64,000 bases of DNA from an uncultured delta proteobacterium (GTDB lineage: Bacteria; Desulfobacterota; Binatia; Binatales; Binataceae): contig CAWEEQ010000004.1 in the NCBI GenBank assembly GCA_963808235.1, forward strand, positions 1,376,001-1,440,000, read 5' to 3'. The notes under the pieces were generated by a model. The model ran no database searches. It saw nothing but the letters and a program-made list of their open reading frames with translations, and was not told the DNA's origin. Positions within the stretch are counted from its first letter, which is position 1, and each line of letters starts with the position of its first letter. Made by a program: the position numbers and the translations under genes. Positions 1-64,000 of the stretch are shown one piece after another.

Positions 1-129
1 AACATCGGCAGACAAGACATCACCAACCAGCGCATCGAAGTTTACCTTTGCGCTCAATACTTCGGGCGCTTCAGCCTGGAGCCGTTTTATCAATTCAGCA
101 TCGCGTTCTTTGTTCGTGCCTTTTCTCAT
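1..129 (-). CDS. Small hypothetical protein, partial (runs off the left edge); probable IS1595 passenger
   Basis: Manual translation MRKGTNKERDAELIKRLQAEAPEVLSAKVNFDALVGDVLSADV; ATGACG-17bp-TATACT promoter ends 8 nt before the ATG. Confidence 0.5.
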   Translation of the reverse strand, partial: MRKGTNKERDAELIKRLQAEAPEVLSAKVNFDALVGDVLSADV

Positions 130-186
130 CGATCCGCAGTATAACTCCCCGTGGCGGCAACGTCATCCATTCGGGGGGTCTGATCG

Positions 187-588
187 ATGGAATCTAAATC
201 GCGCGAACAGTTGGGCTTTATTCTGCTCGCCTTTTGTGGCGCGGTAATGGCTAACGTGATCATAAACGAGATGCCTTGGTATGTGCGCGCGGTCTCGGCA
301 ATCCTTTGTTTGTTTGGATTCTGGTCAGGGGTGTGGCTGGTAGCCGCAACCAACAATGCAATTCCGTTAGGCTTGCGTTCAAAAGAATGGACCGAACAAA
401 AGCTTGCCGACCTTCGAGATGAAAACAACGAAAGAGATCGTCGGCTGCTTACAGGCATCCCGCCAAGACCAGAACGAACATTGCAAGAACAGACGGAACG
501 TGATCGCTTGTTGCGGGGTTTCGAAAAGAGACTGCATGATGGATCGCGGCTAGATCACGCGCGTTCGCGATTGAAGTGGAAGCGTTAG
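187..588 (+). CDS. Hypothetical membrane protein (2 TM segments, charged C-terminus); probable IS passenger
   Basis: 133-aa ORF, lower GC than the core genes, convergent with the transposase. Confidence 0.55.
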   Translation: MESKSREQLGFILLAFCGAVMANVIINEMPWYVRAVSAILCLFGFWSGVWLVAATNNAIPLGLRSKEWTEQKLADLRDENNERDRRLLTGIPPRPERTLQEQTERDRLLRGFEKRLHDGSRLDHARSRLKWKR

Positions 589-644
589 TTGCTCCGGCTT
601 GCCGGCCTTTTGCTTTAGCTGAGACCGCCGCCAGCGTGGCGAAC

Positions 645-1589
645 TCAGCATCCTGCTATGATCGCATCGAAAATATCGGGGTTCTTACGATTGTTGAACC
701 GGAACGAAAACTCATTCAGATAGAGCGGGAGATATTCGCGGCTGACGTGATGATAGTTGCCGATGATCCCGCGCTTGAGTAGCGACCAGAACGATTCAAT
801 CGTGTTCGTGTGCACTGTGCCGACAACGTACTCTCCGGCGCTATGGCTAACAGTTTTATGCGGATAGCCGAGTTTGCGGAGATACTGATAACCGCCATGT
901 TCATCGGTCGCCAGCAAGCGGAGTTTCTGAGGCTCCGCGACCGCTTGCTCAACAAATCGCTCGTAAGTTTCCGCACTGGTTTCCTCTAGCGATTGGCAGA
1001 CGATATTGCCCTTGCGGGAGATCGCGCCGATAACCGCCGTCTTGGATGCGTGAGCGCCTTTTTTGCCTAGCCGCTTGTTCCGATGCTTGTTCTGCTCTTT
1101 GCCGCCAATATAAGTCTCATCAACCTCGACTTCTCCCTCTAACGGCAGAACATCGCCCTGCATCGCGGCACGGATGCGCGTGCACATATACCATGCGGTT
1201 TCATACGAGCCGGTTCCGATCATCCGATGGATTTGAAGTGCGCTCATTCCCTTCTTGCTTGAGAACATCAGGAAGATCACCGTGAACCATTCACGCAACG
1301 GATAGTTCGTGTTCTCAAAGATCGTGCGCGTGATGACGCTGAACCGATAACCGTTTTGCTTGTTGCAGACCGATACCAAACCAGTCTGCTTGTCCACGGT
1401 CTCTTTGCCGCTCTTGCAGAGATAATGAAACGGTCTCGCCTTGAGCGTGTAGGCTTTCTCTCCGCATCGCGGGCACTTGACCACGCCATCCGGCCAGCGC
1501 TTCTTGGCGAGGAACGTGCGGCACGCTTCCTCATTCGGAAACCGCTGAAGTAGCTCGCGGAGCGTCAGTTGGTTTGCCGTCATATTCAT
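645..1589 (-). CDS. IS1595-family DDE transposase
   Basis: N-terminal zinc ribbon (CPRCG...C...C), HTH (KKGMSALQIHR...TAW), catalytic motifs VEVDETYIGG, TDE and HTNTIESFWSLLKR; real start is ATG 1589 or 1583, not 2066. Confidence 0.95.
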   Translation of the reverse strand: MNMTANQLTLRELLQRFPNEEACRTFLAKKRWPDGVVKCPRCGEKAYTLKARPFHYLCKSGKETVDKQTGLVSVCNKQNGYRFSVITRTIFENTNYPLREWFTVIFLMFSSKKGMSALQIHRMIGTGSYETAWYMCTRIRAAMQGDVLPLEGEVEVDETYIGGKEQNKHRNKRLGKKGAHASKTAVIGAISRKGNIVCQSLEETSAETYERFVEQAVAEPQKLRLLATDEHGGYQYLRKLGYPHKTVSHSAGEYVVGTVHTNTIESFWSLLKRGIIGNYHHVSREYLPLYLNEFSFRFNNRKNPDIFDAIIAGC

Positions 1590-1596
1590 AACGAAT

Positions 1597-1625
1597 AATA
1601 TAGCAACGGCAAGGGTCGGTGTCAA
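1597..1625 (-). promoter_or_regulatory. Sigma70 promoter of the transposase, probably giving a leaderless mRNA
   Basis: TTGACA-17bp-TATATT with TG extension; ATG follows 7 nt after the -10 box; no Shine-Dalgarno. Confidence 0.75.
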
Positions 1626-1661
1626 GTAGCGGATAGTCCCCAACAAGTTCAGCACAAACAG

Positions 1662-2633
1662 ATGGCAAAAACTGTCTCGGGGGATCGGTTGAGTATTGAC
1701 GTTACCTACCGGATTGCGCGCGAGGACGATCTGTCCGCGATGCGGCTGGTGCAGAGCAAGTCGCTGTACGATCTGCTCGTGACTCGCGGCGGCAGCGACC
1801 CTTCGATTGTCCCGATCACCGACGAGCCGAGCACCGAGATGCGGCTCGTATTGCAGACCGATCCGAAGCTCGCGTGGATCGCGATCGAAGACAGACGCCC
1901 GATTGGGTTCAGCGTGGGATTCGTGCGTGACGAGTTGTGGTTCCTCGCGGACTTGTTCGTGCTTCCGGAGGCGCAAGGCAAGGGCGTCGGCGCCGAGCTG
2001 CTTAATCGATGCCTCGCGGGCGGGCTCCAGCGCGGCGCGCGCATCCGCGCGGTGGCGTCGAGCCATGACAATAGCGCACGCGTGCTCTATATCCGGGCCG
2101 GGATGGCTCCGCGCTTTCCGCTAATCACATTGCAAGGTCCAGCGCGCGGACTAATCGAGTTGCCGGCGGCGACCGCGAAAATCCGGCAGGTCGAACCATC
2201 GAAAGCATGGTTTCGCAAGCTTCGAGATCTCGATGAAACGATTTGGGGGCATCGGCGCGACGCGGAGCATCGGTTCTGGCTCGACGAATACAAGTTCACC
2301 TGCCTCGCGATTGTCGATGGGTCTCGCGTACTTGGCTACGCTTACTATTCGAGCGCGGCGAGTCGCCCGCCCTGGGACTGTGTGCCGCGCCGAATCGGCC
2401 CGGTCGCCGCGCGGAGTGCGCGAGTACAGCTCTCGTTACTGCGCGCGATCGGCGATGCGTTCGGTAGCGACGCCGACGACCGCGTCGAGATCGGAATTCC
2501 GGGAATCAATATGAGTGCGCTGACGGCGCTGCTTGGTGTGGGATTCAGGATCGATCACGTCGGGCAGTTCATGTCGTCACGAACGTTCGGTAGGTTCGAT
2601 CGGTACCTCCCGTCGGGAGGAACACTCTTATAG
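1662..2633 (+). CDS. GNAT family N-acetyltransferase (tandem GNAT-like)
   Basis: LFVLPEAQGKGVG acetyl-CoA motif, LYIRAG motif, second degenerate GNAT domain. Confidence 0.85.
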   Translation: MAKTVSGDRLSIDVTYRIAREDDLSAMRLVQSKSLYDLLVTRGGSDPSIVPITDEPSTEMRLVLQTDPKLAWIAIEDRRPIGFSVGFVRDELWFLADLFVLPEAQGKGVGAELLNRCLAGGLQRGARIRAVASSHDNSARVLYIRAGMAPRFPLITLQGPARGLIELPAATAKIRQVEPSKAWFRKLRDLDETIWGHRRDAEHRFWLDEYKFTCLAIVDGSRVLGYAYYSSAASRPPWDCVPRRIGPVAARSARVQLSLLRAIGDAFGSDADDRVEIGIPGINMSALTALLGVGFRIDHVGQFMSSRTFGRFDRYLPSGGTLL

Positions 2634-2719
2634 CCGCCTATTTGTGTTGTTAGACGACCGCGGACGCTGTTCGGCGCTGGTTGCTGCCGCGAATACGGTT
2701 AGCTAGAAGCGAGCCTATC

Positions 2720-2810
2720 ATGCGATTTCGCGAAGCCACCCGATGCGACGTGACGGCCGTCGCTACTCTGCACGCTGAGAGCTGGCGGAATCACTATCGC
2801 GGGGCCTATC
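2720..2810 (+). pseudogene. Truncated 5' fragment of a GNAT acetyltransferase
   Basis: MRFREATRCDVTAVATLHAESWRNHYRG is a typical GNAT N-terminus; resemblance ends where an opposite-strand remnant begins. Confidence 0.55.
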
Positions 2811-3172
2811 GGTCGACAAAAGAATACCTCATGACGAATTTGGCAAAAGGGAGCTTTCCGACGATTGCAGATTCAACCCTCTTTAGGGCAAGGAAGAGGG
2901 CGGCCGCCGCCTGAGCTACAGCGTTTTCGAAATCAGACGCGGCGAATGCAGCCTCCGCGTCAGTTAGCAACTGCTTTACTCTCGGATGCTTTACGAGGTC
3001 CACCAGCGACATTTTTTCGAAGTCGAGATCCCAAGCAAGTGAGGAGAGCTTGTGCAAAAAGTCTCTAGAATAGGTTCTGGTATCGCTCACCTCGATAACA
3101 TTGGGGTACCTAGCTTTGAGTTGTGCATCATGCGGAGTGATGAACGTGGAGCAGGTTGCCTCTGTCAGGAAG
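2806..3172 (-). pseudogene. Degraded hypothetical gene (frameshifted, truncated)
   Basis: Protein-like reading LPDRGNLLHVH / HDAQLKARYPNVIEVSDTRTYSRDFL... split over two frames near 3135; low GC. Confidence 0.4.
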
Positions 3173-3478
3173 AGACCTCATCCCATGAGATGCGAGAAGG
3201 CTATCAACTTGGTCAATTAGACCCGGAAATCCCTCTGCTGGTGTCTCGAAGGTCGAGGGCGCCAACTGGGGCCGCATCAAGCACCCCGACGCGGCCTCGA
3301 GGCTATGGGTGCAAGAGTTGGAGATGATGGACTAAATTGCGATATCTGGACGACGCAGTGTTGGTAAAGCTGCTTGGCAAACACGAGTTTGCGGCGAGTG
3401 ATCGGGTCAAGCGCGATAGCCACGGATGTTTGCTCTTTAACGTCGGCGCCGGCGCGGCCGGGAGTCCCCCACGACGAA

Positions 3479-3790
3479 TCAGTGTCCGCGCGCTTTTTTT
3501 ACTGCCTCGGCAATGCGCTCGACATCCGGCCAATTCCGTGGCCTCTCAAAACCAGGTATCCCATCGCCGTGGTTCGTTAAATGGAAAAGCCTTTCATCGT
3601 CTGAAAACGGAGGATCTACCTTCGGTCCGATCTCCGCGCCATGGCAAATTCTGCAATGCGAGGGAGCGCGCAACCGAAGCAATTCGTTTCGCTCAAGCTC
3701 TTGAAACTTGCTTTCGACGAGCGTCGTCAGCTTTTTCTCCAGATATGTGCGGAGCCTTTCGAACTCTTCATCGAACTGGTCAGCAGCCAT
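3479..3790 (-). CDS. Small hypothetical protein with coiled coil and CxxC...HxxxH motif
   Basis: 103-aa ORF, AGGGGAAG Shine-Dalgarno, CRICH...FSDDERLFHLTNH. Confidence 0.7.
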   Translation of the reverse strand: MAADQFDEEFERLRTYLEKKLTTLVESKFQELERNELLRLRAPSHCRICHGAEIGPKVDPPFSDDERLFHLTNHGDGIPGFERPRNWPDVERIAEAVKKARGH

Positions 3791-3850
3791 GATTGTCTTC
3801 CCCTTGAATAGCTAGTTTATCGCCCTAACGCGGAATATCAAAGTGACGTT

Positions 3851-3866
3851 TGTGATGACGGTCAAA
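3851..3866. promoter_or_regulatory. CRP/FNR-like site
   Basis: TGTGA-TGACGG-TCAAA, 9/10 match to TGTGA-N6-TCACA. Confidence 0.35.
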
Positions 3867-3936
3867 ACTCTCACCTACCGGCCGCTTTGCAGCTGGCCGC
3901 CCTCTCTCGTGAAATAACGGGCGAGCTAAGAATGTT

Positions 3937-4357
3937 CTATGCCAGTAGGTCGCGGCGGGGGAAGAAGAACGCGATTTCCTGCGCGGCGGTTTCTGGGGCG
4001 TCGGAGCCGTGGGTGGAGTTTTGTTCTACGTCGAGGCCGAAGTCTTTGCGGATGGTGCCGAAGTCGGCTTTTTTTGGGTCGGTCGCGCCCATCAGTTGGC
4101 GCCATTTTAAGATTGCGCCTTCGGCTTGCAGCACTGCTACTACCACCGGGCCTGAGGTCATGTACTCGCAGAGGCCGCTGAAGAATGGCTTCGACTTTGT
4201 GGACGTCGTAGAAGCGCTCGGCGTCGGGGCGAGAGAGTTGCAGCTTGCGCATCGCGACTATTTTGAGGCCCGACGATTCGATGCGTTTCAGGATGTCGCC
4301 GGTTAGTCCGCGGCGGACTGCGTCGGGTTTTAGGATGGCGAGAGTTTGTTCGATCAA
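3937..4357 (-). CDS. ndk: Nucleoside-diphosphate kinase (one frameshift near 4195, likely sequencing error)
   Basis: [13 protein letters not shown]-terminus in one frame; MTSGPVV...GTIRKDFG...NSTHGSD in another. Confidence 0.93.
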
Positions 4358-4424
4358 AGTTTATTCTCCCGTATCAGTGGTCGGCTCCGCGTGCCCTAAG
4401 CGGAGTTGAAGGGTTTTGCGCCGA

Positions 4425-4468
4425 GAAAGATCCGGGGTCCCTCGGCTACGCTCGGGATGACACAAAAA
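4425..4468. repeat. REP-like palindromic repeat, family A, copy 1
   Basis: gaaagatccggggtccctcggctacgctcgggatgacacaaaaa; imperfect direct repeat of 5443-5485. Confidence 0.75.
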
Positions 4469-4511
4469 CCAGAGCTGGACGGGGTGCTCGCGAGGGTATG
4501 TTCCATCGTGA

Positions 4512-5390
4512 TTACTTCTTGCCTTCGAGCACGGATTTCATCGTGGAGCCGAGATCGGCGGGGCTCATTGCGACTGTGATGCCGGCGGCTTTCAGAGCGG
4601 CGATTTTGTCGGAGGCGGTGCCGCGGCCGCCGGAGATGATTGCGCCCGCGTGGCCCATCCGGCGGCCTTTCGGGGCGGTCTGTCCGGCAATAAACGCGAC
4701 TACAGGTTTCTTAAAGTGTTGCTTTATGTATTCGGCGGCCTCTTCTTCGGCGGTGCCGCCGATCTCGCCTATCATTATAACTGCGCGGGTTTTCGGATCG
4801 TCGTTGAAAAGTTTCAGCGAGTCGATGTGGCTGGTGCCGACGATCGGATCGCCGCCGATTCCGATGCAGCTCGATTGGCCGATGCCGAGTTGGGTGAGCT
4901 GATACACGGCTTCGTAGGTGAGGGTGCCGGAGCGCGAGACGACGCCTACGTCGCCCTGTTTGTGGATGTAGCCGGGCATGATGCCGATTTTGCATTCGCC
5001 GGGCGTGATGATGCCGGGGCAGTTGGGGCCGATGAGGCGCGATTTCGAGCCGGCCATGTACGCTTTCACTTTGACCATGTCGAGGACGGGGACGCCCTCG
5101 GTGATGCAGATGACGAGTTCGATGCCGGCGGAGACCGCTTCGAGAATCGCGTCGGCGGCGAATGCCGGCGGCACGTAAATCACGGTCGCGTCGCATCCGG
5201 TGGATTCGCGGGCATCTTCGACAGTGTTGAAAATCGGGATGCCTTCGAAGTCGGTGCCGCCTTTGCCGGGGACGACGCCGCCGACCATTTGGGTGCCGTA
5301 TTCCTTGCACGCGCGAGTGTGCAGCTGGCCGACCGCGCCGGTGATTCCCTGGGTTAGCACGCGGGTGTTTTTGTTTACTAGGATGCTCAT
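4512..5390 (-). CDS. sucD: Succinyl-CoA ligase alpha subunit
   Basis: [31 protein letters not shown] phospho-His motif. Confidence 0.98.
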
Positions 5391-5442
5391 TGGAAAATCA
5401 CGCGTCGATGGTTAGTGGATGGTGTGGTGTTGTGAGCGTCGT

Positions 5443-5485
5443 GAAAGATCCGGGTTCCTTCACTTCGTTCAGGATGACACAAAAA
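5443..5485. repeat. REP-like palindromic repeat, family A, copy 2
   Basis: gaaagatccgggttccttcacttcgttcaggatgacacaaaaa. Confidence 0.75.
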
Positions 5486-5489
5486 GGGG

Positions 5490-5520
5490 CGCGGGTGTTT
5501 TTGTTCACTAGGATGATCAT
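5490..5520 (-). repeat. Duplicate of the first 10 codons of sucD
   Basis: 29/31 nt identical to 5360-5390 ([10 protein letters not shown] vs [10 protein letters not shown]). Confidence 0.9.
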
Positions 5521-5549
5521 CGAGACTTCATCCTTGCCCGTTCTCCGGA

Positions 5550-5579
5550 AATCACAGGCAGGGACGCCTGTGCCACTGG
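5550..5579. repeat. REP-like hairpin, family B, copy 1
   Basis: Reverse complement matches 48515-48544 at 28/30 nt, and the two differences are a compensatory stem pair. Confidence 0.8.
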
Positions 5580-5604
5580 ATCAACCCGGAATTTTGATCT
5601 TGGA

Positions 5605-5649
5605 CCCTCACCCGCGCCGTTGGCGCGGCCTCTCCCTGTCAGGGAGAGG
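5605..5649. repeat. REP-like double hairpin, family C (CCCTCACCC...CCTCTCCC...GGGAGAGG)
   Basis: Hairpins ccgcgcc-gtt-ggcgcgg and cctctccct-gtc-agggagagg; single copy in this window. Confidence 0.65.
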
Positions 5650-5697
5650 CGAGGAATCGCCGAGATTTGATTTTCGTTCTTTAACATCCAACACCTG

Positions 5698-6861
5698 CTA
5701 GGCTCCGATTTCTTTTACTATTCGGTGGGCGGCGTCGGCCATGTTGGTGGCTGTGATCACCTTGATGCCGGAGTCGGCGAGGATTTTCTTGCCCTCGGTG
5801 ACGTTGGTGCCTTCCATCCGTACTACCAGCGGGACGTTGAGCTTCACCTGTTTTGCGGCCTCGACGACGCCTTGCGCGAGCACGTCGCATCGCATGATGC
5901 CGCCGAAGATGTTGATCAGCACGCCTTTGACGCGCTTGTCGGCGAGCAGGATGCGGAACGCGGCGGCGACTTTCTCGGTGCTCGCGCCGCCGCCGACGTC
6001 GAGGAAGTTGGCCGGCTCGGCGCCATAGATTTTCACGATGTCCATCGTGGCCATCGCGAGTCCCGCGCCATTGACCATGCATCCGATGTTGCCGTCGAGG
6101 TGCACGTAGCTGAGATCGAACTTCGCGGCCTCGGTCTCGGCGGGATCTTCCTCGTTGGGGTCGCGCAGCTCGCGGATGTCAGCGTGACGGATGAGGCCGT
6201 TGTCGTCGAACGACATTTTCGCGTCGAGGCAGATCACACGGCCGTCGGTGGTGACGACCAGCGGATTGATTTCTATCAGCGATGCGTCGGTCTCGATGAA
6301 GGCCTTGTAGATCGACGCGAGCATCGTAGCGAACTGTCCGACCTGCTTGTCCTTGAGCCCGAGTGCGAACGCGATCTTGCGCGCCTGGAATCCCGCGACG
6401 CCGAGCAATGGATTGATGAACTCGGTGAGAATCTTCTGCGGCGTCTTGGCGGCGACTTCTTCGATGTCCATGCCGCCTTCGGTGCTCGCGATCACGGCGA
6501 CCGAGCCGGCCTTTCGATCGACGAGCATCCCGAGGTACAGCTCGCGCGCGATTTGGCTCGCCTCCTCGACGTACATGTGACGGACGACGCGGCCCTCGGG
6601 GCCGGTCTGATGCGTCACGAGCGGCTTGCCGAGCAAGTTTGCGGCGAAGTCGCGCGCTTCGTCGGCGCTCGAGAGGAGTTTCACACCGCCGGCTTTGCCA
6701 CGTCCGCCCGCATGGATCTGCACTTTGACGACGGCTTTCGGTTGGCCCAGCGCTTTGAATGCGGACGCGACTTCGTCGGGGGTCGACGCGGGCTGTCCTT
6801 TGGGGACGGGGACGCCGAAGCGGGCGAGGATTTGTTTGGCTTGGTATTCGTGGATGTTCAT
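5698..6861 (-). CDS. sucC: Succinyl-CoA ligase beta subunit
   Basis: [44 protein letters not shown]. Confidence 0.98.
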
Positions 6862-6938
6862 TCGGTTACCTTAAGAGGTGCATTCGGCGAGATGCAAATT
6901 CGATGGGCTCCGTGCACACCTCGAGCATTCACGTTCGC

Positions 6939-7271
6939 TCACGTCGCCAATAACTTTCCGACCGTTGCCGACACGGCGCGTTGGTCCGTTCGAGATAGGC
7001 TACCCGTTTTGTGCAGAATGAGCCGATTGTCCAGAGTAAAGAGTTTCATGCGAACTTTTGACGAGGCTTGCAGGCCCGCCTGTCCAGCGTCGATCGCGAC
7101 ATCCATCGGCCATGGAGCGTTGCTGGCGCTAGTTATCATTGCCAAGACCGTGTGACCGCTCTCATCACTAAAACTCTCTGAAGAAAGAGCCAGCGCCGGT
7201 CGACGCTTGCTCGCTCGCCGGTCAGTGAAGGGAAAAGGCACAACTACAACGTCGAAGGGTTTACAGGTCAC
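6939..7271 (-). CDS. PemK/MazF-family type II toxin
   Basis: DVVVVPFPFTD...KRRPALALS...AMITS; overlaps the antitoxin stop. Confidence 0.9.
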   Translation of the reverse strand: MTCKPFDVVVVPFPFTDRRASKRRPALALSSESFSDESGHTVLAMITSASNAPWPMDVAIDAGQAGLQASSKVRMKLFTLDNRLILHKTGSLSRTDQRAVSATVGKLLAT

Positions 7272-7521
7272 GATAGGCGCGATCGTCGTTTTTCGAGTTC
7301 CACTCCGACAAGGTCTTCTCCAATGCCAAGAGGAACTCGAGATCGAGGGGCTCCGCTTTGCGGATACGGACTGTACCGGCTTTCGGCTCTTCGAATATCA
7401 CGGTATCGCCTGGTTTCAGATGCAAGCGTTTGCGAACGGACAATGGAACCGTGGCCTGACCTTTAGTCGTAAGCCGGCTGGTAGCGATTGCTTGAACGGC
7501 TGCACGCTTTGAACGAGCCAT
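7261..7521 (-). CDS. AbrB/MazE/PrlF-family antitoxin
   Basis: SRLTTKGQATVPLSVRKRLHLKPGDTVIF AbrB fold; C-terminal EWNSKNDDRAYRDL. Confidence 0.9.
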   Translation of the reverse strand: MARSKRAAVQAIATSRLTTKGQATVPLSVRKRLHLKPGDTVIFEEPKAGTVRIRKAEPLDLEFLLALEKTLSEWNSKNDDRAYRDL

Positions 7522-7539
7522 AATTAGTCAATCCCAAGA

Positions 7540-7553
7540 AGTAATACCTTACT
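7540..7553. promoter_or_regulatory. Probable toxin-antitoxin autoregulatory operator
   Basis: Inverted repeat AGTAA-TACC-TTACT in an AT-rich region just upstream of the antitoxin; extra half-site at 7561-7565. Confidence 0.55.
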
Positions 7554-7595
7554 ACCATTATTACTGCATCGAGTCTGAACCGGCAATATCGTCAT

Positions 7596-8345
7596 TTACG
7601 CGCTGCGGCGGAACATGCGGAATAGTTTTTTGATTGGATCGTAAAACTCGTCGGCTACGCGCTCCTTCAATGGGATGATCGCGTTATCGGTGATGTGAAT
7701 GTCTTCGGGGCATACGTTGGTGCAGCACTTGGTGATGTTGCAGTAGCCGATGCCGTAATCGTTCTTCAGCGCGGCGACGCGGTTGCCGGTGTCGAGCGGA
7801 TGCATCTCGAGCGCGGCGGTGAAGACCAGCAGGCGCGGGCCGATGAACTCGTCTTCGAGCTCATGGTCGCGCAACACGTGGCATACGTCCTGGCACAGGA
7901 AGCATTCGATGCACTTGCGGAATTCCTGGACGCGCTCGATGTCCTCCTGCTGGATGCGCCAACTGCCGTCGGGAGCGTCTGGCTTGCGCGGCGCGAACTT
8001 CGGAATTTTTTTCTTGGTGTCGAAGTTCCACTTGACCTTGGTGACGAGATCCTTGATGCGCGGAAAAGTATGCATCGGCTCGATGCTGATCGGCTCGCCG
8101 ACCGGCAGCGTGTCCATCCGGGTCATGCACATCAGGCGCGGATGGCCGTTGATTTCCGCGGAGCATGAGCCGCACTTGCCGGCCTTGCAATTCCATCGCA
8201 CGGCGAGATCGTTCGCTTGCTCGGCCTGGATCTGATGCACGACGTCGAGCACGACCATCCCTTCATCGACGCGGGCCTTGTACTCCTTGAAGTCGCCGCC
8301 AGTGGCGTCGCCGCGCCAGATGAGGAAGGTTGCGTCGGTGCTCAC
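7596..8345 (-). CDS. sdhB: Succinate dehydrogenase/fumarate reductase iron-sulfur subunit (Sdh1 type)
   Basis: CKAGKCGSC, CIECFLCQDVC, CNITKCCTNVCP; GTG start overlaps the sdhA stop. Confidence 0.93.
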   Translation of the reverse strand: MSTDATFLIWRGDATGGDFKEYKARVDEGMVVLDVVHQIQAEQANDLAVRWNCKAGKCGSCSAEINGHPRLMCMTRMDTLPVGEPISIEPMHTFPRIKDLVTKVKWNFDTKKKIPKFAPRKPDAPDGSWRIQQEDIERVQEFRKCIECFLCQDVCHVLRDHELEDEFIGPRLLVFTAALEMHPLDTGNRVAALKNDYGIGYCNITKCCTNVCPEDIHITDNAIIPLKERVADEFYDPIKKLFRMFRRSA

Positions 8346-10155
8346 TTGTTTTCCTCGATGATCTGTTTCAACTCGGGCGGCATTTCCTTGATCGTGTCGC
8401 GGCGAATGTTCATCCCGCCGTCGCTTTTCGTCGTGATGACATTTACTTTTGCGAACTCGTCGCTCTTGTCCGGGAAGTCGTCGCGGAAATGTCCGCCGCG
8501 GCTTTCCTTGCGTTCGATCGCGCATCGCGCGATGCACTCGGAGACCATCAGCAAGTTGCGCAAATCGAGCGCAGTGTGCCAGCCGTTGTTGTACATGCGG
8601 TTGCCGTCGACGCGGACATGCTCGGCGCGGCGCTTGTATTCCTCGATCTTCGCGAGCGCCTCGACCATCTCGTTTTCGCGGCGCGCGATACCGACCAGGT
8701 TCTGCATCGTGTCCTGCAGCTCGAACTGAATCGCGTAGGGTGCCTCGGTCTTGTCGGTGTGAGGTTCGAACGGGCGCAGCGAGAGTTTGAGCGCGTCGTC
8801 AACCTGGCGCGGGTTGATTTTGCCGAAGTCGTGCTCCTTGGCGAACATCGCGGCAAATGCTCCGGCGCGTTGGCCGAAGACCAGCAAATCAGAGAGCGAG
8901 TTGCCGCCGAGGCGATTTGCGCCGTGCAATCCCGCAGCTGCCTCGCCGGCGGCATAGAGGCCGGGCGTCGTCGAGCTTTGGGTGTCACCATCGACGCGAA
9001 TCCCGCCCATCACGTAGTGCGTAGTCGGTCCGATTTCCATCGGGACCTTGGTGATGTCGACATTCGCGAGCTTGATGAACTGGTGATACATCGAGGGCAG
9101 CTTGCGCTTGATGTGCTCCTCGGCGTTCGGGAGCTTCTCCTTGATCCACGCGATGTCGAGGAAGACGCCACCGTGCGGGCTGCCCCGACCTTCGCGAACT
9201 TCGCGGACGATCATGCGGGCGACGTGATCGCGAGTCAGCAGCTCGGGCGGACGACGCGCACTTTTGTCGCCCTGGGTGTAGCGCCAGCCTTCTTCCTCGT
9301 TGTCGGCGGTCGAACTTTTGTAGGCGTCGGGGATCTCGCCGAACAGGAAACGCTCCCCTTTGCTGTTGCGCAGGACACCGCCCTCTCCGCGCACTCCTTC
9401 GGTGACCAGGATTCCGGCGACGCTCAGCGGCCAGATCATGCCGGTCGGATGGAACTGGACGAACTCCATGTCCATCAGCTCGGCACCGGCGTTGTATGCC
9501 AGCGCCTGGCCGTCGCCGGTGTACTCCCAACTGTTGGAAGTGATCTTGTAGGCGCGGCCGATTCCGCCGGTCGCGATGACGACGGCTTTCGCGCGCCACA
9601 GGTAGAAGAAGCCGCGCTCGCGATCGTAGCCGAACGCGCCGGCGATTCGGCCGTCGTCGACGAGCAGCGAGACGACGGTGGTTTCCATGTAAACGTCGAG
9701 GCCGCGATGAATCCCGTTGTCCTGGAGCACGCGGATCATCTCGAGGCCGGTGCGGTCGCCGACGTGCGCCAGGCGTGGATAACGATGGCCGCCGAAGTTG
9801 CGCTGGAGGATTTTGCCGTCCTTGGTGCGATCGAACGCGGCGCCCCACTCCTCGAGTTCGTGCACTCGTGCGGGGGCTTCCTTGGCGTGCAGCTCGGCCA
9901 TCCGCCAGTTGTTCACATACTGGCCGCCGCGCATCGTGTCGGCAAAATGAACTTTCCAATTGTCGCGATCGTCGACGTTGCCCATCGCCGCCGCGACTCC
10001 GCCCTCGGCCATCACGGTGTGAGCCTTGCCGAGAAGCGATTTGCAGATCAGCGCGACCTTCGCACCGCCGGCGGACGCCTCGATCGCGGCGCGCAGTCCG
10101 GCGCCGCCGGCACCGATCACCAGCACATCGTGTTGCCGCTCTTCGTATTCAGCCA

Positions 10156-10156
<1 letters not shown>
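8342..10156 (-). CDS. sdhA: Succinate dehydrogenase/fumarate reductase flavoprotein subunit
   Basis: GAGGAG, KAHTVMAEGG, QFHPTG, HYVMGG, HGANRLGGNSL, ESRGGH. Confidence 0.95.
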
Positions 10157-11980
<1,824 letters not shown>

Positions 11981-12433
11981 TTAAGTGCGTGAAACGGAAG
12001 GGACCTCCAGCCGGGGCCCCGAGACGTGCGATCAATAGCAACGTTTGGTGATGTTGTGAAGCAAGCCGCAGCGATTTGGTCCGCGTCCTCGCCTCCAGTC
12101 GCAACGGAAGGATACCGTGCCGGTCGTGAATCTCCGAAAATGTGAATCGTGAAATAAATGCCTACCGTCTTGATCACAATTTCAGCGGGCTGAGCGAAAA
12201 TTCAGCTACTGAAATATTTCTGACCACGGACGGACCAGATCTTGCTCTAGCACAAGTCGCTTTCTGGGGCGGGTCGTGTGTGGGGGGTGCAAGAGTTTCA
12301 TTCATAGGTAGGGCGATTCGCTCGCAGCGATGAGTCTTACGCAAAGGTCGCAGTGCGTTCGTAAACTGCGAGGCAATTTTCCGCGTCACGTGCCAGCCAC
12401 GAAGGGCGCGCATCGGACTGTTGGAGCCTTACG

Positions 12434-14671
12434 ATGAAACCCAGAGCCACTAGTGCTGCAGCTATTTTGTCTTCGCGGTCCTTTCTATTAGTCCTGCTCA
12501 CTCTCGGACTAGCGGTCGCCGGCGGATCGGGAGCTTACCGAGCGGCCACGACACCGGCGGCGTTACCGCTGCAAATCAATGTGCTGTCGAACCGCGCCGA
12601 CTTGATCTCCGGCGGCGACGCGCTGGTCCAGATTGTCATTCCCACCGGGGTCAGTCCGTCATCGGTGGAGGTCACGCTCGGAGGCAAGAACATAACGAGC
12701 GAATTTGCGGTGCGTCCCAACGCCCTCTACGAGGGGCTGGTCACCGGCCTGGTGAACGGAGCGAATGCTCTGAAGGCGACGGCGACCGGCGCAGGATCGG
12801 CGGCAATCACAATCACCAACCATCCAAATGGCGGACCGATTTTCTCCGGCCCGCAAATTCAACCCTGGCCGTGCCTGGCCGGGGCCACCGATGCACAATG
12901 CAATCAGGCGGTCACCTATCAGTACGAGTACGTACAGGCTGGGACAGATCAATTTCAGTCGTATGATCCGAATAACCCGCCGACGCCGGGGACTATAGCT
13001 ACGACTACAACGGATCAAGGCAACACGGTGCCTTTTATCGTTCGAGTAGAGACTGGCGCTCAGGATCGCGGGCAGTATTCAGTCGCGGTACTCTTCGATC
13101 CAACTCAGGGCTGGCAGCCGTGGGCTCCGCAGAAAGCGTGGAACGGCAAGACCTACGTCACCGGAGGATCGGGATGCGGAGAGCATCACGGTGAAACCAC
13201 TCCACCAAGCGTGTTGGACAACGATGCGCTTGGCCGCGGCTTCATGGTGTGGTCGACGGCGCTCGATCACAATACGCAGAACTGCAACCTGGTGGTTCAA
13301 GCAGAGTCCCTGATGATGGCCAAGGAGCACATCATCGAGACCTACGGACCTATCCGCTACACAATCGGCAGTGGATGTTCCGGCGGTTCGATTTATCAGC
13401 AGCAAGCGGCGAACGACTATCCGGGAATTTTCGACGGAATCCTTCCCAACTGCAGCTTCACCGATTCCTGGTCGACTTCGATTGAGGTCGTGGATTGCAG
13501 GCTGATGGTGGACTACTTCGATAATCCCACTACTAAGTGGGGCACGGGCATCGCCTGGACTTCGACCCAGGAAGCGGCAGTCGAAGGAGAACCGGGACCC
13601 AACATTTGCGAAGCGTGGATCAATGTCTACGGTTTCGATGAGGGCGGCAACCCGCGAGAAGTCACTACGGGACCAGGGCTCTACGACGTCGAGGACTTCC
13701 AAAGTTGCAACGTGCCCGCGGCTGAGGCCTACGATCCGCAGACGAACCCCAAAGGTATCCGATGCGATCTCGCGGACTATTTCATAGACGAACTCGGTAA
13801 GCGGCCCAAGGACGGATTCGCCAACCGGCCGGCCGACAACGTCGGCGTACAGTACGGTTTGAACGCTCTTATGTCAGGCGAGATCACGCCGGCGCAATTC
13901 GTCGATCTGAATGTAAAACTCGGCAGCCGGGATATCGACTACAACCCGGTTCCCGGACGCACCCCAGCCGATCCCCCGGCGATACCCATTGCTTATCGCG
14001 GCGGCCTCTTCAACGAGGGGAACAACATGATCATCCCGATCATCGATTTGCGCGGGCATGATGTCGAGGAGATTCATACCGACTATCACAGCTATGAGAT
14101 GCGCGCGCGGCTGGATCGATCCCACGGCAATCACGACAACCAGGTCATCTGGACCGGCCCTGCTCCGCTGGCCGGCGATACCACGTTCGCTTCGATGGTG
14201 GCGGGATCATTTTCGTCGCCATTTGCTTCCCAGGCGCTGACGGTCATGGACGATTGGCTGTCCGCGATCGAGGCGGACAAGACCAATGTGCCGCTCGCGC
14301 AAAAGGTCGTGAACGACAAGCCCGCCGCGGCGCATGACGCGTGCTTCGATGGGACCGGCACCGAAATTACTGACCAGACCGTATGCCAGGCTCTGTATCC
14401 GTTCTACGCAGAGCCGCGGATTGCCGCGGGAGAGCCGTTCACCGGCGACATCCTCAAGTGCCAGTTGAAGGCGCTGGACATGGCAGACTATTTCCCGGTC
14501 CAGTTTACCGACGCTGAATGGACGCAGCTCGAAGATACCTTCCCGACGGGAGTGTGCGACTACAGCAAGCCGGGCGTAAATCAGCAGCCGACGATTCCCT
14601 GGATGAGCTACGCCGCCGGACCCGGTGGAAAGCCTTTGCCGCCGGCGCCGGTATCGGCGCCGCTGAAGTAG
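12434..14671 (+). CDS. Secreted DUF6351-like (tannase-related alpha/beta) hydrolase
   Basis: Signal peptide, VLSNRADLISGGDAL, GSGCSGGS nucleophile elbow, DNVGVQYGL, CQLK...FPTGVCDYSKPG. Confidence 0.8.
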   Translation: MKPRATSAAAILSSRSFLLVLLTLGLAVAGGSGAYRAATTPAALPLQINVLSNRADLISGGDALVQIVIPTGVSPSSVEVTLGGKNITSEFAVRPNALYEGLVTGLVNGANALKATATGAGSAAITITNHPNGGPIFSGPQIQPWPCLAGATDAQCNQAVTYQYEYVQAGTDQFQSYDPNNPPTPGTIATTTTDQGNTVPFIVRVETGAQDRGQYSVAVLFDPTQGWQPWAPQKAWNGKTYVTGGSGCGEHHGETTPPSVLDNDALGRGFMVWSTALDHNTQNCNLVVQAESLMMAKEHIIETYGPIRYTIGSGCSGGSIYQQQAANDYPGIFDGILPNCSFTDSWSTSIEVVDCRLMVDYFDNPTTKWGTGIAWTSTQEAAVEGEPGPNICEAWINVYGFDEGGNPREVTTGPGLYDVEDFQSCNVPAAEAYDPQTNPKGIRCDLADYFIDELGKRPKDGFANRPADNVGVQYGLNALMSGEITPAQFVDLNVKLGSRDIDYNPVPGRTPADPPAIPIAYRGGLFNEGNNMIIPIIDLRGHDVEEIHTDYHSYEMRARLDRSHGNHDNQVIWTGPAPLAGDTTFASMVAGSFSSPFASQALTVMDDWLSAIEADKTNVPLAQKVVNDKPAAAHDACFDGTGTEITDQTVCQALYPFYAEPRIAAGEPFTGDILKCQLKALDMADYFPVQFTDAEWTQLEDTFPTGVCDYSKPGVNQQPTIPWMSYAAGPGGKPLPPAPVSAPLK

Positions 14672-14696
14672 GAGAGTCTGGCGACGCGCTACAGGT

Positions 14697-14754
14697 GCGA
14701 CGCAGCGCTTGCGACGGCTCGCGAGTTGGGAATGCGCGCTCGAGGAGCGCATCA
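14697..14754 (+). repeat. Degenerate copy of the 3' end of the ATPase-TPR regulator gene
   Basis: Aligns with 18963-19022 (ALATARELGM.ALEERI) with substitutions and a 2-nt deletion. Confidence 0.8.
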
Positions 14755-14802
14755 CCGCCGAGATAGCGCAGATGAAGCCGGACCTACACTAGGCGCGATC
14801 GA

Positions 14803-15090
14803 TCAAGCGCCGCGGGTCGGCGCGAACAGGTTCAGCGCTGAGGGCGAGATGCGCGATTCGCCCAATTCAATAATCACGTCCGCCGGCAGGTTCAGCCTCC
14901 GCGCCGCGTCGCGGATCGCCTCGGGATTGGGCGCCTCGTAGAGGCAGTAGGTCTTCTTCTTGTCTGCGCTCAGGAACGAGTAGATCCAGTCGATTCCGAC
15001 CTCGGAATTGACTTGGCAGACAGCAGTGGCGGCCTCGCGATTCACGTTCAGTTGGTCGGCAAAATTTCTCTCGATCAGATAGAGGGGCAT
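14803..15090 (-). CDS. DUF4242 (SCO4226-like) domain protein
   Basis: MPLYLIER...WIYSFLSADKKKTYCLYEAPNPEAIRDAARRLNLPADVI. Confidence 0.88.
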   Translation of the reverse strand: MPLYLIERNFADQLNVNREAATAVCQVNSEVGIDWIYSFLSADKKKTYCLYEAPNPEAIRDAARRLNLPADVIIELGESRISPSALNLFAPTRGA

Positions 15091-15189
15091 TATGGTCTCC
15101 TTATTTTGTCTGCACCGCAGGGCTCGGGCGCAACGATTGGCAGCAACCGCGAGCACTGGCGCTGCTCGCGGTCGCCGCTTACCGATCAC

Positions 15190-15735
15190 TTACTTCACGT
15201 CTACTTCCATGCGCATCCAGGGATGTATGCAGCATTGGAAGAGATGCTTTCCCTTCGACAGGCCAGTGATATCCAGATGACTGCCTTGAAGAATTCGGGT
15301 CTTGGCGACGGCGACGGTGGAGAAACCACCGGCACATTCCGGGATAGCGGTGGTCGCGCTGCCAACGTTGAGCGGCGGTACGAATCCGTTACCGAACGCT
15401 TTCACTTCGGTGAAGGTGTGCGGCTCACCACCCTGGTCAACCACGGAAAGGATGTCGCCATTGTGGATCGTCACCTGGTCGGGTTCGAAGTCCCAACCCG
15501 GATCGGGGGTTCCAGCCTCCGCCCCGGCAAATAGATCAGACAAGGTAGTAAACGCTCCAAGCGTGACGTTCTTGCAAAAGTCGGGGCCCACCGCCGCGTT
15601 GAACGTGGTCGGATCGCATTCGTCCAATGCCACGACCTGGGCGAGGCCTGGCGAGCCTGGCTGCGCGCCCGCGTGTGTCGCGCCGGCTAAAATCGCCCAT
15701 CCCGCTATCAAAGTAAGTACCGCTACCTTTTTCAT
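15190..15735 (-). CDS. Secreted cupredoxin (type-1 copper) protein
   Basis: Signal peptide; GEPHTFT and CCIHPWM ligand loop; extra cysteines; strong Shine-Dalgarno. Confidence 0.8.
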   Translation of the reverse strand: MKKVAVLTLIAGWAILAGATHAGAQPGSPGLAQVVALDECDPTTFNAAVGPDFCKNVTLGAFTTLSDLFAGAEAGTPDPGWDFEPDQVTIHNGDILSVVDQGGEPHTFTEVKAFGNGFVPPLNVGSATTAIPECAGGFSTVAVAKTRILQGSHLDITGLSKGKHLFQCCIHPWMRMEVDVK

Positions 15736-15820
15736 TACCGCTTCCTCCTGGTGATCATGATCTAGTGATCATGATGCCGCCATGTTCGAGCAGTCCGGCG
15801 GGTTAGCCAATGGACCAGGG

Positions 15821-15850
15821 CTGAATATCTCCTGAACTCTCTCTGAACTC
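15821..15850. promoter_or_regulatory. Three direct repeats with 11-bp period; candidate winged-helix regulator site
   Basis: CTGAA at 15821, 15832 and 15843 between the divergent cupredoxin and regulator genes. Confidence 0.65.
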
Positions 15851-15910
15851 GTCGAAGCAAAGCGGCTATACGCTCACCCACAACCCAAGTAGAATCCGCG
15901 ATCGCGACAA

Positions 15911-18900
15911 ATGTCTGAAGGTCTCTTCCAGTTTGAGGATTTTGTGCTGGACCGCGGCGCTTACGAGCTGCGCCGGGGCGGCGTGGCCGTTGCGCTCCAG
16001 CGGATTCCGCTCGAGCTGCTATGCCTGCTGATCGAGCGCCGTGGAAATCTCGTGACGCGCGAGGAAATTATCGAGCGTGTCTGGGGCAAAGGAGTCTTCG
16101 TCGATAGCGAGACCAGCATCAACACCGCGGTGCGAAAGCTCAGGCGAGCTTTGAAAGACGACCCCGAGTCGCCGCGATTCGTCGCTACCGTCCCCTCCAG
16201 GGGCTACCGCTTTGTCGGAGAGATTCGCGGACCGAAGATAAGCAGGTCGGAGCAAGTTCGAGCACGGACTCCGGGTGTGATGGTGGGACGCGAGCGCGAG
16301 CTGGCTTCGATCATGAGCGGACTCGAAGATGCGGCTTCCGGGCGCGGGCGCCTGTTCCTTATTTCCGGCGAACCCGGCGTGGGCAAGACGCGGTTGGCGG
16401 ATGAGGTTGCCGCCGCGGCTGACGCGAAGCGAATGGCGATTCTGGTCGGGCATTGCTCCGAGCACGACGAAGCCGTCGCTTATCTCCCGTTCGTGGAAAT
16501 CCTCGAGAACTTCGTCGATCGCATACGAGACCTCGATAGTCTGCGCGCTGCGCTGGGCGACCAGGGGCCGGAGCTGGCGCGTTTGCTGCCCAAGCTCAAG
16601 AGCATCCTGCCCGAGCTTCCGCCGCCGCTCGATTTGCCGCCGGCACAAGCGCGGAGGCACCTGTTCAATTGCGTTTTCGACTTCATCGCGCGAATCGCTT
16701 CGACCCAACCCGCGCTGATGATCCTCGAGGACCTTCACTGGGCCGACGATTCGACCTTGTCGCTGCTCGATCACCTGACCCAGCGACTTTCCGATCTGCC
16801 GCTGATGGTGATCGGCACCTATCGTGACGCTGAGCTCAATGTAAGTCGCGGTCTGGCCAAGACGCTGGAAGATTTACTGCGCGGGCGGCTTGCGAATGGG
16901 GTGAGGCTCAAAGGTCTACCGCGTGATGAAGTGGCCGCGATGCTGAGTAGCCTCAGCGGAAAGTCGCCGCCTGCCGCCGTGGTTGGCGAGATATTCGCCG
17001 AGACCGAAGGCAACCCGTTCTTCGTCGAGGAACTGTTCAGGCATCTTGAGGAGGAGAATCGACTGTACGATTCGTCGGGACAATTTCGCGCCGAGCTCCA
17101 GATTGCCGAGTTGGACGCGCCGCCGACTGTGCGGCTGGTCGTCGCGCGGCGTCTCGCACGGCTGAGCGACCCGACGCAGAAGGTGCTCGCGACGGCGGCG
17201 GTGATCGGGCGCGTTTTCAGTTTTGAAATTCTTCAAGCTTCGAACGAGGCTGACACAGGTTCAATTCTCGAGTGCGTCGAGGAAGCCGAAAAAGCCGGGC
17301 TCGTATTCTCGGTCGCGGAAAGTCCCAAGGCCCGGTTTGCGTTCTCCCACGAGCTCACTCGCCAGGCGGTGCTCGCTGGCGTGTCGGCCGCGCGGCGCCA
17401 GCGGCTTCATCTCGAAGTGGCCGAAGCGATCGAGCGAACCTATTCCACGGCGTCGGAATCGAAATCCGGCGAGAGTCTGGACGACCACGTCGCTGAGCTG
17501 GCGCATCACTATGTGCAGGGCGCCAACAACCCGCAGGCAGTGAAATATCTCCATCTCGCGGGCCAGCAGGCGGCGCGCCGTTGGGCGCATCTGGAAGCGA
17601 TCAGCCACCTTAAGAAGGGGCTCGAACTTCTCGGGTCCCCACCGGCCCCGCCTGAGCGGAGTCGGCCCGCGGACGAAGCTCAACGGTACTCGCTCCTGTT
17701 CCTGCTTGGACAAGCGCAATGGCATGCGGGCGAATTTATTGAGGCGGGAGAAACGCTTCTTGGTGCAGCCAACGTGGCCCAAGTGCTGGGGTCAACCGAG
17801 AGCCTGGTCAGGACGGCCGTGAAACTCGTACGTATGACGTGCAGCGTCGGTCTTCCCGTACCGGGAACGGGTGACCTGCTCGAGGATGCGCTGCAGAGAC
17901 TCGGAACGGAGGACAGCCCCCTCAAAGCGAGGACGCTGGCCGGCCTGGCATACTACCTGGGGGTCACCGGCGAGCGGAAAAAACTGATGGTGTACGCGCC
18001 GCAAGCGGTTGCGATGGCCCGAAGCTTTGGCGATCCGGATCTGGTCGCCTACAGCCTGCTCGGAATGATGTTCGCCCTCTCGGGGCCGGAGCACGCTGAA
18101 GCGCGGCTCGCGCTCACAACAGAAATGCTCGACCTTGCCACGACTGCGAATAACCCGGAGTTGCATGCCGACGGAACCTTTCATCGCGGGTATTGCCTGC
18201 TCGAGTTGGGAGATGTGGCGGCGTCCGACCGGGAATTGGACGCATGGAAACGATGGTCGGAAGAGACCAATCAATCTTTTTATCTCTCCGTTGCCATAAC
18301 GTATCAGGCCATGCGGGCATTGATGCACGGCCGGTTCGAAGACAGCGAGCGCCTGGCTCAGCAAGCGCTGACGACGGGACAGAGTTTGCAACTGGAAACC
18401 ACTGCCGGCGTCTTTGGGCTCCAGATGTTTGCGCTGCGCCGCGAGCAGGGCGGGCTCAGGCAAATCGAGCCCATGGTCCGGCTTTTTCTCCAGCAACATT
18501 CTGCCGCGGCCGCATGGCGCCCCGGCCTGGCGGTGATCTACGCCGAACTTGGGCGAACGACGGAGGCGCGAGCGGAATTCGAGACCCTGGCGATGCATGA
18601 CTTTGCCGACCTACCCCGCGATGCGATGTGGATGGGAACCATGTCTTACCTCGCTGACGTCTGCACCTTCCTGAAGGACAGCGGCCGGGCAGAAACGTTG
18701 TACAAGATTCTGCTGCCGTTCGCCGGGCGCAATGTAGTCATGAGCGACGGCGCGGCCTGCTACGGCGCCCTCTCTCGATACCTCGGCGCGTTAGCAACCA
18801 CGCTCGAGCAGTGGGATGAAGCGACGCGCCATTTTGAAGACGCACTCGCGATGAACACGCGCATGGACACGCCCGTCTGGCTCGCGCATACGCAAGCTCA

Positions 18901-19036
18901 GTACGCCGCGCTGCTCCTTGCTCGCAATCGGGCGGGCGACCGGAAGAAGGCGGGGGTGCTGCGCGACACAGCGCTGGCGACGGCTCGCGAACTAGGGATG
19001 TGCGCGCTCGAGGAGCGGATCATTCTCTCCGCGTGA
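15911..19036 (+). CDS. Large transcriptional regulator: OmpR/PhoB-type wHTH, STAND-like ATPase, helical/TPR region
   Basis: LRRALKDD...TVPSRGYRF; GEPGVGKT Walker A; ILEDLHWAD; TEGNPFF; helical repeats. Confidence 0.9.
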   Translation: MSEGLFQFEDFVLDRGAYELRRGGVAVALQRIPLELLCLLIERRGNLVTREEIIERVWGKGVFVDSETSINTAVRKLRRALKDDPESPRFVATVPSRGYRFVGEIRGPKISRSEQVRARTPGVMVGRERELASIMSGLEDAASGRGRLFLISGEPGVGKTRLADEVAAAADAKRMAILVGHCSEHDEAVAYLPFVEILENFVDRIRDLDSLRAALGDQGPELARLLPKLKSILPELPPPLDLPPAQARRHLFNCVFDFIARIASTQPALMILEDLHWADDSTLSLLDHLTQRLSDLPLMVIGTYRDAELNVSRGLAKTLEDLLRGRLANGVRLKGLPRDEVAAMLSSLSGKSPPAAVVGEIFAETEGNPFFVEELFRHLEEENRLYDSSGQFRAELQIAELDAPPTVRLVVARRLARLSDPTQKVLATAAVIGRVFSFEILQASNEADTGSILECVEEAEKAGLVFSVAESPKARFAFSHELTRQAVLAGVSAARRQRLHLEVAEAIERTYSTASESKSGESLDDHVAELAHHYVQGANNPQAVKYLHLAGQQAARRWAHLEAISHLKKGLELLGSPPAPPERSRPADEAQRYSLLFLLGQAQWHAGEFIEAGETLLGAANVAQVLGSTESLVRTAVKLVRMTCSVGLPVPGTGDLLEDALQRLGTEDSPLKARTLAGLAYYLGVTGERKKLMVYAPQAVAMARSFGDPDLVAYSLLGMMFALSGPEHAEARLALTTEMLDLATTANNPELHADGTFHRGYCLLELGDVAASDRELDAWKRWSEETNQSFYLSVAITYQAMRALMHGRFEDSERLAQQALTTGQSLQLETTAGVFGLQMFALRREQGGLRQIEPMVRLFLQQHSAAAAWRPGLAVIYAELGRTTEARAEFETLAMHDFADLPRDAMWMGTMSYLADVCTFLKDSGRAETLYKILLPFAGRNVVMSDGAACYGALSRYLGALATTLEQWDEATRHFEDALAMNTRMDTPVWLAHTQAQYAALLLARNRAGDRKKAGVLRDTALATARELGMCALEERIILSA

Positions 19037-19058
19037 TGCGAGCTGATGGTTTCCGCAG

Positions 19059-20333
19059 TCATGCGTAGCGGAGCCAGCGGGCGATCTCGCGGATCGACGG
19101 GCGCTTGCCGTGCATCAGGATGCCGACCCGGTAGATACGCCCGCAGATGAGCATCGCCGCGCCGATGGTAGCGAGCAGGACGATCAGTGAAAGCGCGACT
19201 TGCCACACCGGCGGATCGTGCACGGCCATTCGCTCGAACATAAGGATCGGCGCGCAGAACGGAAATATCGACGCAATCACGGCGACTGCCGAGTCGGACG
19301 AAGTCGCCACCGGCAGTATCAGCGCTGACGACGCGATCAGGGGCAGGATGATCACGAAGTTCCACTGCTGCGCGTCGTCGATCGAATTGAAGATCGCGCC
19401 GACGCCGGCGAAGATCGCGCTATAGAGCAGGTAGCCGAGCAAATAAAAGATGATGAAGGAAATGATTATCGACGGGCCGACGTCGAGCACGTTGATCGCG
19501 GCGCGGACATACATGCTGCGCGAGGCGGTGAATGCCGCCAGTCCGAGCCACACGCCAATCTGGGTCAGGCCAACACTGCCGGTGCCGATAATTTTCCCGG
19601 TCATCAGTTCCTGCGCGGTCGTCGAACAGAGCAGCACTTCGGTGATGCGCGAGGTTTTTTCCTCCATCACCGATCGCATCACCATGACGCCGTAAGTAAG
19701 AAGCGAAAAGCACATCACGAAGAGCAACACGAAGACTACCGCCGCGCCGCGCACCGCGTTGAAGACGGAGAACGAGTTGGCGGGTTTGACCGTGGTCACA
19801 TCGACCCGCTGCAGGGTCGTGGCAACGTCGTCGGCCGAGGTGCCGCGACTCACCATCTGCTCGGCCGCGAAGGCGTACGAGAGCGCGGCTGCGAGACGAT
19901 TTTGCAGAATGAAATCGCCCATCCGATTGGTAGTGAGAACCACGTGGCGGCTCGTGCGCGCGGGACCGTCAAGCCAGACGTAGCCGTCGATCTCCGATGC
20001 AGCGGCCTGCTTCGCAAGCTGTTGATGCGCGGCCTCGTTGGCCGGCGAAACGATCGAGACGACGTAGCGGCCGCGGGCGGAGCGCATCAGTTCGCCGCGG
20101 GCCAGGTCCGCGAGCGCACGGTTGTCGCACGCGATCGCAAGGCGCACCGGCTGCGAGTTGTATCGCATCATGCCGTTTACCGTCGATCCGGCGATCAACG
20201 CGGGCAGCGTCAAGATCGTGAGCATCAGCACCGGAGTTGCAAAGGTCGAAAGCAGGAACGAGCGGGTCCGCACCCGCGCGCCGTACTCGCGCTTGGCTAC
20301 GATCCAGACGTTGCGGAGCCGGAACTCAGTCAT
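19059..20333 (-). CDS. ABC-2 type transporter permease (NatB/YhaP-like)
   Basis: VAKREY, SVMEEKTSRITEVLL, GKIIG, IYRVGILMHGKRPS. Confidence 0.9.
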   Translation of the reverse strand: MTEFRLRNVWIVAKREYGARVRTRSFLLSTFATPVLMLTILTLPALIAGSTVNGMMRYNSQPVRLAIACDNRALADLARGELMRSARGRYVVSIVSPANEAAHQQLAKQAAASEIDGYVWLDGPARTSRHVVLTTNRMGDFILQNRLAAALSYAFAAEQMVSRGTSADDVATTLQRVDVTTVKPANSFSVFNAVRGAAVVFVLLFVMCFSLLTYGVMVMRSVMEEKTSRITEVLLCSTTAQELMTGKIIGTGSVGLTQIGVWLGLAAFTASRSMYVRAAINVLDVGPSIIISFIIFYLLGYLLYSAIFAGVGAIFNSIDDAQQWNFVIILPLIASSALILPVATSSDSAVAVIASIFPFCAPILMFERMAVHDPPVWQVALSLIVLLATIGAAMLICGRIYRVGILMHGKRPSIREIARWLRYA

Positions 20334-21231
20334 CGTTCCTCACGATTCGATCGATGAAGATCTGTTCGAGCGAGGGCTCCATCACCTGGAACCTTTTCAC
20401 GTGCAGCACCTTCATCGCGGCTTGCAGCAGCGCTTGCGAATCGGCGCCGGGTTTCAGGCGCAACTCAGCGTGGTTGCCGTAGTCGTTCAATGATTCGATC
20501 AGCGGATTTGCGGCCAGGCAGCGGCCGTCGCCGTCGTAGTCGATTTGCACGAACCGCCGCCCGTATCCGGATTTGATTTCGTTGAGGCTTCCCTGCAGCA
20601 CCGACTTGCCGCGATCGATAAGCAGGATCGAGTCGCACAGCTTCTCCACCTGGTCCATCCGATGGGTCGAAAAGAGGATCGTCTTGCCCGCGCCACGAAG
20701 TTCCATGAGGACGTCTTTGAGCTGCATCGAGTTTACCGGATCGAGTCCCGCGAACGGCTCGTCCATCACGATCAGCTCTGGATCGTGCAGCAGCGCCGCG
20801 ATGAACTGGATCTTCTGCTGCATCCCCTTCGAGAGTTCCTCGACCCGGCGCTCAAGCCAGTCAACGGTTTCGAGCCGCTCGCTCCACGCGCGAATTCGCT
20901 CGAGCGCGGTGGTGACCGAAAGCCCGGCAAGTCGCGCGAGGAAAATCAGGTTGTTGCGCACCGTCATCCGGCGGTAGAGACCGCGCTCTTCGGGAAGGTA
21001 GCCGACGCGATGCAATATCTGCCGGCTGAGCGGCGCATCGAAAAGGCGGACGACGCCGGAGTCCGGTACCGTGATCCCGATCATCATTCGGATGGTGCTG
21101 GTCTTGCCCGCGCCGTTAGGCCCGAGCAGGCCAAAAATCTGTCCCGATGAAATCCCGAACGAAAGATCGTCAACGGCTACGAAGCCACCATACGATTTCC
21201 GGACTCGAGTCAGTTCGACCGTCTGCGCCAT
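20326..21231 (-). CDS. ABC transporter ATP-binding protein (YhaQ-like)
   Basis: GPNGAGKT, LSKGMQQK, MDEPFAGLDP, EPSLEQIF. Confidence 0.93.
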   Translation of the reverse strand: MAQTVELTRVRKSYGGFVAVDDLSFGISSGQIFGLLGPNGAGKTSTIRMMIGITVPDSGVVRLFDAPLSRQILHRVGYLPEERGLYRRMTVRNNLIFLARLAGLSVTTALERIRAWSERLETVDWLERRVEELSKGMQQKIQFIAALLHDPELIVMDEPFAGLDPVNSMQLKDVLMELRGAGKTILFSTHRMDQVEKLCDSILLIDRGKSVLQGSLNEIKSGYGRRFVQIDYDGDGRCLAANPLIESLNDYGNHAELRLKPGADSQALLQAAMKVLHVKRFQVMEPSLEQIFIDRIVRNDD

Positions 21232-21284
21232 CAAACGTTGGCTGCGACCGACGACCGGATACGGCGCGGCATCACTACGCCCTG

Positions 21285-22115
21285 CTAATGCGCCCATACC
21301 ATCCTGGGGTTTTGCTCCCACGGATAAACGTGAACCATCCAACCGAACACCTGCGGATAAAATCGCCCGTTCACCGCGTCGCAGTCGGCCTTGGTCGCGA
21401 TCGATCCGTTGAAGCCGAACTTCGTCCAATCTGCGGTCTTCATGTCGGTGCCGCGGGCGGGGAAGCAAAGATTGATATGCCGATGCCATCGCGCGACGCT
21501 CAGCGGCACTCGTTCGTTGAGCTGATCCGCGCTCGCGTTCTTGCGATCGGTGTACATCGCGCCAATAAGCTTGTAACCGCCGTCGGGCGTGCGCTCGTAG
21601 AGCAGCGAGGTCGGCTCGTCGGGATTGAAAGTGAACGCGGCCTTGAGGGCGTTCCAATTCCTGGTGAAATGAACGACCTTCTGATTCTTGATTTCAGGAT
21701 GAAACGGCTTGAAGCCCTCGGCCTCCGCGGCGTGATAATCCTTGTACTTGCCGAGCGCGCGCTGAAGGTCGCTCACGATGCTCGCGGCGCGCGCCTTGTC
21801 CGCGGCGGTCTCCGGCCGGAGCGCCGTGTACGCCATGTGCTTCGACATGTTCTTCATGCCTTGACCCATGTGCATATCGTGATCCATCTCGGGTCCGCCG
21901 GACATCGCCTCCATCTCGCCTTCTTTCATGTTGCCCGGATCGGGAGGGACGGTTGCCGACGTCGGTGACTTTTCGCTATCTCCCATGCTTGCGCCGCCCA
22001 TATCCATGCCCTTCATATCGTCGCCTTTCATGTTTTGCGCGAAAGCGATCGAGGCTATCGAGAGCGTCAGCGCGCATGCGACTGCGAGTCTCACGGCCAG
22101 CGATTGAGTCTTCAT
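21285..22115 (-). CDS. Exported hypothetical protein with Met/His-rich N-terminal region
   Basis: Signal peptide; MKGDDMKGMDMGG...MDHDMHMGQGM; globular domain with PTSLLYE, WHRHINLC, WMVHVYP. Confidence 0.8.
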   Translation of the reverse strand: MKTQSLAVRLAVACALTLSIASIAFAQNMKGDDMKGMDMGGASMGDSEKSPTSATVPPDPGNMKEGEMEAMSGGPEMDHDMHMGQGMKNMSKHMAYTALRPETAADKARAASIVSDLQRALGKYKDYHAAEAEGFKPFHPEIKNQKVVHFTRNWNALKAAFTFNPDEPTSLLYERTPDGGYKLIGAMYTDRKNASADQLNERVPLSVARWHRHINLCFPARGTDMKTADWTKFGFNGSIATKADCDAVNGRFYPQVFGWMVHVYPWEQNPRMVWAH

Positions 22116-22269
22116 GAGGGCGTATTCCCCGAGGGTGAGTGTAGACTTTGGAGAGCCTCTCGCCAACGGCCTTGCAGTCTCATAACTAACGTAGTCCGCT
22201 GCCCACCTTTCACCGCTTACCTGGAACTGGTGCGAGCGCTCCGTTGTGATAGACGTAGCGCGGAGTCAT

Positions 22270-23580
22270 ATGGCAAACAAAAAAGTTGTCGTGGTTGGAG
22301 CGGGAATGGCGGGCCTGGCCGCGGCGTTTCGACTACGTCAAGGTGGCGCGCAAGTCACCGTGCTCGAATCGAGCGGGCGCGTCGGCGGCAGGATCTCCAC
22401 CGACTCGCGCGACGGCTACCTGATTGAGCGTGGCGCGCAGCTCATCACCAGCACCTATCGCAACGCGCTCGGCCTGGTGAAGGAACTCGGCATCGAGTCG
22501 CAACTGAAGCCGACCAGCCCATGGGTGGCGATCGTCAAAGACGGCATCCCGCGCCGCCTGCCCTCGGGCGCGAGGTTTCCACTCTACGCGGTGAGCACCG
22601 GACTGGTCAGCATCCCGGACCTGCTGCGCTTCATCTGGCATACGACGAAATTGCGCTGGCCACCGGTCGATAACTACGCGGCGTGGGCGGATTACGACGA
22701 TGAAGACACGGCGCGATGGTGCGCGCCGCGCTTCGGCCATGCAGCCGACTACCTGGTCGAACCGCTGGTCGCCGGCGGACTGCTCTGCAAAGTCGAGGAG
22801 ACTTCGCGCGCGATGACGCTCGCAACTCTCGCGTTGACCGACAACGGTCGCAGCAAGGAGATGACGCTCAGCCGCGGACTCGGCTCGCTGCCGGAGGCGA
22901 TGGCCACGAAGGTCGAGGTCAAGCTGGAGGCTCCGGTACAATCCGTGGAAGTCGATAACGATGGAGTCAGCGTGCGGCTCTCGGGCGAGCGTCTGCGCGC
23001 CGACTACGTGGTCCTCGCGACGACGGCGCCGATCGCGTCGCGCCTGTACTCCGGAGGCAACGAAGTCGAGCGGCGACTGATGGCGACTGAGTACTCATCG
23101 ACGATCAAGATAGGACTCGCGACCAGCCGTCATTGGCGCGATGAGCCGGCACTGAAGGACGTGTGGGGATTTCTGATCCCACGTCCCGATCGCAAGATGG
23201 TGGTTTCGGCCACGCTGGAATCCGCCAAGGGTGTCGAGCGAGTGCCGGACGGCGAGTTGATCAACCTGTTCATCGACTCTGATAGCGCAGACGCGATGAT
23301 GAATTCCTCCGACGACGAAATTCTCGCCGCGGTACTGCCCGACATCGAGCGATTCTTCCATGGCGCGACCAACACCAAGCGCTTCGCGGAAATCGTGCGA
23401 TTGCCCACTGCGCTGCCTAAATCTCCAGTCGGACGCAGCAAGGATCTCGCCGAGTATCGGCGGTCGGAGCATCGACGGTTGTTTCTGGCCGGCGACTACA
23501 TGGGGATGCCGCACTTCGAGTCGGCGATCGAGACGGGGATGTGGGCGGCGGATCGAATCCTCGGCGCCGCGCACGACTGA
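22270..23580 (+). CDS. FAD-dependent oxidoreductase (protoporphyrinogen oxidase/amine oxidase family)
   Basis: VGAGMAGLAAA...LESSGRVGGR, ERGAQ, LAGDY. Confidence 0.85.
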   Translation: MANKKVVVVGAGMAGLAAAFRLRQGGAQVTVLESSGRVGGRISTDSRDGYLIERGAQLITSTYRNALGLVKELGIESQLKPTSPWVAIVKDGIPRRLPSGARFPLYAVSTGLVSIPDLLRFIWHTTKLRWPPVDNYAAWADYDDEDTARWCAPRFGHAADYLVEPLVAGGLLCKVEETSRAMTLATLALTDNGRSKEMTLSRGLGSLPEAMATKVEVKLEAPVQSVEVDNDGVSVRLSGERLRADYVVLATTAPIASRLYSGGNEVERRLMATEYSSTIKIGLATSRHWRDEPALKDVWGFLIPRPDRKMVVSATLESAKGVERVPDGELINLFIDSDSADAMMNSSDDEILAAVLPDIERFFHGATNTKRFAEIVRLPTALPKSPVGRSKDLAEYRRSEHRRLFLAGDYMGMPHFESAIETGMWAADRILGAAHD

Positions 23581-23587
23581 AGCCGAC

Positions 23588-24311
23588 ATGCGGTTCATAC
23601 CGGTATTATTCGCGTCGTTCACCCTGGTCTCGACCGGGCTTGGCGGTCTCGCGGCGATTCGATTGCGCGACCGGCTTCATCTGCTGCTGGGCTTCAGTTC
23701 GGGCGCGGTGCTGGCGGTGGCGCTATTCGATATATTGCCCGAGATTTTTTCGTTCGATCGCGGCGCCTCGTACATGCCGCTGGTCGCGGTCGGGTTCCTC
23801 TTCTTTTTCGCGCTCGAGCGCTACACGGCTCTTCACGGCGCCCGCGAACATCTGCACGAGCAGGAAGCTCATGAGCAGGAGCTTGGCGCGATCTCTGCCG
23901 CCGGTCTCGCGATGCATAGTTTTCTCGACGGGGTCGCGATCGGAATTGGATTTCAGACTAGCTCCGCGATGGGACTGCTGATCGCGCTCGGCGTTATCGC
24001 GCACGATTTCAGCGATGGCCTCAACACGGTGACAGTCGTACTGGCGCATCAGAATCCACTGCGGCGCGCGGTCTTCTGGCTGGTGATCGATATGCTGACG
24101 CCGGTTCTCGGCGCCGCGACTACTCTGGCATTCACACTGAGAGGCGGATTGCTACCGTGCCTGCTCGCATTCTTCGCGGGCTCGTTTCTTTATATCGGCG
24201 CCTCGGATCTGCTGCCGGAAGCGCGCGAGCACGACTCGCCATTGGTCGCCGCTCGCCACCTGCCTCGGGATGCTGATGATCTATCTGATCACCCGATTCC
24301 TGCGTACCTAA
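23588..24311 (+). CDS. ZIP family metal transporter (probable frameshift near 24250)
   Basis: HSFLDG, AHDFSDG, GSFLYIGASDLLPEA; last TM (LATCLGMLMIYLITRFLRT) lies in another frame. Confidence 0.88.
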
Positions 24312-24331
24312 CAGGCTAACAGGCCAGTCGA

Positions 24332-25579
24332 TCACATATTCTCGACGATCGCTTTCCCGAACTCCGAGCATTTGAGCAGCTTCGCGCCGGTCATCAGCCG
24401 CTCGAAGTCGTAGGTCACCGTCTTGTTCGCGATTGTCTTTTCGAGTCCGCGGATGATGCCGTCGGCAACCTCCTGCCATCCCATGTGCTCGAACATCAGC
24501 ACGCCCGAAAGAATCACCGAGCCCGGGTTCACCTTGTCCTGATTGGCGTACTTGGGCGCGGTGCCGTGCGTCGCTTCGAAGATCGCGTGACCGGTCAGGT
24601 AGTTGATGTTGGCTCCAGGAGCGATTCCGATTCCACCGACCTGCGCCGCCAGCGCGTCGGAAATATAGTCGCCGTTCAGGTTCATGGTCGCGACCACGTC
24701 GAATTCATCGGGACGAGTGAGGATTTGCTGCAGCGTGATATCCGCGATCGCATCCTTGACCAGCAACTCGCCGGCGGGCGGCTTGCCGTTGCAATCGTCC
24801 CATCCCACCGCCTTGCCCTTGTACTCGCGGCGGACGAGTTCATAGCCCCAATCGCGGAACGCGCCCTCCGTGTACTTCATGATGTTGCCCTTATGGACCA
24901 TCGTGACGCTCTTGCGCTTGTGGGCGATCGCATATTCCAGCGCGGCGCGAATCAGGCGCTCCGAGCCTTCGCGCGAGATCGGCTTGATTCCGATCCCCGA
25001 AGTATTGGGGAAGCGGATTTTTTTCACGCCCATCTCGTCCTGCAAAAATTTGATTAGCTTCTTCGCTTCGGGCGATTCCGCCGGCCATTCGATTCCCGCG
25101 TAAATGTCCTCGGTGTTCTCGCGGAAGATCACGACGTCGAGTTTCTCGGGATGCTTGACCGGACTCGGCACGCCGGTGAAATAGCGCACCGGGCGAAGGC
25201 ATACGTAGAGGTCGAGCATCTGGCGCAGCGCGACGTTGAGCGAGCGGATCCCGCCGCCGATCGGAGTCGTGAGCGGTCCCTTGATCCCGACCAGGAACTC
25301 GCGGAACGCCTCGACGGTTTCATCGGGCAGCCACGTCTTCCACTGCGTGAAGGGCTTCTCGCCCGCGAACACTTCCATCCACGCGATCTTGCGCTTGCCG
25401 CCGTAAATTTTCTTGACCGCGTTGTCGAAGACGTACTGCGACGCGCGCCAGATATCGGGGCCGGTGCCATCGCCTTCGATAAACGGAATTATCGGCTGGT
25501 CAGGAACATTCAACTTGTGGCCGGCGCCAAGAGTGATCTTTTTGCCGTCGCTCGGAACCTTGATGTGCTCGTATGCCAT
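24332..25579 (-). CDS. icd: NADP-dependent isocitrate dehydrogenase
   Basis: [50 protein letters not shown]. Confidence 0.97.
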
Positions 25580-25812
25580 CGGTGTAGCTATTCGCCCCTA
25601 ATCGGTTTGTGTGATCGAGCGGGAAATTCAGGTGCGCACCATGGCGCCCCACCCCGCTCGCTTTGTGCAGCTATCATATAGCAATGGATTCGTGATGCCA
25701 GTATCGAAGATCGCTGCCAACTTCGTTCACGGTTGCGGGCCGATCGCGCTATAGTCTGTCGGCGAATTGATTTTCACGAATCGAGGCCGCGAGCTTCAAG
25801 CGGAGCATCACG

Positions 25813-27027
25813 ATGGACTTCACCTACACCCCGGAACAGGACAAATTTCGCGCCGAGCTGCGCGGATGGCTCGAAGAGAATTCTGCCGAAGCATTCGGGC
25901 GCAAGGGCGAGGGCCTCGGCGGCTCGACTGCGAGCCTGCTCGACGTTCGCGACGACGGCCGCTGGAATCAGCTCCTCGATTACCATCGGCGCCTCTACAA
26001 AGCCGGGTACATCGCGATGCACTGGCCCAAGGAATGGGGCGGCGGCGGCGCGAACATGATCGATCAATCGATTTACCAGGACGAAGTGTTGCGGCTCGGA
26101 CTCCCGCTCTACGGCGCCAATCAACTCGCGATCGATCGTATCGGCCCGACCATCATGCATCTCGGCACCGAGGCGCAGAAAAAGCGTCATCTCGCCCCGA
26201 TGCTCACCGGTGAACAGATTTGGTGCCAGGGTTATTCGGAGCCGGGCGCGGGCTCCGATCTCGCGGGCCTGAATACGCGCGCGGTGCTCGACGGCGACAC
26301 CTTCGTCGTCAACGGTCAAAAAGTGTGGACGAGTTTGGCGCATCGCGCCGATTGGCAAGTGCTGCTGGTCCGCACCGATCCGAGCGCCCCCAAGCACAAG
26401 GGGATTTCCTACCTGCTCGTCGATATGCACAGTCCGGGAATCACCGTGCGTCCGCTCGTGCAGATAACCGGCGACGCCGGCTTCAACGAAGTCTTTTACG
26501 ACAACGTGCGCGTGCCCAAGGAAAACCTGGTCGGCGATCTGAACGCGGGATGGCAGGTATCGATCGCGACCCTGATGTACGAGCGCGTCTCCGGCGGTAC
26601 CCGCCATCCGGTGGAGCGCACGATCGGCGAGCTGGTCGACCTCGCGAAGAAAGTCGATTTCGAGGGGAGGCCCGCGCGCGCGCATCCGTACGTCCGCCAA
26701 AAACTCGCGCAGTTCGCGACCGAGGCGCGATGCTTAAGACTCAGCCGCTACCGCTCGCTCTCGGCGCAGCTCAAAGGCAAAGTGCCCGGCGCGGAAAGCT
26801 CGTTCGGCAAGCTATTCGCGACGGAGCTCAATCTCCGAGTCGCGATGTTCGCCGACGAGATGCTCGGCGCGTTCGCCGGCGTTGAGTCTGGCAGTCCTGG
26901 CGCAGTCGAAGGCGGCCGCTGGATGCATCGCACGCTCGCGGCGCGCGGCCTCACTATCGCCGCGGGCTCGAGCGAGATTCAGCACAACATCATCGGCGAG
27001 CGCGTCCTGAAGTTGCCGAAGGGCTAG
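25813..27027 (+). CDS. Acyl-CoA dehydrogenase family protein
   Basis: WCQGYSEPGAGSDLA, NGQKVWTS, FNEVF, TIAAGSSEIQHNIIGERVL. Confidence 0.93.
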   Translation: MDFTYTPEQDKFRAELRGWLEENSAEAFGRKGEGLGGSTASLLDVRDDGRWNQLLDYHRRLYKAGYIAMHWPKEWGGGGANMIDQSIYQDEVLRLGLPLYGANQLAIDRIGPTIMHLGTEAQKKRHLAPMLTGEQIWCQGYSEPGAGSDLAGLNTRAVLDGDTFVVNGQKVWTSLAHRADWQVLLVRTDPSAPKHKGISYLLVDMHSPGITVRPLVQITGDAGFNEVFYDNVRVPKENLVGDLNAGWQVSIATLMYERVSGGTRHPVERTIGELVDLAKKVDFEGRPARAHPYVRQKLAQFATEARCLRLSRYRSLSAQLKGKVPGAESSFGKLFATELNLRVAMFADEMLGAFAGVESGSPGAVEGGRWMHRTLAARGLTIAAGSSEIQHNIIGERVLKLPKG

Positions 27028-27515
27028 TGCGCCGAATCGAGCAGCTTCTGCAGATTGCTTGCGTCGCCACGATCGCTCGCGGTCTCACCGGCGCGATCGT
27101 AGAGGACGTTCCCTGCGCTATCGATCACCGCGATCGTCGGGATGTATCCATGATAGTAGCGCGCGATCAATCCGCGCTGTGCGAGTGACGGGCTTCTCAA
27201 ATCCACGACAACAAAGTGAATCTTGTCCTTGTATTGCGGATAGAGATGCACCAGCCGCTCCGCTTCGCGCGCAGTGTTCCAGCAGTTCGCGGTCCCGAAG
27301 AAAATAACCGTCGCGTGACCGCTCGCAAGAGAACCATCGGAAAGATTCTCCCCTACGATAGGAAAATTGGAACTCGAATCGTCGGTGAATGAAAGATCTG
27401 GTGCGAGCTTAAGGTCGGCGGCGGACCGCCGAGATTGCGCTGCGAGAGCGATACCGAACACCAGCGCGGCCACGATAGAAACCGCAAATGCGAGCGGCTT
27501 GATATTTCGCTTCAT
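27024..27515 (-). CDS. Exported thioredoxin-like protein with CxxT site
   Basis: Signal peptide; VIFFGTANCWNT, HFVVVD, YIPTIAVID. Confidence 0.65.
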   Translation of the reverse strand: MKRNIKPLAFAVSIVAALVFGIALAAQSRRSAADLKLAPDLSFTDDSSSNFPIVGENLSDGSLASGHATVIFFGTANCWNTAREAERLVHLYPQYKDKIHFVVVDLRSPSLAQRGLIARYYHGYIPTIAVIDSAGNVLYDRAGETASDRGDASNLQKLLDSAH

Positions 27516-27578
27516 ATCACATTAACAAACCGGCGGGGTTATATGTTCCGAGGTGCCGCGCTTCTGGAGCGAGCTCGA

Positions 27579-28136
27579 ATGACGACGCGAAATAACATTA
27601 CCACGAATTCTTCTTACGGACCGGGCGGCGACGGCGCCGAAATCGGGTATTCGATCGTCGACTCGACGCTAGGCCGCCTGATTGTCGCGGGCACCCGTCA
27701 CGGACTCTGCTTCGCGGCGATGGGCGACTCGGATCGCGCGATGGTCTCCGAACTTCGTGCCGACTATCCGAAAGCCTCGATTCGCCGCGACGACTCTCTC
27801 GCAGGCCCATGGGCGCGTGCGATCGCGAAGTATCTCGCGGGACTCTCGCCGATGCCGACGCTGCCGCTCGATATTCGCGGCACTCCGTTTCAATTGTCAG
27901 TATGGGAGCAACTCCGCGCGATACCACGCGGCGAAACGCGCTCCTACTCCGAAATCGCGCGACGAATTGGACGCCCGCGCGCGATTCGCGCCGTCGGGAC
28001 CGCGAACGGCGCAAATCCCGTCTCGATCGTCATCCCATGCCATCGCGCGCTCCGCGCCTCGGGACATCTCGGCGGCTACCGATGGGGCCTCGAACGTAAG
28101 CGCCGCCTGCTGGAACTCGAAGCGACGCGCCAATAG
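27579..28136 (+). CDS. ogt: Methylated-DNA--protein-cysteine methyltransferase
   Basis: GTPFQ, IPRGETRSY, RAVG, IPCHR active site, GGYRWG. Confidence 0.92.
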   Translation: MTTRNNITTNSSYGPGGDGAEIGYSIVDSTLGRLIVAGTRHGLCFAAMGDSDRAMVSELRADYPKASIRRDDSLAGPWARAIAKYLAGLSPMPTLPLDIRGTPFQLSVWEQLRAIPRGETRSYSEIARRIGRPRAIRAVGTANGANPVSIVIPCHRALRASGHLGGYRWGLERKRRLLELEATRQ

Positions 28137-28199
28137 TCCGTGCTGGCTTTTGCGACGAGCGGTTGCCTATCATTTTGCCGCACGCAGTGGAGGCTCGTC

Positions 28200-29450
28200 A
28201 TGAAGCTCGGCGAGATCGATCTAACCGATCTGGACATGTTTGTCCGCGGCGAACAGTACGAAGCATGGCGCGTACTGCGCGCCGAAGCGCCCGTCTTCTG
28301 GCATGAGCGCACGCTGGGCGCCGGCTTCTGGTCGATCGCGCGCTACGACGACGCGCTCAACGTCTATCACACTCCCGAGACCTACAGTTCCGAGCGAGGC
28401 ATATCGCTGGTCTTCAGCGCCGCCGGCGCCAGCGAGGAACAATCCGGGTTCGGCCAGATGATGATCATGACCGACCCGCCGCGTCACGGGAAAATCCGCT
28501 CGCTGATCAACCGGCGCCTGACGCCACGCGCAGTCAACGAATTCGAACCGCACATCCGTCAGATCTCTTCAGATGTAATCGACGAGGTGATCGAAAAGGG
28601 GGAATGCGATTTCGTCGTGGACATCGCCGGCAAGCTTCCGACCGCCGTTATCTGCGACATGATGGGCATCCCGCGCGAATACTGGGACGTGATGTTCGCG
28701 CTCGGAAATCAATCGATTGGCACCGCCGACCCCGAGTATCAGCAAGGCCGCACAGCCGCAGAAACCGGGATGGCCGCCGAGGCGCAAATCTTCAGCTACT
28801 TCTCGAAGTGGATCGACGAGCGGCGCAAAAATCCCGGCGACGATCTGATCAGCGCGTTCGTCCACGGCGACGTTGACGGTGCAAGCCTCAACGACCTCGA
28901 AGTCCTCTTCAACTGCTTCCTGCTGATCATCGGCGGCCAGGAAACCACTCGCAACGCCACCTCCGGCGGAATCCTCGCGCTGGTCGAAAACCCCGCAGAG
29001 CGCACGAAGCTCAGGAACGATCCGTCGATGCTGACGGTCGCGATGGAAGAATTTCTACGCTGGACGAGCCCCGTCACTCACATCATGCGTACCGCGACGA
29101 AGGATACCGAGATCCGCGGCCAGCGGATTCGCGCTGGCGACAAGGTCGTCATCTGGAATGCGTCGGCGAATCGCGACGAGTCGATGTTTCCCCGTCCCGA
29201 CGTCTTCGACATCGCGCGGATGCCCAATGATCATCTCGCCTTCGGCCACGGCGAGCATTTTTGCATCGGCGCAAACCTCGCGCGCCTCGAGCTGCGCGTG
29301 ATGATCGAAGAAGTGATGCGCCGAATGCCGGATCTCGAGCTCGCCGGCCCGGTCGAGCGTCTGCGCTCCAACTTCGTCGCTGGCATCAAGCACATGCCGG
29401 TGAGATTTTCGGCAAACCGCGTCGCCGCCGCGACCACCGCTCGAACTTAG
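28200..29450 (+). CDS. Cytochrome P450
   Basis: DPPRH, GGQETT I-helix, EEFLR, FGHGEHFCIGA heme motif. Confidence 0.96.
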   Translation: MKLGEIDLTDLDMFVRGEQYEAWRVLRAEAPVFWHERTLGAGFWSIARYDDALNVYHTPETYSSERGISLVFSAAGASEEQSGFGQMMIMTDPPRHGKIRSLINRRLTPRAVNEFEPHIRQISSDVIDEVIEKGECDFVVDIAGKLPTAVICDMMGIPREYWDVMFALGNQSIGTADPEYQQGRTAAETGMAAEAQIFSYFSKWIDERRKNPGDDLISAFVHGDVDGASLNDLEVLFNCFLLIIGGQETTRNATSGGILALVENPAERTKLRNDPSMLTVAMEEFLRWTSPVTHIMRTATKDTEIRGQRIRAGDKVVIWNASANRDESMFPRPDVFDIARMPNDHLAFGHGEHFCIGANLARLELRVMIEEVMRRMPDLELAGPVERLRSNFVAGIKHMPVRFSANRVAAATTART

Positions 29451-29462
29451 TCGCGCTACTCT

Positions 29463-30995
29463 TCAGTCCGCTGCTGCGTGTGCGATCGGCTCGGCCGGTT
29501 GCGCGATACGCTCGACAGCTCGCACCCGTGCCTTCTGATGATAGAGTGAGAGGTCCGCAAGGCGAGTTTCCCACCAATAGCGGATCGTGCTGCCTGACCA
29601 GTTATTTGTGATCCGCCCATCTTCGGTCTTGTACCAGCTCTTGCCGGTCGCGGCCCACACCGTCCGCTTAAGCTCCCGCTGCACGCGAGCGTCAAAGGAC
29701 TCCATCACGTCGCGGCTGAGATCGATCGACGCTAGCCCGCGCGAATCCATCTGCTCCAGGCATCCGAGAATGTAATTGGTCTGGCACTCGATCATGAAAA
29801 TGATCGAGTTGTGCCCGAGATTGGTATTCGGCCCGTACATCAGGAACAGGTTCGGAAACCCCGCAACCGTGATCCCGAGATAAGCCCGCGCCGCGCCATG
29901 CCACTCATCATTGAGAGATCGTCCGCCGACGCCTTTGATCTCCATCGGCGCCAGGAACGAGGTGGATTGGAAGCCGGTCGCCAGGATGATCACGTCGGCA
30001 GGAACGGCGCGCCCGTCTTTGGTGACGATCGCGTTTTCGGTCACGTGATCGATTCCACTCAACACCAATTCCACGTTCTCGCGGTTGAGCGCGGGAAAGT
30101 AATCGTCCGAGATCAGCATCCGCTTACCGCCGAACGGGTAGTCCGGCATCAGCGACTCCTGAAGCTTGGGATCCTTGACGGTCGTGCGCATGTAGTCCTC
30201 GGCCATCTTCTGCGTGCGAGTCACGAAAAACTTCACGCGCCGGAAGATCGGCCAATTGATCTCATGCAGACTATAGATGAACCATCGATACGCGAGCGCA
30301 AGCCCGCGATGGCGCGCGAAGCGCTCCTTCTCGGCTTCGGTGTATGCGCGATCTCCGCGCGGCACCATCCAGTTGGCGCTGCGCTGAAAGATACTGAGCT
30401 TGCGAACCTTCGGCGCGATCACCGGAACGAACTGGATCGCGCTCGCGGCGTTGCCGACCACCGCAACGTTACGATCAGTCAGGTCAACGTCGTGACGCCA
30501 TCGCGCGGAATGGAACGACACACCCTTGAAGTTCTCGAGGCCTTCGATTTTCGGAATCGCAGGACGATTGAGCTGCCCGGTCCCGCTCACCAGCACGTCG
30601 GCGACGATTTCCTCGCCAGCCGCTGTCTTCAACCGCCAAACGCTCTCGTCCGCATCCCACCGCGCACCCGCGATCTCGGTGTTGAAGCGGATGTGCCGCG
30701 CGAGATCGTACTTGCGCGCACAACTCTCCATGTACTCGAGGATTTCCGATTGTGGCGCCCACTTCCGCGACCAGTCGGTCTTCTGCTCGAACGAGAAGCA
30801 ATACGAAAACGCGGGTACGTCGCAGCATGCGCCCGGATAAGTGTTCTCGCGCCAGGTGCCGCCGATGCGCCCCGCTTTCTCGAAAATCGTGAAACTGTCG
30901 ACCCCGCGCTTCTTGAGTTGAATAGCGAGGCACAGCCCCGCGAACCCGGAGCCGATAATCGCGATACGCCGTGAACCGTCAGCGGACTTAATCAT
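29463..30995 (-). CDS. Baeyer-Villiger-type flavin monooxygenase
   Basis: GSGFAG, GGTWRENTYPGACCD, FKGVSFHSARW, ATGF, GPNT. Confidence 0.92.
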   Translation of the reverse strand: MIKSADGSRRIAIIGSGFAGLCLAIQLKKRGVDSFTIFEKAGRIGGTWRENTYPGACCDVPAFSYCFSFEQKTDWSRKWAPQSEILEYMESCARKYDLARHIRFNTEIAGARWDADESVWRLKTAAGEEIVADVLVSGTGQLNRPAIPKIEGLENFKGVSFHSARWRHDVDLTDRNVAVVGNAASAIQFVPVIAPKVRKLSIFQRSANWMVPRGDRAYTEAEKERFARHRGLALAYRWFIYSLHEINWPIFRRVKFFVTRTQKMAEDYMRTTVKDPKLQESLMPDYPFGGKRMLISDDYFPALNRENVELVLSGIDHVTENAIVTKDGRAVPADVIILATGFQSTSFLAPMEIKGVGGRSLNDEWHGAARAYLGITVAGFPNLFLMYGPNTNLGHNSIIFMIECQTNYILGCLEQMDSRGLASIDLSRDVMESFDARVQRELKRTVWAATGKSWYKTEDGRITNNWSGSTIRYWWETRLADLSLYHQKARVRAVERIAQPAEPIAHAAAD

Positions 30996-31039
30996 AGAAA
31001 TACTATTAGTGGGGATCGCTGCGGATTACCAAACCAGCG

Positions 31040-31753
31040 TCACGAGATTCCTTGTATCGGCGAAGCCCATCGCGAGAATACCTCATCCGCGATTCTCTCC
31101 AGCGCCGGCGCGAACTCCGATGCGTCCGCGATCATCTTGTCGGGCGCGATCTTCTCCCGCTCCAAATCCTTCGCGAACGCCTCCGCCATCGCGCCGACTC
31201 CATCTCCAGTCACTTCGAAATGAAACTGGAAGCCCCACACCTTGTCGCCGTAACGAAATGCCTGGCATGGCGTTTTCTCCGACGACGCGAGCGATACCGC
31301 GCCCTTCGGCAACTCAAAAATGTCGCCATGCCAATGAAACGGCGTCAGCGTCTCCGGCAAATCGCAGCATAGACGATCCTGCTTCGCAGCGGCCGCGAGG
31401 CGAATCCGATGCCATCCGATTTCCTTCCCATTCGGATTGCGCTCGACCTTTGCGTCCAGCGCAGCCGCCACAATCTGCGCGCCCAGGCATACGCCGAGCA
31501 CCGGCAGATTTCGCGTGATCGCATCGTTGATCAGCGCCATCTCCTCGCGCAGCCACGGATAACGCTCGGTCTGATAAACGCCCATCGGCCCGCCCATCAC
31601 GATCAAACCGCCCGCCCCCTTCATGTCGTGCGGCACCGCTTGACCCTTATCGACCCGCACGTATTGCCATGCGAGCGCCGCACCCTCGAGCGCGTCGGCA
31701 ATCGTGCCGAGATTTTCCACCGCGTGATGCTGCAGCACATAAACTTTCGCCAT
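31040..31753 (-). CDS. Class I glutamine amidotransferase-like protein
   Basis: MGGPM, GVCLGAQ, WHGD, FQFHFE. Confidence 0.9.
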   Translation of the reverse strand: MAKVYVLQHHAVENLGTIADALEGAALAWQYVRVDKGQAVPHDMKGAGGLIVMGGPMGVYQTERYPWLREEMALINDAITRNLPVLGVCLGAQIVAAALDAKVERNPNGKEIGWHRIRLAAAAKQDRLCCDLPETLTPFHWHGDIFELPKGAVSLASSEKTPCQAFRYGDKVWGFQFHFEVTGDGVGAMAEAFAKDLEREKIAPDKMIADASEFAPALERIADEVFSRWASPIQGIS

Positions 31754-31874
31754 TTGAGTGTCCCTTCAGAGACAGGATAGCTCACAAATGTGGTCTGGCA
31801 ACCATTTTACGATCGATCCGTCATCGATGCGCTGGCAATTTTCTCAGATTCATGGTTTGTCGTGACAGGGATTC

Positions 31875-32549
31875 ATGTACAGAGTCGCTGCTACGATTTC
31901 TTGCGGCGTGATTGTGCTAAGTCTGGCAGGGTGCACTACGGTCCATCGTTCCCTGGCGCCCCAGAATATTCCGCCGACCGCGGCGGGCGATACTGATAAG
32001 CTGCCGCTGACTGTCGCGGTGATTGCCGATCCCACGCTGACCTTCGACTATCCAAGACATCTGAGAGCATTCGTCGAAGTCCTGAACCCCGGCCTCGCCC
32101 AAACTTTGCAAAGCGCGCTGCGCGGAAGTTTTCAGAATGTGAGCGTCGTCGGGGCGGAAAAAGCCGCGAGCGGCGCCGACTTGCTCGCGACGCCAACCTT
32201 AAGTCTCTCCGATCCGATGAAGCTCACGGTCATTTTCGTCGAGGCAGGTTCACATCGACTTGTAGCGGAAGTCACATCTGAGCGTTCGTGCGACGGCAAC
32301 GCTCCCGGCGTCTATGCGCACCTCGGAACCGACCTGATGCTGTTTGCGGCGGTCATAGTTTTTCCGCCAGCCGACAGTATCGCCGCTCACGAAATCGACA
32401 AGCACGACGCCGATCGCTTCAACGCGAGCTTCGCACCCGCCGTCGCAAAGATGGCCGGTGATATCGCCTACAAGGTGTCGCAAGATCGGAATCTGCAATC
32501 ATTCGCCACCCCTCCCCAGCAGTACGTCGGCACCCCGGACACTCTGTAA
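31875..32549 (+). CDS. Hypothetical lipoprotein
   Basis: Lipobox LAGC after a hydrophobic N-terminus. Confidence 0.7.
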   Translation: MYRVAATISCGVIVLSLAGCTTVHRSLAPQNIPPTAAGDTDKLPLTVAVIADPTLTFDYPRHLRAFVEVLNPGLAQTLQSALRGSFQNVSVVGAEKAASGADLLATPTLSLSDPMKLTVIFVEAGSHRLVAEVTSERSCDGNAPGVYAHLGTDLMLFAAVIVFPPADSIAAHEIDKHDADRFNASFAPAVAKMAGDIAYKVSQDRNLQSFATPPQQYVGTPDTL

Positions 32550-32564
32550 ACTTCGGCGGAGTGC

Positions 32565-33626
32565 TTAGAGCAGCGTGCCGGCACGCTTGCGCCCGAGATG
32601 CGCATACGCGCGCTGCGTCGCGACCCGTCCGCGCGAAGTCCGCGCGATAAACCCCTCCTGCAGCATGTACGGCTCGTATACTTCCTCGATCGTGTCGGAT
32701 TCCTCGCCCACCGCCGCGGCCAGGCTCTCAACTCCGACCGGCCCGCCGTCGAACTTGTCGATAATCGCGCCGAGGATCGACCGATCCATCTTGTCGAATC
32801 CCGCCGTATCAATTTCAAGGAGATCGAGCGCCGCCAGCGCGATCTCGCGCGTGACGACCGCCGCCTCGTTCACCTGCGCGAAGTCGCGCACCCGCCGCAG
32901 GAGCCGGTTTGCGATTCGCGGCGTTCCGCGTGAGCGCGACGCCAGCTCCTCCGCGCCGCTTTCGTCGATCGCAACTTTCAACAGCGTGGCCGATCGGCGA
33001 ACGATCTCCGTCAACTCGGCGCGATCGTAAAAATCCAGATGGTAATGCTGCCCGAAACGGTCCCGCAGCGGCGAACTGAGCAGTCCCGAACGCGTCGTCG
33101 CGCCGACCAGCGTGAACGGATTGACCGAGAGCTTCATCGTGCGCGCGCCCATCCCCTCGCCCACCACGATGTGAAATTCGAAATCCTCCATCGCCGAGTA
33201 GAGCCGTTCCTCGACCACGCGCTGCAGGCGATGAATCTCGTCGATAAACAGCACGTCATGCTGTTCGAGATTATTTACGATTGCCGCGAGATCCGCCGCG
33301 CGCTCGATCGCGGGTCCCGAGGTCACGTGCACGTTCACCCCGAGCTCACGCGCGATAATATGCGCGAGCGAAGTCTTGCCGAGTCCCGGCGGTCCCGAGA
33401 ACAGCACGTGATCGAGCACTTCGGCACGTCCACGCGCCGCCTTTATCGACATGCCAAGGATTTTCTTGGTGCGCTCCTGCCCGACGAACTCCGCGAGCGC
33501 TCGCGGCCGCAGCGCAAGGTCGAGCTTGCGATCTTCTTCGACGCCGACCCGCGCCGTCACCCGTCCTTCGAGCTTGACCGGCGGCATCGCCGCGTCGAGA
33601 TCCGCTTCAGGCTTACTTTTCGCCAA
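32565..33626 (-). CDS. ruvB: Holliday junction branch migration helicase
   Basis: [27 protein letters not shown]. Confidence 0.98.
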
Positions 33627-34248
33627 GCAGCACCGCCAATGACTTGCGAATTATCAGTTCCGAATTGTCGGCCGCGGCGCTGTCTTGCGCGATCACGGCC
33701 TCCGCCACCCGCTTTGCTTCCGCCGGTTTCATCCCAAGGTTAACCAGTGCCGATATGGCTTCGTCGAGCGGACCCGCCGGGACACTGTTTGTCGCCGCGA
33801 CAGCCGCGCCGTTGGAACTCGAAGGCAGTGGTGCGGCGAGTTTCAAGTCGGCGGCCTTATCGCGCAGCTCACGAACCACGCGCTCGGCGACCTTGGGCCC
33901 GACCCCGGGCACCGCGTCGATTCGCTCGACATCGCCCTTCAAGATTGCCGCGACCAGTTCTTCCGGCGCGAGGATCGACAGTATGGCGAGCGCGAGTTTA
34001 GGCCCGACGTGTTGCACGCTCATCAGAAGATCGAAGGCGCGCTTTTCGATGATGCTCGAAAATCCGTAAAGCGTGATCGCGTCCTCACGCACCACCTGCC
34101 GTATCTCGAGCGCGACGCGGTCGCCGAGCTGAGCGAGCCGGTAGTAGGTGCTGAGCGGTATCAGCACTTCGTAGCCGACCCCGCCGGTCTCGACCACGAT
34201 TCGGCCCGCGTCGCGAACCGTCAGTATCCCGTTTATCGACGCGATCAT
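33613..34248 (-). CDS. ruvA: Holliday junction branch migration protein
   Basis: [23 protein letters not shown], HhH motifs VGPK. Confidence 0.96.
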
Positions 34249-34790
34249 TGCGGTGCGAGCCTCGGCTTCGATGGTCGCGCCGCGGGTGCGCGCTCGATCG
34301 CCTCGACCAGGTTGGGCAAGCGTCCGCGACCGAGATGGCATAGTGCGATCGCCAGCGCATCCGCCGCATCGTCGGCGAGCTCCGTCGCCGCGTCGAGTCG
34401 AAGCACTTTGCGCACCATGTACTTCACCTGCGCCTTGTCGGCATGCCCATGGCCCGCGACGCACAGCTTCACTTCATTTGGCGGATACTCGAACAGCGGC
34501 ATCTCGCGCTCAGCGGCCGCGAGCATCGCCATTGCGCGGGCCTCGCCGATTCGAAACGCACTCTGAACGTTGATCGCGACGAAGTGGCGCTCGAGACTGA
34601 GCGCGTCCGGGATGTACTCGTCGATTATTGAAAGTAGCGTTTCGTGAATCAGCCGGAGCCGGCGCGGACCCTGCGGGAGCGACCCGCTCCGAATCGTGCC
34701 CGCGACGACGAAACTGCCGGCGCCGGGGCGGCCTTCGACCACACCGTACCCGCACACCGCACTGCCCGGGTCCACCCCGAGTATCCGCAT
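34245..34790 (-). CDS. ruvC: Crossover junction endodeoxyribonuclease
   Basis: ILGVDPG, GHADKAQV, DDAADALAIALCH. Confidence 0.96.
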   Translation of the reverse strand: MRILGVDPGSAVCGYGVVEGRPGAGSFVVAGTIRSGSLPQGPRRLRLIHETLLSIIDEYIPDALSLERHFVAINVQSAFRIGEARAMAMLAAAEREMPLFEYPPNEVKLCVAGHGHADKAQVKYMVRKVLRLDAATELADDAADALAIALCHLGRGRLPNLVEAIERAPAARPSKPRLAPQ

Positions 34791-34837
34791 ACCCCACCTC
34801 CGCAGATCCGTAAAACCGTAAAAAACGCGCGCCGCGA

Positions 34838-35590
34838 TCACGCCGCCGAGAACTGCGCTATCTCATCGTCGCTGATATCGAAGTTCGCGGCGACGCCTTG
34901 CACGTCGTCATGATCCTCCAGCTCTTCCATCAGCTTGAGCACTTGCTCCGCCGCATGGCCGGAGACCGCGACCGTATTTTCGGGAATCCGTGTAACTTCC
35001 GAATGCGCGATCGCAAGGCCGGCTTTTTCAAGAGCCTCGCGGACCGCGTGAAATTTGTCCGGCGAGGTCAGCACCTGGAAAGTTTCGCCGTCGCTGGTAA
35101 CGTCGTCGGCGCCCGCGTCGAGCGCCAGTTCGAGCAGCTTGTCCTCGTCGATTGCGGATTTCTCAATTCCGATCACGCCGCGCTTTTTAAACATCCAGCC
35201 GACGCATCCCGACTCGCCGAGATTTCCGCCGCGCCGCGAAAAGATAAACCGCAACTCCGCGACCGTGCGATTGCGATTGTCCGACAATACGTCGACCATT
35301 ATCGCAACGCCGCCCGCGCCGTAGCCCTCGTAGGTAATTTCGTCGAGTGTCGCGCCGCCCAGTTCTCCGGTGCCTTTCTTGATCGCGCGATCGATATTGT
35401 CGTTCGGCATCGATTGCTTTTTCGCAACCGTCACCGCCGTGCGCAAGCGTGGATTGGAGTTGAGGTCGCCGCCGCCCAGGCGCGCCGCAATCGTGATTTC
35501 CTTGATCAGCTTGGTGAAGACGCGCCCGCGCTTGGAGTCGGTAATCGCCTTCTTATGCTTGATCGAACTCCATTTGGAATGACCCGACAT
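34838..35590 (-). CDS. yebC: YebC/PmpR family protein
   Basis: [29 protein letters not shown]. Confidence 0.96.
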
Positions 35591-35705
35591 AAGCCGGAGA
35601 TTATCATAAAGTTTCGCCCAAGTGGGAATACCGCCGACACGCCCGCTCAAAGGTTTCACATTTTTTCTGCTATCATTCCCCGCCAAGTGACTTGAGCCCC
35701 GCCAG

Positions 35706-36416
35706 GTGACTTGGGCGCATTCGACTATGTTTTCGGCAATGGACGTGATTTTCGCGATGCTGGCGACGTTCCTCGCCGCCGGATGCATCTATCCGCCCGC
35801 GACGCAGCCGCCTCCCGACGTCAAGCAGCAAGTGGTGATCCCCCTGCCCTACGACCTTGCCTGGGACGCAGTGAACCACGTCATCGCGCAAAACTCTCTG
35901 CGCGTTCAGGCAACGGATTCCAACGCCGGGATCATCGAGACGGTCGGTCCACGCTTCACCCTGCACGACGCCGATTGCGGCCGAATCAAGAGCGTCGTCG
36001 GCACCTACGCGGCCGAGCCGGAGCAGAACGCCTCCACGGTATTCACCTTCGGTGTTCACCCGCGCGGCCCCGAAGCGAGCATCGTGCAGGTGCTGGCGAC
36101 GTTCAATTCGCCGGTCAAGGTGCCGCTCCGTCCCGCGACCAACGTCGATTGCGTGTCGTACGGAATCCAGGAGTCAAACCTGCTCCGCCAGGTCTTAGCG
36201 CAAGCAACCCAGACCCATCGCCCGGTTTTCAACAAACCGGCAAATCCGCAGGCGGCAAAGACGCCGCCAAATCCCGCCGCCAGCCGCGCCACGATCGAAA
36301 GGAACGGCGCGCCAGCTCCCGAGCCGCCCTCGATGTCTGGATTCTCGATCGGCGGCGGGCGCGCAACACTCGTGCATCCCGACTTTCCTCCCCTGCCCGC
36401 ACCGTCAGCGCCTTGA
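35706..36416 (+). CDS. Hypothetical lipoprotein with Pro/Ala-rich tail (start uncertain)
   Basis: LAAGC lipobox-like; YDLAWDAV...GIIET is BamC-like. Confidence 0.7.
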
Positions 36417-36615
36417 GGTGACCCGCACATGACATGAAGTCGGCATTCGCAACTACCTGTATCAAGGCATTGCGCTATGGCTGGCGCATTGATAACCGGG
36501 AGTGTACGGAACGCTCTTGTTTCGATGCGCGCGCTGATTCCACGGCGATTTCATCTTCCGCGCGCAAAATCCAGTCGTCTGACGATTGCAAAACTTTAAG
36601 GGAGGACGAGAAACG

Positions 36616-37341
36616 ATGCCGCAAATTGCCGTCATTAACGAATCAACCGAGAACTCGGCCAAATTCTCCGATGCGCTGCTGAAGGCGATGCTGCCCGCCT
36701 TCACGCAACAGTGGAACCAGGACCTCCAGCCAGTCTGGGGCGTCGATACCGCGAACTTCATCTTCAATGCCAAGGGTCAGAAGCCTGCGGCTGGCGCCTG
36801 GTGGGCGGTATTCCTTGACAACAGCGATCAGGCGCGCGCGCTTGCCTATCACGATTTGACCAACGAGGGTCTGCCGATTTCCAAGATCTTTGTGAAAACC
36901 ATTCTCGCTTCCAATACCAGCATCAGCGTCGGCGCGACTCACGAACTGTGCGAGATGGCGGTGGATCCATGGCTCAACAGCGCCTATCAGGATCCGAAGG
37001 GCGTGTTTTGGGCGGGCGAGGTCTGCGACCCGGTCGAGGACGACCAGTATGGCTACGAGATCGGCGGCATTCTGGTGACCGACTTCGTAACCCCGAACTG
37101 GTTCGCACATGAGCATCCAAAGGGTGCGATTGACTTCAGGGGCCACGCGCATGCCGCATTCGATGTACTGACCGGCGGCTACGCGCAGTACTTCGATGCG
37201 AACAAAGGATGGCAGCAAATTACCGGCGCCAAAGCCAAATTGAGCGCCCGCGCAACGCCCGATAAAGGTTCGCGCAGAGAGCGGCGCGCACGCAGGTTTG
37301 AGCGTCCCCAGACGTGGGAGCTCAGCAAGAAGGTCTGGTAG
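36616..37341 (+). CDS. Conserved hypothetical protein with AYH and HELCE motifs (possible metalloenzyme)
   Basis: GGAGGA Shine-Dalgarno; LAYHD...THELCEMAVDP...EVCDPVE. Confidence 0.8.
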   Translation: MPQIAVINESTENSAKFSDALLKAMLPAFTQQWNQDLQPVWGVDTANFIFNAKGQKPAAGAWWAVFLDNSDQARALAYHDLTNEGLPISKIFVKTILASNTSISVGATHELCEMAVDPWLNSAYQDPKGVFWAGEVCDPVEDDQYGYEIGGILVTDFVTPNWFAHEHPKGAIDFRGHAHAAFDVLTGGYAQYFDANKGWQQITGAKAKLSARATPDKGSRRERRARRFERPQTWELSKKVW

Positions 37342-37432
37342 GGCCGGACCAGCAGGATTTTTGCGGGTCCGTTTCTCTCGGCAACGAGGGAAGCGGACCC
37401 CGCTGCCCGTAATTACCGACCGCAGACCGGAC

Positions 37433-38008
37433 TCAGGACTGCGCGCACGCGCCCAGGCCAAGGTACCGTCGCAGAACAGCTTCGAGCTTCTCCTGCGTCA
37501 GTGCCTGAGCGGCCGCGCCATTACTGCCGCTGCTGCCATTGGCGCCGTTGCTGCCATTGGTGCCATTGGCGCCGTTGACCCGGTGACGACGTTTGCCTTC
37601 GTGGCTCATCAACCTGGGTCCCCAGCCGGGAAACGGGATTCTCCAACTTGACAGTCCCTCTCCCGAGCCGCTCCATAAGAGCGCCGTCCGATGCCCCATT
37701 ACGGCTCCTCCATGGATTCTCATCCGCGACATTCCGGCCGGCTCGATAGTCACCGGTTGGCTGATCAAGTGCCGGAACTTTGTCATACGAACGATTGAGA
37801 GCGTTGGCATCGAGAGCTCGCCGCCCAACTTCAACGTTCCCCTCGTGACGGTGACGGCCTGTACCTCGATCGCCTCAGCGAGCATCGCCTCGATAGTGTT
37901 CAGCAGAGCATCTACCGCTTTACTCCATTCTAGTTGTCGGAGTTTGATACTCTCAGTAGCAGCCTCGTCTTCCTGCTTCTGCTTGATTAGGTCATCGCTG
38001 AGGCTCAT
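37433..38008 (-). CDS. Hypothetical protein with (G-x-N) triplet repeat
   Basis: 191-aa ORF; NGANGTNGSNGANGSSGSNG. Confidence 0.65.
   Translation of the reverse strand: MSLSDDLIKQKQEDEAATESIKLRQLEWSKAVDALLNTIEAMLAEAIEVQAVTVTRGTLKLGGELSMPTLSIVRMTKFRHLISQPVTIEPAGMSRMRIHGGAVMGHRTALLWSGSGEGLSSWRIPFPGWGPRLMSHEGKRRHRVNGANGTNGSNGANGSSGSNGAAAQALTQEKLEAVLRRYLGLGACAQS
37516..37578. repeat. 9-bp tandem repeat within CDS
   Basis: About 7 degenerate units of gcc(a/g)ttg(g/c)(t/c). Confidence 0.7.
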
Positions 38009-38377
38009 TTCGCCACCCCTAAGAGTGAGGTAGGTAACGTAGCATGTATCTAGCTATATCTTGCAAGGATAAAGTCTACCATCTTCCTTGCTCGCCCGCC
38101 CATGTGCCCTGCGTTACAAACCACATCCCACTCCCCTAAACGGCAACCACGCGCCCATAACGTCACGAATCGCCCATTTCCCCCCTAGTCATATGCGTTC
38201 TAAATGCCGCCGCCGCTATCTATTGAGTTTGACATCTCCCAGCCCAGAGCGCGGATCCCCACGCCCCGCTATCCGATCAGCGCCCAAACGCGAAAGTTGA
38301 AGTAACCCGCCGGACCAAACACACCACCCCACCTATCCCAACGCCAGACCCGCAATGGAATCCGACCTACTCCCCCT

Positions 38378-38397
38378 ATAGCTAAGTCAGTAGCTAT
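38378..38397. promoter_or_regulatory. Inverted repeat, candidate operator
   Basis: ATAGCTA-AGTCAG-TAGCTAT; an extra TAGCTAT at 38051. Confidence 0.4.
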
Positions 38398-38555
38398 TTC
38401 CGCCTAAGTGGATGAATTCGCAAGGAGTAAGTTAGCGCACAAATCTGCGGCCGATGAGTGAGGGTTCTGGCCTTGACATTTTTCCGGTCCGGGATGAAAC
38501 CGGGGATGCATATCGGAAGCCGGTCTTTATCAACCTCAAATGCCGGAGGCATCCA

Positions 38556-39638
38556 ATGAAAGGTCGCGTCGCGTTTATTCCCGGCCCGCACAAAATCGAA
38601 TTCCACGAATACGAAGTTCCCGCACCGCTCGCAGGCGGCCTGATCGCCGCCGTCTCGCAGACCAACGTATGCGGCTCCGAAGTGCATATGTGGAAGGGTG
38701 AGTTCGGACGCCGCGGCGTGATGCCCGGTCACGAGATGAGCGGCCGCATCGAGGCGCTCGGCGATGGTCTCCGCGCCGATTGGGCCGGCGTGCCGGTCAA
38801 GGAGGGCGACCGAATCGCGCCGGTTTACTACACCGTATGCAATCGATGCGCGAACTGCGTGGCCGGCAATCATGCCGCATGCACCGCCAAAGTCGTCGGC
38901 GCGCGGCATCCCGACGAGCCCCCGCACTTCACCGCCACCTTCGCGTCGCATTACTTCGTAAAACCCGAGCAACATTTTTATCGCGTCCCTGACAATGTGC
39001 CCGATTCGATCGCATCGTCGGCCAACTGCGCGATGTCGCAGGTGTACTGGAGTCTCGACCGCGCGCGGCTTGCCTACGGCGAGAAGCTCCTGGTGCTGGG
39101 CGCGGGCGGACTCGGCTTGCATGCGATGGCAATAGCGAAGGCTCGCGGCGCGCAGGTCTTCGCGATCGACGGCGTCGATCAGCGCCTGCGCGAGGCCCGC
39201 CGCTTCGGCGCCGACGAAACTATCGATATGCGCGAGCACCCCGACTTCGAGTCGCGTGACAAGCGCGTGCGCGAGCTTTGCCACGGATGGCCCGACGTGG
39301 TGCTCGAGGTCGCCGGCGTGCCCGAGGCGTTCATGGAAGCACTCAAGATGGTCCGCGTCGGCGGACGCGTAATCGAAGTCGGAAACATTTCGTCGGGCTT
39401 GACGATCCAGTTGCCGCCCTCGCTTATCACCTTCAAGTCGCTGCAGATTACCGGGGTCGCGACCTATCCGCCGCACTACCTGAAAAAATCGCTCGATTTT
39501 TTAAGCGAGCACATCGATCGATTTCCGTATCGGCAGATGTGCGACGCGACTTTTCCCCTCTCGCGCGCGGCGGAAGCACTCGACAAGAGCGAGCGCCGCG
39601 AGATTACTCGCGCAGGACTATTGCCGGATCGTTACTGA
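38556..39638 (+). CDS. Zinc-binding medium-chain alcohol dehydrogenase
   Basis: CGSEVH, GHEMSG, CNRCANC...C, GAGGLG. Confidence 0.93.
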   Translation: MKGRVAFIPGPHKIEFHEYEVPAPLAGGLIAAVSQTNVCGSEVHMWKGEFGRRGVMPGHEMSGRIEALGDGLRADWAGVPVKEGDRIAPVYYTVCNRCANCVAGNHAACTAKVVGARHPDEPPHFTATFASHYFVKPEQHFYRVPDNVPDSIASSANCAMSQVYWSLDRARLAYGEKLLVLGAGGLGLHAMAIAKARGAQVFAIDGVDQRLREARRFGADETIDMREHPDFESRDKRVRELCHGWPDVVLEVAGVPEAFMEALKMVRVGGRVIEVGNISSGLTIQLPPSLITFKSLQITGVATYPPHYLKKSLDFLSEHIDRFPYRQMCDATFPLSRAAEALDKSERREITRAGLLPDRY

Positions 39639-39645
39639 GCGGCGC

Positions 39646-40428
39646 ATGGAGATCCGCGTGTGGCTGCGCAGCTCATATCGGAAGATTGTCATCGTCCAGG
39701 TTGTGGTGGTTCTCGCTTTGCTGGTCGCGATGTATCGCCGTACCAACGGCGATGCTGCACATACGATGCTCGCCTTGGCGATGGTGTTCGCCACGATTTT
39801 CCTGCTTTTCAGCACTCGACGAGAGCCTTTGGATCCGCGTCCGCTCGATGCATCTTCCAGCCCGATCGACACCAAAGTGCACGAGCTGCTCCAGGGCGCC
39901 CCCGAAGACCTCCGCGGCGCCTCAGATCAGGATTTGAGCCCTACGCAAGAACCTGCGCAGGGCTCCGGCCTCACGAACCCGGAGTCCCTTGTGCCCGAGG
40001 GCGCGAAGCGGGTTTACGATTTGAAGGATCTTCCGCCCGAAGTGGCCGCAGACCCTGAAGTCCAGAAACTGTTGCAGATGGCCGGCGCGCGCGCATGGGT
40101 GAAAGTCACCCGTCGCGACAAATCCGCAAATTCAGGATTCGCCGGCGACGCGGAATCCGGCCCGGAAACAACGAAGATAAGCGTCAGCATCAAGCGGTCC
40201 GGACATCCAATGCAGATGGGCACGACGGAGGAGACGAGCGAGCTTCCGCCCGAACTCGATTCCAGCGACCCTGAGCAATTGGCGCGTTGGGTCAAATCGC
40301 AAGAGATGCGGTCATCCGATGCGCGCGGCGCGACCCCGCCGGCGAAGGCGTTCCTCCGGCTGATCGTGGTCTTCACCGCGATCGCCGTAGCAGTTGTCGG
40401 TTTGTGGATGCTCTACTTCAACAATTGA
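39646..40428 (+). CDS. Hypothetical membrane protein
   Basis: Two N-terminal and one C-terminal TM segments with an acidic linker. Confidence 0.65.
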   Translation: MEIRVWLRSSYRKIVIVQVVVVLALLVAMYRRTNGDAAHTMLALAMVFATIFLLFSTRREPLDPRPLDASSSPIDTKVHELLQGAPEDLRGASDQDLSPTQEPAQGSGLTNPESLVPEGAKRVYDLKDLPPEVAADPEVQKLLQMAGARAWVKVTRRDKSANSGFAGDAESGPETTKISVSIKRSGHPMQMGTTEETSELPPELDSSDPEQLARWVKSQEMRSSDARGATPPAKAFLRLIVVFTAIAVAVVGLWMLYFNN

Positions 40429-40432
40429 AACT

Positions 40433-40473
40433 GCGCGCGGGACTGCTGCCGGGTCGCAGCTAGCCCCGCGCGC
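40433..40473. terminator. GC-rich hairpin between convergent genes
   Basis: gcgcgcggg...cccgcgcgc with an inner ctgc/gcag stem; no clear U-tract. Confidence 0.4.
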
Positions 40474-40518
40474 GCGTCATTACCCAAGTCCGTCTGCGAT
40501 GGGAATCGCGAACTGTAA

Positions 40519-41361
40519 TCATTCTCCGGCCGGCTCCGGCGCGAACCAGGTCACGCTTCCGCTGCCGTCTTTCACGACTAAGCCGCCGCCGTCAGCGCTC
40601 GAGTACCCCGCGTCGAGGCGATCTTGTCCCGTCGCGTCCAGCGCGATCATTCCGCCCGCAGAACCGTCGCCCGCTCCGCCGAGCGCGAGTTGCGGCTTGC
40701 CGGTAGCGTCGAAGGTGACCGATCCGGCTTTGCTGCCATCAGGCGCGACGCCCGCCACATAGCGCGTCACGTTGTTCGAATCGTTCGCAAAAAAGCCCGA
40801 CCCGTTGGCGGCGTTTCCGAAACCGGCCCGCGCGAACCCACTGCCGTCCAGCGCAAACGATCCCGCGCCACTGCCGTCCGCGTTGACGCCGCTGGTCAGC
40901 GCCGGCTTTCCGTCGCCATTGAACGCGACTAGCCCCGCGCCTTGACTGCTGATTCCGACCGCCGCTCGCGGAACTCCCTTCCCAGGCAGGACCAGGTTCC
41001 CGTCGTATAGCGCCAGACCCGCGTTCGCATTGCTCCCGCTCCCACTGGCGCCCAGCGCGAGCAGCCACTTCCCGGTTCCATCGAGGAATACCAGCCCGGC
41101 ACCGTTGCCGCTGGTACCGAGCACCGCGACGATCTGCCCGCTTCCGTTCACCAGGTTGACCTGTTGAGCGCTGACAGTTCCTGCGGTGATCGTTCCGGCG
41201 TCGAGTGTCGCCATCTTCTTCACCGTCTTCGCCAGCAACTGCGGTGTCGAGGTCATCGCGGCCATCGCAAGCACCGCGCCCGCAACGATCATCTTCATCA
41301 CCCGATTGCCCTTCTCGAGCCGCGCGACTCGTTCGGTCAAAGCACAGATCTGACTGTCCAT
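40519..41361 (-). CDS. Exported Gly-rich beta-repeat protein
   Basis: Coiled coil plus TM/signal, then about 8 repeats of G-x-x-x-x-D-x-x-G-K-x-x-x-x-x-G; ends WFAP. Confidence 0.75.
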   Translation of the reverse strand: MDSQICALTERVARLEKGNRVMKMIVAGAVLAMAAMTSTPQLLAKTVKKMATLDAGTITAGTVSAQQVNLVNGSGQIVAVLGTSGNGAGLVFLDGTGKWLLALGASGSGSNANAGLALYDGNLVLPGKGVPRAAVGISSQGAGLVAFNGDGKPALTSGVNADGSGAGSFALDGSGFARAGFGNAANGSGFFANDSNNVTRYVAGVAPDGSKAGSVTFDATGKPQLALGGAGDGSAGGMIALDATGQDRLDAGYSSADGGGLVVKDGSGSVTWFAPEPAGE

Positions 41362-41509
41362 TGAGGTCCCCTCCAGTTATTTCCCGGGCAGCGCGCTGAA
41401 CGTTGAACGCTCAAGATCGCTGCCCCAGTTGAGTCCAGAAAACCAGGCGCCGCTAGAACGCCGCTAAACTAGTCATGATCCACGCAAATTTCCAAGCGAG
41501 GTGCCGCTA

Positions 41510-43519
41510 TCAGCGGCGGGCGCGGTCGGGGACGAGCGCGTCAGGTGGCACGATCTCATTGTCTGAGGCGCCGGGAGGTTTCCAGAACAGATGCACATAC
41601 GAGCCGCCGCCGTTGTTTCGCTCGCCGACTTCGATCCGATGCGGCCCCGCGCTCAGATTGATCTGGCCAACATCGTGGTACTTGTTGACCATGCCGGGAT
41701 CGTGAATCACCGGCGTGCCGTCGATCGTGACCCACCCCAGGTCGTCCACGTCGATCGAAAATTCGTACACGCCGGTCGTCGGCGCCATCAGTTCGCCGGT
41801 CCACAAATCGCAAGACGGAAACGGCATCGCACCCATGTGCGCGATATCTTCGAAGTCGATTTTCGGATCGACGCGCATGATATGCGGCCGGCTCTCACCG
41901 CATTGCTCACCCGCATAATAGCGCCCGAGCAGGCCATGCTGCCCGCTGAGAGCAACCGGCTGCAATATCCTGTCGCTGAAGGGAAGAATGAACACCGCGC
42001 TGATTCCGACCGCTGTCGCGGCTTGAGTCAGCCGGCGCGACGCGCCATGTCCCCACAGCTTAAGCGTATCCGCCAGATCGAAGCTGCCGAAAATCCAGAA
42101 CAGCGCGAGCGGCCAAAGTTGCATCGGTCCCGGAATATGCGCGAGCTTGCCGAGATTGAAGGCGACCGATTCGCCGACGATCATCCCGCCGCCGAAGAAC
42201 GCGTCGCGATTGGTGGCGAAGTCGCCGCGCATGAATTGCTGAAGCGCGAAGTCGCGGACCGGATTGTCATACTCGTACGGAAAATGCGGATTGGTCGCCG
42301 TCGCCATCAGCATGATCGCCGCGGAAATCGCACCGAAAGCGCCCAGCACGAAGTCGCATGCGGCGGGCAGAAACGCCAGCGCCAGCACCATGAATGGCAC
42401 CGACGCAACTATCTGCCGAGGCCCGGTCGCGGTGCCGCCGCCCCACGACACGATCGATTCGCCGTACGATGCGTTGAACAGGATCAGCACCACGAACGAA
42501 TAAACCGTGACCGCGAATTCCGCGCGCCACTTTTTCAGGCGCGCGAAATAGCCGACTCCTAAAATCGACAGCAGCAAAACCGGATTGCAGAAAAATAGTC
42601 CGCGCTGCGGATCGAGCAGCACGTTCCACAAGATTCGCGCTTTCGGATATGTCAGCCCGACGAATCCCTTCGCCTGCTCGGGAAATTGTGCGTTGCCCGG
42701 AAGTTTGAACGCCTGGTAGCTGAAAAAGAATACGCTGCCGAATGCGCCCCGGTTGTACCCAAGCAGGATCACCGCGGTGATCGCCGCGCCCGCCGAAAAC
42801 GCCGCGAGCTGTTTCCACTGCGGCAATTTGAACAGCGCATAAATTCCTACCGCCGCCGCGACCAGGAAAACCGGATAGTCGTTCAGCACCGCCCATCCAG
42901 CGAGAAATCCCGCCGCAAACGCCCGCCACGAAGACGGCCGCGTGCCGAATGTCGCCAGCAGATAGAACCCAACGAATACGCATACCGCGGCGACCGGTTC
43001 TCCGGTGAGTTCGGTCGCGTACGGAAAGCATATCGTCGCAAGTCCGAGGATCAGCGAGACGCCGGTCGCGCGTCCCTCCGATGCGCCCAGGAATCGCGTG
43101 AACCGATACATCACCACGCATAGAATCGAGATCAACAATCCCGTCGTGAACAAAGTTGTCAGGTACGTCGTGAACGCCCAGTAGATGTCCTCGCGCGACG
43201 CCTGCAGAGGCATCAGCACCAGCTTGAAGATCACCCACGGTATCAGCGCGGTGAGCGACGTGCCGGGCGCTTTGACCGAGTAGATGTGCCCGTTGACCGT
43301 AATGATGTCGGCGGTGTTGTAGCCGCAGAAACCGTCGATCCAGAGCACACCCTTCTCGAGCATCGAGCGCATCAGGTCGAAGCGCGCCGCAATACTCTGG
43401 TCGGAGCCCTGGTAAAAGTAGGCGTAGGTGATGAACGGGATGAGAAAGATCGCGCTCTCGATTTGACGCTCTCGCTGACCGTCGCGCCCTTCGCTCGAAT
43501 TTTCCCCGGGCTGAGTCAT
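41510..43519 (-). CDS. Multi-pass GT-C-like membrane protein with C-terminal PA14 domain
   Basis: YSVKAPG, RGLFFCNP, WGGG..GPR; GLLGRYY...RVDPKIDF...WTGEL...VDDLG PA14 signature. Confidence 0.8.
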   Translation of the reverse strand: MTQPGENSSEGRDGQRERQIESAIFLIPFITYAYFYQGSDQSIAARFDLMRSMLEKGVLWIDGFCGYNTADIITVNGHIYSVKAPGTSLTALIPWVIFKLVLMPLQASREDIYWAFTTYLTTLFTTGLLISILCVVMYRFTRFLGASEGRATGVSLILGLATICFPYATELTGEPVAAVCVFVGFYLLATFGTRPSSWRAFAAGFLAGWAVLNDYPVFLVAAAVGIYALFKLPQWKQLAAFSAGAAITAVILLGYNRGAFGSVFFFSYQAFKLPGNAQFPEQAKGFVGLTYPKARILWNVLLDPQRGLFFCNPVLLLSILGVGYFARLKKWRAEFAVTVYSFVVLILFNASYGESIVSWGGGTATGPRQIVASVPFMVLALAFLPAACDFVLGAFGAISAAIMLMATATNPHFPYEYDNPVRDFALQQFMRGDFATNRDAFFGGGMIVGESVAFNLGKLAHIPGPMQLWPLALFWIFGSFDLADTLKLWGHGASRRLTQAATAVGISAVFILPFSDRILQPVALSGQHGLLGRYYAGEQCGESRPHIMRVDPKIDFEDIAHMGAMPFPSCDLWTGELMAPTTGVYEFSIDVDDLGWVTIDGTPVIHDPGMVNKYHDVGQINLSAGPHRIEVGERNNGGGSYVHLFWKPPGASDNEIVPPDALVPDRARR

Positions 43520-44256
43520 CGCTTGCGCGTTCGCTCCGGCACCACCGGCGCTTCGCCGAACATCCGCCATCCCGCCCATGCGATCGCGCTTAGCACCAGG
43601 AACGTAAGTACCAGCGACCAGTGCGATCCGCTCGGCACCGGCGCTGCCTCCTGGCGGATCGACACCAGGTCGTAAGTCGGCGTCGCGTTCGGCGGCGGCG
43701 CATCGACCGCGACCACCATCGCATTCCTGAAAAACGCGCGCCCGGTGTTCAGACTCGCAAATCCTCCCACTCGCAGCGCCACGTCAACGTCGGCCCCATG
43801 CCCGCCCACCTTCAGATACAGCGACACCCGCTGCCATGCCGCGGTGCCCTTGATCTCCCGCGACATGATCCCGTCTTCCATCACCGAAATCGACGCGCCG
43901 GCTTCCTTGTCCCCGACGTTCTCGGTGCGGATGTCGACGCTGAGCTGGTACCATCCCTTAGTGAGCGACAGCGGCTGCATCCATCGCCCGTCGTTCGCCT
44001 GCAGATTGTCGACCTCCATCTCGGCGCCGCTCGGCGACGGATGCCAATGGCAGATAAACGCGTCCGGCTTGTTTATCCATGCCTCCGTGCGCCAGTTGTC
44101 GGGTTGATCCTCGGAGCCCTTAGCGAAGTCGCCGTTCTGAAGAAGGTTCTGCGCGGCGCCGGCATCGCGCTGCAACAATCCCGTAAAAGCAAAAATAAAT
44201 ATCGCGCAGATCAAAATCGCGCGCATGCGACGATGCCGAGGCGATAGGTCGTGCAT
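43516..44256 (-). CDS. Membrane-anchored carbohydrate-binding (CBM4/9-like) protein
   Basis: Signal peptide, NLLQNGDF, Trp-rich beta-sandwich, C-terminal TM; overlaps both neighbours. Confidence 0.7.
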   Translation of the reverse strand: MHDLSPRHRRMRAILICAIFIFAFTGLLQRDAGAAQNLLQNGDFAKGSEDQPDNWRTEAWINKPDAFICHWHPSPSGAEMEVDNLQANDGRWMQPLSLTKGWYQLSVDIRTENVGDKEAGASISVMEDGIMSREIKGTAAWQRVSLYLKVGGHGADVDVALRVGGFASLNTGRAFFRNAMVVAVDAPPPNATPTYDLVSIRQEAAPVPSGSHWSLVLTFLVLSAIAWAGWRMFGEAPVVPERTRKR

Positions 44257-47200
44257 CAGATCCAGCTTCGCAGTCCCGATTCCTGCAGCCACATCCGTGC
44301 GTAATATCCGCTGCGGTCCATCGGGATGCCGGTCCAGACCGGAAAGTAATAGACGAACACGACGAACGCCGCGCCCACGAATGCGCACGCGACAAACCTG
44401 CCCGCATACTCGGTGCTCATCAGGACGATCGCGTACCCGACCATTAGCGCCGCAAACAACAGCGCCCCAACTGGTGCGCCGAGCCCGAGAATGAACGCCG
44501 GGGCCATCGTCAGCAGGATCGCCAGATGCTCCCACGGCTCGGCGCGTTCGTTGAAACACTCGGTCACCACCGCCGCGAGCGCGATATAACCAAGGTAAAT
44601 CGATCCCATATAATGGTAGAGAAAGAGCGTGCGCCCGATCCAAATCCAGATCACGATATAACCGAGGTAGCCGATCACCAAAAATGATCGCGCCAGGTTC
44701 GGCCGCTCGATCGCTTTCACCGCCGTGATCGTCATCGCGGTCAGCGCGCCCCACCACAGCAGCGGATTTCCGCCGCCCCACACCGTCGAGACGTTCCCGG
44801 TCTTGGGAAAATTCTGCCAGTACGCGACCGGCCTCAGCATCAGCGGCCAACTCCACCATGGCGACGCGTACGGATGAGTCGCCGACGCGACGCTATTCTC
44901 GTACCAGATCACGTCGTGGTAGTAGTTGAACAGATCGCTGATTCCGCCCCACCATCCGAGCCAGTAGTGCGGAAGAAAAACCGCCAGGTACGTCATCGCT
45001 GCGATCGATCCGACCACCGCCATCGCAGCACCGCTCTTGCGATCGAACCACTCCGACATCGCCGGCATCTTCCATGACACCGCTCCCGATGCCGACGCGT
45101 TGCGCCAAAGAATCTCCGCACCTCGCCCGACGATCACGATCAGGATCGCCAGCGCGACTGCGCCTCCTTTTCCCCCATCGAGCAGCAGCACCAGCACCAT
45201 CGCGACGCAGGTGGCGGCGACGAACGCGAGTTCGGTCGGCGACATGAAATCGAAGAGCGCCGGCTGCGTGGGAACAGTCGTTGTCGCCTTGCCCTCGTGC
45301 AATGCGGCGTCCGCGGCGCTCCACCTCTCCTTCGCGAGCACGTACAGCATGAACCCGGTCACCAGCAGAAAAGTGATCCCCGGGATGTAGAGTTTGCCCG
45401 AAAGGCATAAGCCCAGCGCGAGTCCGATCCACGGCAGCAGGCGCCGCCGCGCACGCGGATCCGGTGTTTGCGCAAATTTGAAAAAAAGCAAATATGCGGT
45501 CGCCGCGCAGGTCAGGTACACGATATCGATAACCGCGACTCGCGAATCGACCAGGTACATCCCGTCGCACAAAATAAACCCGCCGGCCAGCGCCGCGGCG
45601 ATACGCGAGCCGGTCATGCGCCGGCCGAGCAGATAGGTGATCCCCACCAGCGCCGTGCCGATAGTCGCGTTGCCGACTCGCCAGCTCCACGGATGGTCGC
45701 CGAAAATCCAGATGCCCGCCGCGATCACCAGCTTGGCGAGCGGCGGATGCGGATCGAGAAACGATTCGCCGTGCAGATAATGGCGCGCCTGCGCGACGAA
45801 ATGCACTTCGTCGAAAACAATCTCCGCCGGATGCCCCAGGTGCCAGAACCGCGTGATCGCCGCCGCAATCAACAGCGCCGAGATTATGATCGTGTCCCTC
45901 GCGCTCCACGCCGGCGCGCTCACTTCGTCTTCCGGTTCCAAATCGACGGGCCGCACCGCCGTGAATTTTTCGAACAATCCGTCGAGCACGGTCGGCGAGG
46001 TGCTCGGCCCCGACAGCTTCGTCGCGCCGTAATGCGCCGCAAGCGCGAGCGCGACGACGTTCAACGCCGAGGTGAACATCGCAAGCCCGTCGCGTCCGTC
46101 GAGAAAAACCACCGTGTTCAGCGTATGCAGGATGTAGCTCAGATTGATCACGCAGGTGAGCGACAGCACGATGAACACGACAAGCATCTCGGGCGCTTCC
46201 AGAGCCAGCGGCACCGCGAGCGCGATCGCCGGATACAGGTAGCGCTCATGCATCCGCGGCGCGACCATGAAAAATCCGAAAATCGCGAAGAACGCCGCGA
46301 ACAGCAGCCGCTCCTGGGTGCGCCCGCGCCACAAAATCCACGCGATAAACCCATAGAGCGGGACCAGCAGGCTCATCCCCAGCGCGAAGTACGAGATGCC
46401 CGCGATCGTTCCCGAGTCCGACTGGCGAAGACCTCCGACCAACGCCATCAGGTTGAACGCGTTCACCGAGGTCTCGTGATAGTACGCCGCCGTCGACGTA
46501 TAGAGCTTCAGAATCCAGTTCCACTCGTGGCCTATCTGAAACGGCGCGATACCGATAATCGCAACTGTGATCAGCGCCACGCCCGATCTGATCCAGGTCG
46601 CGAAATCCGTCTCGAGCATCGTCCATAGCCCGATCACCGGCAGGATCATCAAACCCTGCGGCTTGACCAGCACCCCAATTGCCGCGAGCCCCCACGCGAT
46701 TTCGTATTGCTCGCTGAGAATCGACACGATGCTCAGCAGGGTGACGAACGTCAGCACCGAGTCGCTCTGTCCCCAGACCACGGTGTCGAACAGCAGCGCC
46801 GGATTCAGCGCGACCATCAGCATCGCGATCATCGCCATCGCGGGCCGGCTCCCGCGCCGGAAGAGCGCGTACATCAGGATCGCGAGCGTGAAGTCCGCGA
46901 GGATCGCCGGACCCTCGATTATGGTTCTGTAGAAATCTCCCGTCGCGCCGATTGCATGCGCGACAATTCCCGCCACCCAGAGCCCGTAAAGGTAGCCGGG
47001 CGGATAGTCGAGAAAATATCCTTCCTGGTAAGTATGCGCCGGGCCGAGCGTCGCGATTTGCGCGGCCCACGACTGGTAACTGCCAACGTCGGGTCCGAAG
47101 CCGGGGAAAAATGGCATCACCGCGACTTTGATCGCGGCGATCCCGAGCAACACGAGCATCGCGCGCATCACGCCGGACTCGGGATCGTCGAAGAGCGGGC

Positions 47201-47390
47201 GCAGGTAGTCGTAAAGCGCGTACCCGACAATCGAAATCAGAATCGCGCCGGCAACAAATCCCGCAAACTTCCCGCTCGCCGCCCCGGGCGGCAACGCAGC
47301 CGCAATAGAAAAAAGCCCAAGCACCGCCGCACCCGCCGACATCGACGCGCGCGCACCCCACCACCGAGGCCTATCCCCCAAGACCATCAA
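44256..47390 (-). CDS. Fusion of a GT87/Gpi18-like mannosyltransferase and a PMT-family (GT39) protein O-mannosyltransferase (start uncertain)
   Basis: N-half DYPPGY, WGQSDS, KPQ, MHERY; C-half VFDEVHF, DPHPPLAK, HPYASPWWSWP, GNPLLWW, FLYHY. Confidence 0.85.
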   Translation of the reverse strand: MMVLGDRPRWWGARASMSAGAAVLGLFSIAAALPPGAASGKFAGFVAGAILISIVGYALYDYLRPLFDDPESGVMRAMLVLLGIAAIKVAVMPFFPGFGPDVGSYQSWAAQIATLGPAHTYQEGYFLDYPPGYLYGLWVAGIVAHAIGATGDFYRTIIEGPAILADFTLAILMYALFRRGSRPAMAMIAMLMVALNPALLFDTVVWGQSDSVLTFVTLLSIVSILSEQYEIAWGLAAIGVLVKPQGLMILPVIGLWTMLETDFATWIRSGVALITVAIIGIAPFQIGHEWNWILKLYTSTAAYYHETSVNAFNLMALVGGLRQSDSGTIAGISYFALGMSLLVPLYGFIAWILWRGRTQERLLFAAFFAIFGFFMVAPRMHERYLYPAIALAVPLALEAPEMLVVFIVLSLTCVINLSYILHTLNTVVFLDGRDGLAMFTSALNVVALALAAHYGATKLSGPSTSPTVLDGLFEKFTAVRPVDLEPEDEVSAPAWSARDTIIISALLIAAAITRFWHLGHPAEIVFDEVHFVAQARHYLHGESFLDPHPPLAKLVIAAGIWIFGDHPWSWRVGNATIGTALVGITYLLGRRMTGSRIAAALAGGFILCDGMYLVDSRVAVIDIVYLTCAATAYLLFFKFAQTPDPRARRRLLPWIGLALGLCLSGKLYIPGITFLLVTGFMLYVLAKERWSAADAALHEGKATTTVPTQPALFDFMSPTELAFVAATCVAMVLVLLLDGGKGGAVALAILIVIVGRGAEILWRNASASGAVSWKMPAMSEWFDRKSGAAMAVVGSIAAMTYLAVFLPHYWLGWWGGISDLFNYYHDVIWYENSVASATHPYASPWWSWPLMLRPVAYWQNFPKTGNVSTVWGGGNPLLWWGALTAMTITAVKAIERPNLARSFLVIGYLGYIVIWIWIGRTLFLYHYMGSIYLGYIALAAVVTECFNERAEPWEHLAILLTMAPAFILGLGAPVGALLFAALMVGYAIVLMSTEYAGRFVACAFVGAAFVVFVYYFPVWTGIPMDRSGYYARMWLQESGLRSWI

Positions 47391-47492
47391 CGCTCACTCG
47401 ACTCCGCAATCGCCATAACGCGCCGCTAAGATAGCGGTTATTCCCGTCATTCTGAACAGCCCCGCCCGATTGTTCCCCCTTCCCACAATAGA

Positions 47493-47588
47493 CCCCCGCG
47501 AAATGCCGCCACTGGCCGCTTCGCGTTGTCCTGACACCGGGTGCAGGGGTCACCCCTGCCGCCAGCCGCGCAGGCGTGACAAAGATTC
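47493..47588. repeat. Structured ~95-bp repeat, family D, copy 1
   Basis: 47-bp core (47534-47580) identical to 48436-48482; hairpin gcagggg-tca-cccctgc. Confidence 0.9.
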
Positions 47589-47686
47589 CGACTGAACTCA
47601 CTCAGTGCGTAAACGAAACTTCACTAGCGAGCGCCATGCCCCCGTCCTATGATGCGTGCATCGCGCACCCCGAGGAGCCCGTACCG

Positions 47687-48346
47687 ATGCGACTGATCCA
47701 CACCCTCTACGAACCCGCCGGCGACGGCCCCCACCCCACTCTCATCGCGATGCATGGGTTCGGCGCCAACGCGCTCGATCTCCTCGGCCTCGCCCCCTAC
47801 ATCGCCGACGGCCGCTTCATGGTCATTTGCCCGCAAGGCCCGATGGAAGTGCCGATCGGCCCGACCAAAGGCTACGCATGGTTTCCCATCCGGATGGGCT
47901 CGCCGCCGGATCGCGAAGCAATCGACGACGCCAACAAGATCGCCACCGAGTTTCTCAACACCGCGCTCCAGAAATATCCGGTCGATCGTAAAAAGCTCGT
48001 GATGCTCGGGTTCAGCCAGGGCGGCATGATGGCCTATCGGCTCGCGATGCGGAATCCGTCCAAGTTCGCGGCCCTGGTCGCGCTGTCGACATTCTTTCCG
48101 CCCGAATTGAAGGACGAGATTAGCGATCCCGCCGCGCTCGAGGCGCTCCCGACCCTGGTTCAGCACGGACGCGCCGACGATATGATCGAGATCACCCGAG
48201 CGCGCGCGTCGGTTGAAACCCTGCGCTCGCTCAAAGTGCCCCTGACCTTTCACGAATACGATTGCGGCCACGAAATCACCGCCGAAGCACTGCAGGACCT
48301 GTCGAATTTCCTGATCGAAAAGGTGCTCGAACCAGCGGCCCCTTGA
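47687..48346 (+). CDS. Phospholipase/carboxylesterase
   Basis: MHGFG, GFSQGG, HGRADD, GHEI. Confidence 0.92.
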   Translation: MRLIHTLYEPAGDGPHPTLIAMHGFGANALDLLGLAPYIADGRFMVICPQGPMEVPIGPTKGYAWFPIRMGSPPDREAIDDANKIATEFLNTALQKYPVDRKKLVMLGFSQGGMMAYRLAMRNPSKFAALVALSTFFPPELKDEISDPAALEALPTLVQHGRADDMIEITRARASVETLRSLKVPLTFHEYDCGHEITAEALQDLSNFLIEKVLEPAAP

Positions 48347-48396
48347 TTGCCACCGGTTGCGCCGCCTGCGCCAAAGCTCCCACCCTGCCCACCCAC

Positions 48397-48490
48397 CCCC
48401 CGCGAAATGCCGTTGCGGCATTTCGCTCTTTCTTAACACCGGGTGCAGGGGTCACCCCTGCCGCCAGCCGCGCAGGCGTGACTAAGATTC
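48397..48490. repeat. Structured ~95-bp repeat, family D, copy 2
   Basis: Perfect hairpin gcgaaatgccg-ttg-cggcatttcgc followed by the identical 47-bp core. Confidence 0.9.
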
Positions 48491-48514
48491 TTCATCTCTT
48501 TTCTCCTCAACTCC

Positions 48515-48544
48515 CCAGTGGCACGGGCGTCCCTGCCCGTGATT
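48515..48544. repeat. REP-like hairpin, family B, copy 2
   Basis: ccagtggcacgggcgtccctgcccgtgatt; inverted relative to 5550-5579. Confidence 0.8.
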
Positions 48545-48613
48545 AGATGCGGCAGTGCAACTGCACCAGTGCAAAAAATCGGTCTGACAGACCTCGAAAT
48601 AGAGATACCCATA

Positions 48614-48952
48614 ATGAAAATGGCGCGCGTGATCCTGTTTACTGCCCAGATCGATGCGATGAGCAAATACTACGGGCAAGTGCTCGGCCTCAAACCGGTC
48701 AAACAGGTCACCGATGAAAAGGGATGGCGCGAATTTGACGCCGGTGGCGTAACGATCGCTTTGCATTCCGGCCCCCCATCGCCCGGCCGCAAGGGCCCCA
48801 AAATTGTCTTCCACGCCAAGGACGTCGCTGCGATGCGCCAAACGCTGGTCGCACGGGGCGCAAAGTTCGGCATGGCCCGACAAGGGGATATATTTTGTCT
48901 TTGTGACGGCAAGGACCCGGACGGCAACCCCGTCCAATTGTCTGACCGCTGA
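48614..48952 (+). CDS. VOC/glyoxalase family protein
   Basis: YYGQVLGL, IALH, DPDGNPVQL. Confidence 0.88.
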   Translation: MKMARVILFTAQIDAMSKYYGQVLGLKPVKQVTDEKGWREFDAGGVTIALHSGPPSPGRKGPKIVFHAKDVAAMRQTLVARGAKFGMARQGDIFCLCDGKDPDGNPVQLSDR

Positions 48953-49007
48953 ACAAGTGAACAAGTGAAAACTGAACAATTCGTCCGCTGCTAACTCGGC
49001 GACCGCC

Positions 49008-49847
49008 ATGTCTCACGATACTGATAACGACGCAGCGGCGGAGTTCGCGAAACTGCTCGCGGTAGTCGCCGAGCTGCGCACCCGATGCCCCTGGGATCGC
49101 GAGCAGAAACTCGCCGACACTCCGCGCCATCTGATCGAAGAGTCCTACGAAGTTGCCGACGCCGTGGCGCACGGCGAACCCGCGGAAATCGCCGACGAAC
49201 TCGGCGATGTCCTCGCACAATGCCTCTTCGTCGCGACCATTCTCCGCGAAAATTCGCAACTCGATATCGCCGCAGTGCTGAAAGGCGCCGCGCAGAAACT
49301 CATTCGCCGTCATCCGCACATCTATGCCGATACCCGCGCCGATACCGTCGACCAGGTCCTCGACAACTGGGATCAAATCAAACAGCAGGAGCGCGACGAC
49401 AAGGAAAACAAGAAGTCCGGCGAGTCCAAAAGCATCCCCCAAAAAAGCATCGCTGAGGTCGGACGCGCGCTGCCCGCCCTGATGCGCGCCGAAAAACTCG
49501 GGCAGAAGGCGCGCCGCGCCGGGATGGACTGGCCCGACATCCGCGAGGTGCTCGCAAAAGCGCGCGAGGAACTCGACGAAGTCGAGCACGCGCTCGATCG
49601 CGGCGACACCAACGCCGCCGCCGAAGAGATCGGCGACCTGATGCTCGCGATTGCCAACGCGCCGCGCTTCATCGCCCACGACGCCGAGCAAACGCTGCGC
49701 GCCGCCTGCGACAAATTCGTCATCCGCTTCGACACCGTCGCCCGCCTGGCCGCACAACGCGGCCTCGATCTAAAAACCATGCCCCCAGCAGAAATCGACG
49801 CCCTATGGACAGAAGCCAAGCAGCTAACCCGGCATCCTGATCGGTGA
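49008..49847 (+). CDS. mazG: Nucleoside triphosphate pyrophosphohydrolase
   Basis: CPWDREQ, IEESYEV, ELGD, KLIRRHPHI, EEIGD. Confidence 0.95.
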   Translation: MSHDTDNDAAAEFAKLLAVVAELRTRCPWDREQKLADTPRHLIEESYEVADAVAHGEPAEIADELGDVLAQCLFVATILRENSQLDIAAVLKGAAQKLIRRHPHIYADTRADTVDQVLDNWDQIKQQERDDKENKKSGESKSIPQKSIAEVGRALPALMRAEKLGQKARRAGMDWPDIREVLAKAREELDEVEHALDRGDTNAAAEEIGDLMLAIANAPRFIAHDAEQTLRAACDKFVIRFDTVARLAAQRGLDLKTMPPAEIDALWTEAKQLTRHPDR

Positions 49848-49851
49848 TGCG

Positions 49852-50034
49852 ATGAAGAGGAGCTACTTCAGGCGCGAGTCAATTTGGATCTACCTCTATC
49901 TTTTCGGTCCGCCGTTAATCGGGCTGGCCGCGACGCTTCTCGTAAAAGCGATCTACGGTCCGCAACATCACGCCCCTCACGCGACGAAAGCGACAACTAG
50001 CCCCAACCATATTGTGATCGCCCCGACTCACTGA
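49852..50034 (+). CDS. Small single-TM hypothetical protein
   Basis: 60-aa ORF filling the mazG-rpsT gap with one hydrophobic segment. Confidence 0.45.
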   Translation: MKRSYFRRESIWIYLYLFGPPLIGLAATLLVKAIYGPQHHAPHATKATTSPNHIVIAPTH

Positions 50035-50049
50035 TATAAATGAGAGGTT

Positions 50050-50337
50050 ATGCCGCATATTCCAGTTCATCCATCCGCAGAGAAGCGCCATCGGCAAAGT
50101 CTCAAACGCGCCGAGCGCAACCGCACCGTCAGAACCCGGGCTCGCAGCCTCGCCAAGACCGCCGCGGAAACGATCGCGTCCACAACCGACCAGGCCAAGG
50201 CTCAGGAGGCGCTCAAAGAGGCCACCAAGGTGCTCTACAAAGCCGCCGGCAAAGGCACCTTGCATCGCAACACCGTGCGCCGCAAAGTCGCGCGGCTCTC
50301 GGCCAGCCTGCATCGGAAATTCGTCGCCAAGAGTTAG
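50050..50337 (+). CDS. rpsT: 30S ribosomal protein S20
   Basis: SAEKRHRQS...RN; KAAGKGTLHRN..RK..RL. Confidence 0.95.
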   Translation: MPHIPVHPSAEKRHRQSLKRAERNRTVRTRARSLAKTAAETIASTTDQAKAQEALKEATKVLYKAAGKGTLHRNTVRRKVARLSASLHRKFVAKS

Positions 50338-50372
50338 CAGCCGGCAAGGATCGGCAAGGCGGCGAATTTCGC

Positions 50373-51431
50373 CTAATTCGGAATTTCCACCAGCTCGAGT
50401 ATCAGACCCGCTAGCGCCTCTTCGCGCTCCTTCACCTCACCGTTCTTGAATCCCGCATCCAGCTCGCATGCTCGCGCGTAAGCGCGTTCGAGTCGCGGCT
50501 GCCCAAGCCGTCTTGCGCCCTCGATCGCGCGCATCGCAAGCCCGCTCTGCGGAGACACACCTAGCGCACCGGCGACGTCGCCGGCGCTCTTATTCGCCGC
50601 GAGCATCGAGGCGGCGATCATCATCCGCCTCATCACGGGGATGACTTCCAACGCCAGGATTTCGAAGACGTCGCGACCGAGCGCGATCGCGCGCCCCAGT
50701 TGCGCGAGCGCAGACGATGCTCGTCCGCGCGCCAGGCTCTCCGCGAGCTCAAACAACTCCGGCATCCGCTGCGCGCCCTGCTCATCCAGATCGCCCGGCT
50801 TCACCAACGCGCCCGGTTCCGCGACGATGGTGACCTTCGCGAGCGCATTGACGATCGCCGCCAAATCTCCGCCGTGGCGCGAGATCAACATGTCGAGCGC
50901 GGCGGGTGCGAGCTTCAATCCGAGCCGATGCGCGAAGACCTGCACGTATTGTTCGATCTGATTATCGAAGGGCCGCATGCAATTCACCAGCAGCGCCGAC
51001 TTCTCCGCCGCGCGCCGAACTTTCGCGGGCGCGTTGTCTTTTTCGTAGAGCAGAATCAGATAACCGGGACCGCGCGCCGCTTCGATTGCGGCGACCAGCG
51101 CTGCTTCTCCGCCTTGTGCGCCCGGCGTGCGCGAGTCCGCGGGCTCCGCATCGTCGCTGCGCTCACGCCGGGAGCGCAGGATTCGGCACGCGATCGCGCG
51201 CTTGGGTGCGAACAAGTCTGGCGCGCGCAACTCGTTGAGCATCGCGCCGTAATCGTCGCTCGCGCCGATTTGAAAGCCGCGGTATTGGCAGCCCTCGCCG
51301 ATCGCGGCGCGAACCACCGTGTCGAGAACGTACTCGCGAAGGAATGCGTGCGGACCGAAGATTACGATCACCGGCGGGAGCTTGCGTGCGGCGGCGCCAC
51401 GCAAGTACGCGAGCGCGGGTTCAACCGGCAT
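50373..51431 (-). CDS. holA: DNA polymerase III delta subunit
   Basis: VIFGPHAFL, DLF, GDLAAIVNALAK, D..FKNG; lptE-holA/rpsT synteny. Confidence 0.85.
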   Translation of the reverse strand: MPVEPALAYLRGAAARKLPPVIVIFGPHAFLREYVLDTVVRAAIGEGCQYRGFQIGASDDYGAMLNELRAPDLFAPKRAIACRILRSRRERSDDAEPADSRTPGAQGGEAALVAAIEAARGPGYLILLYEKDNAPAKVRRAAEKSALLVNCMRPFDNQIEQYVQVFAHRLGLKLAPAALDMLISRHGGDLAAIVNALAKVTIVAEPGALVKPGDLDEQGAQRMPELFELAESLARGRASSALAQLGRAIALGRDVFEILALEVIPVMRRMMIAASMLAANKSAGDVAGALGVSPQSGLAMRAIEGARRLGQPRLERAYARACELDAGFKNGEVKEREEALAGLILELVEIPN

Positions 51432-51463
51432 ACGGTCGTGCCCGACTTTCCCGCGGCATCGGT

Positions 51464-52069
51464 CTAGAAACCCTCGGCCATCTCGGCGTACAGGTTCTGC
51501 GCAACCATCTGCATCATCGTGTCTTGCGAAGCCGCGGTCATCGCCCCCGCCGTCTGGATATCCGTCATGTGGGAAATATCGCCGGCGCGCAGATTTTGCT
51601 GCAGGAAGGTCGGCGTCGTGGTGACCACGGTCTGTGCCACGATCGGCGTATGCTGGGTGTTGCCGACGTTGCGGGTCGACCAAATGGTTTTGTTCGTGTG
51701 CGTGTCTTTGAGCTCAGCGGTAACTTCCATCGTCTGGTTGTAGTTGGTCGGTTCCAAAACCGAGTTGAAGTTCACCGGCACGGACGTGGCGTACCTGATG
51801 ATGCCGGTCAGCTGCAGGTCCGCATCGGTGGGACTGTCAACTACCTTGAGCCGGCGATGCAACGCGATTTCATCTTTGACGTAGCGCATGAACTCGTCGT
51901 TGATTCCGGTGATGCGGGTGTGATTTTTGAACTGCTCAACGTAAATAGTCTGCGCCGCCGAAGGCAGCGCGTCGCCCGAGCCCGCGAAATGGTATCCGCA
52001 TCCCGAGAGAGCCGCGAGCATCGCGAGCCCCACGAGCTTACTCAGGCTTGGATAGTGCGACTTCGTCAC
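51464..52069 (-). CDS. lptE: LPS assembly lipoprotein LptE
   Basis: LSGCGYHF lipobox, IYVEQFKN, ADLQLTG; upstream of holA. Confidence 0.85.
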   Translation of the reverse strand: MTKSHYPSLSKLVGLAMLAALSGCGYHFAGSGDALPSAAQTIYVEQFKNHTRITGINDEFMRYVKDEIALHRRLKVVDSPTDADLQLTGIIRYATSVPVNFNSVLEPTNYNQTMEVTAELKDTHTNKTIWSTRNVGNTQHTPIVAQTVVTTTPTFLQQNLRAGDISHMTDIQTAGAMTAASQDTMMQMVAQNLYAEMAEGF

Positions 52070-52484
52070 CTTTATTCTTGAGTCCGAGTCGTCCCGCGAT
52101 TTCGTCGAGCACTCCGTTGACGAATCGTCCCGACTCGATATCGCCGTAGCACTTTGCAAGTTCGATCGCCTCATCGATGGTCACGCGCGCGGGAATATCG
52201 TCCATCCTGAGCAGCTCGAACAGCGCGATCCGCATGATGTTATGATCGACGCGGGAGAGCCGCTTGACCGACCAGTGTTCGAGCGCGTCGGCCAGATGCT
52301 TGTCGAGCGCGACCTGCTCGCCGCGCACGCCTTCCATCAGCGTCACCGCAAACTTTCGCGCGCTGTCCTCGGCGGCAAAGCTGTCGAACAGGACGGCCAG
52401 GTCGTCAGTGCTCGCGCCGCCGCATATATCGATTCGATATAGCGCCTTCAGCGCGAGCTCACGCCCAAGATGTCTTAGTCCCAT
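52038..52484 (-). CDS. nusB: Transcription antitermination factor
   Basis: RELALKALY, WSVKRL..VD, IDEAIELAK, FVNGVLD. Confidence 0.95.
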   Translation of the reverse strand: MGLRHLGRELALKALYRIDICGGASTDDLAVLFDSFAAEDSARKFAVTLMEGVRGEQVALDKHLADALEHWSVKRLSRVDHNIMRIALFELLRMDDIPARVTIDEAIELAKCYGDIESGRFVNGVLDEIAGRLGLKNKGDEVALSKPE

Positions 52485-52542
52485 CGCAGTTCAATAGTAC
52501 TCGCGCCCGCGCCATTTGAAACGCGCCGCGAGCGGAAAACTT

Positions 52543-53754
52543 TCAGGTGATTAACTTGAGCTCCGAGAACAGGTGTCCGAGTTTTTCTTTTTTGGTTTTC
52601 AGGTATCCGATATTGCCCGCATGCGGGGTGACTTCGATCGGCACCCGCGAGACGTTCACTCCGTAGCGGCGGAGGCTTTCGATCTTGTGCGGATTGTTGG
52701 TGAGCAGCTGCACTTCGCCGACGCCGAGATCGCGCAGAATCTGCGCGCCGATTCCATAGTCGCGCAAATCTTCCTCGAAGCCGAGATGAAGATTCGCTTC
52801 CACCGTGTCCATCCCCTGGTCCTGCAATGCGTAGGCGCGAATCTTGTTTCCGAGTCCGATGCCGCGGCCTTCCTGATGAAGGTAGATGATCACGCCGGAA
52901 TCCGCCGCCATTATGCGCTCGAGAGCTTCCTGCAACTGCTCGCCGCAATCGCATCGCGCCGACGCGAACACATCTCCGGTCAGGCATTCCGAATGGAGCC
53001 GCACCAGCACCGGCCGTCCGCCACCGACCTGGCCCTTAAGCAGCGCAAGATGCTCTCGGCCATCGACGATGTTCTTGAAGATCACCGCTCGCAGCACGCC
53101 GCCGCTGATAGGGAACGGCTTCTCGGAAACGCGCTGAACCAGCACCTCGTTGGTCAGGCGCCAGGAGACGAGGTCCTTGATATAGCAAATCGGGATCGAA
53201 TGCGCGGCCGCGAATTCGCGAAGTTCCGGCAGGCGCGCTGCCTCGCCGTCATCGCGGAGCATCGTGCACAGCGCCGCGGCGGGACTCAACCCGGCCGAAC
53301 GTACAAGGTCCACTGCGCCTTCCGCGCGTCCCATTCGCATCATCACGCCGCCGCTCATCGCCATCAGCGGCAACACGTGACCGGGCATCACGATATCGTC
53401 GTGGCGGGATTCCTCGAAGGAGACCACCGAGATCACGCGGGCGCGATCCGCGGCCGAGATGCCGGTGGTGGCGCCCTCGCGCGCATCGATCAGCGATCCG
53501 ACCTGCTCGAGAGAATTGCCGTTGTCGGTGCTTGGCATCACCGGAATGCCGAGCTCGCGGAATCGCTTGTCGGGTATCGCGACGGAGACGATACCGCGCG
53601 CCTCGCGGGCCATGAAATTGATGTCGTCGGGGGTGATCTTTTCCGCCGCCATCACGAGGTCGCCCTCGGCGTCCTCGCGTTCCTCGGCCACCATCACGAC
53701 CATCTTGCCGTCGCGCAGTGCGGAGAAAATCTCTTCTAATGAAGCTGATGACAT
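52543..53754 (-). CDS. ribBA: RibBA fusion: degenerate DHBP synthase domain plus intact GTP cyclohydrolase II
   Basis: RibA motifs [28 protein letters not shown] intact; RibB motifs altered; alternative start at 53784. Confidence 0.92.
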
Positions 53755-53796
53755 CTTATGTTCGTCGCCGATGGATATTATCACTGGCCTACCGGC

Positions 53797-54940
53797 CTAA
53801 CCAGTGCGGCCTTTTCCATTCACAGTCCTGGATCGTTTGCGATGCGCGAGGCGGGCTTCGAGTAACCAGTCGTCGCCGACGCGGCGCGCGGTAAAATCGG
53901 CAAGCTCGGATGGGTCGCGTAGTCCGCCTGCGTGCATCCCCGCGATAGCCGGGATGCCCGCGCCGAAAATTTTCGGGGCGACGAAGAATGCGACTCGATC
54001 GACTATGCCGGCCTCTAGCGCCGACCCGGCTAGGTGAGCGCCGCCTTCGATCAGGACATTGGACCATCCGCGCCGCCCAAATTCATGCATGAGCTCGTCG
54101 AGTGCGAGTTCGCCCGCGTGCGCGTTGACTGAAATCACCTCGACTCCGCGCGCGCGCGTATTTTCGGCGCGCGCGGGCGAGATTCGCATTTGTCGTGACG
54201 ATAATCGCCGCCGCCTTTGATCGTTCGCGATAGACCCGGGCCGTTGGCGCGGTGCGAAGTCGGGCGTCGATGATGACGCGCACCGGATCGCGGCCGCCGG
54301 CTATCCGGCACGTGAGGCGTGGGTCGTCGGCAATCACGGTGCCCGCGCCGACCATCACCGCGTCGCATTCGCGGCGCCATCGATGCACCAGCTCGCGCGA
54401 CGGCGCCGAACTTATCCATTTCATCGATCGCGAGTCAGCCGCGATTCTGCCGTCGAGAGTCATCGCGAGCTTCAGGATTCCGGCTGGGCGGCCGCGCGTG
54501 ATGCGGGTGATGAATCCTTCGTTGAGCCGTTTCGCCGCGTTTTCCAATACTCCGGTCGTGACTTCGATTCCGGCGCGTTTCAGGATTGCGATCCCGCGCC
54601 CCTTAACGCGCGGATCAGGATCGAGGCATCCGACCACGACTCTCTTTACTCCGGCGTCGACCAACGCGTTTGCGCAGGGCGGAGTCTGTCCGACGTGAGC
54701 GCACGGCTCGAACGAAACGTAGGCGGTCGCGCCGCGAGCTTTGCTTCCCGCGACATAGAGCGCCCGCGCTTCGCCGTGCGGACGTCCGCCCGTAGCGGTC
54801 ACGCCGCGCGCGACGACTTTGCCGGCGCGAACGATCACGCATCCCACTGCAGGATTCGGGGTGGTCAGGCCGAGCTGAGCTTCTGCGAGCGAGAGAGCCT
54901 CGCGCATAAAGCGATCGTCGGTCTCCGCAGAGCCGCGCAT
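53797..54940 (-). CDS. ribD: Pyrimidine deaminase/reductase RibD (frameshift in a (CG)6 tract near 54147-54158)
   Basis: PNPAVG, HGE, EPCAH...PPC, KLAMTLDG, GAGTV; IEGGA in a second frame. Confidence 0.92.
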
Positions 54941-54948
54941 GTTGGGAA

Positions 54949-55458
54949 TCAGGAGGCCGAGTCGCCCTTCTTGTCGCCGCGCGTCGTGGCGGGAGGGCCT
55001 TGCTTGCGTTGATTGATCAGGTCTTCGAGTTCGTGCATGAACTCATCGATATCCTTGAACGATCGATAAACCGACGCGAAGCGGACGTATGCAACCTGGT
55101 CGATCTTGTGCAACTCGTTCATGACCGCGGCGCCGATCTTGTGGCTCGGGACTTCGCGGTCACTCTGCTCGCTCATCGCAGTTTCGATATTGCCGGCGAT
55201 CTGCTCGATCGTTTCCATGGAGACCGGCCGCTTCTCACAGGCGCGCTTCAACCCTGCGATTATCTTCGCTCGATCGAACGGCTCGCGCCGCCCATCCTTC
55301 TTCACGACCATCGGCGCCGATTCCTCGACTCGTTCGTAAGTGGTGAAGCGGCGCTTGCATGCGTTGCACATCCGCCGGCGCCGGATCATCCCGCCGTCCG
55401 CAGACAGCCTGGAATCGACCACGCGATTTCCGCGCTTGCGGCAGAAGGGGCACCGCAT
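54949..55458 (-). CDS. nrdR: Transcriptional repressor NrdR
   Basis: MRCPFC...VVDSR...RRRMC..C.RRFTTYE; AYVRFASVY. Confidence 0.97.
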
Positions 55459-55475
55459 CGGCTAGCTTGAGCCCG

Positions 55476-55522
55476 AAAAAACGAACCGGCAGGCAGGCGA
55501 TTCGCATCGCCAGCGCCGGCTC
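55476..55522 (-). terminator. Intrinsic terminator after acpP
   Basis: gagccggc...ggcgat-gcga-atcgcc...gccggttc followed by gtttttt. Confidence 0.55.
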
Positions 55523-55559
55523 GATGAATTGTCACAAACGAGTATGAACGCGAAGGGTT

Positions 55560-55799
55560 TCAGCTCTTGTGAGCCTCGATATAGGTGACGACGTCCTTGA
55601 CGGTGCGGATTTTCTCGGCGTCCTCATCGGAGATTTCGATATTGAACTCCTCCTCCAAGGCCATCACCAGCTCGACGATATCGAGCGAATCCGCGCCGAG
55701 GTCCTCGATAAACGAGGCCTCCGGGGTAACTTCATCCGTAGCCACACCCAACTGCTCGCTTATCTTCTCGCGAACTTTGGTTTCGATATCTTGAGCCAT
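55560..55799 (-). CDS. acpP: Acyl carrier protein
   Basis: [20 protein letters not shown]. Confidence 0.98.
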
Positions 55800-56012
55800 C
55801 GTGCTCTGGTTCCTCCTGGCAGCGCGGCCGTCGAGGGCCGCATATCAATTTCTAGTCTTGTCTTCTAATCTTGTCGCCTCGCGCCGCTTAAAACCCGCAC
55901 ATTCTAATTTCGCCAACGTCATGATGCGTGCGATGACGGTCTGGAGGTTGAGGTTAAATTATCAGGGGAGCATAAGGACTTAAAGATGTACTGGCAAGCC
56001 GATCCTTCACGG

Positions 56013-56954
56013 CTATCCCGCCGTTCCCGCTTCCGACACCGCTTTGAGCGACGCGAGATCTTCGACTGGCCTGACCCGGATGGTCCGATACATCCGGCGC
56101 ATCAGGCCCATCAGCACCCGCCCGCAGCCGAATTCGATTGCCTCGGTGACGCCGCTGCTCGCGACCACGCCCATCGATTCTTCCCACCTGACCGGTGCAG
56201 TTATCTGTTCGAGGAGCATCGGCACGACGCGCGCGGGATCGCGATTCACCTGTGCGGTCACGTTCGCGATCACGCCAAACTTGAACTGGCTCACCTTGAT
56301 GTTGCCGAGCACCGCGGCCATCGCCTCGCGCGCAGGCTGCATCAGCGGACAATGGAAGGGTGCGCTGACCTTGAGCTCCACGGACATCGAAGCGCTCCGC
56401 TCTTTGGCGAGCTCGAGCGCGCGACGGACTGGCGCGGCATGGCCGGCGATCACGATCTGTCCCGGGGCGTTGAGGTTCGCCGGCACCGCGAGCTGGCCGT
56501 TGCCGCTGACCTCCGCGCAAATTTCGTTGACTTGTGAAAAATCGAGACCGATAAGCGCCGCCATCGCGCCCGTGCCGGCCGGAACCGCAGCCTGCATCAA
56601 ACGACCACGCTCGCGGACCGCGCGGATTGCGTCGGCAAACTCGATCGCGCCGGCCGCTACCAGCGCGCTGTATTCGCCCAGGCTATGGCCCGCCGCGACC
56701 ACCGGCTCGATTCCGACTTCATGCTGATAAACGCGCAGCGCCGCAATTGACGCCGCCACGATCGCCGGCTGGGTGTTGACGGTGAGCTTTAGCTCGTCTT
56801 CCGGCCCTTCGAAGCAAAGTCGCGAAAGTGAGAATCCGGCCGCTTCGTCAGCTTCGGCGAAGGTGCGGCGCGCGAGGTCGAAGTTATCGGCCAGCTCCTT
56901 GCCCATCCCGACGCGCTGCGATCCCTGTCCGGGAAAAAGAAACGCCAGCTTCAT
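56013..56954 (-). CDS. fabD: Malonyl-CoA:ACP transacylase
   Basis: FPGQGSQ, GHSLGEY, SAPFH. Confidence 0.97.
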   Translation of the reverse strand: MKLAFLFPGQGSQRVGMGKELADNFDLARRTFAEADEAAGFSLSRLCFEGPEDELKLTVNTQPAIVAASIAALRVYQHEVGIEPVVAAGHSLGEYSALVAAGAIEFADAIRAVRERGRLMQAAVPAGTGAMAALIGLDFSQVNEICAEVSGNGQLAVPANLNAPGQIVIAGHAAPVRRALELAKERSASMSVELKVSAPFHCPLMQPAREAMAAVLGNIKVSQFKFGVIANVTAQVNRDPARVVPMLLEQITAPVRWEESMGVVASSGVTEAIEFGCGRVLMGLMRRMYRTIRVRPVEDLASLKAVSEAGTAG

Positions 56955-56978
56955 CGCACGATCTCTAAGCTGTTGGTT

Positions 56979-58361
56979 TTAATTTTTCGAATGCTCCGGC
57001 GAATCGTCGTCCGTCTTCAACTCCCTGGTTCCGGATTTGAGCTCGCCCGACAGGTGTTTCTTGTCCCCGCTCGCAACCCCGTTGTGTGCCGGGGCCGGCG
57101 TGCCATCGACCGCCGAGCTCGAGTGCGACGACTCATAGCGCGCGCGCTCGATCTTCAACTCGTCGGGGCTACGTTCAGTCCCATGCTCCGGCGGCGGCTC
57201 GTGCTGTCCGTCGGCGGGATGCGCTTCCCGGTCTGGGTGCGGATGCGTTTCCTTGTCTGGATGGGCATGCGCGTCTTCCTTTTCGCGCCGGTGCAACCGC
57301 TCACGCATTTTACCGAACAACGCGCGGATTCCCTTGCCTGCGGGCTTAACTGGCGCAACGGGTTGAATCTTGGCAAGAATTTCAAGAATTTCCGCGTTCA
57401 CATGATGCACCAGCTGCTCGTTCGCGGCGGCGCGAATTGCGCTCCGAATTGCGCGCGGATTCGACGAGCCATGCGCGATTATCGATACCCCGCTGACTCC
57501 GAGCAGCGGCGCGCCGCCGTATTCCGAGGGGTCGAGTCGCTCGCGCATCGCAGTGAGGTGTTTGCGTATCAGCAGGTATGCTAGCCGGGTGCGCCAGTTC
57601 GCGCCGAACAGCCCGCGCAGACTGCCCAGCATGAACGATGCAAATCCTTCCATCGTCTTCAGCGCGACGTTTCCGTTGAACCCGTCGGTGACGACGATAT
57701 CCACCTTGGCCCGGTTGATATCGCGCCCCTCGACGTAGCCAACGTAGTGGACGTAGGTCGGCATCTGCTGGAGCATCGCCGCCGCGGCGCGCGTGATATC
57801 GGTGCCCTTGGACGCTTCCTCGCCGTTGGACAGAATGCCAACTCGTGGCCGCGAAACGTTTCGCACATGGCGCCAATACACGCTGCCCATCACGGCGAAC
57901 TGCACGAGGTTGATTGGCTTTACGTCGGTGTTCGCGCCCGCGTCTATCAAGAGCCCGAAGCCCTCGCTGGTGGGCACCAGCGACGCGATCGCGGGCCGGT
58001 CGACGTTGGCGAGATTGCCAAGGATCATCATCGAGGCGGTCATCACCGCGCCCGAATTTCCGGCGCTAACGAATGCGCTCGCGTCTCCGCGCTTTACGAG
58101 ATCGAGTCCAACGTGAATCGACGAGCGCGGCTTCGACAGGACCGACTCGAGTGGCGAGTCGTCCATCAGCACAACTTCGGGTGCATGCTCGATTCGAATC
58201 GGCAGGTTGGCGGCGTCGTGGTCGGCAAGTTCGCGGGCAAGGATCTCCCCGTCGCCCACCAACACGACCTCGATGCCGAAGTCGCGGGCGGCCAGGACGG
58301 CGCCTTCAACGGTCGCCTTTGGGGCGAGATCACCCCCCATCGCGTCGAGCGCGATTTTCAC
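56979..58361 (-). CDS. plsX: Phosphate acyltransferase PlsX with long His/Pro/charged C-terminal extension
   Basis: IALDAMGGD, SAGNSGA, DAGAN, DGFNGNVALK, HGSS. Confidence 0.96.
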   Translation of the reverse strand: MKIALDAMGGDLAPKATVEGAVLAARDFGIEVVLVGDGEILARELADHDAANLPIRIEHAPEVVLMDDSPLESVLSKPRSSIHVGLDLVKRGDASAFVSAGNSGAVMTASMMILGNLANVDRPAIASLVPTSEGFGLLIDAGANTDVKPINLVQFAVMGSVYWRHVRNVSRPRVGILSNGEEASKGTDITRAAAAMLQQMPTYVHYVGYVEGRDINRAKVDIVVTDGFNGNVALKTMEGFASFMLGSLRGLFGANWRTRLAYLLIRKHLTAMRERLDPSEYGGAPLLGVSGVSIIAHGSSNPRAIRSAIRAAANEQLVHHVNAEILEILAKIQPVAPVKPAGKGIRALFGKMRERLHRREKEDAHAHPDKETHPHPDREAHPADGQHEPPPEHGTERSPDELKIERARYESSHSSSAVDGTPAPAHNGVASGDKKHLSGELKSGTRELKTDDDSPEHSKN

Positions 58362-58379
58362 GGCGCGTACCTTGCGCGC

Positions 58380-58559
58380 CTATTCCTTGATCTCGACGAG
58401 CTGGCGCCCGCGGTAGGAGCCGCAATGGCGGCAGATGCGATGGGGCATCACGGGCTCGCCGCACGAGGTGCAGGTGCCGGGGTTGACTGCGCGAAGCGCA
58501 TCGTGTGCGCGGCGCATATTTTTCTTCGAGTGCGAAGTTCGGCGTTTGGGTGCTTGCAT
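58380..58559 (-). CDS. rpmF: 50S ribosomal protein L32 (absent from the ORF track, 59 aa)
   Basis: Manual translation MQAPKRRTSHSKKNMRRAH...CTSCGEPVMPHRICRHCGSYRGR. Confidence 0.95.
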   Translation of the reverse strand: MQAPKRRTSHSKKNMRRAHDALRAVNPGTCTSCGEPVMPHRICRHCGSYRGRQLVEIKE

Positions 58560-58593
58560 GGCGAATTACTTCCTAATGTTGGGGTAAAGTGTA

Positions 58594-59133
58594 TCAGGAG
58601 CGCGGCAGTTTAAGCGACCGGAGCGCTTCGAGGCGCGGGTCGAAAGTTTCGGCGACGCACCCGCATTCAGTGCGATTCAGATTGGCCCCGCAATGAGGGC
58701 ATAAGCCGCGGCAATCTTCCTGGCATAGCGGACGGGTCGGCAGCGCGAGAATTACCTGCTCTCTTATTAGCGGGCTCAAGTCGACTTGCTCACCCTCGTA
58801 GAGCGAAAATTCGAGATCCTCTTCGCGAAGAGTGTCGTTGCCATAGCCGACCGACCTGGGCGAGAGCACGAATCGAAAGCGCCGATCGCTGGTCGCATCG
58901 AACTCCTCAGCGCATCGAGCGCACACCGCGCCGGTCCGTGCCTTCAGGATGCCGGTGAAAAATAGCTCCATGCCCGCGCGATAGAATGACGTCGTAACTT
59001 CAACCGGCCCTTCCAGGTGATACTCGCGGATCGGTCCCTGCCCGAGGATACGATTGATCTCCTGCTCCGGCTCGGCAAAGGACAGCTCCTTGGCCTCGCC
59101 CGTTATGTCCTCTAATCGGATTATCACCGGCAA
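58594..59133 (-). CDS. yceD: YceD/DUF177 protein
   Basis: CARC, LCQEDCRGLCPHCGANLN, DPRL; upstream of rpmF. Confidence 0.92.
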   Translation of the reverse strand: MPVIIRLEDITGEAKELSFAEPEQEINRILGQGPIREYHLEGPVEVTTSFYRAGMELFFTGILKARTGAVCARCAEEFDATSDRRFRFVLSPRSVGYGNDTLREEDLEFSLYEGEQVDLSPLIREQVILALPTRPLCQEDCRGLCPHCGANLNRTECGCVAETFDPRLEALRSLKLPRS

Positions 59134-59262
59134 TCACTGGTTCACTGGTCACCGTGATCAATTTGACGAAACTGGGACGAGAATTATTGCACGTCGCGCC
59201 CGATGTTCAAATACGCGGTTTAGCTGTAGCTTCAGGGATATTTTATTGAAAGGATCCCGCCG

Positions 59263-60522
59263 ATGGCGACTGGGCGATTTGATTTTCCGAAAAATTTCCT
59301 GTGGGGTACCGCGACCGCGGCCCATCAGGTCGAAGGCAGCAACATCAACAGCGACTACTGGGTGCTGGAGCATACTCCCGGCTCGCCGTTCGTCGAGCCA
59401 TCGGGCGACGCTTGCGACCAGTACCATCGCTACGCCGACGACATCGCGATGCTCGCGCGGCTCGGCTTCAACAGCTACCGATTTTCGATTGAATGGGCCC
59501 GCGTCGAGCCGGAGCCGGGCGAGTTCTCAACCGCAGAACTCGATCACTATCGCCGGCTGTTGGCGTGCTGCCACGAGCACAAGGTAACGCCCATAGTGAC
59601 GTTTCATCATTTCACGTCGCCGCGATGGGTCACCGGTGACGGCGGATGGGAAAACAGGAAAACTGCCGAGCGCTTCGCTACCTACTGCGAGCGCGCGGCC
59701 GGCCATCTTGGCGACCTGATCGGCGTCGCGTGCACGATCAACGAGGCCAATCTCGGCGCCTACCAATATCTGATCGGCACGCTGCCGGCCAAATTTGACC
59801 CGGCGCACCTGCCGTGGCTCGCGGAAGCGGCGCGCAGAATCGGCGCCGACCCGAATCGCTTCGCCCCTTCATGATGTGCGATCAGATGAAGGCGCGCGAC
59901 ACGATGCTCGAGGCACATCGGCTCTCGGCCGCGGCGCTCAAATCGTCGCGGGGCAAATTTCCGGTCGGCATCTGCCTCGCGCTCGGCGACCTGCAGGCCG
60001 ATGCCAGGCGGCGAGGATCGACGCGATCGCATCAAGGCGGAATGCCAGGACATCTTCTACGAAGCGGCGCGGGGAGACGATTTCATCGGCGTGCAAACCT
60101 ACACAAGAAACCGCATCGCCGCCGATCGCACACTCGGACCCGAAGCCGGCGTCGAGACGACACTGATGGGCTACGAGTTCTGGCCCGAGGCGCTCGAGGC
60201 AACGATCCGGCAGGCGAGCGCAGTCGCCAAAGTCCCGGTGATCGTCACCGAAAACGGCATCGGCACCGACAAGGACGATAGGCGCATCGAGTACGTGCGG
60301 CGCGCATTAAACGGCGTCGCGCGATGCATCCGCGACGGCATCGACGTTCGCGGCTACTGCTACTGGTCGCTCCTCGACAACTACGAATGGAACTCGGGCT
60401 ATCGTCCAACCTTCGGATTGGTGGCCGTCGATCGTAAAACTCAAGCCCGCACGGAGAAGCCCAGCGCCCGATGGCTCGGCGAAATCGCGCGCGCCAACGC
60501 AATCGACCTCGCGACCGAGTGA
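59263..60522 (+). CDS. Glycoside hydrolase family 1 (frameshifts near 59865 and 59998)
   Basis: FLWGTATAAHQVEG, TINEA, VTENG, YWSLLDNYEW over three ORF pieces. Confidence 0.9.
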
Positions 60523-60527
60523 ACGGG

Positions 60528-61187
60528 TTAGGTCGTCTTCACGCCGATCTTCGGGCAATCCGTCGACACCGCGCACGTCTCGCAATTCGGTTTGCGCGCC
60601 ATACAGACCTGGCGTCCGTGCAGGATCAGACGCATCGAAAACGGTGTCCAATCGTCGGGCGGCAGGATTTTCTGCATCTCGATTTCGATTTTGTCGGGGT
60701 CCGTCTGTTTCGTGAATCCGAGCCGCTTCGTTAGTCGTCGCACATGAGTATCGACGACGAACGCCGGCTTCCCAAAGACGTGCCCTAGGATCACGTTGGC
60801 GGTCTTGCGGCCTACGCCGCGGAGTTTTACCAACTGCTCCATCTCGGACGGCACTTCGCCGCCGTGCTGTTCGACCAGCGATTGCGCGGTACCGATCAGC
60901 GACCTGGTCTTCTGCCGGAAGAAGCCGGTCGTCACGATCAACTGTTCAACTCGCTTCGGGTCCGCTTTCGCCATCGCTCGCGCGTCCGGATACTCGCGAA
61001 AGAGCGCGGGCGTTGCGCGGTTGACTCCGGCGTCGGTGGATTGCGCCGACAGGATAGTCGCCGCGAGGCATTGCCACGGCGTCTTGAAATCCAGGCTGAT
61101 GCGCGCCGTCGGGTACAACTTCGCGAGCGCCGCCGAAATTCTCACCGCGCGTTTTTTCGCTGAGGCGAGCGACTCCCGCGGAGGCAT
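60528..61187 (-). CDS. nth: Endonuclease III
   Basis: ILSAQSTD, LRGVGRKTANV, VDTHV, CMARKPNCETC...C. Confidence 0.95.
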   Translation of the reverse strand: MPPRESLASAKKRAVRISAALAKLYPTARISLDFKTPWQCLAATILSAQSTDAGVNRATPALFREYPDARAMAKADPKRVEQLIVTTGFFRQKTRSLIGTAQSLVEQHGGEVPSEMEQLVKLRGVGRKTANVILGHVFGKPAFVVDTHVRRLTKRLGFTKQTDPDKIEIEMQKILPPDDWTPFSMRLILHGRQVCMARKPNCETCAVSTDCPKIGVKTT

Positions 61188-61194
61188 CAGACCC

Positions 61195-62830
61195 TCACGC
61201 CGGAACGCGACGGCGCTCCTGCTCGTGCTGGAAGCTGGCGAGCTCATTGTCCGCGCGGGCAGGATCCCATCCGAGTTCCGCTGCCATGATTCTCGCGACC
61301 GCCGGTGATGCCGCTTCGGCTTCGACCGGGTAGCGCCACGACAGCGAGGTGCGCCTGACCAGAAAATCGTGAAGCGAATGCGCCATCTCATTGCGCACCG
61401 CGTGAACCACTTCGGCGCCAATCGCGGGACATCCTCGCGCGAGCGTCGCCGCAAGTTCAGGACGCTCGGCCGCGATTCGCGCGACGATGGGCGCCCGGGT
61501 GCCGTAACGTGAATTCAGAATATCCGCCGCTTCGGGTCCGAGTTTGCGGATGATTGCGTCGTCGCTCGCCGCCGCTTCTTCCCGACCGAGCGGGCGCGCT
61601 CCCGGCATCGGGGTCGCGAGCGTCGGGCACACGCCTGGCTGCCTGCCCGAGCGCTTTCATCACGCGATCGACCAGCTTCTGCGCAATCTCGCGATGCGTC
61701 GTCAGCTTGCCTCCGGCAACCGTGATGAGTCCCGACGCGCTCTCGAGGATCACTTCCTCGCGCGGCACGCTGGACGGCGACTCAGTGCCCTCGCCTGCCG
61801 TCACCAGCGCGCGCAATCCCGCAAAGCTCGACGCGACATCGGCACTGCTCAGTTTGATTCCGGGCAGACTTTCAGCCAGCACTCCGAGCAGGTACTCGAT
61901 ATCGTCGCGATCGGCCGCGACGTTAGCCGGATCGCCGGAAAAGTCGGTGTCGGTGGTCCCGACCAGCACGTAGCGATCGTGCGGCATCACGAACACGATT
62001 CGCTCATTGTCGTCGCTGAGCACGATCGCCTCGCGCACCGGCAAGGTCGTCCGCGCGAACACCAGATGCACTCCCTTGGTCAGACGCACGGAAGGTTTCG
62101 ACGCGGGATCGTCCATCCGACGAATCTCGTCGACCCACGGCCCGGACGCGTTCAGGAATTTCTTCGCGCGAAGCTCGCAAGATGCGCCGCCGAGCAAATC
62201 GCACACCCGCGCTGCGGTTATCTTCTCCGCGTTCCTGACGAATCCTTCTACCGCCGTGTAATTCGCAACCGCGGCAGCATGCAGATCGGCGTCGAGCAGG
62301 TTTTCAAACGTGATTCGCGCATCGTCGGCCCATGCGTCGAAGTACGTCGCCCCTCCGGTAAGCCCCATCCGGCTGAGTGCGGGCTCGGTCTCGCGCACCC
62401 GCGCAGCGCTCAGGCTCGAATGCCATTCGGCCCACGCGGCGCGCGCGAACAGGTCGTAGAGCGTCAGTCCAATCGACATCGTGAAGCGATTGAATCCGCG
62501 CCCGCGATAACACGGAAACAGAAATTGGATCGGACGAACCAGGTGCGGCGCCGTCACGTGACGCAGCCGCTCGCGCTCTCGCAGCGCCGTGTACACCAGC
62601 GCTAGCTGACCCTGCGGCAGGTAGCGAAATCCGCCGTGAATCAGCTTCGAGGATCGCGACGACGTTGCGCCCGCGAAATCGCCGCGATCGACCAGCGCGA
62701 CCTTGAGTCCGCGCATCGCGGCGTCGCGCGCGGTCGCCGCGCCATTGATACCGCCGCCGATTACCGCGAGGTCGAATTCCTCGTCGCGAAATCGGGCGAG
62801 ACTCTTCTCGCGATTCAGGATGGAACCCAA
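61195..62830 (-). CDS. glpD: FAD-dependent glycerol-3-phosphate dehydrogenase (frameshift near 61647)
   Basis: IGGGING, TSSRSSKLIHGG.RYL, GTTD, GGKLTT; C-terminus in another frame. Confidence 0.9.
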
Positions 62831-62859
62831 AACGATTCTACTTAGTCTTCCGGGTCACT

Positions 62860-63465
62860 TTAATCTTCCGGGTCTTCCTGGAACGAGTAGCGCTCCTCGG
62901 TCCAGGGGTCGGCGTGATTGTGATAGCCGCGCACTTCCCAGAATCCGCGCACGTCGATATCGGTGAACTCGATCGCGCGCATCCACTTCGCGCTCTTCCA
63001 TCCGTAGAGTTTCGGCACGATGAGGCGCAGCGGAAAGCCGTGGTCGGGATCGAGATCGCGCCCGTCATGGCGATACGCCAGCATCACGTCATCGTCGAGC
63101 AACTCGGCGATCGGCAGATTGGTGGTGTAGCCGCCGTCGCAATGGATTATCGCGTGGCGCGCGTTCGGCTTGAGCTTCACACGCGCCATCAGGTCGGCGA
63201 TCCTGACCCCTTCCCACGCGTTGTCGAGTCGCGTCCAGGTGGTCACGCAATGAAAATCGGAGACCTGCCGGCTCAGCGGCAAAGCGCGGAATTCCTCGTA
63301 TGAAAACCGCAGCGGCTCTTCGACCAGCCCGAATACTTTGAAATCCCAGGTCTTCGGATTAAAACGCGGTGTGGGTCCATAGCTCAGGACCGGAAATTTA
63401 TCGGTCAGGATTTGCCCGGGAGGAATCCGCGCCGCAAGTTCCTCGGCCTTCAAAGACTTTCCCAT
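62860..63465 (-). CDS. Sulfite oxidase-like molybdopterin oxidoreductase (YuiH-like)
   Basis: RIPPGQ, DFHCVTTW, HGFPLRL, YGWKSAKW, GFWE.RGYH. Confidence 0.92.
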   Translation of the reverse strand: MGKSLKAEELAARIPPGQILTDKFPVLSYGPTPRFNPKTWDFKVFGLVEEPLRFSYEEFRALPLSRQVSDFHCVTTWTRLDNAWEGVRIADLMARVKLKPNARHAIIHCDGGYTTNLPIAELLDDDVMLAYRHDGRDLDPDHGFPLRLIVPKLYGWKSAKWMRAIEFTDIDVRGFWEVRGYHNHADPWTEERYSFQEDPED

Positions 63466-63535
63466 AGCAGTGACTATTATCGGAGCCTCAAACCGGACGG
63501 AAGGGGTGTTCGGCTTTCAGAGCGTGCTCTTCAAG

Positions 63536-64000
63536 TCACCTCCGCTCCATCGCGCGAATGATCGCGCCCGTCACTTCGCTGGTCGATGCCTTACCGCCAA
63601 CATCGCGCGTCAGTGCGCGGCCCGCGCGCAGCACCGACCCGGTCGCGGCGCGAATCCTGTCGCCCACCTGCTGATGCCCGAGATAGTCGAGCATCATCGC
63701 GCTCGACAAGATCATCGCGATCGGATTCGCAACACCCTTGCCGGCGATATCCGGAGCGGTGCCATGGACCGCCTCGAAAATCGCGCCCTTGTCGCCATAG
63801 TTCGCGCCCGGCACGAGTCCGAGTCCTCCGACCAGTCCGGCGCACAGGTCCGACACGATATCGCCGTAGAGATTTTCCAGCAGCAGGATGTCGAACGATC
63901 CCGGATCGGTAACCAGCCGCATGCAGGCCGCGTCGACGATCTGCTCCTGGTAGCGAATCTCCGGATAATGCTCGGCGACCGCGCGCGCGCACTTCAGAAA
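63536..64000 (-). CDS. Isocitrate/isopropylmalate dehydrogenase family protein, 3' part (partial)
   Basis: [31 protein letters not shown]. Confidence 0.9.

Follow-up and report, generated by a model that had tools for sequence, protein, structure and literature searches.

The 64 kb window, i.e. the whole stretch of DNA that was analysed, comes from an uncultured soil bacterium of the family Binataceae, phylum Binatota, and carries the genes nrdR, ribD, ribBA* and nusB in that order on the minus strand. The conserved string opens with nrdR (54949..55458; Pfam Zn_ribbon_NrdR and ATP-cone), which holds this position in 19 of 23 related Binataceae loci; it was not seen in L007, L009, L013 and L019 (contig end) or in L023 (rearranged). 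The deaminase/reductase gene ribD follows (53797..54940; Pfam dCMP_cyt_deam_1 and RibD_C), lying in two frames. The third gene, ribBA* (52543..53784; DHBP_synthase and GTP_cyclohydro2), codes for an apparent RibB-like pseudo-domain joined to a GTP cyclohydrolase II that is intact. The RibB-like domain, derived from DHBP synthase (DHBPS) and with its catalytic set replaced, spans residues ~15–212 (53149..53742), and the RibA domain residues ~218–407 (52564..53133). Directly after ribBA*, in the usual place of ribH, lies nusB (52038..52484; Pfam NusB), an adjacency found in every Binataceae locus reaching that far. The downstream end of the same-strand string is formed by lptE and holA (50373..52174; Pfam LptE and DNA_pol3_delta_C), whose synteny extends to most of the 23 loci. 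The true start of ribBA* is probably the ATG at 53754, since most homologues are 403 aa long. Only 12 bp (42 bp if counted from this ATG) separate ribD from ribBA*, and 58 bp separate ribBA* from nusB, leaving no space for ribE or ribH, as the sequence-only reading had stated. A consensus scan found no minus-strand terminator-like site between nrdR and holA. In an Rfam scan of the window and seven loci no FMN riboswitch appeared, the sole match being to one tRNA.

The window contains no tblastn match to four RibE and three RibH queries. Profile HMMs of RibE (47 sequences) and RibH (49 sequences) gave nothing better than E = 2.3 when run against six-frame pieces of 450,025 bp (the window plus the 23 related loci), and no relics of either gene were found in the intergenic gaps. 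All 23 related loci are, like the window, without ribE and ribH, and none shows the canonical ribD-ribE-ribBA-ribH arrangement. Adjacency of ribE to ribBA was seen in 0/20 assessable Binataceae loci, compared with 38/46 in other phyla; the corresponding figures for ribH are 0/21 and 39/49. The locus is the ancestral housekeeping riboflavin operon in a remodelled state, with ribD and GTP cyclohydrolase II left between nrdR and nusB and a clean removal of ribE and ribH. Genes missing from the operon may still lie elsewhere in the genome, since ribH is non-adjacent in 10 of the 49 assessable loci of other phyla, and one Binataceae locus (L023) has no ribD upstream. Loss of ribE and ribH from the operon, together with an inactive RibB half, does not, then, show an inability to make riboflavin. 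Within the DNA examined, 450 kb around this one locus, no ribB, ribH or ribE belonging to a Binataceae genome turned up.

The RibA half of ribBA* is intact, in line with what had been read from its motifs. None of its 51 invariant columns, drawn from the same set of canonical RibBA proteins as was used for the RibB half (n = 51), is altered. It scores 228 bits with Pfam GTP_cyclohydro2 (PF00925), passes the NCBIfam ribA model TIGR00505 (245.4, cut-off 205.85) and aligns to E. coli GCH II (2bz0) through the zinc motif HSECLTGD...RCDCG. Its curated score places it within GTP cyclohydrolase II, and so do its invariant residues, the zinc-binding Cys motif among them. The RibB half departs from 51 canonical RibB domains at 11 of the 38 columns on which these all agree (D33A, D34E, R37E, E38D, N39A, C67S, T93E, F138L, T154A, E174T and M182A). 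The earlier observation that the consensus motifs had changed together is therefore sound, and its four quoted motif readings, with RMGRAE as the RxGHTE-type one, match the sequence exactly. These changes exceed chance drift. A further change, H153R, lies outside the invariant set; 16 of the 51 canonical sequences have Gln in place of the GHTE His, so the sequence-only reading needs correction here, the canonical residue being H or Q. Positions E38, H153, C67, T154 and E174, which we take to be the metal-binding and acid/base residues of DHBPS structures, are all changed. Pfam DHBP_synthase (PF00926) still matches with 204 bits over profile positions 1–190 of 191. The NCBIfam ribB model TIGR00506 is failed (166.6, cut-off 177.45), as is the bifunctional RibBA equivalog NF006803 (483.9, cut-off 569); a canonical control, L030, passes the ribB, ribA and bifunctional models and scores 251.7 with TIGR00506. 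The domain is a DHBP synthase by homology in sequence and fold, but not by equivalog score or invariant residues. It is very probably catalytically dead.

A closer inspection of the family reveals that the replacements are themselves conserved. Among 120 homologues of at least 70% identity, R153 and A154 are present in all 120, S67 and Q94 in 116 each and E93 in 114. The homologue alignment also shows that R150, H136, T107-G108-I109-S110, E155, D42 and E40 are kept, and that the acidic substrate loop 33–38 is relaxed, with conservation of merely 48–72%. The median dN/dS is ~0.22 for the RibB half versus ~0.12 for the RibA half (253 pairs, of which 250 were unsaturated). These ratios support purifying selection on the putatively dead half, and the earlier claim that such a domain had been retained holds when tested by domain.

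The fold appears to be preserved. An AF2 model of ribBA* had a mean pLDDT of 86.7 and a pTM of 0.82, and Foldseek comparison with DHBPS structures gave TM-scores of 0.83–0.94 at an rmsd of 1.5–2.5 Å. M. tuberculosis RibA2 (4i14) was matched both by sequence, over the full length (E = 5e-102), and by Foldseek (E = 2.5e-36). A homodimer model scored 0.73 against 0.32 for the best control, with at least 80% of contacts agreeing between runs and a partner pLDDT of at least 89. The 0.73 mark was reached by 20/30 proteins solved as one-chain pairs and by 1/23 solved as single chains, counts that apply just roughly here as the run used a custom alignment. Because DHBPS dimers have already been solved, the pass may reflect likeness only. 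The modelled interface includes the changed residues 95–98, 138, 174 and 182. Conservation within Binataceae does not single out a scaffold role, since interface residues and the rest of the domain do not differ significantly (0.80 vs 0.78, one-sided p = 0.066).

Four loci from sister Binatia (L024, L025, L027 and L071) retain the full order nrdR-ribD-ribE-ribBA-ribH-nusB, and group with Binataceae in a tree of the RibA domain with 99% SH-aLRT support. Their RibB half has degenerated just as far, with 13 of the 38 invariant columns altered, including D42F, H136Y, T154I/V and E174Q. The replacements differ from those of Binataceae, and D42, H136, T107 and I109 are also lost. The best 120 relatives of the L025 RibH are at least 77% identical, of the sister type, and labelled Binatia, Binatota or Deltaproteobacteria. 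Such kinship fits a working lumazine synthase in sister Binatia. With the same query, the ESM Atlas returned generic lumazine-synthase clusters only. Since the sister loci pair ribE and ribH with a RibB half in this state, its inactivation does not go hand in hand with losing the riboflavin branch, and a DHBP synthase acting in trans would be needed in these lineages. On the evidence of the same four loci, the proposal that the three riboflavin-specific steps had been lost together is not supported in the form given.

We put a probability of about 0.6 on the reading that ribBA* combines a dead RibB half having a role in dimer formation with a working GTP cyclohydrolase II, in a prototroph whose operon has been split and whose remaining riboflavin genes lie elsewhere. 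The relatives suggest an order of events. The DHBPS half would have been inactivated first, in an ancestor of Binatia whose operon still had ribE and ribH and in which a DHBP synthase from another locus had presumably taken over by then; ribE and ribH would have left the operon later, on the Binataceae stem. Today ribBA* would act as a monofunctional GTP cyclohydrolase II and, with RibD, would supply the pyrimidine intermediate 5-amino-6-ribitylaminouracil phosphate. The dead half would be a folded, dimer-forming module that makes no DHBP, probably kept for dimer formation because the former active site sits at the dimer interface. Active ribB, ribH and ribE most probably reside elsewhere in the genome, making the organism a riboflavin prototroph. 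As the DNA examined comprises the 450 kb around one locus, we infer their presence outside it. If this order is right, with the domain dead first and ribE and ribH lost later, the family offers a useful example of selection keeping a pseudoenzyme domain.

Alternatively, the RibB-like domain may have gained a new function, either as a ligand sensor tuning GTP cyclohydrolase II or as an enzyme with new chemistry. Candidate ligands for such a sensor include ribulose 5-phosphate, DHBP or a flavin. That R153, A154, E93, Q94 and S67, all replacements within the former pocket, are nearly fixed would fit a ligand-binding role, and both the retention of substrate-contact residues (R150, H136, T107-G108-I109-S110, E155 and D42) and a dN/dS well under 1 point the same way. 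However, the different replacements in the sister group, together with its loss of D42, H136, T107 and I109, disfavour one conserved new pocket across Binatia, and the acidic loop has relaxed. Moreover, several of the changed residues sit in the modelled dimer interface, and thus their conservation is explained structurally. We regard a new function as unlikely.

Slightly more doubtful still is the model put forward by the sequence-only reading, in which RibB activity, ribH and ribE are gone from the whole genome. Binataceae would then lack all three riboflavin enzymes and import riboflavin, RibA and RibD would feed FO/F420 or another ribityl-uracil product, and the former DHBPS domain would serve in dimerisation or sensing. 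Consistent with this are the absence of ribE and ribH from all 24 Binataceae loci (450 kb) and of an FMN riboswitch by Rfam from the window and seven loci. In addition, ribD and the RibA half are both under purifying selection, which argues that their product is needed. On the other hand, sister Binatia have a dead RibB alongside ribE and ribH, so that the dead domain is no marker of branch loss, and the search covered the neighbourhood of one locus. No F420-type Pfam family occurs among the ~55 genes of the 64 kb window, which is a weak point against the model, and we know of no organism that keeps just the RibA/RibD half of the pathway for F420. The full-text literature yielded no paper linking Binatota or Binatia to F420 or riboflavin: the main text of Murphy et al. 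2021 (PMC8262859) never mentions either, PMC9999580 refers to riboflavin for a whole sponge community only, PMC10434106 held nothing of relevance, and a paper that came up for Binatota and F420 appears to concern archaea. Were the genes absent genome-wide, a very abundant uncultured soil group would depend on vitamin B2, which would bear on its cultivation. Were import and the deazaflavin role also true, this widespread, free-living soil family would be the first known lineage to keep just the shared pyrimidine branch.

A third possibility is that the locus is decaying and the remnant operon is being lost. Compared with L001, L002, L004 and L010, ribD has one extra base in a (CG)6 run at ~54147–54158, which breaks the gene, at profile position ~108, into ORFs at 54940-54083 and 54189-53797. 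This frameshift had been overlooked in the sequence-only reading. The gene nevertheless scores 293 bits with TIGR00326 and retains the zinc motifs H(A/G)E and PC..PC. If real, the shift would favour decay, but ndk, mdh and a GH1 gene of the same 64 kb are likewise frameshifted, and on L003, also a long contig, the frames of nrdR, ribD and nusB are shifted. The ribD shift therefore looks like an assembly indel and is probably an assembly error. Moreover, ribD is unbroken in the aligned relatives, its dN/dS is 0.15–0.30 on either side of the shift, and the value past the shift (0.18–0.30) resembles that between intact relatives. Set against decay, too, are the open frame of ribBA* and its unchanged RibA invariant columns (0/51). 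Decay is thus very improbable.

Least credible of all, to the point of being nearly negligible, is a RibB half that remains an active DHBP synthase with an alternative catalytic set: its Pfam score is close to that of L025 (204 vs 214 bits) and H136, R150, E155, E40 and D42 are kept, but E38, H153, C67, T154 and E174 are changed (all but H153 being invariant in the 51 canonical sequences), the curated ribB cut-off is failed, and plant RIBA3, whose conserved DHBPS peptides carry exchanges, is without DHBPS activity (PMC3509567).

RIBA3 is also, with RibBX, the closest known analogue of ribBA*. In that paper (PMC3509567), the Arabidopsis protein AtRIBA3 is described as bipartite, without DHBPS activity but with GTP cyclohydrolase II retained; it has persisted over a long evolutionary span, and a structural or novel role is proposed for it. 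Both proteins share the two-domain architecture, an inactivated DHBPS half and exchanges in the conserved DHBPS peptides. The two differ in that RIBA3 is of independent origin, in a plant gene family where the fully bifunctional paralogue RIBA1 stands alongside, whereas ribBA* is the sole RibBA-type gene of the ancestral operon, with no bifunctional paralogue in the DNA examined.

RibBX of Acinetobacter baumannii (6mnz) is likewise a two-domain RibBA derivative with one half reduced to a non-catalytic relic, and ribBA* resembles it in structure (TM 0.84 to 6mnz_A) and sequence (E = 1.2e-63). The polarity is opposite: in RibBX the RibB half is active and the RibA-like half dead, and ribBA* falls outside the RibBX definition. 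'Mirror image of RibBX', as ribBA* had been called, is a fair description, its RibA half being intact and its RibB half degenerate. Organisms with RibBX reportedly carry a separate ribA (an observation ascribed to Brutinel and colleagues in 2013); the matching separate ribB of Binataceae is only inferred. The best short canonical match to the dead domain among 50%-identity representatives, P0269/P0391, was considered as a trans-acting RibB and rejected, its relatives being RibBX-type proteins of Betaproteobacteria/Burkholderiales and not of Binataceae.

Across its clade, the ribBA* protein would thus be a bacterial equivalent of plant RIBA3 and a mirror of RibBX. Automatic annotation (JGI names) labels this protein as bifunctional DHBP synthase/GTP cyclohydrolase II. 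Reconstructions of Binatia pathways would on that basis count it as a DHBP synthase, which it almost certainly is not, and such misannotation could hide either a genuine auxotrophy or the enzyme that really acts in trans. With canonical RibBA (M. tuberculosis RibA2, 4i14; NF006803), ribBA* shares homology over its full length and the operon slot between ribD and nusB. It departs from it in failing the NF006803 and ribB cut-offs and in its 11 of 38 changed RibB columns. Finally, the NCBIfam model NF006456 (PRK08815; 376 positions), named 'GTP cyclohydrolase II RibA', spans both domains (query 16–406, profile 20–365). With a score of 212.5 against a cut-off of 464, ribBA* is not a member. Its name and coverage suggest that long bacterial RibA proteins with a monofunctional name and a RibB-homologous N-terminus already form a curated family.

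The window derives from a member of Candidatus Binataceae (phylum Binatota), the label on its closest proteins and loci. Its riboflavin genes lie on the minus strand within the order plsX, fabD, acpP, nrdR, ribD, ribBA*, nusB, lptE and holA, where ribBA* denotes a two-domain RibBA-type gene with a RibB-like (DHBP synthase, DHBPS) half and a RibA (GTP cyclohydrolase II) half. Within this run, nrdR (55458-54949) is followed by ribD (54940-53797), ribBA* (53784-52543) and nusB (52484-52038), all on the minus strand. The true start of ribBA* is probably the ATG at 53754, so that the gap between ribD and ribBA* is 12 bp, or 42 bp counted from that ATG; 58 bp separate ribBA* from nusB. A weak consensus scan of the minus strand from nrdR to holA found no terminator-like site. 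Upstream, the product of plsX (56979-58361; 460 aa) matches the FA_synthesis profile over residues 1-314 and carries past it a C-terminal extension of approximately 140 residues rich in His, Pro, Glu and Asp.

To compare the two halves, the window protein was aligned with the RibBA of 78 of the 80 surveyed loci (L029 and L041, which gave partial matches, were left out). In the 51 canonical sequences that came from other phyla, invariant columns number 38 in the RibB half and 51 in the RibA half. In the window, 11 of the 38 RibB columns are altered (D33A, D34E, R37E, E38D, N39A, C67S, T93E, F138L, T154A, E174T and M182A) versus none of the 51 RibA columns. The protein passes the NCBIfam ribA model (245.4 vs 205.85), but fails both the ribB model (166.6 vs 177.45) and the bifunctional equivalog (483.9 vs 569); a canonical control, locus L030, passes all three. 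The four motif readings quoted in the sequence-only reading were exact. At position 153 the window has Arg, and 35 canonical sequences have His and 16 have Gln; the GHTE motif thus varies even among them, and this position alone is not diagnostic of inactivity.

The degenerate half is a trait of the family and not a peculiarity of a single genome. R153 and A154 occur in all 120 homologues listed (70-100% identity), and S67 (116), Q94 (116), E93 (114) and A39 (106) in most of them. Nei-Gojobori dN/dS was calculated for 253 pairs (250 unsaturated), excluding L023, which has an in-frame stop. The median for Binataceae was 0.22 in the RibB-like half and 0.12 in RibA; in the sister group the values were 0.09-0.14 and 0.06-0.08, respectively (4 usable of 6 pairs). 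The former acidic substrate loop (residues 33-38), which does not vary among active enzymes, is only 48-72% conserved in Binataceae. The dN/dS values point to a RibB half that is maintained by selection, and the proposal of a probably dead yet retained domain holds.

An AlphaFold2 model from a 131-row alignment (mean pLDDT 86.7, pTM 0.82) matches Mycobacterium tuberculosis RibA2 (4i14_A, E=2.5e-36), as well as RibBX (6mnz_A) and many DHBPS chains (TM 0.83-0.94). Two copies of residues 11-212 gave a homodimer score of 0.73, against 0.32 for the best control, with at least 80% contact agreement between runs and a partner pLDDT of at least 89. In calibration, 20 of 30 proteins whose structures are pairs of one chain attained that mark, as did 1 of 23 solved as single chains; these counts are only roughly valid here because the author's own alignment was the input. 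The pass may reflect mere likeness, given the solved DHBPS dimers. The changed positions 95-98, 138, 174 and 182 fall within the predicted interface, where conservation does not significantly exceed that of the remaining residues (p=0.066).

Neither ribE nor ribH was found at the locus: tblastn with four RibE and three RibH queries gave no match, and with profile HMMs built from 47 RibE and 49 RibH sequences no E-value fell below 2.3 in six-frame pieces of 450,025 bp, which comprise the window and 23 related loci. The observation of the sequence-only reading, including the absence of both genes from the operon, is confirmed. The order nrdR-ribD-ribBA*-nusB-lptE-holA is repeated in 23 related loci, with two exceptions in detail. 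In L018, approximately 3.9 kb (6074-10001) is inserted between ribD and ribBA*; the insert contains a gene for a DpnII/MboI-like restriction endonuclease, an ORF of 639 aa that matches no Pfam family and a duplicated RibB-like piece (7628-7807) approximately 60 aa long. In L023 (1-10000), accC, accB, a cold-shock gene, ZIP, dprA and topA replace nrdR and ribD upstream of ribBA*, which indicates relocation of rib genes within Binataceae. An adjacent ribE was seen in 0/20 assessable Binataceae loci versus 38/46 in other phyla, and an adjacent ribH in 0/21 versus 39/49.

The nearest loci outside Binataceae, four from sister Binatia (L024, L025, L027 and L071; 52-54% identity, NrdR 66-68%), share the fabD...nrdR...nusB...lptE synteny and have the complete order nrdR-ribD-ribE-ribBA-ribH-nusB. 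Among the best 120 matches listed, the relatives of their RibH are labelled Binatia or Binatota. Their RibBA is nonetheless degenerate in its RibB half, where 13 of the 38 invariant columns are altered, including D42F, H136Y (3/4), T154I/V, E174Q and R184F/L; none of the 51 RibA columns is. In a quick-search RibA-domain tree, midpoint-rooted for drawing only, a clade (100) unites the 24 Binataceae rows, which group with the four sister loci in a split with 99% SH-aLRT. The simplest reading of these sequences is a single inactivation of the DHBPS half, in a Binatia ancestor that still had ribE and ribH in place; a DHBP synthase encoded elsewhere would serve these lineages, and the departure of ribE and ribH from the operon would have followed along the Binataceae stem.

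The sequence-only reading had coupled the dead domain to joint loss of ribE and ribH, giving a riboflavin auxotroph that keeps ribA and ribD for F420 or another ribityl-uracil product. This coupled loss is not supported by the evidence obtained and is weakened by the sister lineages: since the sister loci pair a degenerate RibB with ribE and ribH, a dead domain is no evidence that the riboflavin branch was abandoned. We rate it much more likely that ribB, ribE and ribH were relocated rather than lost from Binataceae genomes. Besides the sister loci, relocation is favoured by the scatter of rib genes (the L023 locus has no ribD, and ribH is non-adjacent in 10/49 assessable loci of other phyla) and by the many flavoproteins encoded in the window (SdhA, acyl-CoA dehydrogenase, amine oxidase, FMO and DAO). 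It is further favoured in that retention of RibA and RibD alone is not known from any organism. The F420 rationale is not supported by the evidence obtainable, and full-text literature searches found no link of Binatota or Binatia to riboflavin or F420.

The description of ribBA* as the mirror image of bacterial RibBX (PDB 6mnz) stands, the RibB half being degenerate and the RibA half intact. A candidate trans-acting RibB was rejected, as it proved to be a betaproteobacterial RibBX. A curated bacterial family of similar kind appears to exist already: NCBIfam NF006456 ('GTP cyclohydrolase II RibA') aligns across both domains of the window protein, although the score is far under the cut-off (212.5 vs 464). 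At least 3 of 17 key positions are altered in 17 of the 150 representatives most similar to the degenerate domain. Eight are Binataceae-type fragments and nine are from other lineages (P0249, P0253, P0264, P0284, P0313, P0321, P0366, P0367 and P0378), so degenerate RibB halves recur elsewhere. P0249 (408 aa, JGI metagenome), which has S67, R153, A154 and A174 in common with the Binataceae form, may represent a deeper branch of that form. In function the protein resembles plant RIBA3, a bipartite protein in which DHBPS activity has been lost and GTP cyclohydrolase II retained (PMC3509567), the affected half being the same.

The sequence-only reading did not mention that ribD lies in two frames, owing to a single additional base within a (CG)6 run (~54147-54158) relative to L001, L002, L004 and L010. 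Pfam domains of ndk (3929-4360), mdh (10851-11906) and a GH1 beta-glucosidase (59230-60519) are also split between frames, suggesting long-read assembly indel errors and not true pseudogenes, and L003, which is also a long contig, shows frame shifts in nrdR, ribD and nusB. Moreover, beyond the ribD shift dN/dS is 0.18-0.30, which equals the values between intact relatives. We take the extra base for an assembly indel, a very recent real mutation being less likely. At the left end of the window, an IS1595-family transposase (DDE_Tnp_IS1595 and zinc ribbon; 645-2066) adjoins a TCA-cycle cluster of ndk, sucD, sucC, sdhB, sdhA and mdh. Elsewhere (41510-47390), a PMT-family (dolichyl-phosphate-mannose-type) glycosyltransferase of 1044 aa has a PA14-domain protein of 689 aa as its neighbour.
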